A stretch of DNA of 64,000 nucleotides, from NCBI GenBank assembly GCA_963665665.1, contig OY762428.1, forward strand, positions 1,504,001 to 1,568,000. Direction: 5' to 3'. The position numbers and the translations under genes were made by a program. Positions 1-64,000 of this stretch are shown here, piece after piece. The DNA is from Candidatus Kapaibacterium sp. (GTDB lineage Bacteria > Bacteroidota > Ignavibacteria > Kapaibacteriales > UBA2268). The notes under the pieces were generated by a model that ran no database searches, was not told where the DNA came from, and saw only the letters and a program-made list of their open reading frames with translations. The stretch's first letter is position 1, and each line of letters starts with the position of its first letter.

Positions 1-11724: not shown

Positions 11725-12354
11725 TTAATCTGCCAATTCGTTTAAGATAGTTTCACATTTAGCGGAATGATTAGACGCATCGGTAATAAGCGATGAGACT
11801 GCAATTCCATTAATACCGAGTCCCATTAAAGGCTTAATATCTTTAGTTTGAATACCGCCAATAGCTATAATCGGAATATTGATATTGTTTTTTATACAAT
11901 CGTTTATTATTGTTTTATATCCTTCCATTCCGAGTATAGGGCTTAATTTCTTTTTTGTTTTTGTAAACCTGAAAGGCCCAAGCCCGATATAATCAACGGC
12001 AGATAAATACAGTTTTTTTATGTCTTCAAATGTATTTGCCGTAGCACCGATTACTGCATCGTTTCCAAGTATGGCTCTTGCTTCAAGCGGATTCATATCC
12101 TCTTTTCCAAGATGAACGCCGCAATCGAATTCTTTTGCAATATCAACGTGATCGTTAATTATTAAAGTCACATTGTTTGTTAAGCATAATTTTTTTAATA
12201 TTGATGTATTCCGGCGAATTTCACTAACGGGAAAATCCTTCATTCTTAGTTGAATCCATCTACACCCGCCCCTGATCACTTCCCCGGCAAGTGGTATATG
12301 TCCTGCTATGTTTGTTGAATGTGTAATAAAATGTAATTTTTCTATATTCTTCAT
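11725..12354 (-). CDS. thiE: Thiamine-phosphate synthase
   Basis: [34 protein letters not shown]. Confidence 0.93.
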
Positions 12355-12367
12355 TTTAAATCTATCA

Positions 12368-15033
<2,666 letters not shown>

Positions 15034-15074
15034 ATTCTTTCCTTCAAATTTAACAGGGTTTATGAGCCATGGAG

Positions 15075-15154
15075 TTTATTTTCCCTACGTCGGTACTAAC
15101 CGAATCAGGTTCAAAGGGTATGATCTCAGCCAAACAGGCACCCCTGCAATAAAA
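15075..15154 (-). promoter_or_regulatory. TPP riboswitch
   Basis: Minus strand GGGGTGCCTGTTTGGCTGAGATCATACCCTTTGAACCTGATTCGGTTAGTACCGACGTAGGGAA with P1 TTTATT/AATAAA, directly upstream of thiS. Confidence 0.95.
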
Positions 15155-15231
15155 TTAAATTTTTACAACAGCAAAATTATGAAAATTACTATTAATGTGC
15201 AAACCTGATCATTCCGGGCGAACATTGTATC

Positions 15232-15368
15232 GCACAAATTTGACAAATATATTCTTTGAGAATAATTTCTGATCAAAATGCAAAAACCCGCTACAGTTCT
15301 ACCTATAGCGGGTTTTTATTTTCGAGCCAACATGCGGACTTGAACCGCAGACCTGCTCATTACGAATG
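15232..15368 (-). repeat. att site distal to the tRNA: tRNA-Thr 3' fragment (15325-15368) plus duplicated terminator
   Basis: Matches 31739-31875; identity stops just past the anticodon loop. Confidence 0.92.
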
Positions 15369-15411
15369 TTGACGTTATTGCCGTATTTTAACAAATATAG
15401 GCGTTTTTGAT

Positions 15412-15456
15412 AAAGTTCTAATAATTGTTCTAATAACGATAACTTTCATTAGAACT
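15412..15456. other. Putative integrase arm-type binding sites
   Basis: GTTCTAATAA twice in tandem plus inverted TTAGAAC; the same tandem occurs at 31689-31716. Confidence 0.65.
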
Positions 15457-15529
15457 GCATGATAACAATTTTGGTTCAAATAATGATTTTTCATAAATTA
15501 TAAAGTAGACAACTATTCAAAATCAATCA

Positions 15530-16208
15530 TTGAGGTTCCAAATGAGTTACTATTTTACCGATCCTACAAATATGATAGAATACGAAATTTCATTAACATC
15601 ATTATCTAATTATCCAAGTTTGAGAATTCAGGATTTAGATAAAGATTTAAAACAATATTCTAATCCTGAAGAAAAAAATATTCTGGTACAAAAAGTACAA
15701 AAAAATATATGATGAAGCAAACATTATAAATGAGTCTATAATTGCGAACATGCCCAGTCAAATTGATGTCGAATTTTATAATTGCTTAATAAAACAAATT
15801 AAAGACATTATTAACTTAATAATTTATAAAATAGATGCCTTAGAAGAATATAGTTCATCAGTGAATAAACCAGCAAAGAATACAGGAAGCAAAGCTAAAG
15901 CCCCATTGAAGAATAGAGCTTATTTCATGTATCGTTTACTGATTTATATGAATATGAAAACAACCATACCTAAAACAAAAATTTACGATTTGATGGCTTA
16001 TGCTACCGGTACACATCCAAGTTATATGAAAGACGTTTTACTACCAATTATTAGATATTTTGAACAGATAAGCAGTGAAAACCCCTATGAAAAGAATCCA
16101 ATTCAATATTTAACCAGGGAAGATATTGAAGAAATGCTTGATTTACTCATCGGAATTGGTAAGGACGATATTGCTGAGTTTTTTAGAGATGATTTAGAAA
16201 TTATTTAA
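15530..16208 (+). pseudogene. Hypothetical gene split by a frameshift in an A7 run
   Basis: ORFs 15530-15712 and 15750-16208 join (KVQKIYDEANIINESIIANMPSQ) if one A is removed at 15699-15705. Confidence 0.5.
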
Positions 16209-16505
16209 AAAAAGAGAAAAAAGAATTAAAGTGAAGTACTCCAGTCATACTCCACGGAATTTATTTTTGTTCCCAGAATGAAATTGTAAAATAATTATCT
16301 GGGAATTTTTATGGGAATCCGAAGCAATCAAACTCAAAAATTTGATAAAGATCATCGTCAGATAGCCTTAATAAATCTTGCCCTCACATTCAGGATTTTT
16401 ACTGCTCCGACAAAGATCAAAATCTTGCTCCGTACGGGAGTTGTATATTTGTGTACATTCATTGAAGAATCGAATCAATTCACCTTTTGGGCGCATAAGT
16501 TAATT

Positions 16506-16546
16506 CCAGATTTGTCATTAGGATGATTTTCTAATGACAAATCTGG
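16506..16546. repeat. 16-bp perfect inverted repeat
   Basis: CCAGATTTGTCATTAG-N9-CTAATGACAAATCTGG. Confidence 0.85.
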
Positions 16547-16682
16547 GTTAATACCAATTTGCGAAACATTTATTACTTATTAAATGCACAATAGTATTTT
16601 TCTTGAAACATATTTTTCGCTTATCAAATTAGCTTTTCAAAATATGACAATCTTATTTCTTCAATAACTATAGGAAAACAAA

Positions 16683-16985
16683 ATGACCACACGGCATAAT
16701 TTGGAAGAAAATGGCTATCAATTGCCACATATCATTGATCTAACTCGTAAAGATGTACGTTCTATCAGGCAAAGAGCAGGATTTACACAAAAGGATATTG
16801 CAAGGATATGGGGTCTTAAATACGGCAATTCTTATTCCAGCTATGAAAACAACAAAAAACGTAAACATGAGCTGATCCCTATTAAACGTGTAAGACTATT
16901 GATCGAAGCGATTAACAACGAATATGGCGAAGGAATATTCGAAGTTATGTACAGAGAACTTCAGAAAAGGAAAAAGTCCGGTTAA
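16683..16985 (+). CDS. XRE/Cro-like HTH protein
   Basis: VRSIRQRAGFTQKDIARIWG...YSSYEN. Confidence 0.75.
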   Translation: MTTRHNLEENGYQLPHIIDLTRKDVRSIRQRAGFTQKDIARIWGLKYGNSYSSYENNKKRKHELIPIKRVRLLIEAINNEYGEGIFEVMYRELQKRKKSG

Positions 16986-17101
16986 TCCAGTTTTTTATAT
17001 CCGCTTCCGGGACAGCTGCTGAAAGGTGGCTGTCCCGGCTTTATAAAAATTGTTCTGCATAACTTTACGACTTTCAAATGATGATTGTATGCTTACCAAA
17101 A

Positions 17102-17128
17102 ACAGCCGGACTCATTGAATCCGGCTGT
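17102..17128. terminator. Intrinsic terminator hairpin between convergent genes; a second hairpin lies at 17007-17038
   Basis: ACAGCCGGA-CTCATTGAA-TCCGGCTGT. Confidence 0.6.
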
Positions 17129-17149
17129 GATATTGAAAAAGAATAATGT

Positions 17150-19480
17150 TTATTTATTTAGGATGAGCCTGCAAGATTTTGTGAAGCTCTCTGAGGAGAT
17201 TCTGAATATGTAAACACCGCTGTTAAGACTGCTGCCATCAACTTCGAAGTTATGGAAGCCATTACCAATATTACCTGAGTATATATTTTTGACTACTTTG
17301 CCGTTAATATCGCAAAGTTCTATTTCTACATTCATATCTTCCGGCAGGTTAACACCAATGTTTGTTTTGCTGTCAAACGGATTTGGATATGCCAGGCTGA
17401 GCATTACATCGCCCGGGGCAGCATCCTCGAATTCATATACTTTCCAGTCGCCGTAAGATATTTTTCCGGAGGCTGGAGCAGGATATGTCACTGTTCCGAG
17501 CCTGTAACGGTCGGAGAGGAAATCGTACACTTCCTGTCCGGTTGCCTGGTCAAAAGCGCTGTTGTAGAGAATTACGTCGCCGATAGCCCCGTTGAAAGTA
17601 CATGAGTAAGTTTCGCCTGTGTTGTAGTCGTGGAAACATGTTCTTGCAGCTCCGCCTACGCCTGTATGGTCTTCGCCGTCTTTCGATATACCTGCAAACG
17701 GAATCTGATCTGATTGCACAAGCATATCGCCACCCGACTTACTGACAGTAGCCTGAAAATCGGTTCCGTCATACTCAAGCTGGGCAATATAAACGGAATT
17801 GACATCGAGAGGATAAATGCTGTTATCCATCGGCGGATCATAAACCATGAATTTTTGCTGGAAGCGATTCCACATGCCGAATGCCAGCTTGCCGTTGATA
17901 ATATAGATATTATATCCCGAAAGCGGCCCGCCTGCTTCGAATATCACCTGCCTGCCATCGGAATAATATGGTTCCGGGTCGCCATCAGCATCAACAGAAC
18001 TGCCCGTTTTGAACACGACAATAAGCGTTTTCGGGCTGTTGTCAGGAGACCACTGGTCTTCAGTGGCAGTTGTAATTTCCGCGTTGTATGGGCTTGTCAT
18101 GATGTCTGAATTTGCGTAGCCGGATGAAGAATAATCATTGGCAAACTCAATTCCGGTTATACCGACGCCGAATTTATCTGCTACCTGCTTGGGCTGCTTA
18201 TTCTCATCAGTTTGTGTTGCATTTTCTTTCGGGAATGTAACATCCGTCCATACATCAAAGAAACTATCAGGTGCAATCGGGCTATCTTTTTCACCGTCAG
18301 CGTCTTTATCCTGGCCATTGAGCCAAAGGACGAGATCTGACATATTGGGACTATTAACTGTATTTACATTTAATAAAGCTAACGAATACTCTTTTCCGCC
18401 TGCAACTAATGCCCAGTTTGTTCTGCTATCTAATTGCACAAAGCTGCTTTTCGCAGTTTTATTTCCTATACCCAACTGTCCATAATTATTCGTGCCACAG
18501 GACCATAGTGTTCCGTCGTTTTTGATTGCCAGGGTGTGATAAGCGCCACATGATACCAACTTCCAGCTGGATTCGCTGCTTACATGCAAAGGGCTGCTTT
18601 GATTAGCTGTCGATCCTATGCCAAGCTGGCCAATACCATTGTAACCCCAGGCCCACATCGTCCCGTCGGTCTGGATTGCTAAAGTGTGATAATCGCCACA
18701 TGATACCAACTTCCAGTTTGTACCACTTCCTACCTGCACAGGGTTGCTTTGATCAGATGTTGATCCAATACCAAGTTCGCCATAATAATTATTGCCCCAG
18801 GCCCATAATGTCCCGTCGGTCTGAATTGCTAAAGTGTGATAAGCGCCACATGATACCGATTTCCAGTTTGTACTGCTTCCCACCTGTACAGGGCTACTTT
18901 GATTATCTGTCGATCCTATGCCAAGTTGTCCATAATTATTATAGCCCCAGGACCATAATGTCCCGTCGGTCTTGATTGCTAATGTGTGATATTTACCACA
19001 TGATACCGACTTCCAGTTTGTAGCGCTTCCCACTTTTACAGGGCTACTTTGATTAGTAGTACCTCCTATGCCCAGTAGTCCCAATCCATTACCATCGTAT
19101 CCCCAAGCCCACATCGTTCCGTCGGTCTTGATTGCTAAAGTGTGATAAGCGCCGCATGATACCGACTTCCAGTTTGTACCGCTTCCCACTTTTACAGGGC
19201 TACTTTGATTAGTAGTACTTCCTATGCCCAGCTGGCCATAACTGTTATAGCCCCAAGACCATAGAGTTCCATCGTCCTTTAGTGCCAGTGTGTGATAAGC
19301 CCCGCACGAAACCGAAGCAAACTCGCCCAAAACAGGTACAGGAGCTAATTTATCTGTTGTCGTACCGTCGCCTAACTGACCGTGCTCATTTTTTCCCCAG
19401 CCATACAATTCCTGTTGGGCAAGGGTGGTAAATGCGCTGATAAAAATTAAAATTACGATACTTAGTAATAACCTTTTCAT
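17150..19480 (-). CDS. Secreted RCC1-repeat beta-propeller + LamG-like domain + T9SS C-terminal domain
   Basis: Signal peptide from ATG 19480; repeated [29 protein letters not shown]; [17 protein letters not shown]...[8 protein letters not shown] CTD. Confidence 0.88.
   Translation of the reverse strand: [776 protein letters not shown]
18480..19310 (-). repeat. Near-identical intragenic tandem repeats (~156 bp, RCC1 blades)
   Basis: Recurrent GTGTGATAAGCGCCACATGATACC...TTCCAGTTTGTA units. Confidence 0.85.
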
Positions 19481-19940
19481 GTTAGCCTCATTATAAATAT
19501 TGAAGTAAATCGATAATAATATTAACCGGCAAAATGATATAAACTTTAAAATCCCTTGATTCAATTTTTCATGTTTTATAAAATATTTCTAAGCAAGTAT
19601 CCATAATATTTTTAACTTATGCAAGCATTTGCCTCCAAAATACCTACAACTACGTAGCAAAATCAGTATTTCATGGTATGCTGTTTCTACGTATTTATTG
19701 GTATATACAGCGATAAATTTTGGAGATATGGATATTTTAAAAAACAGATAATCTTTACAGGAAGACTAAGCTAAAATTCTTCTTCATCCCCTTGCCTTTC
19801 TCCAAAAAATTTGCGATATTGGAAATTGAATGCTCGCGGGGGAGTATTCCGGTTATGGCAGAGCGAAGGGTAGTAAAAATTTAAGTAAAGCAGCAGTCAT
19901 TTGACTGGTGTTTTTGTTGGTTTGAATTTATGAGGCTGAT

Positions 19941-20132
19941 ATGAATGTTCCGGATACAGATATTAATCTTGTCGAAGAATTCGGCCAGATCGCCTATAAG
20001 CTCTACAACCTGACTTACGATGAATGCAAAACCGTTGACCCGGAATTCGATGCCGCCCTTACCCTTGCAGGCCTCAACAAAGAAGACTACTAAAGAATGA
20101 GTATTGAAGAACAGGCGGAACTGGAGGAGTAA
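19941..20132 (+). pseudogene. C-terminal remnant of a type IIG/Eco57I-TaqI-like restriction-modification gene
   Basis: Hand translation ...EEFGQIAYKLYNLTYDECKTVDPEF...KEDY*RMSIEEQAELEE*, matching the IDxxVYxLYxLTxEE tail; internal TAA at 20091. Confidence 0.65.
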
Positions 20133-20190
20133 AAAAGTTGCAATATAAACTATATAATGAAAACAAAAGAAGTAATTCAAAGAAAGATAG

Positions 20191-21183
20191 ATGAAAAAAG
20201 AAAATAAACAATCGGCATTTATTTTGTTCAAAACAGAAGATCAAAAAATATCGGTAGATGTACGCTTTGAAGAAGAAACAGTATGGTTATCGCAAGAACA
20301 GATGGCTGCTTTGTTTGAACGGGACAGAAGCGTTATTACAAAGCATATTGCTAAAATATTTTTGGAAGGTGAATTGGAAGAAGAAAGCAATGTGCAATTT
20401 TTGCACATTGCAAATTCAGATAAACCGGTAAAGTTTTACAACCTGAATGTAATTATTTCTGTGGGTTACAGGGTGAAATCTCTCAGAGGTACCCAGTTCC
20501 GTATTTGGGCAACCCAGCGGCTGAACGAATATATCCGCAAAGGTTTTACAATGGATGATGAGCGTCTCAAAAATTTGGGCGGCGGCAGCTATTGGAAAGA
20601 ATTATTGCAGCGCATACGCGACATTCGCGCTTCCGAGAAAGTGTTTTACCGTCAGGTTCTGGATATTTACGCAACAAGTATTGATTACGATCCCAAAGCG
20701 GATGTTTCGATCACATTTTTTAAAAAAGTACAAAACAAAATTCATTATGCGGTACACGGCCAAACTGCAGCCGAAGTTATTTTTAACCGTGCCGATGCTG
20801 AAAAGGACTTTATGGGTTTGATGACATTCCCGGGCAATCGTCCCTATTTAAAAGATGTTGTTATAGCAAAAAAATATTTAGACGAAAAAGAACTTCGCTC
20901 TCTTGGTCAAATAGTATCGGGGTATTTGGATTTTGCCGAACGTCAGGCCGAACGTGAGCAAGCAATGACTATGAATGATTGGTCTGAACATCTGGACAGA
21001 ATTCTAATAATGAGCGGAGAAGAACTGTTGAAGGGCGCAGGTAAAATCAGTCATAACGAAGCTGTTGAAAAGGCTACAACAGAATATAGGAAGTATCAGC
21101 AAAAAACGCTCAGCGAAGTAGAAAAAAATTATTTGGATAGTTTGAAAATGTTAGAAACCCAATCCAATAAGAAAAAGAAATGA
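20191..21183 (+). CDS. rhuM: Virulence RhuM family DNA-binding protein
   Basis: ETVWLSQEQMAALF, YNLNVIISVGYRVKSLRGTQFRIWA, IRDIRASEKVFYRQV. Confidence 0.92.
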   Translation: MKKENKQSAFILFKTEDQKISVDVRFEEETVWLSQEQMAALFERDRSVITKHIAKIFLEGELEEESNVQFLHIANSDKPVKFYNLNVIISVGYRVKSLRGTQFRIWATQRLNEYIRKGFTMDDERLKNLGGGSYWKELLQRIRDIRASEKVFYRQVLDIYATSIDYDPKADVSITFFKKVQNKIHYAVHGQTAAEVIFNRADAEKDFMGLMTFPGNRPYLKDVVIAKKYLDEKELRSLGQIVSGYLDFAERQAEREQAMTMNDWSEHLDRILIMSGEELLKGAGKISHNEAVEKATTEYRKYQQKTLSEVEKNYLDSLKMLETQSNKKKK

Positions 21184-21276
21184 GTATTGAAGAACCGGCG
21201 GGGCTTCGGCTTTAGAATTTTCAATTCATAATTTGTAATTTATAAACTTATAGATTTTTAAACTTATTGAATTAGA

Positions 21277-21657
21277 ATGGCTAAGGAATATAAATACGAT
21301 CTGGAAGAAAGAACGGCTCTTTTCGGAGAGCAGGTAATTGCCTTTTCCCGGTCCATAAAATTGGATATAATTTCGAAGCCATTAGTATCCCAAATTGTAC
21401 GTTCAGCCACGAGTATTGGAGCAAACTATATGGAAGCCAACGGAGCTTCCTCAAAAAAGGATTTCAGAAATAAAATTTATATTGCCAAAAAGGAAGCGAA
21501 AGAAACACAACATTGGCTTCGTATGATAAGCAAAGCATGTCCCGAAAAAGCAGATGAAGCAAGAAAAATCTGGAAGGAATGTAAAGAAATAGTCTTGATA
21601 TTTCAATCAATTTGTAATAAAATAAACAGAGAAGAGAAAACTTCAGACGGTGTCTGA
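21277..21657 (+). CDS. Four-helix-bundle protein (23S rRNA IVP-like, TIGR02436)
   Basis: QIVRSATSIGANYMEA...DFRNKIYIAKKEAKETQHWL. Confidence 0.92.
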   Translation: MAKEYKYDLEERTALFGEQVIAFSRSIKLDIISKPLVSQIVRSATSIGANYMEANGASSKKDFRNKIYIAKKEAKETQHWLRMISKACPEKADEARKIWKECKEIVLIFQSICNKINREEKTSDGV

Positions 21658-21719
21658 AAAATTTCAATTCTCCTAAATTATTTAAAAATTAAGAACTAAA
21701 AATTAAAATTTGAGTAAAT

Positions 21720-22045
21720 ATGGAATTTAAGCAATTACCGGATTTGATAAATATTTTGCAGGAAACTGCTCAAAACAAGGCATTGCAAAGTGTGAACAGA
21801 ATGCTTACAATTCGCAACTAGCTTATCGGTTACTACATCGTCGAATATGAACAGAACGGCGAGGACAGGGCGGAATATGGAGCCCGGCTGCTTGAAAAAT
21901 TAGCTGTCGAACTAAAGAAGAAGAAACTAAAGGGAATGTCAAAAACTAATTTAAAGCAGTTCAGAACATTTTTCCTTATTTATCCGCAAATAGGTCAGAC
22001 AGTGTCTGACGAATTTAAAAAAATCAGCAGACAGCGTCTGATAAA
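21720..22045 (+). pseudogene. YhcG/DUF1016 N-terminal fragment with a nonsense codon
   Basis: MEFKQL...VNRMLTIRN*LIGYYIVEYEQNGEDRAEYG...YPQIGQTVSDEF; TAG at 21819 replaces the usual W; no nuclease C-terminus. Confidence 0.85.
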
Positions 22046-22112
22046 TAAACGGAGCTGGAGGTGTGCTAAAGTGAAAATTAAGACAATAAAATAAACTTAT
22101 AAGTTGATTATT

Positions 22113-22655
22113 ATGAAAATTATCCCTATTTTTGACAAGGATAATAAACTTCTTTCGTTTATATATGAAGAAAATGTTGTTTGTGAATTCGAACGTTTAT
22201 TTGATCTTTGGAATGATATTGAATACCTGGAGTCTTTTTTCCACGACAACGAATCGTATCTGAGAGACAGCTATTGGGATGGAAAATCGAAAGATTATTT
22301 AGTAAGAAAGACAAGAGAAATCGCAAATGATTTTGAAGACAAATTAATTGAATACGAGAATGTTGCGGATGACGACCAAATACGATTTTTGCAGGAATTA
22401 TTCGAGCCTCTCGGCCAAAGTGATTTTACAACCTAGGTTCTAACTAAAAGCAAAGCGAAAGAATTCTGGCTTCGAATTTATGCCTTGAAAGTAGATAGAT
22501 CTACATATATTATCACCGGAGGCGCTATAAAACTTACAAAACGGATGGAAGATCATGAAGCAACAAAATTAGAATTGAGAAAATTGGAAAAATGCAGAAA
22601 CTGGTTGTATAACCAAGGTATAACAGAAATTGAACAAATTGAAATTACTATATAG
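22113..22655 (+). pseudogene. RelE/HigB-like toxin interrupted by an in-frame TAG
   Basis: Frame continues after TAG 22434-22436: VLTKSKAKEFWLRIYALKVDRSTYIITGGAIKLTKRMEDH...; 180 codons in total. Confidence 0.75.
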
Positions 22656-22663
22656 AGCAGAAT

Positions 22664-23101
22664 ATGAAAAAAGATACTGATATATTGCAAAATTTGATCT
22701 CTGATACGCCTTCGAATTGGAAGGCTAAAGCCGAATACCGGAAAACCAATAAAGCCTGGCTGGATAAATCTGCCGATATAGCATTACTTATTCTTGAACA
22801 TTTACGGCAAAATAAAATCAGCCAGAAGCAGCTTGCTGAAATGATTGATGTAAGCCCGCAATTTGTTAACAAGTTAGTTAAGGGTAGCGAAAATCTGACG
22901 TTAAAAACAATATCAAATATCGAAAATGCTCTCGGGATAAGCTTGATCAAAGTTCAGAATGTAGCAGAGAGTATTGCTCTTGACAAAATTCCGATTCCTC
23001 CATCAATTGAATACTCGCAAGAGGTTTCTAATGAATTTGATTTTGCAAACCGTTTTGAAGAACTAAATGAAAATTGTCTAATTTATAGATTAGGCGCATG
23101 A
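22664..23101 (+). CDS. XRE-HTH antitoxin (HigA-like) with a C-terminal extension
   Basis: ISQKQLAEMIDVSPQFVNKLVKGSENLTLKTISNIENALG plus a ~50-aa tail. Confidence 0.85.
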   Translation: MKKDTDILQNLISDTPSNWKAKAEYRKTNKAWLDKSADIALLILEHLRQNKISQKQLAEMIDVSPQFVNKLVKGSENLTLKTISNIENALGISLIKVQNVAESIALDKIPIPPSIEYSQEVSNEFDFANRFEELNENCLIYRLGA

Positions 23102-23541
23102 TGAAAAGCAATGTGACGATTAAGTTTAAGCTTGCCGGAATAAAAACAGAACAATTTGCAATTATTGAAGAGAACTTTGATGACACGGCAAAAATTGAAA
23201 TTAATGTAGATTTCAAATTTGGCGGAAACGCAGTACAAAAGGGAGTCGGAGTTCTGGCTTCATTCACATATCTTAATCAAACAAAAGCATTTTTAAAAAT
23301 TGCAATTGGATGTCATTTCCAATTTGATGACGAAGCCTGGAGTAAAATTCAGTCCGATAAGCAGGAATTGATAATTCCGGTAAATATTATAAGGCACTTG
23401 GCTGTTTTAACTGTCGGAACTTGTCGCGGCGTTCTTCATGCCAAAACGGAAAATACAAAATTTAATCAGTTTTTCCTTCCAACAATTAACGTTGAAACTA
23501 TATTGAAGGATGATATTGTGATACAATTAGAGACTGTATAA
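23098..23541 (+). CDS. SecB-like chaperone
   Basis: 147 aa beta-beta-alpha pattern ending GTCRGVLHAKTENTKFNQFFLPTINV (SecB-like LPxIN); ATGA overlap with the antitoxin. Confidence 0.72.
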   Translation: MMKSNVTIKFKLAGIKTEQFAIIEENFDDTAKIEINVDFKFGGNAVQKGVGVLASFTYLNQTKAFLKIAIGCHFQFDDEAWSKIQSDKQELIIPVNIIRHLAVLTVGTCRGVLHAKTENTKFNQFFLPTINVETILKDDIVIQLETV

Positions 23542-23620
23542 CATCTTTATTCTACTTTAAGGTTGGTAAGCATAACGCAAAAATCTATACGCACTTTATC
23601 AGCTTATAAGGAAATTGGAA

Positions 23621-24127
23621 ATGGGTAAGAAAAAGCCGGAATTTATAAGAAACGTAGGGCAGCTAATACATTGGCACTATGCGAAACTAATAGCCGAGGC
23701 CCGATGTGGCAGCCGGGAAGAATATGCCCTTGTGATGCATGGATATAAAAAGCTGGAGTCGGGAGAAATCAGTATTTCGGGCTTGATCCGCGATAATAAA
23801 AAATTTCTTGAATTGGAAAAGTGCTGTGTGTACTGCCGATCAACAACCAATATTCAACTTGATCATATAATACCGTTAAGTAAAGGAGGCCCGGATACCT
23901 TTGATAATCTTATCTACGCCTGCCGGAATTGCAATATCTCAAAGGGTAACAAAAGCCTGCCAGAATGGTATGGCGATAATTACAGTAATGAAATTCCTGC
24001 AATCGTTTTCTCAAAATTTCTGAAGCTGATCTATCAAAAACATAAAGAAAACGACACCCTAAAGGAAACCGATTTTAATGGTGACGGAATTCTTGATTAC
24101 CGTGATTTAACAGATGTCTTTTGTTAA
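23621..24127 (+). CDS. HNH endonuclease
   Basis: CVYC...LDHIIPLSKGGPDTFDNLIYACRNCNISKG. Confidence 0.92.
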   Translation: MGKKKPEFIRNVGQLIHWHYAKLIAEARCGSREEYALVMHGYKKLESGEISISGLIRDNKKFLELEKCCVYCRSTTNIQLDHIIPLSKGGPDTFDNLIYACRNCNISKGNKSLPEWYGDNYSNEIPAIVFSKFLKLIYQKHKENDTLKETDFNGDGILDYRDLTDVFC

Positions 24128-24143
24128 AGGAAAAACAAAGTAT

Positions 24144-25013
24144 TTACCTATTACCCTCGTAAACCCTTCTGACCAAATCTTTTATAACTTCATTATTGTT
24201 CTTTATTTCATCTTTTGTAAGCCTGATTCGGTAGCTTCTGCCTCTAATATCATAATCAATAACTTCGAATCCGGCTTCATCAAAAATATTTTCAATTGAC
24301 TCATTTTTTTCAGATCTCAGGTGCAGTACGATATATTTCTTCCTTGGTTTAAGGGCAAAGATATTGTTCGATACTCCGTTCTTCCGAAGGCCAATATAGA
24401 ATTTATTATATTTCAGTTCGTACTGGTTATCAAATTCATGCAGGATTTCAAGAAGTTTGTCCGCAAGAAGAACTGTTTCCTTTGTTGCTTTGTTTTCCCA
24501 GTATGCCCTGTCAACCAGTTCCTGTTCAGACTCGTCTTCGTCCACAAGGCCAAGAGTAAGCTGATTAAGTATGGTAGTAAAAACGAGGGATATTTTGTCC
24601 TCCAACCTAATCGCATTCAGCTGTATGGCAATTACTGGAATAAATCCGTTGAACAGACTGATCACGTTGAAAAAACGGCTGGTAATATCCTCGGCAATAA
24701 TAACAGCGCAATGTTCATATTGCGGATAGCGTTTTCTTTCGATGTCCCAATACTCAAGAGTTCTGATAATATGGCTTTCGTCAGTTTTTCCAAGTTGGAG
24801 TTCTACTTCATACCTTTGGTAAGTATCAGGATCCTGTAGTAACAAATCCAATCTGCCGGAATTTGGCTGGCTCCTTTCAATATCTTTAAGAATCAAATCT
24901 CCAAGGCCAAGAATCGATGGATCTTCGGCAATTCTTTCCTGTACCCATTTCTCGTTTATATTCGGCTGATCTTTTAGTGAAATCTTTACAACTTTAACAT
25001 AATTTGTTGTCAT
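24144..25013 (-). CDS. NucS-like PD-(D/E)XK endonuclease with a DUF5655-like C-terminal domain
   Basis: E..VQE..I...P..LG, GRLDLL, YEVELQLG, HIIRTLEYW; C-terminal LKYNKFYIGL. Confidence 0.75.
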   Translation of the reverse strand: MTTNYVKVVKISLKDQPNINEKWVQERIAEDPSILGLGDLILKDIERSQPNSGRLDLLLQDPDTYQRYEVELQLGKTDESHIIRTLEYWDIERKRYPQYEHCAVIIAEDITSRFFNVISLFNGFIPVIAIQLNAIRLEDKISLVFTTILNQLTLGLVDEDESEQELVDRAYWENKATKETVLLADKLLEILHEFDNQYELKYNKFYIGLRKNGVSNNIFALKPRKKYIVLHLRSEKNESIENIFDEAGFEVIDYDIRGRSYRIRLTKDEIKNNNEVIKDLVRRVYEGNR

Positions 25014-25313
25014 TTTTTACGATCCCCTAAATTTCAAACAGCTATTATGGAATTAATCTTTAATATTACAAGATTATTCTATAATTTTATAGCATAAACC
25101 AAGCCAAAACTGAATTGGGAATTGTATATTGGCGGTATTTTACAATATTAGCCCAGCCTAATAAAATACCGGGGTATAAAACCATGGGGTTGCAAATAAA
25201 AACCCCTTAGAAGCGATTTATGTAGGCCAGTCTTGAAAAGCAAGGACTGGTGAGGGTTTTGGGGTATGCTTCAGGAAATATTATGAAATTTATAGGAATT
25301 TGCAATATTCTAT

Positions 25314-25541
25314 TTACTTTTCCGGTTTAAATGAAAGCCCTTTATAAATAAATTCCCCTTTTTGGCCTGAAAATATTCTATCATGTTTTATTGAATTATC
25401 GAAGATGTTTTGTGGAATGTTATCGAAGGCCTGGCAGGATTTATCTGAGATGAAATATTCACAACTTAAACATTGGGAGATACAGTTTGAAAAATCATCT
25501 GTTGCCCATCTTTCTTGTATTGTCATTGGTTTCTTCTTCAT
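25314..25541 (-). CDS. Small Cys/His-rich phage-type protein
   Basis: CLSC...CQAFDNIP...KH...GQKGEFIY. Confidence 0.6.
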   Translation of the reverse strand: MKKKPMTIQERWATDDFSNCISQCLSCEYFISDKSCQAFDNIPQNIFDNSIKHDRIFSGQKGEFIYKGLSFKPEK

Positions 25542-25545
25542 TGTT

Positions 25546-25920
25546 TTACCTACCACACTCTATCCCGAATAACTGGTATTCGAGGCAGTCGTGTTTCTTA
25601 TTAGATTTTGATTTCTTCCTCGGTTTTGTTGTTTTGCTGCCTTTTGGATAACATCTGTTGAATTTATCAAAGATTTCTGCTGCTCGAGGATTTTTGCGGC
25701 ATCCTCTTTCTATTGTTCCGTAGCGTATCTGGTAGCCTATCACTTCGCAATTGTTGTCCACTATTGGACTGATAACTACCTGCTGAGGCGACAGTTCCGG
25801 AGCAATCTCTATTTCCGGAATATAGTCGATATTCATTCTTTCAACGGTCTGGCACATTTTGGAAAGTTTAACTTTCGATTCAATTTTATCAACAACCTTC
25901 AAAAAAGCCATCTGTTTCAA
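25546..25920 (-). CDS. Hypothetical protein
   Basis: 124-aa ORF with a basic C-terminus, abutting the next gene; start uncertain. Confidence 0.5.
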   Translation of the reverse strand: MKQMAFLKVVDKIESKVKLSKMCQTVERMNIDYIPEIEIAPELSPQQVVISPIVDNNCEVIGYQIRYGTIERGCRKNPRAAEIFDKFNRCYPKGSKTTKPRKKSKSNKKHDCLEYQLFGIECGR

Positions 25921-26080
25921 CAGTTGACAGTTCAGGAGTTATTATTTACGGCTATGTAGAACACCTATCAGTTAATGAATTGAGAATTACTTTCAATTAT
26001 CCTTTCGCTGGGTTGGCGGTTTGTAATTGAAACAAAAAGCAGGGCCGGAACCCTGCTAATTATAATTATGTTGTTAATAT

Positions 26081-29000
26081 TTACTTAGTAAATATAAATT
26101 TCTCAATGATGCTTGTATTGCCATCAGATATTCTGATAAAATACATTCCGGTAGATTGATCCTGCATATCAAATTCAATTTTATTTCTTCCGAAGTTTAG
26201 ACAATTACTGAGATTCATCAGCTTATTCCCAAACATATCAATAATATCGAGAGTATAATTGCCAGGTTGGTAAATCTCAAGTTCTACTGTGCCCTGATAC
26301 TGTACCGGGTTAGGATAAACCGCCAGAATCCTGAATTCCTTGTTGTCTATTTCTTCGACGGAATTAGCTTCGGACGGGACCGCGCTGACTACTTTTGAAA
26401 AGCTGGATTCCTCGAAATCCTCGTTAATCGACGTGTACATGTAATAGTAGCGTTTGTAGGCTTCCACGCCTTTGTCGGTATAAGCGAGGTCGGAAACTAC
26501 GGTCCCGTTCACCCGAATAGTGTCGGTGTAAGTCGTGTCCGTTTTATTCTCAAAGCGATAAACGTTATATCCTATAGACGTTTCGCCGGGCTCGGCTTCC
26601 CATTCCAGATCAACCTGTCCCTTGCCGCCTTCGGCAGTGAATATGGTGGATGCAGCCCCGGCAGCATCGATAACGAAGGAGAAGCGGCTGTCCTCGATAG
26701 GAATTTTGAAGTATTCATCATCCTGGGCATCAGCAACGCGGATGTAGTTAATCCCGTCGCCGGTATATTTATTGAAATAGTAAGTGGCCGTCCAGATTTT
26801 TCCTTCTGCATCCCAGCTGCCGCTCGTTTTCACCGCGTGCTGCGTGAACGGTTCCCGCACGCCGAAGGACAGGAAGGGCTCTACGCTCTTATCCATTTTC
26901 CTGTTAAAGTACACTTCGAATGTATGCTCTCCCTCGCCGAATGCGTCAATATTCCCCGCTTCGGGGTACTTACCGTCAACCAACACTTTCCAGACTATGC
27001 CGTGGGCGGAGTCGGAGGGTTGGGTTAGGAAGGGTTCGTAGACTACTAATCTATAATCAAAATTATCCCAGAAATCATAAATCATATCATCAATTTTTTT
27101 CTTGTCGGAGGTTCCCCAATAGTTATAATTATTTATGCATGTATCTTTTCCTTTAAAGCTACTAACTGAGTACGGGTTGTTATTGACAAAACTATTGTTC
27201 TTTACCACACTTCCTTTATATATGTTGTGCATCGCACCACCAGCAATTGAATTTTCTGAATTATTCCAAAAATTATTATTAGTTATTACAGATGATAAGT
27301 CACGGTCATGATTGGTTATGTTGTTAATTTGGTTATGAATAAAATTATTTCTGTCAATTGTCGCATTTTCGATAATATTGCTATTTGTTGATGTTCGTCC
27401 AATATTCTGCTTTGATAATATTGAATTTCTTATTTCCAAATATCCGCCAAAAGAATAAAACCTAATATTTTCAAGAATACAATAATTAATAATGCATTTA
27501 TTACGGATTTCAATATGCTTATCATGATCAAAGGGATAAAATCCCATGAATTTAATAAGATGATCTTTATTACCTATCGCAATAAGCTCTCCTTCAACTC
27601 TTAAATAAATATTATCATAAATTTCTATTTCGGTTCCAGACTCAATAGTCAAAATTGCACTTTCTAGCAACAGTGTATTCCCAACAATCAAATATAAATT
27701 ATCCTTAGTCCATGTTTGGTCCTCAGATATAACTCCGCTGATTTCAATTCCTTTTTCAGTATTAACAATAAGCTCTTTTTTGCTGGTGTCCGCCGAACCT
27801 TCTTCCCAGGCAAGAGCCTCGAACACAATGTCCCTGTTGTGAACTATATTATTCGATATTTTGACTTGAAAAGGGTTGTCGAAATTTTGACGGGAAGCGT
27901 ATGCTCCGAGCGCTCCGAGGTTTACAAGACTATTATAAATCGTTGCGACGGATTTGTCTTCGTTGTCGGCAAGCTGAAGTTTCATCCAAACCGTTTTTGA
28001 ATTTCCTCCGGCATTACGAATCTTGACGTTGAATTCAATGTCTTCGCCGGCGTCCGCTCGGTAATCGCCGTCTCCTTTCAGCGTGTCGACAAGTATAAAC
28101 GAAGCGACCTGGAGAACCGGCTTTGGCGAAAAAGCCAGAGTTTTCTCAAGATCGAAGACGTTAGTACCGTTTGCGCCTATTATTCTCGCCCAAATCATTT
28201 CCTGGGATTCGTCTTTTAAATCTTTGTAAATCGATAAAGCGCCGGCAATAACAGGCGCCGCCATCGACGTGCCCTGCAAACTTTTATACCTGTTATTGGG
28301 ATACGCGCTCATTATCTCCGTACCGGGAGCGACAACTTCATAATTAAGCAAATTTGGGTATCCGCTATTAATCGGTCCGTCGATGTCGGTATTCGTAAAG
28401 TCCGCTAATTCGTTTTGATTATCGCTCGCCTTTACGCCAAGAACATATTGAAAAGCGGCCGGGTAAAAAGGCTCGCAACCGACGCCCGGTCCGATACATA
28501 TAGCGTCATTACCCGCAGCCGCAACCAAAACCGCTTTCGAATATGCGTAAGCAAGCGCGTCTTCCATAGCCTGGGAGCGGGCATAAGAGCCGAAGCTCAT
28601 ATTTATGACGGTCGCGCCGTTGTCCGCCGCCCAGCGAATGCCCTGGGCTATGGTCGCCGCGTCTCCGCGGCCCGAGCTCTGCAATACCTTTACGGGCAAT
28701 ATTTTTGCGTTGGGGTTTACGCCGCAGATTCCGATTCCGTTGTTTCCGACCGCGGCGGCTATTCCCGCTACGTGCGTACCGTGACCGTTGTCGTCGTTTG
28801 GGTCGTTGTCGTTGTTAATAAAGTCTTTTCCCTGCAGGCAATTCGCTTTTAAATCGGGATGCTCCGTATCGACGCCGGTGTCGAGAATACCGATAATCTG
28901 GTTGCTGGTTCCGCCGGTTTGCTCCCATACTTTATCGATTTTGCAGCGTTCGATATACCATTGGTCGCCGTAAAGCTCGTCGTTGGGGTCGGCGCAAGCT

Positions 29001-29413
29001 TCATAGATATAATTCGGTTCGGCGTATTCAATTTCGTCCAGATACTTTAGCTCCCTGATCAGAGGCTCCATGTCCCGGCTGTTCTCAAGCTTTAGCATGA
29101 ATATCTTCGACAAATCTCTCAGCTCAATATCATCTCCGCCGAGAACCTGAATTTTCTTTTTTTCGAACTTAAAATCACTGAAAAGCGGTTCTGTATTTTT
29201 TACAGAATAATTTTTCAGAACTTCATTCAGTTTATTATCGCTTGATAATACCACATCTCCTGATTTTTTTATTGTGGTTGTAGTTTTATCTTTGAATTTA
29301 ACGATTACGTCGCCCGGGACGTATGGATGAATCTCAATTTGCTGGGATTGCAGGGATGTAATTGAAAAAAAGAATAAAATGGCACTGAGAAAAACAGTAA
29401 AGCGAGTAAGCAT
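26081..29413 (-). CDS. Secreted S8 subtilisin-like protease with beta-helix-like, Ig/FN3 and T9SS C-terminal domains
   Basis: Triad LDTGVD / HGTHVAG / GTSMAAP; AAAGND; GYNVYR FN3; VYPNPV...TGMYFIRI CTD. Confidence 0.92.
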   Translation of the reverse strand: MLTRFTVFLSAILFFFSITSLQSQQIEIHPYVPGDVIVKFKDKTTTTIKKSGDVVLSSDNKLNEVLKNYSVKNTEPLFSDFKFEKKKIQVLGGDDIELRDLSKIFMLKLENSRDMEPLIRELKYLDEIEYAEPNYIYEACADPNDELYGDQWYIERCKIDKVWEQTGGTSNQIIGILDTGVDTEHPDLKANCLQGKDFINNDNDPNDDNGHGTHVAGIAAAVGNNGIGICGVNPNAKILPVKVLQSSGRGDAATIAQGIRWAADNGATVINMSFGSYARSQAMEDALAYAYSKAVLVAAAGNDAICIGPGVGCEPFYPAAFQYVLGVKASDNQNELADFTNTDIDGPINSGYPNLLNYEVVAPGTEIMSAYPNNRYKSLQGTSMAAPVIAGALSIYKDLKDESQEMIWARIIGANGTNVFDLEKTLAFSPKPVLQVASFILVDTLKGDGDYRADAGEDIEFNVKIRNAGGNSKTVWMKLQLADNEDKSVATIYNSLVNLGALGAYASRQNFDNPFQVKISNNIVHNRDIVFEALAWEEGSADTSKKELIVNTEKGIEISGVISEDQTWTKDNLYLIVGNTLLLESAILTIESGTEIEIYDNIYLRVEGELIAIGNKDHLIKFMGFYPFDHDKHIEIRNKCIINYCILENIRFYSFGGYLEIRNSILSKQNIGRTSTNSNIIENATIDRNNFIHNQINNITNHDRDLSSVITNNNFWNNSENSIAGGAMHNIYKGSVVKNNSFVNNNPYSVSSFKGKDTCINNYNYWGTSDKKKIDDMIYDFWDNFDYRLVVYEPFLTQPSDSAHGIVWKVLVDGKYPEAGNIDAFGEGEHTFEVYFNRKMDKSVEPFLSFGVREPFTQHAVKTSGSWDAEGKIWTATYYFNKYTGDGINYIRVADAQDDEYFKIPIEDSRFSFVIDAAGAASTIFTAEGGKGQVDLEWEAEPGETSIGYNVYRFENKTDTTYTDTIRVNGTVVSDLAYTDKGVEAYKRYYYMYTSINEDFEESSFSKVVSAVPSEANSVEEIDNKEFRILAVYPNPVQYQGTVELEIYQPGNYTLDIIDMFGNKLMNLSNCLNFGRNKIEFDMQDQSTGMYFIRISDGNTSIIEKFIFTK

Positions 29414-29787
29414 AAAGCCCCCTGATAATGTTATATTTCTATTGCTAAATTATTTTACAATAACAATATAACCAAAATTACCAAAATTGAAAAAAAAATA
29501 CAAAAAATAATGAAACTATTCCCGACAAAAAATGTCGAACAACAATTTTTGTCTGTTTTACCAGGTGGCAAGTGCCCAATATGATAAGCTCCCCAATATT
29601 TAGACATATTTAAGTATAGTTTAAGTTATTTCAATTGATCAAATAGATCAAAATAACCAAATAATCAATGTAAGACACATATTAGATAAGTTAATAATTT
29701 TCCGGAAGTGTGAGCGGCTTCCTTCAAAAATAACAGCGAATTAAGATAAGATATTCTTAACTTGCAAAAAATCAAAAGGAGCATCAA

Positions 29788-30075
29788 ATGGCAAACAAAC
29801 GAAGAAATTACAGTTCAAAATTCAAAATGCAGGTAGCCCTGGAGGCAGTCCAAGAGAGAAAAACAATAACCGAGCTGGCATCGGAGTACGGGGTTCATCC
29901 AAACCAGATAAGCATGTGGAAAAAGCATTTAAAAGAAAGTGAAAAGGAAGTATTTGAAAACAAGCGTGGGCCAGGGAAGAATAAAAAAGAAAAAGACGAA
30001 TCAGTATTATATGAAGAAATAGGCCAGCTAAAAATTGAATTAGACTGGTTAAAAAAAAAATTGGGACGTGAGTAA
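29788..30075 (+). CDS. IS3 transposase OrfA
   Basis: RRNYSSKFKMQVAL...ELASEYGVHPNQISMWKK; A10 run at 30051-30060. Confidence 0.92.
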   Translation: MANKRRNYSSKFKMQVALEAVQERKTITELASEYGVHPNQISMWKKHLKESEKEVFENKRGPGKNKKEKDESVLYEEIGQLKIELDWLKKKLGRE

Positions 30076-30913
30076 AAAAGAGCGTAGAAATATGGTAGAT
30101 GCTGATAATAAAGAAATTAGCATAAGCCGGCAGTGCGAGCTTTTGGGTATTAGCAGGAGCTGTTATTATTACAAACCCAAGGGTGAAAGTGAAGCAAATA
30201 TTCTATATATGAAGCTGATCAAAGAACAATTCGCGATTACTCCATTTTATGGAGCCAGAAAAATGACAGCACACTTACGTTCTTTGGGATACCATGTTAA
30301 CTATAAACGAATCAGGCGATTAATGAAATTATTGGGACTTCGGGCAATATATCCCCAACCGGACACGAGCAAACCGAACAAGGAGCACAAAATTTATCCA
30401 TACCTGTTGAGGGATATGAAAATAAGTCGTCCGGATCAGGTTTGGAGCCTGGATATAACATATATTCCGATGCGTAAAGGATTTATGTATCTTATAGCAA
30501 TTATAGATGTTTATAGCAGGTATATCGTCGACTGGGAATTATCGAATAACCTTGAGAAGGAGTTCTGCATAGATACAATAAAAAGGTCTTTGAAAACCAG
30601 GAAACCGGAAATAACAAACACGGATCAGGGCAGTCAGTTCACGAGCAATGATTTTGTGAAAACGATTCTGGATGCTGATGTTAAGGTAAGCATGGACGGC
30701 AAGGGCCGCGCCTTGGACAATGTTTACATAGAACGCTTCTGGCGGAGCTTTAAATACGAAGACCTGTATCTGAAGTCTTACGAAGACGGAAAAGAGCTCT
30801 ATGGCGGTATAAAGGCTTATGTCGATTGGTATAACAACACGAGGCCGCACGCAGGAATTGAATACCAGATTCCGGCTGAAAAATATATGAACGAACAGCG
30901 GTTCGTTAATTGA
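30068..30913 (+). CDS. IS3 transposase OrfB (DDE)
   Basis: WSLDITY, NTDQGSQFTS, DNVYIERFWRSFKYE. Confidence 0.95.
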   Translation: MSKKERRNMVDADNKEISISRQCELLGISRSCYYYKPKGESEANILYMKLIKEQFAITPFYGARKMTAHLRSLGYHVNYKRIRRLMKLLGLRAIYPQPDTSKPNKEHKIYPYLLRDMKISRPDQVWSLDITYIPMRKGFMYLIAIIDVYSRYIVDWELSNNLEKEFCIDTIKRSLKTRKPEITNTDQGSQFTSNDFVKTILDADVKVSMDGKGRALDNVYIERFWRSFKYEDLYLKSYEDGKELYGGIKAYVDWYNNTRPHAGIEYQIPAEKYMNEQRFVN

Positions 30914-31289
30914 AAACTTTGTTGGAAAAGTGAAAAAATGCAATCCGGTAAGCAATTGATAAAAAAAGAAATAGAAAGGAGAGTGAAAGTTATCCACAAT
31001 TTCCAGGTTGTTAACAAAAAGAAAAAAAAGTAGCAAAAAAAAGAAAAATTAATATTATTACATATTTTTTTCTTATTTTATTAGAGAAGAAGTATAGATT
31101 AATAAACACCATAAACTATACTTTTATTTGTCTAAGCAATAGGGAGCATTTCAGTGAAGCAAGTTTCCATCATATAAATTACTCTGCTAAACAGTTTAAT
31201 TTTTTAACCATATTATTCATCAATAGATAAAATTACTTCATAAAATATTTATTAGGATATCCAATAAAATTAACAAAAAACGATTTTAA

Positions 31290-31682
31290 TTTTTTCCAAT
31301 TACACAACAGGTAAAAGAATTATTATTGGAGCAACTCAAATTTGCAAAAAGTCGTTTAGGAACTGACAAGAAGGAAAAAGTCTTTCGTTGGGAAGCCAGT
31401 TCCTCCAGCCGTCTGACGAGAAGATTCAACACTATCTGTAACGAAGCCGGCTGCCGAATCAACAACCAATCATTTCACCGCCTGAGAAATACTTTCAGCA
31501 ATAAAATATTGGATTCAGATATGACCGCTGTTGAAATGCGGCGCGCTATGAGGCATAGCAATATTCAGACAACAATCGAAAAGTATGAAAAAAGAAAGAA
31601 AGAGAAGATGGGGGAAAAAATCCAAAGTGTTGTTACGATTGATAAATCATGGAAGAATTCTCAAAAACAAAATAATAAATGA
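31290..31682 (+). pseudogene. Tyrosine integrase, C-terminal remnant
   Basis: FPITQQVKELLLEQ...SFHRLRNTF...MRHSNIQTTIEKY (HxxR, H, Y); in-frame stop directly upstream; first catalytic R and N-terminal domains missing. Confidence 0.8.
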
Positions 31683-31688
31683 ATCGGA

Positions 31689-31716
31689 AAAAGTTCTAAT
31701 AAAAGTTCTAATAACG
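31689..31716. other. Putative integrase arm-type sites, tRNA-proximal end
   Basis: AAAAGTTCTAATAAAAGTTCTAATAACG. Confidence 0.65.
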
Positions 31717-31788
31717 GAGCACAAATTTAACTTGAAATGCACAAATCTGACAAAAATATTTTTTGAGAATAATTTCTGTTCAAAATGC

Positions 31789-31824
31789 AAAAACCCGCTA
31801 CAGTTCTACCTATAGCGGGTTTTT
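31789..31824 (-). terminator. tRNA-Thr terminator
   Basis: AAAAACCCGCTACAG-TTCTAC-CTATAGCGGGTTTTT; copy at 15282-15317. Confidence 0.8.
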
Positions 31825-31831
31825 GTTTTCG

Positions 31832-31904
31832 AGCCAACATGCGGACTTGAACCGCAGACCTGCTCATTACGAATGAGCTGCTCTACCAGCTGAGCTATGT
31901 TGGC
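31832..31904 (-). tRNA. tRNA-Thr(CGT)
   Basis: GCCAACATAGCTCAGCTGGTAGAGCAGCTCATTCGTAATGAGCAGGTCTGCGGTTCAAGTCCGCATGTTGGCT; full cloverleaf; CCA not encoded. Confidence 0.97.
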
Positions 31905-32019
31905 TTTTTGCTTATGCAAAAAAGAACGTTTCCAAAAATACTCAATACCTAAATAATTTCATAAATTTTTTTTATCTTCTCACGTTGTAATTGTCAGGTA
32001 TTAACAAACTGGATTAAAA

Positions 32020-32718
32020 TTGAGAAATCAGGACAGAAATATTATAATTCTCGGGCTAATAGTTTTAGCCACGATACTTCTATGGCAGGCGCCTTTCGGA
32101 CGTTATGCATTATATCCTTTCATTATTCTCGGCACCTGGTTCCATGAAATGGGACACGGGCTGGCTGCAATGTTACTCGGTGGAAATTTTAAACAATTAG
32201 AAATATATTCTAACGGATCCGGACTGGCCATTCATAGCGGATCGCTATTTCTCGGGCCGATCGGCAGCGCCATAGTAGCAGCTGCAGGGCCAATTGGGCC
32301 AACACTTGCTGGCGCCGGCCTTGTTATAAGTTCCTCAAAAAAGAAAAACGCTAAAATAGCTTTAATTATCCTGTCAGTATTACTGATAGTTTCTCCAATT
32401 ATCTGGATCAGGTCAATTTTCGGCTTTTTAATTATCCTTGTATTCGGTATAGCTTCAACCTTAATTGCCCTGAAAGGCAATGACCGGCTTATACAATTTA
32501 CCGCACAGTTCCTGGGCGTCCAGGCATGGCTCAGTCTGTATCTAAGTATTGACTACTTGTTTTCTGCCGGGGCGGAGGTTGGCGGAAGCCGCTTCATGTC
32601 TGATACTTCCGTTATTTCTGAAAATCTATTTCTTCCCTATTGGATATGGGCCGGGCTTATAGTAATTTTCTCGGCTTTTGTTATTTATCGCAGTATAAGC
32701 TATGTTCGAAAGCATTAG
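32020..32718 (+). CDS. M50B-like membrane metallopeptidase
   Basis: FHEMGHG, AAAGP, SD motif, multiple TM helices. Confidence 0.88.
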   Translation: MRNQDRNIIILGLIVLATILLWQAPFGRYALYPFIILGTWFHEMGHGLAAMLLGGNFKQLEIYSNGSGLAIHSGSLFLGPIGSAIVAAAGPIGPTLAGAGLVISSSKKKNAKIALIILSVLLIVSPIIWIRSIFGFLIILVFGIASTLIALKGNDRLIQFTAQFLGVQAWLSLYLSIDYLFSAGAEVGGSRFMSDTSVISENLFLPYWIWAGLIVIFSAFVIYRSISYVRKH

Positions 32719-32834
32719 ATTATTCGAAAAGCAAATATCAAATGGTAAAACCGGCTTTCCAAAAGCAGTTTATTAATAGTTTTCTCTGATATTTTTTCTT
32801 AATTTATAGGGATTTATTTTTTCAGGAAAGGGAT

Positions 32835-34523
32835 ATGGAAAACAGCAGGAAAACTCAATTAATTAATCTGGCATCTTTACTTGATTTCAGCGCCAGGCTG
32901 AACGAAACTTACGACGAAACTTTTATTTTAAATGCAGCCTTACTCAGCCTGATGGGCAAATTGAAGATACTGCGTTCCTGCGTGTTGATCCCCTTCAAGA
33001 AAAATCATTTTAAAGTTATCCTGAACAAAGGCAAACTAAATCTTGATTTTCTTCGTGAGCAGAATCCGAACAAACCTGTTGTTCTGCACTCTATCCAGGA
33101 AGCTGAAAGAATTTTGAAACGTTCTGGCTACGTTTATTTTCTTCCAATAATACATCAGGATGAAACGCTGGCAGTTATCAGCCTTGGCTCGAAAGCCGGA
33201 AATGAAAGTGTAACGGAAGAAGAAGAACAATATTTGTCGCTGGTTTGCACTATTACTGCCAATGCTTTGCAAAATGCAAGAAACCACAGTTCGATGCTAA
33301 AGGAAAAGCAACGGGTGGAACAAAGGAACCAGCTTCTGAGCTCTCTTTTTGAAGTCGCAAGGGATTTTTCAACTCTTCTGTCGCGCGATCAGATACTTAA
33401 GATGCTGTCGCATACCCTGATGGGACAGCTTATGGCAAGCAGGTTCGCCGTTTTGCTTTTAAACGGGGCTAACGGGTATGATGTAATAATCAATCGTTTT
33501 CCGGTGGAACCCGATGAAGATATATTAAACCGACTGTATAATATTGATTCAGCAATAACTACTAAAAATCCAGACATGGACGAAGAATTACGTTTCCTGC
33601 TAAAAAAAATGAATGGCAGGATAGTTTCTCCGATGAAAGTTCAGGGCTCAGTTAAGGGATTCCTGATTGTTGGAAGAAAAATGAGCGGCGGGCCTTATGA
33701 CGAACAGGACCTGCAGTTCACGGAGTCACTTGGGAATACTGCTATTGCAGCCCTTGAGAATGAGAGGCTTTTTAAAGAGGAAGTAGAAAAGAAAAAACTG
33801 GAAGGCGAGCTTGAACTGGCGCTTGAAATACAGAAAAATCTATTGCCAAAATCTACTCCGGTAATAAAAAATTTCGATCTTGCAGGGGTTTCGATACCAT
33901 CACGCCACGTGGGTGGTGATTACTTTGATTTTATCGAACTTCCAAGCGGAAAAATTCTTATTGCTATCGGTGACGTTTCCGGTAAGGGAATGCCGGCTTC
34001 CCTCCTCATGGCGAACGTACAGGCTTCACTACGCTTGCTTGCGCCCCTGTCAATTACATTGGTAGAATTGATATTAAAAATTAACCTGTTAGTTTGGCAG
34101 AATACAAGCGCTGATAAATTTATTACATTCTTTTGTGCTATTCTCGATCCGGGAAAATCTGAAATCACTTATGTAAATGCCGGTCATAATCCACCCTATC
34201 TTATCAGGAAAGACGGACAAATTGATGAGCTTCGAAATGGCGGCCTGATAATCGGTTTTACTGACGAACCCTTTGAATATGAAACAGGAACAGTAACAAT
34301 GGATCCTGGAGATTATATATATATGTTTACTGACGGTGTTAACGAAACTCTTAACGAACAAAGAGAGGAATTTGGCAACGACCGGCTTCTGGAATCACTT
34401 ATGAAAGTAAAAAACGCTGACGCTATCACTATGATCAATAAAGTAATTGATGATGTAAAAGATTTTGCCGGCAACCTTGCCCAGTATGATGATATAACAA
34501 GCGTTGTTCTAAGAAGATTGTAA
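32835..34523 (+). CDS. GAF-domain SpoIIE/RsbU PP2C phosphatase
   Basis: VGGDYFD, GDVSGKG, NAGHNPP, FTDGV, DDIT. Confidence 0.93.
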   Translation: MENSRKTQLINLASLLDFSARLNETYDETFILNAALLSLMGKLKILRSCVLIPFKKNHFKVILNKGKLNLDFLREQNPNKPVVLHSIQEAERILKRSGYVYFLPIIHQDETLAVISLGSKAGNESVTEEEEQYLSLVCTITANALQNARNHSSMLKEKQRVEQRNQLLSSLFEVARDFSTLLSRDQILKMLSHTLMGQLMASRFAVLLLNGANGYDVIINRFPVEPDEDILNRLYNIDSAITTKNPDMDEELRFLLKKMNGRIVSPMKVQGSVKGFLIVGRKMSGGPYDEQDLQFTESLGNTAIAALENERLFKEEVEKKKLEGELELALEIQKNLLPKSTPVIKNFDLAGVSIPSRHVGGDYFDFIELPSGKILIAIGDVSGKGMPASLLMANVQASLRLLAPLSITLVELILKINLLVWQNTSADKFITFFCAILDPGKSEITYVNAGHNPPYLIRKDGQIDELRNGGLIIGFTDEPFEYETGTVTMDPGDYIYMFTDGVNETLNEQREEFGNDRLLESLMKVKNADAITMINKVIDDVKDFAGNLAQYDDITSVVLRRL

Positions 34524-34694
34524 TTATAATTATACAACTGAACAATAATGTTGAACTGATAATTGAACAATAATAGTACACAATTGTTGTTGAAAAAACA
34601 GCCATAGTATTTTTCTATGTTTCCGTAGCTTCTCCCATATTTTCGGAATTGTCATTTTAAACAAATTTATTTTACATTCTCATAATATTATTTT

Positions 34695-35588
34695 TTATGC
34701 TTTCGGGTGTGCTTTCCTATATGCTTCTTTCAGGCGTTCCACAGATACATGTGTATATTTTTGGGTTGTCGACAGCGAAGAATGGCCAAGCATCTCACTT
34801 ACAGAACGAATATCAGCCCCGTTGTCAATCATGTGGGTGGCAAAAGTATGGCGCAGTACGTGAGGGCTCTTCTGCTGAGCTTCTGTAATACCCTTCATGC
34901 TACGGTTAATAATCCTGTATGCTGTGGCAGGATTTAGTTTTTTTCCTTTTCGCGATAGAAAGAGAATATCAATATTATCAGGATTTAATTCCTTTCTCCT
35001 GAGAAGATACTTTTTAAGTTTTTCGATAACAATCGATGTAACCGGAACTATTCTTTGCTTCCGCCCCTTACCGGTAACTTTTACAGTCTGGTCGGGAGCA
35101 TCAATATCATTTACATCCAGGTTAAGAGCTTCGCTTATTCTGAGTCCGGAACTATAAAGCAATTCAACGAGCAGAGAATTTCTTAATTCTTCCGGGCCGT
35201 CGCCTTCCATTTTTACAGTCAGGTTTACTGCTTCTTTTTCCAGCAGATAAGAAGGAAGCCTTTTTTCAACTTTAGGAACCGACAGCCCTCCGCCGGGGTT
35301 TTCATCAATGTATCCGTTTTTATAAAGGAAGCCGAAAAGGGATTTTACCGCAGATATTTTCTGGCGCAAAGATGACCTTTTCAGATTCAGGTCGTGCAGC
35401 CAGCCGGGAAAAAGTCGTAAATCCTCTGCTTCAATATCTCCAATATCAGGATTAGCTTCATATTCCGACCTGAAGAATTCAAAGAATTGCCCGAGGGCCT
35501 TACGGTATGAACCAACGGTGTATGCAGAGAAGTTTTTTTCAAGCTCGCAGTATTTCAGAAATTTATCTATTGCAATATCTAATTTCAT
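34695..35588 (-). CDS. xerC: Tyrosine recombinase XerC
   Basis: LLYSSGLRISE, GKGRKQRIVP, SPHVLRHTFATH, LGHSSLSTTQKYTHV, AHPKA. Confidence 0.88.
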   Translation of the reverse strand: MKLDIAIDKFLKYCELEKNFSAYTVGSYRKALGQFFEFFRSEYEANPDIGDIEAEDLRLFPGWLHDLNLKRSSLRQKISAVKSLFGFLYKNGYIDENPGGGLSVPKVEKRLPSYLLEKEAVNLTVKMEGDGPEELRNSLLVELLYSSGLRISEALNLDVNDIDAPDQTVKVTGKGRKQRIVPVTSIVIEKLKKYLLRRKELNPDNIDILFLSRKGKKLNPATAYRIINRSMKGITEAQQKSPHVLRHTFATHMIDNGADIRSVSEMLGHSSLSTTQKYTHVSVERLKEAYRKAHPKA

Positions 35589-35851
35589 ATCTCACCTTTG
35601 TTATTAATCAATGAAGATATGCAAATTTCAAGCCAGAGATTTACTTTCATCGGTTCCCGGTATTTAACTCCAATTTTTTGATTCCAATTCTTTTGAACTG
35701 CATTTTCAGTAATCAGACTTGCAAAAACCAAGAGCATTCTGCTCCTGATATGCAACATTCACTTTTGTTAATCGTATAATGATTTTTTGGCTTTTTCACT
35801 TCGGAATATTTGTTATATTTACCGAATTCTTGTTATAGGAACGATCGAATT

Positions 35852-36757
35852 ATGATAGCAGATAAGAAAAAAACCGGATATATTATAGCAGTGTGTTCTA
35901 TACTCCTGAATCTGATTCTATTTGGCATTAAGTATTATGCAGGTAAAAAATCAGGATCAATAGCTGTTATAGCAGATGCGTGGCATTCCCTTTCTGATAC
36001 GTTAACATCAATTATTGTAATTCTCGGGCTTTGGATAGCATCACGCCCACCGGATCAGGAACATCCATACGGGCATGGCAGGGCAGAATCTATCGCCTCG
36101 ATCATTGTTGCCACGCTGCTTGGCATGGTTGGTTTTGAATTTATTTTTGAATCGATTTCACGAATAGCCGATGGAGTTAAAGTTGAATATGATTCAACAG
36201 TGCTGATAGCTCTTATTATATCAGTTGTATCCAAAGAAATTATTGCACAGGTATCCATCAGGTACGGCAAAAGGATGAAATCGGAATCGCTTGTAGCTGA
36301 CGGCTGGCATCACAGGACGGATTCGATATCATCAGGTTTAATAATTATCGGTGTAATTTTTAATTATTTCTGGTGGTTCGATTCTGTAATGGGTATCGGG
36401 GTTGCTTTGATGATACTCTGGGCTACTTATAATATTATGAAAGGATCGATAAGTACACTTCTTGGCGAAAAACCCAATCCTGAAACAATTAACAAAGTCG
36501 AAAGTATTATTCGTGATGTTGATAGCAGGATAAGTGATATTCATAATTTTAAAATGCACAGTTACGGCACAAGAAAAGAAATGTCGCTGGATTTCAGGCT
36601 TCCGGCTTCAATGAGTGTTGACCAGGCTCATGATATTGCAACAGATGTTGGAATTGCTGTATTGGAAAAAACCGGAATAAGAACTACGATTCATACCGAA
36701 CCTGAACATGAAAAAGAAAATTCCGACGAAATGACTGACCCGGTTGAAAAAGAATGA
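35852..36757 (+). CDS. Cation diffusion facilitator transporter
   Basis: ADAWHSLSD, HPYGHGRAE, ADGWHHRTD, IHTEP. Confidence 0.93.
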   Translation: MIADKKKTGYIIAVCSILLNLILFGIKYYAGKKSGSIAVIADAWHSLSDTLTSIIVILGLWIASRPPDQEHPYGHGRAESIASIIVATLLGMVGFEFIFESISRIADGVKVEYDSTVLIALIISVVSKEIIAQVSIRYGKRMKSESLVADGWHHRTDSISSGLIIIGVIFNYFWWFDSVMGIGVALMILWATYNIMKGSISTLLGEKPNPETINKVESIIRDVDSRISDIHNFKMHSYGTRKEMSLDFRLPASMSVDQAHDIATDVGIAVLEKTGIRTTIHTEPEHEKENSDEMTDPVEKE

Positions 36758-37257
36758 GCAATAAAATGAAAAATGATTCCAACAGGGAAACCAACCCGAA
36801 GCTTATATCAGGTATAGCACTGATTCTTTTCCAATATATTTTTATTACAATTTTAAAATTTGACCCACCTGTCAGAAATCTAAAATATGTTGGTTTCATC
36901 CTATGGCTTGCAGGCCTTATTCTCTGGTCTTTGTCGGCATTAACTTTATATAAGTATAAAATCACGGCAAAAGCAGACTATATGAATACTTTTAAACTTG
37001 TTAGAAGTGGAATATATTCAATTATAAGGCATCCTCAGTACCTGGGTTTTATTCTTTTTTCAGCAGGCTTCATATTCATCACTCAGAACTTATATATTAT
37101 TATTGTTTCAATTTCCGCATGTGTAATATTGTATTTAGGTATAAAGGCGGAAGACAAACAACTTCTTCAGAAATATTCCAATGATTATCGTGAATATATC
37201 AGAACAACCCCGGCTATAAATTTTTTTGCAGGATTGATTAATAAATTATTTTTTTAA
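36754..37257 (+). CDS. Isoprenylcysteine/phospholipid methyltransferase-like membrane protein
   Basis: LVRSGIYSIIRHPQYLG...ED..L...Y..Y. Confidence 0.85.
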   Translation: MSNKMKNDSNRETNPKLISGIALILFQYIFITILKFDPPVRNLKYVGFILWLAGLILWSLSALTLYKYKITAKADYMNTFKLVRSGIYSIIRHPQYLGFILFSAGFIFITQNLYIIIVSISACVILYLGIKAEDKQLLQKYSNDYREYIRTTPAINFFAGLINKLFF

Positions 37258-37367
37258 TCCCATAAAACATATCGAAATATTTTATTTCAATTTTGTTTGA
37301 TTATTTGGCACAATTTATGTTTATTGGTTATCTAAAGTATTTTGAATTAAAATAATTAGTGACAGCT

Positions 37368-38435
37368 ATGGAAAAGGATAAAATTAAATATTTCGGAATA
37401 ATAAAAAGCCCGGCTGCTTTATTGGTACTGATAGCTCTGATAATTTCTGCCTGTGATAGCGACAGTCCTTTTACTTCTCTTCCCGGTGAAGATATACAGC
37501 TATCGACCGGTAAAACTTATATTGGCGATACAATTACCGTATTTGGTACAGGATTCGGAAAAAGAATTGATGAAAGCGGTATTTGCATGGAAGGTGACCT
37601 GTTTGTCTCATCTTATGATTGTATTCGCTGGGGTGAGCAGAAAATCGTATTTGAAATTCCTATAGCAGCCTGCTCCGGAACCGTATCTGTTTGCGTGGCA
37701 AACGACACTCTGAAACCTGTTAACATAGAAGTTGAAAAGCTGCCGCCTTTCCAGATGGTAAAGATCAATCCCGGAACATTCTTCATGGGGTCCAACACAG
37801 GATTCGACGAGGAAATGCCTTTGCGCGAGGTTGCAATCAGTAAACCGTTCTACATATCAAAATATGAAGTAAATATCCTGCTGTATAAAGCAGTAACCGG
37901 AATTGGCGATAGTTACAGGAAAGACCTTCCTTTAAGCAATGTTAGCTGGGAAGATGCAATACTTTTCTGCAATGAAATTTCTAAAATAACAGGCTTCGAC
38001 ACCTGTTACAGCTTTGATGGAGAACAATACTCGTGGAATAAGGACGCTAACGGATACAGGCTGCCAACCGAAGCTGAATGGGAATATGCTGCCCGGGCCG
38101 GAAGCCGGAATGACTTTTATTCCTATATTGATAATGCCGCATGGTATAATGAAAATTCCGGATATAAAGTACATCCCGGCGGACTAAAATCCGCTAATGA
38201 ATTCGGACTGTTTGATATGATGGGAAATGTCAGAGAATGGTGTTGGGATTATTTTGCCGAAGATTATACCAATGCTTACGATACTGACCCTTCAGGCCCA
38301 CTTACTGGCGAAAGGCGCGTACAACGCGGAGGCTGCTATGCCGATGGTAGAACCTGGTGCAGGCTGTCCAATCGCGTATTTCCTGACTATAGCGAGAAAT
38401 TTTGCGGTATCCGGCTGGTAAGAAATGCAAACTAA
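37368..38435 (+). CDS. SUMF1/FGE-sulfatase domain lipoprotein with IPT/TIG domain
   Basis: Lipobox ISAC; GYRLPTEAEWEYAARAG, NEFGLFDMMGNVREWC. Confidence 0.88.
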   Translation: MEKDKIKYFGIIKSPAALLVLIALIISACDSDSPFTSLPGEDIQLSTGKTYIGDTITVFGTGFGKRIDESGICMEGDLFVSSYDCIRWGEQKIVFEIPIAACSGTVSVCVANDTLKPVNIEVEKLPPFQMVKINPGTFFMGSNTGFDEEMPLREVAISKPFYISKYEVNILLYKAVTGIGDSYRKDLPLSNVSWEDAILFCNEISKITGFDTCYSFDGEQYSWNKDANGYRLPTEAEWEYAARAGSRNDFYSYIDNAAWYNENSGYKVHPGGLKSANEFGLFDMMGNVREWCWDYFAEDYTNAYDTDPSGPLTGERRVQRGGCYADGRTWCRLSNRVFPDYSEKFCGIRLVRNAN

Positions 38436-38592
38436 GCTTTAAATATATGGTTTAAATTACTAATTGTTAACTTCGCAAAAACTTTTGCCAGGTAACTTAT
38501 ATTTTCATCCGGCTATGCATGGCAAAGCTGGATGAATTAATTCAACAGCATACACTATCAACAAATCAAAAACGCTGGACGAACTGGAAAGT

Positions 38593-39543
38593 TCAGTCGC
38601 TTCCTGCGGCCTTTTCCACCCTTTTCCCCATCCACTCGGAAAAAAGCCCCATGCCTGACAGCAAAAGTGGCAGCGGTATCAGTGAATACATCAGCAGCCG
38701 TGTATATACATCAAAGTTTTTCCAACCTCCGAAAAAGAAGAATAAGCCTACACCGACAATTACCAGGAATATACCCATAAGCAGCGGGAATTTCTTTGAC
38801 AGGAATACTAACGATACAATAATCAGGAATGGTATTATCTCGATTAAAGCGCTAAGAGACAAACCGTGCGATAAGATCACAAACAGGAACCAGAAAACAC
38901 AAATACCATAAAGAAAAATTCTGGCAGCTCCGCCCGGACCGAAGTTTCCTTTCAGGCTTGCAGCGGTTTTGGCAATCAGCGGCACAATCATCAGGAGCAT
39001 CCATATTTCCCCTACATGCCCCGTCTTGTAAAACACAATATAAACCGATGCAATGGAAAGGAATGAATAGAATGCGATATGGCTGGAGAGGTCGCCGATA
39101 TGCTTTTGTCTTTCGTCTACCATTTTCGAAGGTATAAGCCCCCGAAAAAATACCAGCAGCCAGTTTCGGGCACTTCCAACAGAGCCATAGCCGAGTGCTA
39201 TTGATGTTAATGTTTTTGCAATAAGCGGCGCCAGAAGAAGAACAAAATAAATTATTTCGGGCGGGTTGCCGTTTTTGTTCCATTCCCGGAAGATTACGAA
39301 AGCTGTAAGCAGGGTATAAACCCAATAAGCTGCATGACTCGAAGAGCGGCTTATCTGAAGCTGCCTTTCATCTCTTCTGCCAAATTCACTAAACTCAAAT
39401 ATTATACCCGTGGCAAGCAACGCAAAAACCAGTATTACTTTAGGTAATAATGGAAGATACATACCGGATAATACAAATCCGCTGATGCCAATAAACCAGA
39501 ACAGCTTAATAATACTTTGCCATTTATTAAAAAGATTTTTCAT
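38593..39543 (-). CDS. Multi-pass membrane protein with internal duplication
   Basis: Two DERQ...SSHxA...PLIAKT units; coupled to the upstream HTH gene. Confidence 0.75.
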   Translation of the reverse strand: MKNLFNKWQSIIKLFWFIGISGFVLSGMYLPLLPKVILVFALLATGIIFEFSEFGRRDERQLQISRSSSHAAYWVYTLLTAFVIFREWNKNGNPPEIIYFVLLLAPLIAKTLTSIALGYGSVGSARNWLLVFFRGLIPSKMVDERQKHIGDLSSHIAFYSFLSIASVYIVFYKTGHVGEIWMLLMIVPLIAKTAASLKGNFGPGGAARIFLYGICVFWFLFVILSHGLSLSALIEIIPFLIIVSLVFLSKKFPLLMGIFLVIVGVGLFFFFGGWKNFDVYTRLLMYSLIPLPLLLSGMGLFSEWMGKRVEKAAGSD

Positions 39544-39746
39544 TTCTCGTCTTCCTCAAGTTCAAATAATTCTTCAACTTTCACTTCGAATAGAGCTGCA
39601 AGCCTTAATGCCAGTTTTACCGAGGGATTGAAACTTCCCTTTTCAATTGCAATAATTGTTTGTCTGCTAACCCCTATCATTTCTGCAAGTTTCGCCTGGG
39701 TTATTTCACCCTTCATGAACCTGTAATATTTTATCTTGTTTTTCAT
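39540..39746 (-). CDS. Small XRE/Cro HTH regulator
   Basis: TQAKLAEMIGVSRQTIIAIEKGSFNPSVKLAL. Confidence 0.93.
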   Translation of the reverse strand: MKNKIKYYRFMKGEITQAKLAEMIGVSRQTIIAIEKGSFNPSVKLALRLAALFEVKVEELFELEEDEK

Positions 39747-39754
39747 GGAACAAA

Positions 39755-39814
39755 TGTAATATATAATATTCTAAATGTCAAGTATTATTTACATTATGTA
39801 TGATATTATATACA
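39755..39814 (-). promoter_or_regulatory. Tandem operator array and promoter of the HTH operon
   Basis: TGT-N12-ACA boxes 21 bp apart (39776-39793, 39797-39814; degenerate copy at 39755) overlapping a minus-strand TTGACA. Confidence 0.6.
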
Positions 39815-39884
39815 ATTTATTACAATATGCTTGACTGGAGAACTTTGATTGTTGAAAAATCCGGCAGATCAGTATCTAAAACAC

Positions 39885-39914
39885 AAAACCCCTCGCCGGT
39901 TTGGCAAGGGGTTT
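39885..39914 (-). terminator. Terminator of pepF
   Basis: AAACCCCTCGCC-GGTTT-GGCAAGGGGTTT. Confidence 0.7.
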
Positions 39915-39943
39915 ACACTTAAGATAATATTATATCTTATAAA

Positions 39944-41851
39944 TTATTTTTCTGCAATAAGTTTTTCCAATTCGTCAAGAAGCCTGTTAGCTTTTGCAAT
40001 AACGGCAAGAATTGGCTCTTTCGTTCTCATGTCAACTCCTGCTTCCATCAATGTCGGTATAGCATATTTTGAGTTTCCGGATTTCAGGAAGTTTAAATAT
40101 TTATCAACTGCCGGCTGGCCTTCATTCAGTATCTTTGCTGCTATAGCTTCGGCAGCACAAAGGCTTGTGGCATATTGATAAACATAGAAATCATAATAGA
40201 AATGATGAATGCGCGGCCAGGAATTTCTTTCTTCCTCGTCCACAAACATATCATCACCCCAGTATTTCTGGTACATGTTGCCGAATGTTTCAGCAAGTTT
40301 ATCAGGAGTAACAGCATTTCCTTTTTCAAGTTCTGACTGAACAACCATTTCAAACTCAGCAAATCTTGTCTGCCTGTAGAATGTACCCTTGATATTGTTC
40401 AATGCAGTTTCAATCAAAGCCATTTTTTCTTCTTTTGTTTCAGCATGGTCAATCAGGTAGTTCAGCAAAAGAACTTCATTAGTGATTGAAGCAACTTCGG
40501 CAACAAATATCGGGTAGTCAGAGTAAGGGAAATTCTGAGTTTTCTGAGTATAGAAAGAATGCATGTTGTGGCCCATTTCGTGTGCCAGTGTAAATACATC
40601 ATTCAGAGTGTAGCCCCAGTTCATCAGAACATAAGGGTGTGCTCCCTTTACAGGGCCTGTTGAATAAGCGCCGCTGCGCTTGCCGTCTGTTTCATAAAAG
40701 TCAACCCACCTGTTGTCGAAGGCAAATTTCAGTTTTGTGATATAATCTTCGCCAAGCGGTTTAAGTGCTTTCAGGCAAAGGTCCATGGCTTCTTCCGGGG
40801 TGTATTTCTTCTCTGTTGAAGGGAATAAAGTTACATAAGTATCATATGGATGAAGCTCTTCAACTTTCAATACTTTCTTTTTCAATTTACCCCAGCGGTG
40901 GAGCGGTTCCAGGTTTTCATTTACAGTATTGACCAGGTTGTGATAAACTTCAACCGGAATGTTATTTTTATCAAGCGCTGCTTCAAGTGTATTTTCGTAT
41001 CCTCTTGATTTAGCCCTGAAAATTTTTGCCTGTATAGAGCCAACATAATTTGATGTAAGGAAATTAATATTATTCATAAAAGGAATATAAATAGCCTGAT
41101 AGGCTCTTTCCCTGAATTCCCTGTTTGTTGAGTACATGGCCGAGTAATAACGTGCATGTGACATCTTTACGTTCTCGCCGTTTTCGTCTTCCACTGATGG
41201 AAATTGAATATCGGCATTAGCCCAAAGGCTGTATGTTTTCATAAAAGCGCTTTCAACAGGGCCTGCATAAGACATTATCTTCTCTTCAGGTTTTGGAAGA
41301 GTATGCTCTTTGAAGCGAAGCATATTGTCGAAATAATGTGTGAAAGCCTGAAGCTTCGGATCAGCAAGATAACCTTTGAGTTTTGCTTTGGGTATGGCAA
41401 GAAGTTCCGGCCTGACAAATGAAATATTGCTTGCCATCTGGTTGTAGAGGTTCATAATCCTGTCGTACTGAGCCTGGTTTTTATTATCTTTCTGGTTCAG
41501 GTCTTTTGCAAGGGAAGCATAAACGCGAAGGCGCTCGAACCGTTCTGAAAAATCTTTTTCCATTTCAAAATATTTCGCAAGCATATCAGCTGACTGGCCG
41601 AGTTTTCCTTCGAAATCTTTGAACTTATCTTTTGAAGCGTCAAGCGCTTTATATTCTTTCTCCCAGTCGGCCGGTGTTTTAAAAAGGTCTTCAAGATTCC
41701 ATACATATTTTGCTTCAATCTCGCTCCTTTTCATTAAACCGCCGTCATCACCTTTGTTTTTGGTCTTGGAGGCTTCAGTATCGTTAGCTGAAAACATGAA
41801 AAAACTCAGAGCCAAAACCACACCCGTAAATTTGTTTAAAAATTGTCTCAT
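39944..41851 (-). CDS. pepF: Oligoendopeptidase F (M3B) with signal peptide
   Basis: GKRSGAYS, TLAHEMGH, FVAEVAS, FYVYQYA. Confidence 0.92.
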   Translation of the reverse strand: MRQFLNKFTGVVLALSFFMFSANDTEASKTKNKGDDGGLMKRSEIEAKYVWNLEDLFKTPADWEKEYKALDASKDKFKDFEGKLGQSADMLAKYFEMEKDFSERFERLRVYASLAKDLNQKDNKNQAQYDRIMNLYNQMASNISFVRPELLAIPKAKLKGYLADPKLQAFTHYFDNMLRFKEHTLPKPEEKIMSYAGPVESAFMKTYSLWANADIQFPSVEDENGENVKMSHARYYSAMYSTNREFRERAYQAIYIPFMNNINFLTSNYVGSIQAKIFRAKSRGYENTLEAALDKNNIPVEVYHNLVNTVNENLEPLHRWGKLKKKVLKVEELHPYDTYVTLFPSTEKKYTPEEAMDLCLKALKPLGEDYITKLKFAFDNRWVDFYETDGKRSGAYSTGPVKGAHPYVLMNWGYTLNDVFTLAHEMGHNMHSFYTQKTQNFPYSDYPIFVAEVASITNEVLLLNYLIDHAETKEEKMALIETALNNIKGTFYRQTRFAEFEMVVQSELEKGNAVTPDKLAETFGNMYQKYWGDDMFVDEEERNSWPRIHHFYYDFYVYQYATSLCAAEAIAAKILNEGQPAVDKYLNFLKSGNSKYAIPTLMEAGVDMRTKEPILAVIAKANRLLDELEKLIAEK

Positions 41852-42160
41852 AATCCAAACCAATTCCTGTATTATTTAAAATAAACATAACATAGTTAAT
41901 ACTCTGCAAGATAATAAAATGTTGCAAATAATTTATAAGGATGAAAAAATTAGTTGTATCATATATATCTTTAATTAAATAAATACATATCAAATATAGA
42001 AATAAATATTGTAACTAATTCTTATGCCAACTAAGGAATTAAATGACAGTTAAATTTGTATAATTATTACCTGTAAAATCTGATAATAATTATTAATATT
42101 CTTCAATTTTCCTTATTTTATATATAGGGAATATTATTAATAATATTAATATGTGGGGCT

Positions 42161-43867
42161 ATGATTACCAAACCGTCAAACCTGATATACGGCCTTGATG
42201 ACAAACCGCCGGTTGTTGTTAGTTTTTTACTCGGTATACAGCATTACTGGATTGTTGCAATTAGTTTTATTTTTCCTGTATTAATAATACAGGCTATTGG
42301 CGGAACTATCGAACAGTCCGAAGCTTTAGTATCGATGAGTATGCTTGCCGGTGGGATTGGAGTAATTGTTCAGGCTGTAAGATTCAAACATGTCGGAGCA
42401 GGTTATTTCATACCACAGGTTTGCGGCCCTTCTTTTCTTGCAGCATCAATACTCGCCGTAAAAACAGGAGGTTTGTCACTGATGTTTGGTATGACGCTTG
42501 TTGCAGGCTTCTTTGAAGCGGCATTCAGCAGGGTGATGCACAAACTCAGGCCTTTGTTTCCGCCCCAGGTTACCGGGCTGATCGTAGCTATGGTTGGTAT
42601 ATCTGTTATAAAAATTGCCGCAACAAATTTCTTTGATATTAGTGATGATCCGGATATTGTAAAAATTGAATCTATATCAGTTGCATTCCTTACACTCGGA
42701 GTAATGGCAGGACTGAATATCTGGTCTAAAGGTAAAATGAAATTGTTCTGCATTTTGATTGGAATGACTGCCGGATATATTTTTTCTTTCATTTTCGGTG
42801 TGCTTGATACAAGTCATATTCATGAAGTACTGAACGATGATTTTTTTGGTTTCGGGCTTTTGGAGCATCCCGGCCTTAGTTTTGAATGGTCTATGGTTCT
42901 TCCATTTTTTGTTGCAATGCTTTGTTCGTCCCTGAAAAGTATTGGCGATATTACTACCTGCCAGAAGATAAATGACGAGAACTGGATAAGAACAGATTTT
43001 AGAAATGCACAAAAAGGTATTCTGGCTGATTCAATTGGCTGTATGTCAGCCGGACTGCTTGGAGGTATGGGGCAGTCAACATCTTCAACAAATATCGGTC
43101 TTACTATTGCCACGGGGGCAACAAGCCGGAAAATTGGATTTTTCCTTGGTGGTATTTTAATCGTGATGTCTTTTCTGCCACAGTTGTCAGGTTTATTTTC
43201 GATTATGCCCCGGCCTGTTATGGGGGCAACATTATTTTTTGCTCTCAGCTTCATGATAATTGCCGGATTCCAGATAATCAATTCCAGAATGGTTGATGCC
43301 CGGGTAACATTTACCGTTGGCTTATCCATGATCATCGGGTTAAGTGCTGATTTTTATCCCCATGTATTCAAGGATCTGCCGGATTTCCTTGAGCCAGTAT
43401 TTGCAAATTCCCTTTCCACAGCAGCTGTAATTGCAATTATACTTAATTTTATATTCCGCCTTGGTACAAAGATGAGGGTTTCGAAAACATTCAAATTCAA
43501 TGATAAAATTTTTGATAATATTAAATTATTCATGACTCAGAATGGGGGCTCTTGGGGTGCCAGGCGCGAAATAATTGCTAATGCCGTTCATGCTGTTTAC
43601 GAAATTGCCGGAATTTTAAAATTGAAAAAACATGATAAACCCCTAATGGTTATTGCTGAATTTGATGAATTCAAGCTTATTGTGGAAGTTGTTTATGAAG
43701 GCGATATGCTGGATTTCAACCAGGAAAAACCAAATCCGGAAACTTTACTCAATGATCCGGCTTCTATAAATAATCTAAGCCTGCATTTGATTAAACATTA
43801 TGCTGATAGAATCAGTACAAGTGTTAAAGACGGCAGAAATTATATCAGGCTGTCTTTGGACCACTAA
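42161..43867 (+). CDS. NCS2 xanthine/uracil permease with a C-terminal soluble extension
   Basis: LIYGLDDKPP...LGIQH, LFPPQVTG, STNIGL...TG signature; ~130-aa extra C-terminal domain. Confidence 0.88.
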   Translation: MITKPSNLIYGLDDKPPVVVSFLLGIQHYWIVAISFIFPVLIIQAIGGTIEQSEALVSMSMLAGGIGVIVQAVRFKHVGAGYFIPQVCGPSFLAASILAVKTGGLSLMFGMTLVAGFFEAAFSRVMHKLRPLFPPQVTGLIVAMVGISVIKIAATNFFDISDDPDIVKIESISVAFLTLGVMAGLNIWSKGKMKLFCILIGMTAGYIFSFIFGVLDTSHIHEVLNDDFFGFGLLEHPGLSFEWSMVLPFFVAMLCSSLKSIGDITTCQKINDENWIRTDFRNAQKGILADSIGCMSAGLLGGMGQSTSSTNIGLTIATGATSRKIGFFLGGILIVMSFLPQLSGLFSIMPRPVMGATLFFALSFMIIAGFQIINSRMVDARVTFTVGLSMIIGLSADFYPHVFKDLPDFLEPVFANSLSTAAVIAIILNFIFRLGTKMRVSKTFKFNDKIFDNIKLFMTQNGGSWGARREIIANAVHAVYEIAGILKLKKHDKPLMVIAEFDEFKLIVEVVYEGDMLDFNQEKPNPETLLNDPASINNLSLHLIKHYADRISTSVKDGRNYIRLSLDH

Positions 43868-43900
43868 AACGAAATCGTTTATTTTTAAGGAGTATATATA

Positions 43901-45550
43901 ATGACAGTTTTACCAATTATATTATTTAGTATTGCCTGGTTTATTTTTGCATACTACTGGTATGGCGGAATAATAAAAAGGAAAGTCATCCTTTCCGATG
44001 ACAATCAACCCACCCCTTCCCACCAGCAGGAGGACGGGATAGATTATGTGCCGAGTAAGACTTCCATACTTTTCGGCCACCATTTTTCATCTATTGCCGG
44101 CGCAGGGCCTATTGTCGGGCCAATCCTTGCTTTTGCATATTTTGGCTGGCTGCCGGCGGTAATATGGATTCTGGTAGGCTCGGTATTTATGGGCGCGGTG
44201 CACGACTACACTGCCCTTATGGTATCAGTCAGGAACAAGGGAGTATCAATCGTTGAAGTATCCGATAAAGTACTTTCCAAAAAATCCAGGGCAATTTTTG
44301 CAGCCTTTGTATGGATAACACTTATGCTTATCCAGGCTGTTTTTGCAGACCTAGTGGCAAAAACAATGGTTCAGAAGCCGTCGATCGTTATTCCGACTTT
44401 CGGCATTATTTTTATAGCGCTGCTGTTCGGCTATTTTGTTTTCAAAAAAGGATTTAATAACATAGCCGGTACAGTTATAGCGCTGCTGATGCTTCTTGGG
44501 ACAATACAGCTCGGCGATATGTACCCTATCGAAGGCGATTACCAGGTATGGCTTTTTATAACTTTCCTGTATTCCTACCTGGCGTCTATCCTGCCGGTTC
44601 AGATTCTTCTTCAGCCGCGCGACTACCTGACAATGTTTATACTGATATTCGGGCTGCTGCTCGGCTTTGTGGGTGTAGCAATCCTGAATCCTGAAATAAA
44701 TGCCCCCGCAGTTACGGGGTTCAATTCAAGCAACGGGCCGCTCTTCCCCATTTTATTTATAACCATAGCCTGCGGGGCAATTTCCGGATTCCACTCATTG
44801 GTTTCCAGCGGAACAAGCTCCAAACAGCTTAACAAGGAAAGCGACGGACGGAAGGTTGCTTACGGCGGGATGCTTATGGAAGGCGTTTTAGCCCTCCTCG
44901 TTATCGTTATGATTTCTTCCACACTTACATGGAGCCCTGACGGAGCAGGCGGTGAGTTTGTATTCCAGACGCTGCTGAAGAAAAGCGCCATCCTGGTATT
45001 TGGTTCAGCGCTCGGGCTTTCATCCGAATCCCTCGGCGTGCCTCTTGTTCTTGGAATAATGTTCGGCGTGATGATGATGAAGGCATTTATTCTGACAACG
45101 CTGGATACTTCTGCCAGGCTGAACCGATACGTGATGGAGGAAACTCTCGGCGCCTCAATTGGCGGCATATTTAAAAACAAACATTTTGCCACGCTTTCAA
45201 GCCTGCTGGTAGCGTACGCGCTCTGCCTTTTCGACGGCTACAAGGTTCTGTGGCCGATGTTCGGAGCATCTAACCAGCTTATTGCGACACTGGCGCTGTT
45301 TGTAATTTCCGCTTACCTGTTCGGTTTCAAGATTCCGAAATGGTACACGCTGATACCAGCTGTTATAATGCTCTTTGTTACCGAATCAGCGCTTATTTAC
45401 CAGGCATTCTGGGTACACATGCCTAACAACGCCTGGCACCTGGTAACCATATCAGTTCTGCTGTTTGTTCTCGGACTTGTAGTAGCATGGGAATCTGTCG
45501 GTAAGATAAAGAAAATCGGCCTGGAAAACCTTCAGGCTGCTAAAAGTTGA
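43901..45550 (+). CDS. cstA: Carbon starvation protein A family transporter
   Basis: DGIDYVP, FGHHFSSIAGAGPIVGP, ITIACGAISGFHSL, WPMFGASNQL. Confidence 0.93.
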   Translation: MTVLPIILFSIAWFIFAYYWYGGIIKRKVILSDDNQPTPSHQQEDGIDYVPSKTSILFGHHFSSIAGAGPIVGPILAFAYFGWLPAVIWILVGSVFMGAVHDYTALMVSVRNKGVSIVEVSDKVLSKKSRAIFAAFVWITLMLIQAVFADLVAKTMVQKPSIVIPTFGIIFIALLFGYFVFKKGFNNIAGTVIALLMLLGTIQLGDMYPIEGDYQVWLFITFLYSYLASILPVQILLQPRDYLTMFILIFGLLLGFVGVAILNPEINAPAVTGFNSSNGPLFPILFITIACGAISGFHSLVSSGTSSKQLNKESDGRKVAYGGMLMEGVLALLVIVMISSTLTWSPDGAGGEFVFQTLLKKSAILVFGSALGLSSESLGVPLVLGIMFGVMMMKAFILTTLDTSARLNRYVMEETLGASIGGIFKNKHFATLSSLLVAYALCLFDGYKVLWPMFGASNQLIATLALFVISAYLFGFKIPKWYTLIPAVIMLFVTESALIYQAFWVHMPNNAWHLVTISVLLFVLGLVVAWESVGKIKKIGLENLQAAKS

Positions 45551-45627
45551 TTGTTGTAATATTTTTAGAAATTATTTTGGGAAATGTGCAGTATGTAACC
45601 GAAAAGAATGGAAAACATTTAACTGCT

Positions 45628-45700
45628 TTAGCTCCGTAGGAGCGGAATTTTTGTAGTAATTGTATTCATAAATAATAATTAAAGCTCAGGAGAATCGACA
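45628..45700. repeat. REP-like element (AGCTCCGTAGGAGCG type) with a degenerate second unit
   Basis: GCTCC-GTA-GGAGC hairpin followed by TTTGTAG; partial copy AAGCTCAGGAGAATCGACA. Confidence 0.5.
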
Positions 45701-45890
45701 GCCTGAGGATATGGGACGACCGCGGAGAACTGATAAAGGAAAAGGCCTTTTGCTATAAAAATTATCAGCGGGAATTTGTCTCCGGCGGTATTGGCTTCGC
45801 CCTTGGCATTATATTCCTCGCAGTATTAAGAAGGTTGATGAGGAAGTGATCTTTATGGGTAAAAATGGAAAAAATAAATAATAGCAAAAA

Positions 45891-45921
45891 AATTCCCCGT
45901 AATATTTCATTCAGGGGAATT
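45891..45921 (-). terminator. dnaA terminator
   Basis: AATTCCCC...GGGGAATT next to an A-run. Confidence 0.6.
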
Positions 45922-45947
45922 CTTATAAAAATTGTACCGATTAATTT

Positions 45948-47441
45948 TTAATAATCGTTCTTCAGCTTTCTAAGCAGTGTTTCGAAAGCGCTTTTTACTT
46001 CTTTATCGGTAACAAGGTAGTTCTCGATTGCGCTGTAGGAATGAAGAACTGTAGAGTGGTCTCTGCCGCCAAAGTTTTTACCGATATTTTTCAAAGACAG
46101 GTCTGTCAGGTTTTTGGCAAGGTACATTGCCATCTGCCTGGCAAGAGCAATTTCGTGTTTCCTTGATTTAGATTCCAGCATTTCCACGGGAATATCATAG
46201 AATTTCGAAACATAGTCTTTTATATCGTCAATGGTAAGAGGTTTGTCCTCGATTTTAATTTGCCCGTGAACAACCTCCTTGGCCAGGTCAAGATCAAGCT
46301 CCCTGCCGTCGAAAGTTACTTTGGCTATAAGGCTGATAAGAATTCCTTCAAGCTCCCTGATATTCGATCTGGCATGTCGGGCAATATATTCTATTACATC
46401 TGTCGATAGTTCGAAACCTTCGTCAAGGCTTTTTCTTTGCAGGATAGCCATTCGCATTTCAAGGTCAGGCTGCTGAATGTCGGCAGTCAGGCCCCACTGG
46501 AATCGGGAAATAAGTCTGTCATCCACTCCCGAAAGTTCTTTTGGCGGACGGTCGCTTGTCAGAATAATCTGCTTTCCTGCCTGGTGCAGTGCATTAAATG
46601 TATGGAAGAAATTATCCTGAGTTTTTTCCTTGCCGCTGAAAAATTGAATATCATCAACGATTAATGTATCTATCTGGCGGTAGAAATTTGTAAACTCGTT
46701 GGTTTTGTTGTTCTGTATCGCGTTAACAAATTCCATCGTGAATTTTTCGCTATTGGTGTAAAGCACCTTGCTTTTATCGTTGGTTCTGATTATCTGGTTG
46801 CCGAGCGCCTGTGCAAGGTGTGTTTTGCCAAGGCCTGTTTCGCCGTAAAGTACCAGTGGGTTGAACCTTGTTCCGCCGGGATTCTGGCTAATGGCAAGAG
46901 CAGCAGAACGCGCAAGCTGGTTGCTTTCGCCCGTAATGAAATTCTCGAAAGAGTAACGCGGGTTAAGGTTCGAGCTGAAAATCTCGTCGGAAACCATATC
47001 AGTGGCAGAAGCGTCGCCGTCCAATCCGCCGCTTGAAGGAGGCTTGCTTAGTCCCGGAAGTTTAATAGTCCTGTTTTCCAGGCTGTCTTCACTTTCATCT
47101 ACTACAATCTGGTATTGAAGGCTTGAACCCTCGCCAAGAACTTTCAGCATAGTTTGCTGCAGCAGATCGTAATAGTGCTCTTCAATCCATTCAAAAAAGA
47201 ACTGGCTGGGAACCAGAATAGTAAGCTTCCTGTTTTCCCATTTAAGCGCCATAATTGGTTCAAACCATGTTCTGAAAACCTGCTTCTCCACGTTGTCGCA
47301 GATAATTTCAAGGCATTTACCCCAATAGGCAACAGCTTTTTTATCTTGGATTATATTTTCATTTTTCCTGATGGTAGGAATGGCATTCACTTCCGTTTCA
47401 TCAGGAAATAATGATAACTTATCAGATTCTTTCTTAAACAC
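45948..47441 (-). CDS. dnaA: Chromosomal replication initiator
   Basis: TWFEP, NPRYSFENF, GETGLGKTHL, LIVDDIQF, NIRELEG, ARQMAMYL, GGRDHSTVLH. Confidence 0.97.
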   Translation of the reverse strand: MFKKESDKLSLFPDETEVNAIPTIRKNENIIQDKKAVAYWGKCLEIICDNVEKQVFRTWFEPIMALKWENRKLTILVPSQFFFEWIEEHYYDLLQQTMLKVLGEGSSLQYQIVVDESEDSLENRTIKLPGLSKPPSSGGLDGDASATDMVSDEIFSSNLNPRYSFENFITGESNQLARSAALAISQNPGGTRFNPLVLYGETGLGKTHLAQALGNQIIRTNDKSKVLYTNSEKFTMEFVNAIQNNKTNEFTNFYRQIDTLIVDDIQFFSGKEKTQDNFFHTFNALHQAGKQIILTSDRPPKELSGVDDRLISRFQWGLTADIQQPDLEMRMAILQRKSLDEGFELSTDVIEYIARHARSNIRELEGILISLIAKVTFDGRELDLDLAKEVVHGQIKIEDKPLTIDDIKDYVSKFYDIPVEMLESKSRKHEIALARQMAMYLAKNLTDLSLKNIGKNFGGRDHSTVLHSYSAIENYLVTDKEVKSAFETLLRKLKNDY

Positions 47442-47992
47442 TTCTTATCCCGTAATAAAGAATATAATACATTCCCCCTTTTCCCGCCGGGGCTGTGAAA
47501 AACAATCAATAATAATGGTTATCTTTCAATTCAGAGACAAAAAAATATACCTGTTAATCTGTGCTAAGTGCCTGATATTTAAGGTATATGGTCGATTTTC
47601 CAGTCTTAAATTAAAATTTCTAAACCGAAATTTTAAAAGTCATTCCACTATTTACTTCCACATCCAATTTGTAATATTTTTTACAAAAAGACAAGCAGAA
47701 AATTTGTGAATAAACTTTTTTTTTACTTGCAATTTTCCAAAGTTCGAACTATCATATAGTTATTAAATTCAGGATTTAATATTAAAATAATATCATTAAT
47801 GATTCATACTGAAATAATATCCCCGAATCAATATTTAAGAGCCCGAGAATTTTGAAAAATAGATTTTAACTTTTTCTGCATTTCATGTGTCATAACAATG
47901 ACTGATGAAATATTTACGCCAAAGAACTGTCATTAACAGTAATGAACTATTGGCAAATTATAACAAAATTAATTAACAAAAAACTTTGAAAT

Positions 47993-50374
47993 TTGACTGA
48001 AATGATAAGAATATTCAATACAAAAACTTACCTGCTGACATTTTTTTTAGCTTTTTTTACATTGCAAAAAGCCAATGGTTTCTGGGAAAAAATTGATATT
48101 GACTATACGGGATTTCAGGATGTCTACTGGCTGGAAGTTTTCTTTCTACCGGATAATCCGGACTACGGGTGGCTTTGCGGCTACAACAGCGCCGTTCTGA
48201 TAACAACAGATGGCGGCCAGACATGGGAAGGCTCTCATGTTGAAGAAAACATGATAATGCAATTGGAGAGTATAATATTTGTAAATGAGAAAACCGGGTA
48301 TACATCCGGATCAGGCAGGATTTTTAAATCGACTGACGGCGGGCATAACTGGCGGGATGTAACACCACGTTATTTCTCCCCAAGTATCTGGGGGAATTTC
48401 TTCATTGACGAAATGAACGGAGTCTGTGTTGGCGGAGGCTGTATTCAGCAAGACCCGCAACAATTCTATATTACATCGGACGGAGGATTGAACTGGGATG
48501 TTACATATAAAAACAAACTCGGAACAGGCCTTACCGATGTGGTGATTTATGAAAAGGGAGGCCTGGGGTATGCAGTTTCAAGCGGTAAAATATGGATTAC
48601 CGAAGATGGCGGCAAAGACTGGTTTATATTTTCGGAAAGCGGCAACGAGGACTGGCAGGAAGAACTTGCCCATTCCGGTAACAGCTTCCTTTTTCCATTC
48701 TCAACGGAATGCTCGGGAAACGGAGATAGCGGCGGAATGCGAATGTCGACCAATTTTGGATCTACCTGGCGCGAATATACCACGGGTGCTTCCATGTTCG
48801 GTTCCTTTCTGCATGATGAAATGCGTGGCTGGACGTGCGGTTTCAGTGGGAATATACATTATACAAGCGATGGCGGGCAAACCTGGGAACTTCGGAACTG
48901 CGGCGCGGAAGGATACAATCTTGACGATATTTGGTTTCTGAACGATACTGTCGGTTATGTTGTAGGTGAATCTGCAATATTTAAGTATATAAATGTTTCA
49001 GATACTGCAAAGCCTGAAATATTTGTAGACGGCCCCGATGTTCTATGCCCCGGCGAATATACTTCAATCAGAGCTGCCGACGGATTTGTATCATATAAGT
49101 GGTCAACTGGTGAAACCGGACAGACCATAGTAGTAGACAAACCCGGAAAATACTGGGTCAGGGCGGAAATTAACCCTTGCATAAGGGGTAACTCGGATAC
49201 CGTCGAGATAATGTTGGCACCTGAACCGGAGATAACTATAACAACCCTGCCAGAAGGGACTGTATGTGAGGGAGATACCATACAGATGACGGCAAATTCA
49301 GAATATGATATCTATCGATGGGATGACGGAACAACAGGCAAAGTGAGTACTGCAACAGAAAGCGGTACATATACCGTTTATGTTACAGATATTTACGGCT
49401 GTGAATGGAGCAAAAGTATTGAACTTGATTTTATGCCAAATCCTGAACCTTCCCTGGAATATATTGGCAGGTACAGATTCTGCCAGGGAGATACTGCAAT
49501 ATTAAGAACGGATCAAGAATATAATACTTATGAATGGTATAGGGAAAAAGGCGGTAGCATGCAGGAGCTTGATGAAAAAACCAGGAGTATCGCTGTAACC
49601 GAATCGGGATTATATAATGTTGTTGTTACCAACCAGTGGGGTTGCGAAGGTGTATCCGAGCAAGTTGAAGTAGAAGTTCGCCTTGATACAAACAAATTGG
49701 AATTCGTTTGGGCTTCACAGCGAAAAGAACATGAGATTGATTCAACTGTTTACCGTGATCTGACATGCAATGATATCATTATCCGTAATAAAGGCTGGAA
49801 GCCTGCGGTTATTGATGAGCTTGTCCTGTTTAATAATATTGCTTTTTCATTTCCGCAGAGCCAATTTCCCGTAACAATAGCACCGTTCGATTCCGCAAGG
49901 ATAGAAATCTGCTACAGCCCCACAGATATCGGTACACAACGCGATACTGTTCTGCTTCCGGATATATGCAGCGACCACCTGCTGCCAATTATTTCCACCG
50001 GGCTGGAACTTATATACAATATTGATACCAAATGTGATGTAGGTATAAGACTGTCTGCCAGGCCTTATGAAAATTACGTTTATGTTCCCCTGGGCAACTA
50101 TCCAAATCCTGCCTCGGTTAATTTTGTTGTTGATTTCTTTGAATTCCTGCCGGAAGATGAAGAGTCATTAGTCAGCGCCAGGCTGTATGATTATCTCGGG
50201 AACAAATTAATATCAGCCCTGCCTGACTTTTCTAAATCAGTAAAGAAAGAAAAAGGAACAGAAAGATTCGGTTTCTTCAATATCGATATTTCCGGTTTAA
50301 GAAGCGGTTCATACCAGCTGGTTATCAATGCCGGCAGAAAGGCATATCACTATTCGGTTGTTGTCAACAGGTGA
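47993..50374 (+). CDS. Secreted YCF48/BNR beta-propeller + Ig-like repeats + T9SS-like CTD
   Basis: Repeated TxDGGxTW; Y.WSTGET..I...PG.Y.V; YPNPA...SGSY CTD; start may be ATG 48002. Confidence 0.85.
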   Translation: MTEMIRIFNTKTYLLTFFLAFFTLQKANGFWEKIDIDYTGFQDVYWLEVFFLPDNPDYGWLCGYNSAVLITTDGGQTWEGSHVEENMIMQLESIIFVNEKTGYTSGSGRIFKSTDGGHNWRDVTPRYFSPSIWGNFFIDEMNGVCVGGGCIQQDPQQFYITSDGGLNWDVTYKNKLGTGLTDVVIYEKGGLGYAVSSGKIWITEDGGKDWFIFSESGNEDWQEELAHSGNSFLFPFSTECSGNGDSGGMRMSTNFGSTWREYTTGASMFGSFLHDEMRGWTCGFSGNIHYTSDGGQTWELRNCGAEGYNLDDIWFLNDTVGYVVGESAIFKYINVSDTAKPEIFVDGPDVLCPGEYTSIRAADGFVSYKWSTGETGQTIVVDKPGKYWVRAEINPCIRGNSDTVEIMLAPEPEITITTLPEGTVCEGDTIQMTANSEYDIYRWDDGTTGKVSTATESGTYTVYVTDIYGCEWSKSIELDFMPNPEPSLEYIGRYRFCQGDTAILRTDQEYNTYEWYREKGGSMQELDEKTRSIAVTESGLYNVVVTNQWGCEGVSEQVEVEVRLDTNKLEFVWASQRKEHEIDSTVYRDLTCNDIIIRNKGWKPAVIDELVLFNNIAFSFPQSQFPVTIAPFDSARIEICYSPTDIGTQRDTVLLPDICSDHLLPIISTGLELIYNIDTKCDVGIRLSARPYENYVYVPLGNYPNPASVNFVVDFFEFLPEDEESLVSARLYDYLGNKLISALPDFSKSVKKEKGTERFGFFNIDISGLRSGSYQLVINAGRKAYHYSVVVNR

Positions 50375-50477
50375 TTTTTCATAATTATCACAATTTTTTC
50401 TATTATCCGGAAATTGTAAAATCCTTCTTCCTAAATTCAAAGATGCAGTTTTGCTAAAGTGCTTATAGAATCATTTC

Positions 50478-51770
50478 TCATTCTTTCACAACCTGAACAC
50501 TGTCCTCTCCGATATCAATTAATCTTGGGATTTCGATCTTTTCAAGCATAGGATTATATTTATCCATGAGTGCATTGAAGTTGGCACGTAGTGAGTCCGG
50601 AACCGGTTTTAGCGGAGGCGCAGCTACCTTGGAAGGGTTCACTGCCCTGCCTCCCTGGTACATTCTGAAGTCCAGATGCGGCCCGGTGGAAAGGCCGGAA
50701 CTGCCTACATAACCAATAACCTCGCCCTGCTTTACATGTTTTCCTGCCCTTACACCTTTTGCATATCCGCGTAAGTGCAGGTAAGCGCTTGTATATGAAT
50801 TAGCATGTTTCACTTTGATCATTCTTCCGGCTCCGCCACTTCGCCCTGCAAATATAACCTTACCGTCGCCAATGGAATAAACAGGCGTACCGATCGGAGC
50901 TGCATAATCTATCCCGTGGTGAGGGCGTCTGATTTTCAGGATTGGATGTAATCGGCTGTTTGAAAAACCAGAGCTGATCCTGCTGAATTTCAACGGCGCC
51001 TTCAGGAACATACGCTTCATGCTCTCACCATTCTGGTCGAAGTACTCGCTATCAATTTCATCGAAGCAAAAAGCACGGAATTCCTCACCCTCGGAATTGA
51101 AAAGTGCGGCATAAATTTTCTCGGGCCCGATTGATTCTCCGCCAACAAAACGTTCGTTAAATATCAGTTTGTAATAATCGCCTTTCTGCAGTCCGAAGAA
51201 GTCAACTGTCCATGCAAAAACATCATTCATCATCATAGTAAGTTCAGGGCCTGAGCCGGCATTTATCATGCTGTTCCATAAGCTGCTTTCAATGATTCCT
51301 CCTATCATCCGCAGGGAATCTTTTACAGGCCTGGATGCTTCGAACCATCCTTCCGGCTGTGATATTGGGAAAACAATGTAACTGAGCGCGTTATACTCAT
51401 AAATAAAATAATCCGGGATTGTGGTGCTGTCTTTTTCTTTTAGGAAAAAACATGTTTTTCCGGCACGAATTTTTTTAATATCAAAATTTTCAGTCTCTAC
51501 TTCAGCAATTTTCAGAACAGTTTCGTAATCAATAAACTCATCCTGAAGAATTGTTGATATTATTTCATTATCAGCTATTTCATGCTTATGAATTTCAGGT
51601 TGATTCCTGAAAAGAGTATCAAGGGCAGGGCCGAAACCGGTGATAACTTCCGGCGGCATTTCTACTTTTACAGGTTGATCAATTGTATCTTTGTTTTCTT
51701 TTTCATTGCATGCAAAGGCCGATAGGATCAAAAAAATCAATAAAACGGAATTTAAAATTTTCTTTTGCAT
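50478..51770 (-). CDS. M23 family peptidoglycan endopeptidase (MepM-like) lipoprotein
   Basis: HHGIDYAAP, YLHL, STGPHLDF; lipobox AFAC. Confidence 0.92.
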   Translation of the reverse strand: MQKKILNSVLLIFLILSAFACNEKENKDTIDQPVKVEMPPEVITGFGPALDTLFRNQPEIHKHEIADNEIISTILQDEFIDYETVLKIAEVETENFDIKKIRAGKTCFFLKEKDSTTIPDYFIYEYNALSYIVFPISQPEGWFEASRPVKDSLRMIGGIIESSLWNSMINAGSGPELTMMMNDVFAWTVDFFGLQKGDYYKLIFNERFVGGESIGPEKIYAALFNSEGEEFRAFCFDEIDSEYFDQNGESMKRMFLKAPLKFSRISSGFSNSRLHPILKIRRPHHGIDYAAPIGTPVYSIGDGKVIFAGRSGGAGRMIKVKHANSYTSAYLHLRGYAKGVRAGKHVKQGEVIGYVGSSGLSTGPHLDFRMYQGGRAVNPSKVAAPPLKPVPDSLRANFNALMDKYNPMLEKIEIPRLIDIGEDSVQVVKE

Positions 51771-51995
51771 TATTTCTTTGTTATCTTTTAAAAAATTTTT
51801 TATTTCTCAAATCGTAGTTTTAACACATACAAAGATAAAAAATATGATAACAAAAACATTTATGAACGTATATTATATGATGAAAGAAATGAAATATTGA
51901 TAAAATCATTTACACTCATCTGATTGCCTGGAGCAAACGGATGATAAATAAAGCTAAAAAAGAAATTAATAACATGACAATGGTTAAGAAAATTA

Positions 51996-52723
51996 TGAAC
52001 AAAAAAATCAAATTTACAATCCTGACAACCCTTTTTACATTTATTTTATTTTCCGGGGCAACGGCGCAGATGTTTTCAGTACCGGGGCATATCACAAGAG
52101 AAATGATAAAGGATTCCGTACAATATAATGGCCACAATGTAAGATATTTCAAATCCCTGCCGGTTAATTATGATAGTACAAAATTCTACCCGGCAATGAT
52201 AGCTTTTTCCGGTGGATTAGCTTTCGAAAGGATAGTTGAATATTGCTATTTCACACAGTTCCGGTCAATTTATATTCGTAAGGATTTTATCACTATTATG
52301 CCTGTTGCAGACGAAGGTAAATCTTTTAAAGATTATACTGATGATGATCTGAAACTTATGCTTGGAGCGATCAGGCAGCAGGAAAGTATAGCTGATACCG
52401 GATGGATAGCTGCAGGAACAGCTTTTGGCAGCCATGCTGCTTTCAACCTGCCAAGAATTTATCCTGCAATGTTCCAGGGAATTATTGTTATGCCCGGAGA
52501 AATTCCTTTCAACGATATTCCCGAAGAATGGAAGCACTTGAAAATTCTACTTGCAATACCTGAAAAAGACAGCTATGAATGGAAAGAATACTGGGAAAAA
52601 ACATATAAAATTTTAAGCGAAAACAAAATTAAAACTATTAAGTTCGTTATGAAAGACCAACCTCATGTTGTTCTCCCGCGATATGATATTGACCTTGTTT
52701 ACGAAGAATATTTTAATAATTAA
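51996..52723 (+). CDS. Secreted alpha/beta-hydrolase-fold protein, probably lacking the nucleophile
   Basis: LPxNYD...YP, GTAFGS in place of GxSxG, C-terminal H; start uncertain. Confidence 0.65.
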
Positions 52724-52743
52724 TCAAATAATCTGAGATTGTT

Positions 52744-55500
52744 ATGAAGTGGCATTCCCTGTCAGCAGATGAAATATTAAAGCATTTTGGTTCCGATAAG
52801 AAAAAAGGCCTTGTTAGCGAACAAATTGATTACAACAGAGAAAAATTCGGTATAAACAGTCTGATGGAACAGAAGGACAAATCAATGGTACGTCTTCTGT
52901 TTGAACAGTTCAACGATCCGGTTATTTATATACTTGCCGCAGCCGCTGTTGTAACAGTTCTTGTTGGCCATGCAAAGGACAGTCTGGTTATCGGTTTTGT
53001 TATAATTTTGAATACTCTTATAGGTTTTTTCCAGGAAAGAAGGGCCGCCGACGCATTGAAAGCTTTGAAAAAAATGGCGGCACCATCAGCCAGGGTTATC
53101 AGGAACGGAAAGCAGGAAAGTGTGAGTGCCGCTGATGTTGTATGCGGAGATATAATACTTCTGGAAAGTGGGATGAGCGCCCCGGCAGACGGGCGTCTGA
53201 TAGATTCACAGAGCCTGCTGATAGATGAATCCATGCTGACAGGCGAATCATTTTCAATTGAAAAATTCCATAACCGCGAAATCAGCGAGGATGCCCCGCT
53301 CGGCGACCGGATAACTATGGTTTATTCCGGGACTATTGTACAAAAGGGAAGAGCAGCGGTAGTTGTTACTGCAGTTGGCCGTGATACGGAATTTGGTAAA
53401 ATTTCCGAAAAAGTCCTTGAAGCGGAAGAGACAATATCACCGCTTCAGAAACAAATAGAGAAGTTCAGTAAGAAGCTAAGTATTGCAATATTATCCATTA
53501 TCGTTGCAATTTTTGCTATCGGTTTTTTACGCGGGAACGAATGGATTCAAATGCTGATGACTTCCATTGGCCTTGCTGTTTCAGCAATTCCTGAAGGCTT
53601 GCCGGTATCTGTTACCATCACATTGTCGATTGGTGTTTACCAGATGGCAAAACACAAGGCAGTAGTTAAAAAACTTGCCGCCGTGGAAACCCTTGGCAGC
53701 ACAAATGTAATATGCACTGATAAAACCGGTACTCTGACAAAAAACCAGATGACAACTACGAAATACTTCCTTGGCGGCGAGGAATATGAAGTGGAAGGAT
53801 CGGGCTATCTGAACGAAGGAAAGGTAAAAGATAAAACTGGTAAAATTGTCAGTTTTAATGATAATCCCGCTGTTGAACTTGCCGCAAAAGTATCGGCGCT
53901 ATGTACAGAATCATCAATTGACCTGAAAGATAAGGAATGGGTAATCACCGGAGACCCCACTGAAGGATCGCTGCAAATTGCCGCCGAGAAAATGGAATTT
54001 CCCCTTGAAGGATGGGATGTTTCCGTTGATCTGCCTTTTGAATCTGAAATACAGATGATGGCTGTAAAAGCTACGAAAGATGATAAAAAATATGTTTTCG
54101 TAAAAGGAGCACCTGAAAAAGTTCTGGCCAGATGCAGTTCCGCAATTGATTCAGATGCTAATAATATTGATATTAACAATGATTTCCTGCTTGGGAAAAT
54201 AAAAGAATATTCCGACCAGGGACTCAGGGTGTTAACACTTGCGTACTGCGAAAAATGCACCGAAAAGCCACTGAATTTTGAAGATATTCGGGAGCTGACA
54301 TTTATCGGGTTTGCCTGTATCCAGGATTCAATCAGAAAAGAAGCTGCCGACGCCGTCCATGAATGCCATAATGCAGGGGTACGTGTTGTAATGATAACCG
54401 GAGACCATGTTCAGACGGCACGGGCCGTTGGCAAGTCAATAGGATTAGCGCCTGAAAAAGAAGTTCCGGATGCTATCAGCGGGGTGGACCTGGATGCCAT
54501 GGACGACGACGAATTATTTAACAGAGCCCCGGAACTGGATGTTTATGCCCGGGTAGCGCCTCATCATAAATTCAGGATTGTAAAGCAGCTGCAAAGGCAT
54601 AAAAACACTGTTGCCATGACAGGCGACGGCGTAAACGATGCTCCGGCCCTGAAACAGGCTGATATCGGAATAGCCATGGGCAGCGGTTCTGATGTGGCAA
54701 GGCAGGCTTCGCACATGGTGCTGCTTGACGATAATTTTGCCACGATTGTAAATGCAATTCGCCGGGGCAGGGTTATCCTGCAAAACCTGAAGCATATCAT
54801 TCTGTATATATTATGCACGAGTTTCGGAGGTATTCTAACAATTGCCACATCAGTTATTCTAGGTTTCCCCCTGCCTGTGCTTCCCGCCCAGCTTCTATGG
54901 ATAAACCTTGTAACCGACGGAACCAATACATTCCCGCTTGCCTTCGAGAAAGAACACGGCAACGTTATGCACTTCCCCCCTACTACTAAGCGAACGAGCC
55001 TTCTTACCGGCGAAATGATCCTTAGAATTTTCGGCGCCGGCCTTATTATGATGCTTGGAACGCTGGGGATATTTTACTATACTGCCGGGGACGTTTATAA
55101 TGTCAGTGGTGACGAACTTCTTAAAGCCCAGACAATGGCCTTCAGCGTGCTTGCATTTTTCCAGATATGGAATGTTCAGAATTCACGCTCGGTGGATCGT
55201 TCTCTATTCTTACGCCTGCCCCACCCGATGATGTTTCAGCCCGGAATGGAAGGGCAGAAACTGGATCCTGCCGGGCCTTTCAGAAATCCGGTATTGCTGG
55301 CTGTAATGCTTCTGTCGATATTTCTTCAGGTAGGAGCCGTGGCCCTGCCGTTTATGAATGTTGTACTTGATACTGTACCTTTGGCATTGAATGAATGGGC
55401 ATTGGTTTTCGGACTGTCATTCGGAATTATCATTATTATCGAGTTGGCAAAACTTATTGAAGCTTATCTAAATACAGCAAGAACAAGGAGGAAAGGGTAG
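52744..55500 (+). CDS. P-type cation-transporting ATPase (type IIA, Ca2+-like)
   Basis: DESMLTGES, IPEGL, DKTGTLT, KGAPE, MTGDGVNDAPAL, QLLWINLVTD. Confidence 0.95.
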   Translation: MKWHSLSADEILKHFGSDKKKGLVSEQIDYNREKFGINSLMEQKDKSMVRLLFEQFNDPVIYILAAAAVVTVLVGHAKDSLVIGFVIILNTLIGFFQERRAADALKALKKMAAPSARVIRNGKQESVSAADVVCGDIILLESGMSAPADGRLIDSQSLLIDESMLTGESFSIEKFHNREISEDAPLGDRITMVYSGTIVQKGRAAVVVTAVGRDTEFGKISEKVLEAEETISPLQKQIEKFSKKLSIAILSIIVAIFAIGFLRGNEWIQMLMTSIGLAVSAIPEGLPVSVTITLSIGVYQMAKHKAVVKKLAAVETLGSTNVICTDKTGTLTKNQMTTTKYFLGGEEYEVEGSGYLNEGKVKDKTGKIVSFNDNPAVELAAKVSALCTESSIDLKDKEWVITGDPTEGSLQIAAEKMEFPLEGWDVSVDLPFESEIQMMAVKATKDDKKYVFVKGAPEKVLARCSSAIDSDANNIDINNDFLLGKIKEYSDQGLRVLTLAYCEKCTEKPLNFEDIRELTFIGFACIQDSIRKEAADAVHECHNAGVRVVMITGDHVQTARAVGKSIGLAPEKEVPDAISGVDLDAMDDDELFNRAPELDVYARVAPHHKFRIVKQLQRHKNTVAMTGDGVNDAPALKQADIGIAMGSGSDVARQASHMVLLDDNFATIVNAIRRGRVILQNLKHIILYILCTSFGGILTIATSVILGFPLPVLPAQLLWINLVTDGTNTFPLAFEKEHGNVMHFPPTTKRTSLLTGEMILRIFGAGLIMMLGTLGIFYYTAGDVYNVSGDELLKAQTMAFSVLAFFQIWNVQNSRSVDRSLFLRLPHPMMFQPGMEGQKLDPAGPFRNPVLLAVMLLSIFLQVGAVALPFMNVVLDTVPLALNEWALVFGLSFGIIIIIELAKLIEAYLNTARTRRKG

Positions 55501-55532
55501 TAAGGATAAACAATACGCTGATAATTATTCAT

Positions 55533-55568
55533 AAAAAAGTCAAACCCCGCCGGGTAGCGGGGTCTGCC
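55533..55568 (-). terminator. Intrinsic terminator
   Basis: Minus strand GGCAGACCCCGC-TACCCG-GCGGGGTTTGAC-TTTTTT. Confidence 0.8.
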
Positions 55569-55646
55569 AATAATGAACCGGTCGGCACCTGACAAAATAT
55601 ATCATCCTGATATACTCCTTCCATTGTCCGGGATGGTCCGGTCACT
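55533..55646 (-). ncRNA. Candidate GGA-rich structured RNA (CsrB/RsmY-like)
   Basis: Five GGA motifs in ~40 nt, including the hairpin TATATC-AGGAT-GATATA, ending in a terminator. Confidence 0.35.
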
Positions 55647-55660
55647 AATTTTTTTTTTTG

Positions 55661-56671
55661 CTATTTCAGCCCGGTAAACAAAGAAGTTCCCATACTGGTA
55701 TCAATATGTTTCACATCCCTGTACCAGCCTTCCCGCATGGTAATCCACAGATCAGTGTGAGTATATACTTCGCCCCCTTTGGTTTCCAGCATTAGCGAAA
55801 GTGATTTTACGGCTGAATCCTCGGGGCCTGTTCTCTGATCATTCAGAACATAATCATGAATAGCAATATTTCCCCCGCTGTTAATAATATCATAAGTTTT
55901 CTGCATCAGGTTAATATTATTCCATAGCGAATGCCTGTGAAGAAACATAGAACAAACAACAAGATCATAATTACCAGTAAGCTCATCAATATAAGGATTT
56001 CCTTCAATAATCCTAACCTTATCGTTTATACCGGCAGCTTCAAGAAGCCCCAGGGATTTCTTAACAACGCTCGGAAGAATCATCATATCAATTTTTAATT
56101 CCGGTTTACTATCCAGAAATTCGCGGGTATAAATTCCTGCATTATCTCCAAGCATCAGTATTTTATTTACTTTGGAAAGGTTCAGAGCCTGAACAACTTC
56201 AGGAGCACACTTACAGTCGAATCGATATTGAATGTCGAATTCACCTGCAACAAGCATTTCCAGTTGTTTTTCCTCGTTTTCCTCATCTATCTCCCCCTTT
56301 TTCACTATGTCGGTCAGTTGGCCGAATTTATCCCAAAGTGAGGAAATAGAGTTCAGATCGCCAATAAAATCCGGGCTTTGCTTTACAAGATACCAGCGGG
56401 CGCCTTTAGAATTCATATATTCGTCGCCCTGCTTGTATGTAAGCCCAATTGAACATAGGGCATTAAGAAGTTTTTCAGTTGAGCCGGGATCAGCATCAAT
56501 ATCGTGAGCAATTTCTTTAGCAGTACGGGATTCATTCCCGAGTACGGTAAAAATACCAAGCTCGTTGGCAGTCAGCAGGATTTTACTTTTCCTGAAGGAA
56601 TAGGCCAGATCAATTATCATCCCTTTTGTATCAACTTCTTTTGCCGGTAAAGAGGTAGTTCTACTTTTCAT
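55661..56671 (-). CDS. O-methyltransferase family protein (dimerisation + Methyltransf_2)
   Basis: LLTANELGIF, LLNALCSIGL, YDLV...FLH, GG.IAIHD; glycine loop degenerate (MLGDNAG); start ATG 56671. Confidence 0.8.
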   Translation of the reverse strand: MKSRTTSLPAKEVDTKGMIIDLAYSFRKSKILLTANELGIFTVLGNESRTAKEIAHDIDADPGSTEKLLNALCSIGLTYKQGDEYMNSKGARWYLVKQSPDFIGDLNSISSLWDKFGQLTDIVKKGEIDEENEEKQLEMLVAGEFDIQYRFDCKCAPEVVQALNLSKVNKILMLGDNAGIYTREFLDSKPELKIDMMILPSVVKKSLGLLEAAGINDKVRIIEGNPYIDELTGNYDLVVCSMFLHRHSLWNNINLMQKTYDIINSGGNIAIHDYVLNDQRTGPEDSAVKSLSLMLETKGGEVYTHTDLWITMREGWYRDVKHIDTSMGTSLFTGLK

Positions 56672-56846
56672 ATAGTCTCCTTTATTTGTATGCACCCCCT
56701 GATACACATTTTTTATCACTTGTGTAAAAGTTACAAAAGATTCCAACCAATATCAAGAATAAATATACTATAAACTGAATTTATTTCATTTTTTAAACAG
56801 AATTGCTAACTTGTATTATAGATTATTAATAATAATAGGATTGAAT

Positions 56847-57353
56847 ATGAAAAAAATTACCACATTGCTCATCATTCTTATTCTGGCTGCATGTTCATCG
56901 CAAAGATACTCTATTGATGAAATCCTCGGAAAAAATAATATTATCAAAGGCCAGCTTAACTGGACAGAATGGAAAAAACATGCCCAATGGATTGACTATG
57001 ATGCTGACAATTACAACCCTGACCAGAAAGCGCTTGAAACCCTGAAAACAGCTATTGAAAACTACCAGCCCAATTTTATCCTTTTTGCCGCTTCGTGGTG
57101 TCACGACTGCCAAAGCGAAGTTCCGAAAATCTATAAAATTTTCCGCGAGATAAATGTTTCCGAAAACTTTGTTCAGCTGATTGGAGTTGATAAAAACAAG
57201 CAGGACATAAAAGGGATGGCCGATGATATGAATATAAAAAAAGTCCCCACACTCCTGATTTTCACAGAGGGAAAGGAAAAAGGCAGGATAGTGGAATTTC
57301 CGAAATTAAGCTGGGAACAGGACATGGCCGATATTATTCTGGGCATGGAGTAA
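56847..57353 (+). CDS. Thioredoxin-family lipoprotein
   Basis: Lipobox LAAC; WCHDC; KVPT; GRIVE. Confidence 0.88.
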   Translation: MKKITTLLIILILAACSSQRYSIDEILGKNNIIKGQLNWTEWKKHAQWIDYDADNYNPDQKALETLKTAIENYQPNFILFAASWCHDCQSEVPKIYKIFREINVSENFVQLIGVDKNKQDIKGMADDMNIKKVPTLLIFTEGKEKGRIVEFPKLSWEQDMADIILGME

Positions 57354-57359
57354 AAGGTG

Positions 57360-57983
57360 CTAAAGATATATCTTAAACTCAACTGTCAGAACATTAGTAT
57401 AAATTTGCGGAACATCTTCAAGGTATGCAGAAAAGAAAAAATAAATATATCCGAATTGGCGACGGTCCAGAATCCACATAGCAGATTGGAATATTTCGCC
57501 GAATGTTTCTTCATAAGGGTTGTTTTTAAAATTTCTGTATAGCAGGCTAATTGTGTTTTTGGGATTTTCAATACCAGAAAGATCAACAATAATCGAATCT
57601 TTTAAGGTTAGCGTGTCAGTCTTTAAAACAAAACCTTTTATTCTGTCATATCTGCCCTGTTCTGCAATTTCAAGGTCATCAATCATACTTTCCACTTCAA
57701 GCCGTTTTATCAGTATCTTCAGTTTTCCGTTTGTTGTATCAATTTTGATATCATTATGTAAATATTCCAAAACATCAGAGGTAAACCCAATAGGATAATC
57801 AAAATTGCCTTCTGAATATCTCATTGACTTAATCTCTGCTTTATTAAAAGGATCAACTGTACCGGAACCTGAATCATCAAAGATCAGGTCTTTTTGCACT
57901 TTTGGATCAATTCCAAGCGAATCCTCGCATCCGAATGACAAAATTATCAGAACAACCATTAATAAAAAAACTAAATACTTCAT
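57360..57983 (-). CDS. Hypothetical lipoprotein
   Basis: Lipobox SFGC; third gene of the ECF operon. Confidence 0.75.
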   Translation of the reverse strand: MKYLVFLLMVVLIILSFGCEDSLGIDPKVQKDLIFDDSGSGTVDPFNKAEIKSMRYSEGNFDYPIGFTSDVLEYLHNDIKIDTTNGKLKILIKRLEVESMIDDLEIAEQGRYDRIKGFVLKTDTLTLKDSIIVDLSGIENPKNTISLLYRNFKNNPYEETFGEIFQSAMWILDRRQFGYIYFFFSAYLEDVPQIYTNVLTVEFKIYL

Positions 57984-57992
57984 ATTCTTAAC

Positions 57993-59219
57993 CTACAAAC
58001 AAAAAACAATACCATAATGAATTCCTATCTTCGGAGCATTAAAATAGCTGTCCGAATGTTTATAAAACAGGTTACTTCCTTCAACTCCAAGGACAAATCC
58101 ATAATCCCGGCCGGCCATGTAGCGAAGGCCTCCCATCAGCCTGCCCACGGCACCGGCTCTGCTCAAAGAGGCCCCTGCCTGCAGGAAGCCGTTTATCTTA
58201 CCGGAATTAAACAGGTAGTAACGTGCAACTGCTCCTGCACTGAACAGGTTCGGATACTGGCGGTAGCTGTAAAGCTTACCGTCATCCACACCTTCGAATT
58301 TCTGGTAGAAGAATTCCTGCCTTACATCAAGCCCTACAAACAGATTCTCATTAATACTATACAGTCCGGTTATATTCAGATTCTTCAAATCCGGAGAGGA
58401 CGACTCGGAAATATCTGCTTTTGGAAAATCAAAATAGCTGGCTCCCCGGAGTTCAAAATCAATCCCGATTTTTTCCCAAACTTCTTCGGAAACAGTTACA
58501 TTTTTTTCAGCATCTACCTTTACAGGAATAAATACAATTGATCCTAAACTTTGTTTGGGTGTATGAACAGGATTATATATCACATCTTTTGACTTTAGTT
58601 CCGGAAAATTTAAATCCATATAATGTTTTTCATCGTAATCTTTCACGGCATCATCAGTTGAAGAAACAGTTTCACCCGGGGAAGATTGATCATCTTCAGA
58701 AGCAAGAATTGGATTATTCTTTGCCTTAGATTCGTGATGTTTTGATTTATTTGCATCGTTAATATTTTCAAAAGAATCGCTGACCGGGATATTTATTTCC
58801 AGCGGTTGGCGGTATATATCAGGATTATCTGCAGCCATAATGGTATCGGCTCTCTCAGTACCGGGCATTGCTAAATATATTAAAATCGCCGTTACCGCTG
58901 ATGATAGAAGAGCTGTAAAGAAATGTGACGGCCGTGTTGCAAAAAATGATGAAATTTTGTGCCCAATAGCTGACAAACCTCCTGCCGGCGCAGGGGATTG
59001 TGGTACATTAAAACCAAGCCTGTCGAAAACAGCTATAGTAGATTTTGCTGAAGGAGCCATTCGGGCAGCATCAGACTTCATCGAATTCTCGATATTCAGC
59101 ATTTGCCGTAATTCGTGTCGGGCATCATCACTGGACGAAAGATTGGCAAAGAAGTTTGCCTCAGCTTCCGAAGTAAGCTTGCCGTCGAGAAAATCATTTA
59201 TATATTTATTGTTATCCAT
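57993..59219 (-). CDS. Anti-sigma factor with TM helix, disordered linker and C-terminal outer-membrane beta-barrel-like domain
   Basis: YINDFLDGKL..E N-terminus; one TM; low-complexity linker; alternating beta-strand pattern ending IGIHYGIVFCL. Confidence 0.7.
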   Translation of the reverse strand: MDNNKYINDFLDGKLTSEAEANFFANLSSSDDARHELRQMLNIENSMKSDAARMAPSAKSTIAVFDRLGFNVPQSPAPAGGLSAIGHKISSFFATRPSHFFTALLSSAVTAILIYLAMPGTERADTIMAADNPDIYRQPLEINIPVSDSFENINDANKSKHHESKAKNNPILASEDDQSSPGETVSSTDDAVKDYDEKHYMDLNFPELKSKDVIYNPVHTPKQSLGSIVFIPVKVDAEKNVTVSEEVWEKIGIDFELRGASYFDFPKADISESSSPDLKNLNITGLYSINENLFVGLDVRQEFFYQKFEGVDDGKLYSYRQYPNLFSAGAVARYYLFNSGKINGFLQAGASLSRAGAVGRLMGGLRYMAGRDYGFVLGVEGSNLFYKHSDSYFNAPKIGIHYGIVFCL

Positions 59220-59251
59220 TACTAATAATCCGTTCGGGTATTAAAATCATA

Positions 59252-59815
59252 CTAACTTACAGTATCCTTTATGTAAGGAGTTAAAATTTCTTTTAGTTTC
59301 TGCCTGGCCCTGAATACTCTTGATCGGGCATTAACAGTACTTATACCACAAATATCACCGATTTCTGCATATTCCATTCCACTATAAACTTTCATAATCA
59401 GAGGTTCACGGTAGTCAGGCCCGAGAAGGTCAATAGCCATTTTTACTAGTTCCACCATTTCCATATCGGGCGAATTATCAATTGCAGGTAATATTTCTTC
59501 GAATTCTTCAATAGGAATGGTAGTCTTTTTGCCTCTCTGCTGATTCAGATACAGGTTTCGGGCTATTGTTATCAGGAATCCGATTATTGACCCGGAACAT
59601 TTATCGGCACTTGCCTTCATAAAAAACTTGTAAAATGTTTCCTGGAAAATATCACCGGCCTGTTCGGGATCGCCTGTTATTCTTATACAGTAAGCATTCA
59701 GCCTGGTCGAATATCGGTCATATATTTCAGTAAATGCCGCTTCTGCTTCAGTTTTTTCTTTCTGAAGCATTTTCAGCAATTCAATATCAGGATATGACGC
59801 GAGTTTTTTCTTCAT
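59252..59815 (-). CDS. ECF RNA polymerase sigma-70 factor
   Basis: AFTEIYDRY, DIFQETF, LITIARN, Y.EIG...SRVFRARQKL. Confidence 0.93.
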   Translation of the reverse strand: MKKKLASYPDIELLKMLQKEKTEAEAAFTEIYDRYSTRLNAYCIRITGDPEQAGDIFQETFYKFFMKASADKCSGSIIGFLITIARNLYLNQQRGKKTTIPIEEFEEILPAIDNSPDMEMVELVKMAIDLLGPDYREPLIMKVYSGMEYAEIGDICGISTVNARSRVFRARQKLKEILTPYIKDTVS

Positions 59816-59849
59816 TTCAAACCAAAAAAATAGTAATCTATATAATTCA

Positions 59850-59878
59850 TATACTCAAAAAAGGTTTGAACGTTGCAA
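59850..59878 (-). promoter_or_regulatory. Putative ECF-type autoregulatory promoter
   Basis: Minus strand TGCAAC-N16-GAGTATA, about 35 bp upstream of the sigma start. Confidence 0.45.
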
Positions 59879-60166
59879 CAGAAAATAATAAAAAAATAAA
59901 AATCATATTGAATTTTTTCAGAAAAATCCATTATCAACAATAAATCATGTTGGCAAAATTTTATAATGTGCATTATTATTATTGTGATACCATTGATTAA
60001 ATAATATCATTTTGGAAATCCAACCCTTCACTAATTGATTCTCCCTTAGATACTCATGTTTTCTGAAAGGCATCTTTTTTAATTATGCTAAAACTATTAC
60101 TAATTTTTACCGTAAATAAAAACAATGACTTTAATTACTGAATAAATATATTAACAGGCAGAGAAA

Positions 60167-60760
60167 ATGGGACTTGAAGAACAGGGAGGCAGGCCAAGCG
60201 GCAAAACCGGGATTTTCTTCGGGAAAATGATGAATTTGTTTCATACCGGCTTTTACAAAAAATATTATTCAAAAATCCTTCCGGATACCCCGGCTCAACT
60301 ACTGGACATTGGCTGCGGTGGCGGCAGGCTTATACATCATCTGTCCGGAAAACACAAAGACTATAAAGTATTCGGGCTTGATCACTCTGAGGAGATGGTA
60401 GCTCTTTCGAAAAAAATAAATTCGGAATTGATCAGTTCGGGCAGGGTAAGCATAGAAGCCGGATCGGTTGGGAACCTGCCATTTGCAGGGGAAACCATGA
60501 ATATTATTACTGCAAACGAAACGGTTCAGTTCTGGCCTGATATTCAAATAGCATTTTCCGAGATATACAGGGTTTTGAAATCCGGCGGCAACTTTTTTAT
60601 TATCAACAGGTATCCGCCCGAAGGCAGCAAATGGCGGAAAATAGCCAAACTTAAAAGCGGGGATGATTTTGCAGAAGCTTTCAAAAAAGCCGGTTTTCAG
60701 AATATTGAAATTGACCTGGAAACAAGAAAAGGATGGATTTTAACCAAAACAACGAAATAG
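60167..60760 (+). CDS. Class I SAM-dependent methyltransferase
   Basis: LLDIGCGGG, GLDHS, EIYRVLKSGG. Confidence 0.9.
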   Translation: MGLEEQGGRPSGKTGIFFGKMMNLFHTGFYKKYYSKILPDTPAQLLDIGCGGGRLIHHLSGKHKDYKVFGLDHSEEMVALSKKINSELISSGRVSIEAGSVGNLPFAGETMNIITANETVQFWPDIQIAFSEIYRVLKSGGNFFIINRYPPEGSKWRKIAKLKSGDDFAEAFKKAGFQNIEIDLETRKGWILTKTTK

Positions 60761-60764
60761 CAAT

Positions 60765-61208
60765 ATGAAAAAACTTTATATACCGCCTACGCTGATTGCA
60801 TATTGTGCAATTTTAATGTTGGTTTGTTTTGTCTTTCTGCCGCAATACAACATGATAAAATTCCCTTTTAACCTGGTTGGTTTATTAATTGCTTTTTTGG
60901 GTTTTTACTTAATGGGAAAGGTACGGGACATGTTCAAAAAATATGAAACGACCTTGAAAATTGAAACCTCGCGGCATCTGATTGACGAAGGAGTTTTTTC
61001 AAAATCGCGAAACCCGATGTACCTGGGAATGTTCTTCCTGATAATTGGATTTTCCGTATTTTCAACTAATGTAATTTCTCTATTATTGCCCTTTGCCTTT
61101 TTAATGGCCGTCCGTTTGATATTTGTACCCAAAGAAGACAAATTAATGCTTGAACAATTCGGAAATAATTACCTGGAATACAAGAAGAAAGTAAGAATGT
61201 GGATATAG
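60765..61208 (+). CDS. Isoprenylcysteine carboxylmethyltransferase-family membrane protein
   Basis: GVFSKSRNPMYLG...ED...FGNNYLEYKKKVRMWI. Confidence 0.88.
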   Translation: MKKLYIPPTLIAYCAILMLVCFVFLPQYNMIKFPFNLVGLLIAFLGFYLMGKVRDMFKKYETTLKIETSRHLIDEGVFSKSRNPMYLGMFFLIIGFSVFSTNVISLLLPFAFLMAVRLIFVPKEDKLMLEQFGNNYLEYKKKVRMWI

Positions 61209-61395
61209 GTTCTGTTAATAGAACGAGTAACTGAAATGAATAAAATCCGGATAATTTGATATTTAACAGAATTTTTTTTTGAATTTTTATCGGAATGACT
61301 GCATTTTTTCAAATACTGACCATAAGCTAAAGCAAGTGGCTATATTAAATATAATTACTTACAAATTTTGCTTTTTAAAAAACAAACCAGATCAC

Positions 61396-61446
61396 ATCTT
61401 CTTTGTATTTTATGGACACATGAAACGTAAAAAGGTCTCAGAGAGA
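61396..61446. repeat. 51-bp direct repeat, copy 1
   Basis: 47/51 identical to 63473-63523. Confidence 0.85.
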
Positions 61447-61459
61447 GAAATATCATTTC

Positions 61460-63298
61460 CTACCTCCTAATAACAATCTTCTTTACAATACCTCTGTTGG
61501 TGCTGATCCTGAGGATGTAAATACCAGGAAGTATTTTGATTAACGGAATCGAAATCGATTTGTTATCACTGTCGGCTACATATTTTTCAATAAAGTTTTC
61601 GTTTTTATCAAGCAGTTTAAGAGAGCGAAATGTTAAATCCTGAATATCTGAAGTCACAATCCATTCACCGGATGAATTCTCCCTGACATTAATATCTTCA
61701 TCGCTTATTGAAGGAATTTCAATAACAACTGTTTTCTCCTGAAGGTAGGGATATCCGTCATTTATTTCCGGATCGATAGCCCAAACATTTTCAAAATCCC
61801 ATCCGGCCTCAAGGAAAGTATTTATGTCCTTCATATCAGCAGTTGGCAGGCCGGTGGCATTTTCAGATATATTAACGCCGCTAAGCTCGTTGTCCCAAAA
61901 GCAGGAAGTTATCCAAATCCTGTTTGTATCTCCATAGTACTTGCCGTTAAAACCGGATATTTCGGCAGAACAATCCATTTCACCTGCCCAGTAGCAGTTC
62001 TTTATCTGATTATCAGTATATTCTGAATTAATAAAACCACAAAAACCAAAGGCAGAAGAATCAGCTTTTAAATTAATCCTTGAATAACAGTTGACAATAC
62101 TTGAATTATAACCAGGTTCCATGTTCATTCCACCACAAAAACCGCTTATGTTTTTATGTCCTGTAATCTCGCCTGTACAATAACATTCAGAGATATGATT
62201 CTGATCGGATTCAATTTGTCCATTGAAACAGCAAAATCCGTACAAACCGCTGTATCCGGTTATACTGCCCTCGGCTCTGCAATGTGATATAATACTCGAA
62301 TCCGCATAATTATTTGATGTCCCGTTACAATAGCAAAACAGAGCAACATTGGAATCGTAATAATCTGAGTTTGCAGAATCTACAATGCAGCTGCTATAAC
62401 TATTTATGATCTTATTGCTATTTTCATAACAGAATCCTCCGAAACAATGTGCATTATGAACATGGAAATCAGCGCTGCAACTATCAATAATCCCATGATT
62501 TATAAAACAAAAACCTCCGGAATTATCAAAATAATCCATTTTACCATTAGACTCGCAATTTCTTATTGTTCCATGATTTCTATTGCAAAAGCCTCCGCTC
62601 CAATTTCCTGAAAAATTGACAATAGCAACACAATTCTCAATAACCCCGCCATTTAATTTGCAGAAACCACCCGCATTAGCAATTCGTTCATTCTTAATCT
62701 CACATTTGCAGTTTCTTATTATTGAATTCGAGGCTACTGCACAAAATCCTCCGAAATATTGATAGCCTTCTGATAGCAATCCCGAAACTTCACAATTTTC
62801 GATAATATTGATTTCATCCGTATTCTTGTTTGAAATACTTCCAAACATCAAAGCAACCGTCGTAAAATCCATCGATATTTCACATTTGGTCCCGACTTCC
62901 ATATCAATTATTCTCAGATCGTGAATATGAAATCCATCTCCGGCATAATTGAAGAAAGCAGAAGTATTTCCCTGCTTCATATTTACACAAATATTCGAAA
63001 TCGTTTTGTTGTTCCCATCCAGTTCTCCTGTAAAAGGCTCAATTAGCGTTCCTGGCTCATAACTTGATACTTTTCCTATCCCAATAAAGCCATCGCCGTC
63101 ATTCCAATCCCTTGTCTCGGAGGCATCAATATCATTCATCAGAATGTAGTGGGCTGCAAGGTCGTCGTTCATTTCCTGTAGTTGTTCCACAGTTGTTATC
63201 CTGTATGGATCGTCGGGCGTTCCGCTGCCTTCTCCGGAAAACCCCCGAAGAATATTCGTGGCAAATATTAAAATCAAAAGAGTAATGAATACTTTCAT
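61460..63298 (-). CDS. Secreted GLUG/M26-like beta-helical repeat protein with T9SS-like CTD
   Basis: FSGEGSGTPDDPYRI, FTGELDGN, repeated GGFC..N.G.I.NC, GWDFENVW...GYPYL, PGIYILRI; start ATG 63298. Confidence 0.82.
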   Translation of the reverse strand: MKVFITLLILIFATNILRGFSGEGSGTPDDPYRITTVEQLQEMNDDLAAHYILMNDIDASETRDWNDGDGFIGIGKVSSYEPGTLIEPFTGELDGNNKTISNICVNMKQGNTSAFFNYAGDGFHIHDLRIIDMEVGTKCEISMDFTTVALMFGSISNKNTDEINIIENCEVSGLLSEGYQYFGGFCAVASNSIIRNCKCEIKNERIANAGGFCKLNGGVIENCVAIVNFSGNWSGGFCNRNHGTIRNCESNGKMDYFDNSGGFCFINHGIIDSCSADFHVHNAHCFGGFCYENSNKIINSYSSCIVDSANSDYYDSNVALFCYCNGTSNNYADSSIISHCRAEGSITGYSGLYGFCCFNGQIESDQNHISECYCTGEITGHKNISGFCGGMNMEPGYNSSIVNCYSRINLKADSSAFGFCGFINSEYTDNQIKNCYWAGEMDCSAEISGFNGKYYGDTNRIWITSCFWDNELSGVNISENATGLPTADMKDINTFLEAGWDFENVWAIDPEINDGYPYLQEKTVVIEIPSISDEDINVRENSSGEWIVTSDIQDLTFRSLKLLDKNENFIEKYVADSDNKSISIPLIKILPGIYILRISTNRGIVKKIVIRR

Positions 63299-63374
63299 TC
63301 CAACCACCTTTATTGGTTTTGTAATATTTTTATTTCAAATGGAGCTGTCTCATTATTCAAAAATTTTTGCTTTT

Positions 63375-64000: not shown

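Follow-up and report, generated by a model that had tools for sequence, protein, structure and literature searches.

In this bacterial family, the 3' ends of type IIG restriction-modification (R-M) genes are probably a recurrent entry point for other genes, which would arrive by insertion with target duplication or by an equivalent recombination; the case in the window (the whole 64-kb stretch of DNA analyzed here, 64,000 nucleotides) is a decayed one. This reading draws on a direct repeat around the gene rhuM, the coding identity of that repeat, similar repeats around other cargo and a single pair of genomes with and without an insert. The interpretation given in the initial annotation is, as a whole, partly supported. 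The relevant features of the window are as follows.

19790-19940, + strand: non-coding repeated element of about 130-150 nt, with a terminator-like hairpin at its end, then GAGGCTGATATG
19941-20132, + strand: 3' remnant ("tail") of an Eco57I/TaqI_C type IIG R-M gene; 62 codons, in-frame TAA at 20091-20093
20096-20118, + strand: direct repeat copy 1, AATGAGTATTGAAGAACAGGCGG, encoding RMSIEEQA within the R-M tail
20191-21183, + strand: rhuM, intact, 330 aa; PF13310, E = 3e-105; PADLOC PDC-S05, E = 1.5e-166
21179-21215, + strand: direct repeat copy 2 (21179-21201, AATGAGTATTGAAGAACCGGCGG) plus the rest of the second tail end, MSIEEPAGLRL and stop; overlaps the rhuM stop
21277-21657, + strand: gene of a four-helix-bundle protein (23S rRNA IVS protein family); PF05635, E = 1.7e-17; TIGR02436, E = 2.7e-23
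21720-22094, + strand: truncated N-terminal fragment of yhcG (DUF1016), in-frame TAG at 21819-21821
22050-22061, + strand: possible third tail-end remnant, CGGAGCTGGAGG; 11/12 match to 20116-20127, TAA 6 nt later
22104-23101, + strand: following units, namely, an ORF without a family match that carries an in-frame TAG at 22434-22436 and, at 22664-23101, an XRE/HTH_3 gene

The two copies of the 23-mer are identical at 22 of 23 positions, start 1083 nt apart and bracket rhuM, the second overlapping its stop codon; the initial annotation is confirmed on all these points, positions included. With up to three mismatches allowed, these two are the only matches in the window, and none of 100 dinucleotide shuffles of the window contains two or more. 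The organism's own genome (5,458,198 bases; 5.46 Mb) holds the same two copies and none further. The pair is not a product of chance and is unique to the rhuM locus. Copy 1 reads (R)MSIEEQA in the frame of the 50-aa ORF at 19941-20093, past the TAA that closes it, and the first tail ends in AELEE with a TAA at 20130-20132. Copy 2 includes the rhuM stop codon TGA (21181-21183) and opens a 12-codon tail end. The 23-mer sits 12 codons ahead of the tail stop, and both tail copies stop at the same codon position. Seven consecutive codons of the 23-mer show identical synonymous choices in the two copies, while relatives encode the same peptide otherwise. Just past the 23-mer, identity between the copies falls from 22/23 to 6/15; with 23 nt repeated and the next 15 nt unrelated, the window alone therefore shows no simple duplication.

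The assignment of the repeat to the 3' end of a type IIG R-M gene is borne out by full-length relatives, which share the C-terminus. The window tail aligns with the C-termini of ORFs of 1100-1380 aa from relatives, and 22 of the 38 matches to the 50-aa query fall at the end of a frame of 585-1382 aa. The full-length proteins (1129 aa ending in EDYENMSIEQLA, 1322 aa ending in ADYESMSVESLGELGEE and 1207 aa ending in EEFDSMSFEELGKRLSCVY, each directly before the stop) combine Eco57I and TaqI_C (PF07669 and PF12950, in the two proteins scanned for domains) and match the PADLOC model REase_MTase_IIG. A Pfam scan of the ORF at 19941-20132 detects no domain, with both the Eco57I methylase and TaqI_C missing, and this ORF is a remnant rather than a gene. 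Its TAA at 20091-20093 corresponds to GAG in the relative G005. Orphan tails are common in the family: by hand count, open frames shorter than 200 aa contain 54 of the 150 tail matches listed. Across genomes, tails show a mean column identity of 39% (alignment A2).

The place of the R-M gene body is taken by the element at 19790-19940, of which about nine copies with 79-90% identity are found, in this genome only. Four copies are joined to a tail ORF at the same point. Four others form the right end of a repeated block, of which 6.6 kb including an integrase is common to two copies (91.5%) and 1.1-2.2 kb to the other two. The element has a fold z-score of -2.69; an Rfam search of 19000-23000 returns no match to it, the sole trace being a subthreshold SprX inside rhuM, taken as chance. 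A pseudogene upstream of the tail, comprising the rest of the R-M gene, is ruled out, as the preceding 130-150 nt are this repeated non-coding element.

The rhuM gene matches PF13310 over its full length (351 bits against a cutoff of 33.7) and is a candidate single-gene phage defense; a representative of PDC-S05 is reported to have given Escherichia coli protection against T7, T5 and T4 (PMC12881386). The 1083-bp unit carries rhuM alone, without transposase, integrase or phage genes. A scan of 14000-28000 finds no integrase, the closest one being a Phage_integrase fragment of 118 aa at 31326-31682, 9 kb off. The yhcG fragment matches DUF1016_N (E = 1.7e-13) at profile positions 28-92 of 137; full-length yhcG products of relatives measure 371-384 aa. 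The arrangement in the window is old and decayed. Both genes with an in-frame TAG, the yhcG fragment and the next ORF, are also truncated or without a family match, and an HNH gene lies farther on, at window 23615-24127. As for a third partial copy, the 12-mer is present at 22050-22061 (11/12) as described in the initial annotation, but the claim built on it is weak: another 11/12 match lies at 54530, against an expectation of 0.13 matches per window, and it is through its position alone that the copy is suggestive.

The clearer cases come from relatives, which are species representatives of the same bacterial family and not strains. Same-strand tail pairs flanking inserts were checked in 12 loci, and direct repeats of 59-111 nt occur at nine loci of relatives, the fresh cases being 94-99% identical. 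Locus coordinates are tail matches of the A2 profile.

G144:C8, 51244/52360: 100 nt, 96%; cargo AbiD
G030:C1, 1864696/1863675: 111 nt, 98%; cargo DUF2971
G061:C6: 70 nt, 94%; cargo Y1_Tnp
G072:C18: 83 nt, 98%
G108:C42: 59 nt, 95%; cargo rhuM
G070:C62: 86 nt, 99%; the cargo, a nuclease-like ORF, continues in frame into tail 2
G034:C72: 83 nt, 84%; cargo KilA-N-like (weak match)
G030:C1, 1684772/1683361: 77 nt, 87%; cargo a pentapeptide protein
G102:C1: 73 nt, 84%; cargo rhuM
G112:C37: three tails, two of which flank DUF3800
G018:C22: yhcG followed by rhuM
G065:C25: SLFN and DUF5131

The cargo families bracketed in relatives are RhuM, AbiD, YhcG, DUF3800, DUF2971 and the IS200-like Y1 transposase, and apart from Y1_Tnp in G061 and G018, this cargo is free of mobility genes. 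Two more loci of this kind in the organism's own genome have repeats of 75 nt (91%; rhuM and others) and 71 nt (90%; yhcG). Across loci, the repeat spans 23-111 nt and its left border is not constant; it ends at the R-M stop or a few nucleotides away, in some cases taking in the ATG of the next gene. The near-identity within a locus, compared with the mean of 39% between genomes, argues for local duplication or recent recombination. In G005, the order is tail, KilA-N and yhcG, tail, rhuM, and a separate contig (its adjacency is not shown) carries a rhuM 3' end, a tail and a yhcG fragment; this arrangement, as far as the sequences go, parallels that of the window. Tail copies do punctuate variable accessory genes in relatives, a recurrence for which the initial annotation had suggested a check. 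The exact 23-mer is confined to the window locus.

Flanking direct repeats are found around rhuM genes generally, at 13 of 27 loci compared with 3 of 150 random ORFs. A specific tie of rhuM to type IIG tails is ruled out: such a tail lies within 600 nt at only 3 of 30 rhuM loci of the family, and the nearest two orthologues of rhuM, in G090 and G143 (79%), lack one.

Two congeneric species, G133 and G137, differ by gain or loss of a gene at the tail. Relative to the latter, the former has a DUF3800 insert of 1149 nt precisely where the tail stop and the start codon overlap; the repeat here is very short (about 5-10 nt). The expectation of gain and loss at these repeats is upheld by this pair, and gene order at the tail is therefore not fixed among relatives. 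For the rhuM unit of the window, no empty site was found in searches of sequencing-run contigs, genomes and metagenomes. Variants lacking exactly 1083 bp, one of the checks suggested, did not appear among the assembled contigs of four sequencing runs, none of which contains a joint skipping this stretch, contigs being blind to rare forms. The source-sample run gives one contig, identical across 19930-23500; a run bearing the same species label contains no sequence of the locus, and two metagenome runs yield short pieces of it (85-99%). The exact 23-mer, likewise proposed as a search query, was not found elsewhere; its one match in metagenome contigs, on an unrelated high-GC contig without tail or rhuM, is rejected as chance. 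A degenerate codon-level pattern matched at least 120 loci in genome contigs, with an in-frame upstream tail motif in 0 of the 80 retrieved; the pattern is too loose.

Several other histories could leave tails on both sides of a gene. Tandem type IIG genes might have decayed, so that the second tail (and the third) would be the last remnants of once complete R-M genes downstream of rhuM and nothing would have been inserted into a tail. Defense islands do gain and lose R-M genes, orphan tails are as common as counted above (54/150 listed matches), the window copies diverge past the 23-mer as two alleles would, and the tails of G070 and of G034 are of differing subtypes. This history is nonetheless unlikely, given that fresh pairs agree at 94-99% over 59-111 nt and lose their similarity at one common point close to the stop codon and that R-M sequence ahead of tail 2 never exceeds about 111 nt in the loci examined, the cargo 3' end abutting the tail. 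Random loss should moreover leave 5' and middle fragments as frequently as 3' ends, and the seven codons of the window share their synonymous choices, unlike those of relatives. The target duplication itself speaks against a homing-like spread, in which nucleases (YhcG of the PD-(D/E)xK type, HNH, GIY-YIG or the Y1 HUH transposase) would cut unoccupied tails and repair would copy the occupied form, since classical homing does not leave one; RhuM, AbiD, DUF3800, DUF2971 and pentapeptide cargo also lack a nuclease signature in the scans. Nucleases are present among inserts and neighbors, namely, YhcG, the nuclease-like ORF of G070 (no family match) and the HNH gene at 23615-24127, together with Y1_Tnp accompanied by REP-like hairpins next to tails in G061, G072 and G018 and a GIY-YIG gene adjoining the 1891-kb locus. 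Double-strand breakage has been suggested, in the available text of Furuta, Abe and Kobayashi (2010, PMC2853133), as the basis of long target duplication, and even so the homing-like history appears quite unlikely.

A site-specific cassette system, with an integrase acting in trans and the tail as attachment site in the manner of integron cassettes or of islands at gene 3' ends, is improbable. Most tail-cargo-tail units have no recombinase inside or adjoining them, the repeats differ in length (23-111 nt) and in their left border, inverted repeats or attC-like hairpins are missing at the unit borders, and the window holds only the integrase fragment 9 kb off (31326-31682). What favors it is that the repeated islands with the 130-nt element have tyrosine integrases at their distal ends, and one integrase lies directly upstream of element and tail at 4448 kb; that orphan tails in G141 and G133 adjoin islands containing an integrase gene and primase-like and excisionase-like genes (these names given from sequence); and that long repeats accompany islands which integrate at the 3' ends of genes (PMC2853133). 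Very little probability is given to the idea that the similarity was kept or arose convergently because the tail end serves as the translation-initiation region of the next gene, without any trace of recombination. The codons ending in VEG (GTGGAGGG) do place a GGAGG a few nucleotides ahead of the next ATG, and downstream genes begin inside or just past the tail stop, but selection on a ribosome-binding site cannot explain 94-99% identity over 59-111 nt, extending 30 codons upstream, and leaves unexplained the identical synonymous choices of the window 23-mer, 12 codons before the stop.

Integrons add promoterless single genes serially behind a fixed upstream segment, from which they can be lost again, with a repeat at the end of each unit; they require IntI, attI and folded attC sites. 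Here, the repeat is coding sequence of the neighboring gene and variable in length, and neither an integron integrase (family scan of 14000-28000) nor attC-type inverted repeats (repeat scan of the window; junction sequences at unit borders) were detected. With no recombinase in or beside the units, no hairpin at their borders and repeats of 23-111 nt, the integron-like mechanism put forward in the initial annotation is not supported, and the addition of one unit at a time is not borne out. Orphan C-terminal modules of cdiA and rhs are displaced 3' ends in tandem behind a large gene, where a conserved stretch permits recombination. In cdiA and rhs, alternative toxin tips are displaced together with immunity genes; in the present loci, the pieces are the invariant extreme end, with unrelated genes between them.

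The closest described phenomenon, as far as the consulted text of the source goes, is insertion with long target duplication, reported for R-M units that lack mobility genes and lie between long direct repeats (>30 bp, reaching about 400 bp) (Furuta, Abe and Kobayashi 2010, PMC2853133). That text shares with the present loci a unit without transposase or integrase and repeats far longer than transposon target duplications; it also describes a repeat that is single copy in the empty-site genome and in some cases overlaps the 3' end of a neighboring gene, gene fusion at the junction and a mechanism left unsettled. The rhuM unit of the window agrees with it in lacking mobility genes and, with 23 nt, falls below the 30-bp limit, which the nine loci of relatives exceed (59-111 nt). 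In that text, the insert is an R-M system with its R and M genes and the targets are diverse, whereas here the target is the last codons of an R-M gene and the cargo is rhuM or other accessory or defense genes. The initial annotation knew of no described mechanism of this kind; a closely related one is on record as long target duplication (PMC2853133). RhuM, DUF1016/YhcG, Fic/DOC and GIY-YIG genes are known to be embedded in R-M operons or adjacent to them (Anantharaman et al. 2013, PMC3710099; Milman et al. 2023, PMC9881135; PrrC in EcoprrI, PMC12707154), with RhuM and DUF1016 enriched beside R-M specificity genes in this group of papers; their accessible text gives the association and not the route of arrival and does not mention tail duplications. 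Tail duplication around embedded defense genes was not found in the openly accessible literature searched, the study of 2010 being the nearest.

Under the preferred reading, entry at the type IIG tail, the entry zone would be the last 20-37 codons of an Eco57I/TaqI_C gene, through the stop to the start codon of the next gene, and the entrants would be single accessory or defense genes. After entry, tail copy 1 would close the R-M gene and copy 2 would lie behind the newcomer, ahead of the former downstream sequence. The newcomer may arrive by insertion with target duplication or by recombination of the resident tail with a tail on incoming DNA, by a crossover within the conserved tail, either Campbell-type or double; a dedicated recombinase would be unnecessary. 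Later recombination between the tail copies could delete the unit or move it again. In the window, the R-M body would have been swapped for the repeated island element, the tail would have gained a nonsense codon, the second tail, of a different allele, would have been cut to 12 codons, and yhcG and the next ORF would have been broken. As only 23 bp of identity is left, the rhuM unit has probably lost its mobility.

A more far-reaching version can be held only tentatively. Single-gene phage defenses may be moved between R-M operons by a cassette system free of any recombinase, whose address would be the last codons of the upstream gene and the start of the next; a copy of this module would travel with the cargo and allow entry into any related R-M gene without breaking it, translational coupling and exit. 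Such a system would be a functional analogue of the integron, made of coding sequence and host recombination, and if it exists, the excess of direct repeats near rhuM (13/27 against 3/150) would mean that the principle is wider than type IIG tails.

The value of the window itself is modest because its example is decayed. In their available text, PMC3710099, PMC9881135 and PMC12707154 give no account of how defense genes enter R-M operons. If entry at the final codons of type IIG genes is reproducible, it would offer a concrete and testable route by which defense islands are built and reshuffled, one that keeps the R-M gene intact and places the newcomer where downstream genes normally start. 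A rule for annotation would follow, in which orphan LVYxLYxLT...VEG tails are marks of past insertions, and long target duplication would widen from R-M systems to their passengers.

The initial annotation placed two copies of a 23-mer around rhuM, and both are present at 20096-20118 and 21179-21201, 22/23 identical and 1083 nt apart from start to start. They are the sole matches at three or fewer mismatches in the window, where two matches arise in 0/100 dinucleotide shuffles, and also the sole matches in the source genome (5,458,198 bases, single contig). The rhuM stop codon (TGA 21181-21183) lies inside copy 2, and translation together with family scans confirms the gene content named earlier.

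Genes behind the first repeat copy
20191-21183, rhuM (PF13310, E 3e-105)
21277-21657, four-helix-bundle gene (PF05635, TIGR02436)
21720-22094, yhcG/DUF1016_N fragment, with an in-frame TAG at 21819-21821

A third, 12-nt copy had been proposed at 22050-22061. The 11/12 match is there, but another occurs at 54530, with 0.13 expected per window; the site is a possible remnant and is not counted as evidence. Two TAG codons stand in frame: the first splits RN from LIGYY in the yhcG fragment (21819-21821), and the second, 615 nt farther on, is in the ORF at 22104-22655 (22434-22436), which reads FTT-stop-VLTKSKAKEFWLRIYAL... at this point; the fragment and the ORF are probably pseudogenes. Farther on (23098-24127), a 147-aa ORF behind an XRE gene matches the PADLOC candidate PDC-M64C (E 1.4e-10) and is followed by the gene for a 170-aa HNH protein with weak matches to PtuB and to IscB/Cas9 HNH domains. 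An IS3-family transposase pair (HTH_Tnp_1 and rve) and then a 118-aa C-terminal tyrosine integrase fragment, at 29788-31682, may mark the far edge of the island holding the array. On the other side, the 150-nt tandem periodicity at 18396-19315, inside the minus-strand gene 17150-19564, represents RCC1 repeats; the gene encodes a secreted protein of 804 aa that carries a T9SS sorting domain.

The repeat is part of the C-terminal coding sequence, or tail, belonging to a type IIG restriction-modification (R-M) gene. The 50-aa ORF at 19941-20093 has no family in Pfam or NCBIfam; a six-frame search matched it in 30/254 genomes of the order, and of the 38 matches, 22 fall at the end of an open frame of 585-1382 aa, the other 16 in frames of at most 227 aa. 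Two long proteins ending in the tail sequence were domain-scanned. The one of 1126 aa, whose gene lies behind an SNF2 helicase, contains Eco57I (PF07669) and TaqI_C (PF12950) and is classified as REase_MTase_IIG by PADLOC, and the one of 1254 aa contains DUF7149, DUF7814, Eco57I, and TaqI_C. The tails have the C terminus ...EIDxLVYKLYDLTYDEVKIVDPEF... in common (alignment A2).

Tail ends of the window-like subtype in other genomes of the group, each followed by a stop
G108, ...LSPEDYENMSIEQLA
G020, ...ADYESMSVESLGELGEE
G078, ...EEFDSMSFEELGKRLSCVY
G005, ...LSKEDYERMGVEELGNN

The window tail reads ...GLNKEDY-TAA-RMSIEEQAELEE-TAA, with the internal TAA opposite GAG in G005, an alignment that identifies copy 1 as in-frame tail coding sequence behind a nonsense codon. 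With copy 2 begins another tail end, MSIEEPAGLRL, and the stop of this tail end occupies the codon position equivalent to that of the copy 1 tail; directly past the repeat, the identity of 22/23 drops to 6/15. The window tail lacks the R-M body, and a noncoding element of ∼130 to 150 nt stands in its place.

A profile of 36 tails gave 289 matches in 100/130 family genomes, and 54/150 listed matches fall in frames of <200 aa (hand count, contig ends included). Among the matches listed, at least 14 loci in at least 12 genomes have two or three same-strand tails within 4.5 kb. Ten of these 14 were inspected, together with loci of G102 and G070.

Inspected loci (genome:contig), in R-M gene orientation, with the direct repeat formed by the tails and the cargo between them
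G144:C8, 100 nt, 96%, AbiD/Abi_2 gene
G030:C1 (1864 kb), 111 nt, 98%, DUF2971 gene
G061:C6, 70 nt, 94%, IS200-like Y1_Tnp gene and hairpin
G072:C18, 83 nt, 98%, ∼230 nt with REP-like hairpins; then Y1_Tnp gene
G108:C42, 59 nt, 95%, rhuM
G070:C62, 86 nt, 99%, nuclease-like ORF, in frame into tail 2
G034:C72, 83 nt, 84%, 90-aa KilA-N-like ORF (weak Pfam match)
G030:C1 (1684 kb), 77 nt, 87%, pentapeptide protein
G102:C1, 73 nt, 84%, rhuM
G112:C37, three tails, DUF3800 between two
G018:C22, tail to tail, Y1_Tnp-like and yhcG, then rhuM
G065:C25, tail to tail, SLFN_AlbA_2 and DUF5131

The recurrence that the initial annotation proposed as a check is found for tails at the ends of Eco57I-like genes, around varied cargo, but not for the exact 23-mer, whose single match elsewhere, in an unrelated metagenome contig, is judged to be chance. 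The right ends of the tail repeats fall at the R-M stop or a few bases off and in some loci include the ATG of the next gene. G005 parallels the window, with the order tail, KilA-N and full yhcG, tail, rhuM up to the contig end; a separate contig, whose join to the first is not established, shows a rhuM 3' end, tail, and yhcG fragment. The source genome has two other such loci, both opening with the noncoding element and a tail: one encloses two unknown genes and rhuM (repeat 75 nt, 91%) and the other yhcG (71 nt, 90%). The 211-codon frame of G070:C62 (fetched locus L049, 1605-2240) joins a small nuclease-like ORF (...DVDIDV...LVIEIKT...), which has no Pfam match, to tail copy 2, so that the inserted gene ends with the last 30 residues of the R-M enzyme. 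IS200-like Y1 (HUH) transposase genes and REP-like GC-rich hairpins lie at or beside type IIG tails in G061:C6, G072:C18, and G018:C22 (fetched loci L113, L115, L117); in G072, 155 nt bearing the hairpin is duplicated together with the tail.

A presence/absence difference at the tail is seen within one genus. In G137 and G141, the R-M tail overlaps the start of a gene encoding 101 aa (...GAGTATGGTGG...), whereas in G133 a 1149-nt DUF3800 gene sits exactly at this overlap, takes over the ATG, and ends in ...EKYGR and a stop, with the homologue of the 101-aa gene coming next; the repeat there is very short. Excision of the window rhuM had also been proposed as a check, but no joint skipping the 1083 bp occurs in contigs of four sequencing runs, and one contig of the source run is identical across 19930-23500. 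A degenerate, loose 23-mer pattern over genome contigs gave 0/80 relevant loci among those examined, and no empty site for this rhuM was found in the run contigs, 23-mer matches, or degenerate-scan loci.

The noncoding element (19790-19940) has ∼9 copies in the source genome, at 79 to 90% identity, and a search of 129 other family genomes found nothing beyond 27- to 28-nt scraps.

Element copies in the source genome
near 4448074 (+)
near 1891133 (-)
near 1414412 (+)
near 738651 (-)
near 4028822 (+)
near 4029983 (+)
near 3323841 (+)
near 4314641 (+)

Its 3' end forms a hairpin with a T-run (fold z -2.69), some copies run on to GAGGCTGATATG, and Rfam gives no match. Four copies terminate a repeated block, two of these blocks sharing 6.6 kb (integrase, HTH_31, and a 128-aa gene) and the other two 1.1 to 2.2 kb. 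Three copies, one of them not block-terminating, immediately precede type I R-M operons, and four others are joined to the type IIG tail ORF at an identical fusion point. The element is a candidate promoter/leader or island end. In fetched locus L068 (10822-12164; 4028.8-4030.2 kb of the source genome), two copies 1161 nt apart bracket two small genes, an ORF called as 268 aa, which overlaps the first copy, and a DUF6804 gene, directly upstream of the type I operon hsdM-yhcG-(SLFN remnant)-hsdS.

Matches to rhuM at E ≤1e-40 occur in 51/130 family genomes, with seven copies in the source genome. A type IIG tail lies within 600 nt of rhuM in 3/30 loci (best per genome), and none was found within this distance of the closest orthologues of the window rhuM (79%). 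Direct repeats of other, varied sequence are nevertheless unusually frequent around rhuM: the best direct match between the 450-nt flanks reaches at least 28 bits in 13/27 loci (L074-L101, from 27 family genomes; three omitted for short flanks or contig ends), versus 2/27 in the inverted control. The count overstates true target duplications, since a part of the repeats is intergenic and either palindromic or of low complexity. Among random ORFs of 250 to 450 aa, 3/150 reach this score, a background from the source genome alone. Some of the flank repeats are junction modules: the one in G107 is 19 nt from the hsdS stop to ATGGCA, with an hsdR-like ORF (named by eye) behind it, and the one in G031 consists of 54 nt from the tail of the gene upstream. 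In G147, a perfect 51-nt direct repeat flanks rhuM.

The tail loci have in common that repeats of coding sequence bracket single genes, anchored at a stop/start junction, with varying cargo and no recombinase in the units. The two tail copies of one locus are almost the same in sequence; between genomes, tails have a mean column identity of 39%. This pattern favors, with some reservation, entry of the cargo either as an insertion with target duplication or through a crossover of the resident tail with a tail on incoming DNA. Two classes of loci fit this route. In one (G144, G030), both copies agree up to and including the stop; in the other (G070, G034, the window), the proximal tail is common and the distal ends differ, as expected from crossover between different alleles.

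Decay of tandem R-M genes would likewise leave two tails, yet the repeat identity, the common right border, and the absence of a larger R-M remnant before tail 2 speak against it, and it appears unlikely. Spread driven by a nuclease is given slightly less weight still. A site-specific recombinase acting in trans is made improbable by the variable repeat lengths and the lack of any attC-like structure found. The reading in the initial annotation is supported in part, for gain and loss at the tail repeats and not for an integron-like mechanism. The VEG codons of the tail (GTGGAGGG) put GGAGG directly before the next ATG, which may be a reason for keeping a tail copy before the displaced downstream gene; retention of the copies purely as a translation signal is very improbable.

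RhuM and DUF1016 are reported as passengers of R-M operons in the accessible text of PMC3710099 and PMC9881135, and that of PMC12881386 describes protection of E. coli against T7, T5, and T4 by a PDC-S05 (RhuM-domain) gene. "Insertion with long target duplication," as far as the accessible text of PMC2853133 describes it, concerns R-M units of types I to IV with long direct repeats, without mobility genes and by an unknown mechanism. There, the cargo is R-M systems, whereas here it is accessory genes, and the target here, unlike the one described there, is the R-M gene's own last codons, repeatedly used. No description of accessory-gene insertion at the last codons of an R-M gene was found in the literature covered, which takes in few subscription journals. 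The window is an old, decayed example, with 23 bp of identity, a nonsense codon, a lost R-M body, and broken adjoining units, and it belongs to a recurrent, probably under-described route by which defense genes enter type IIG R-M genes at their ends.
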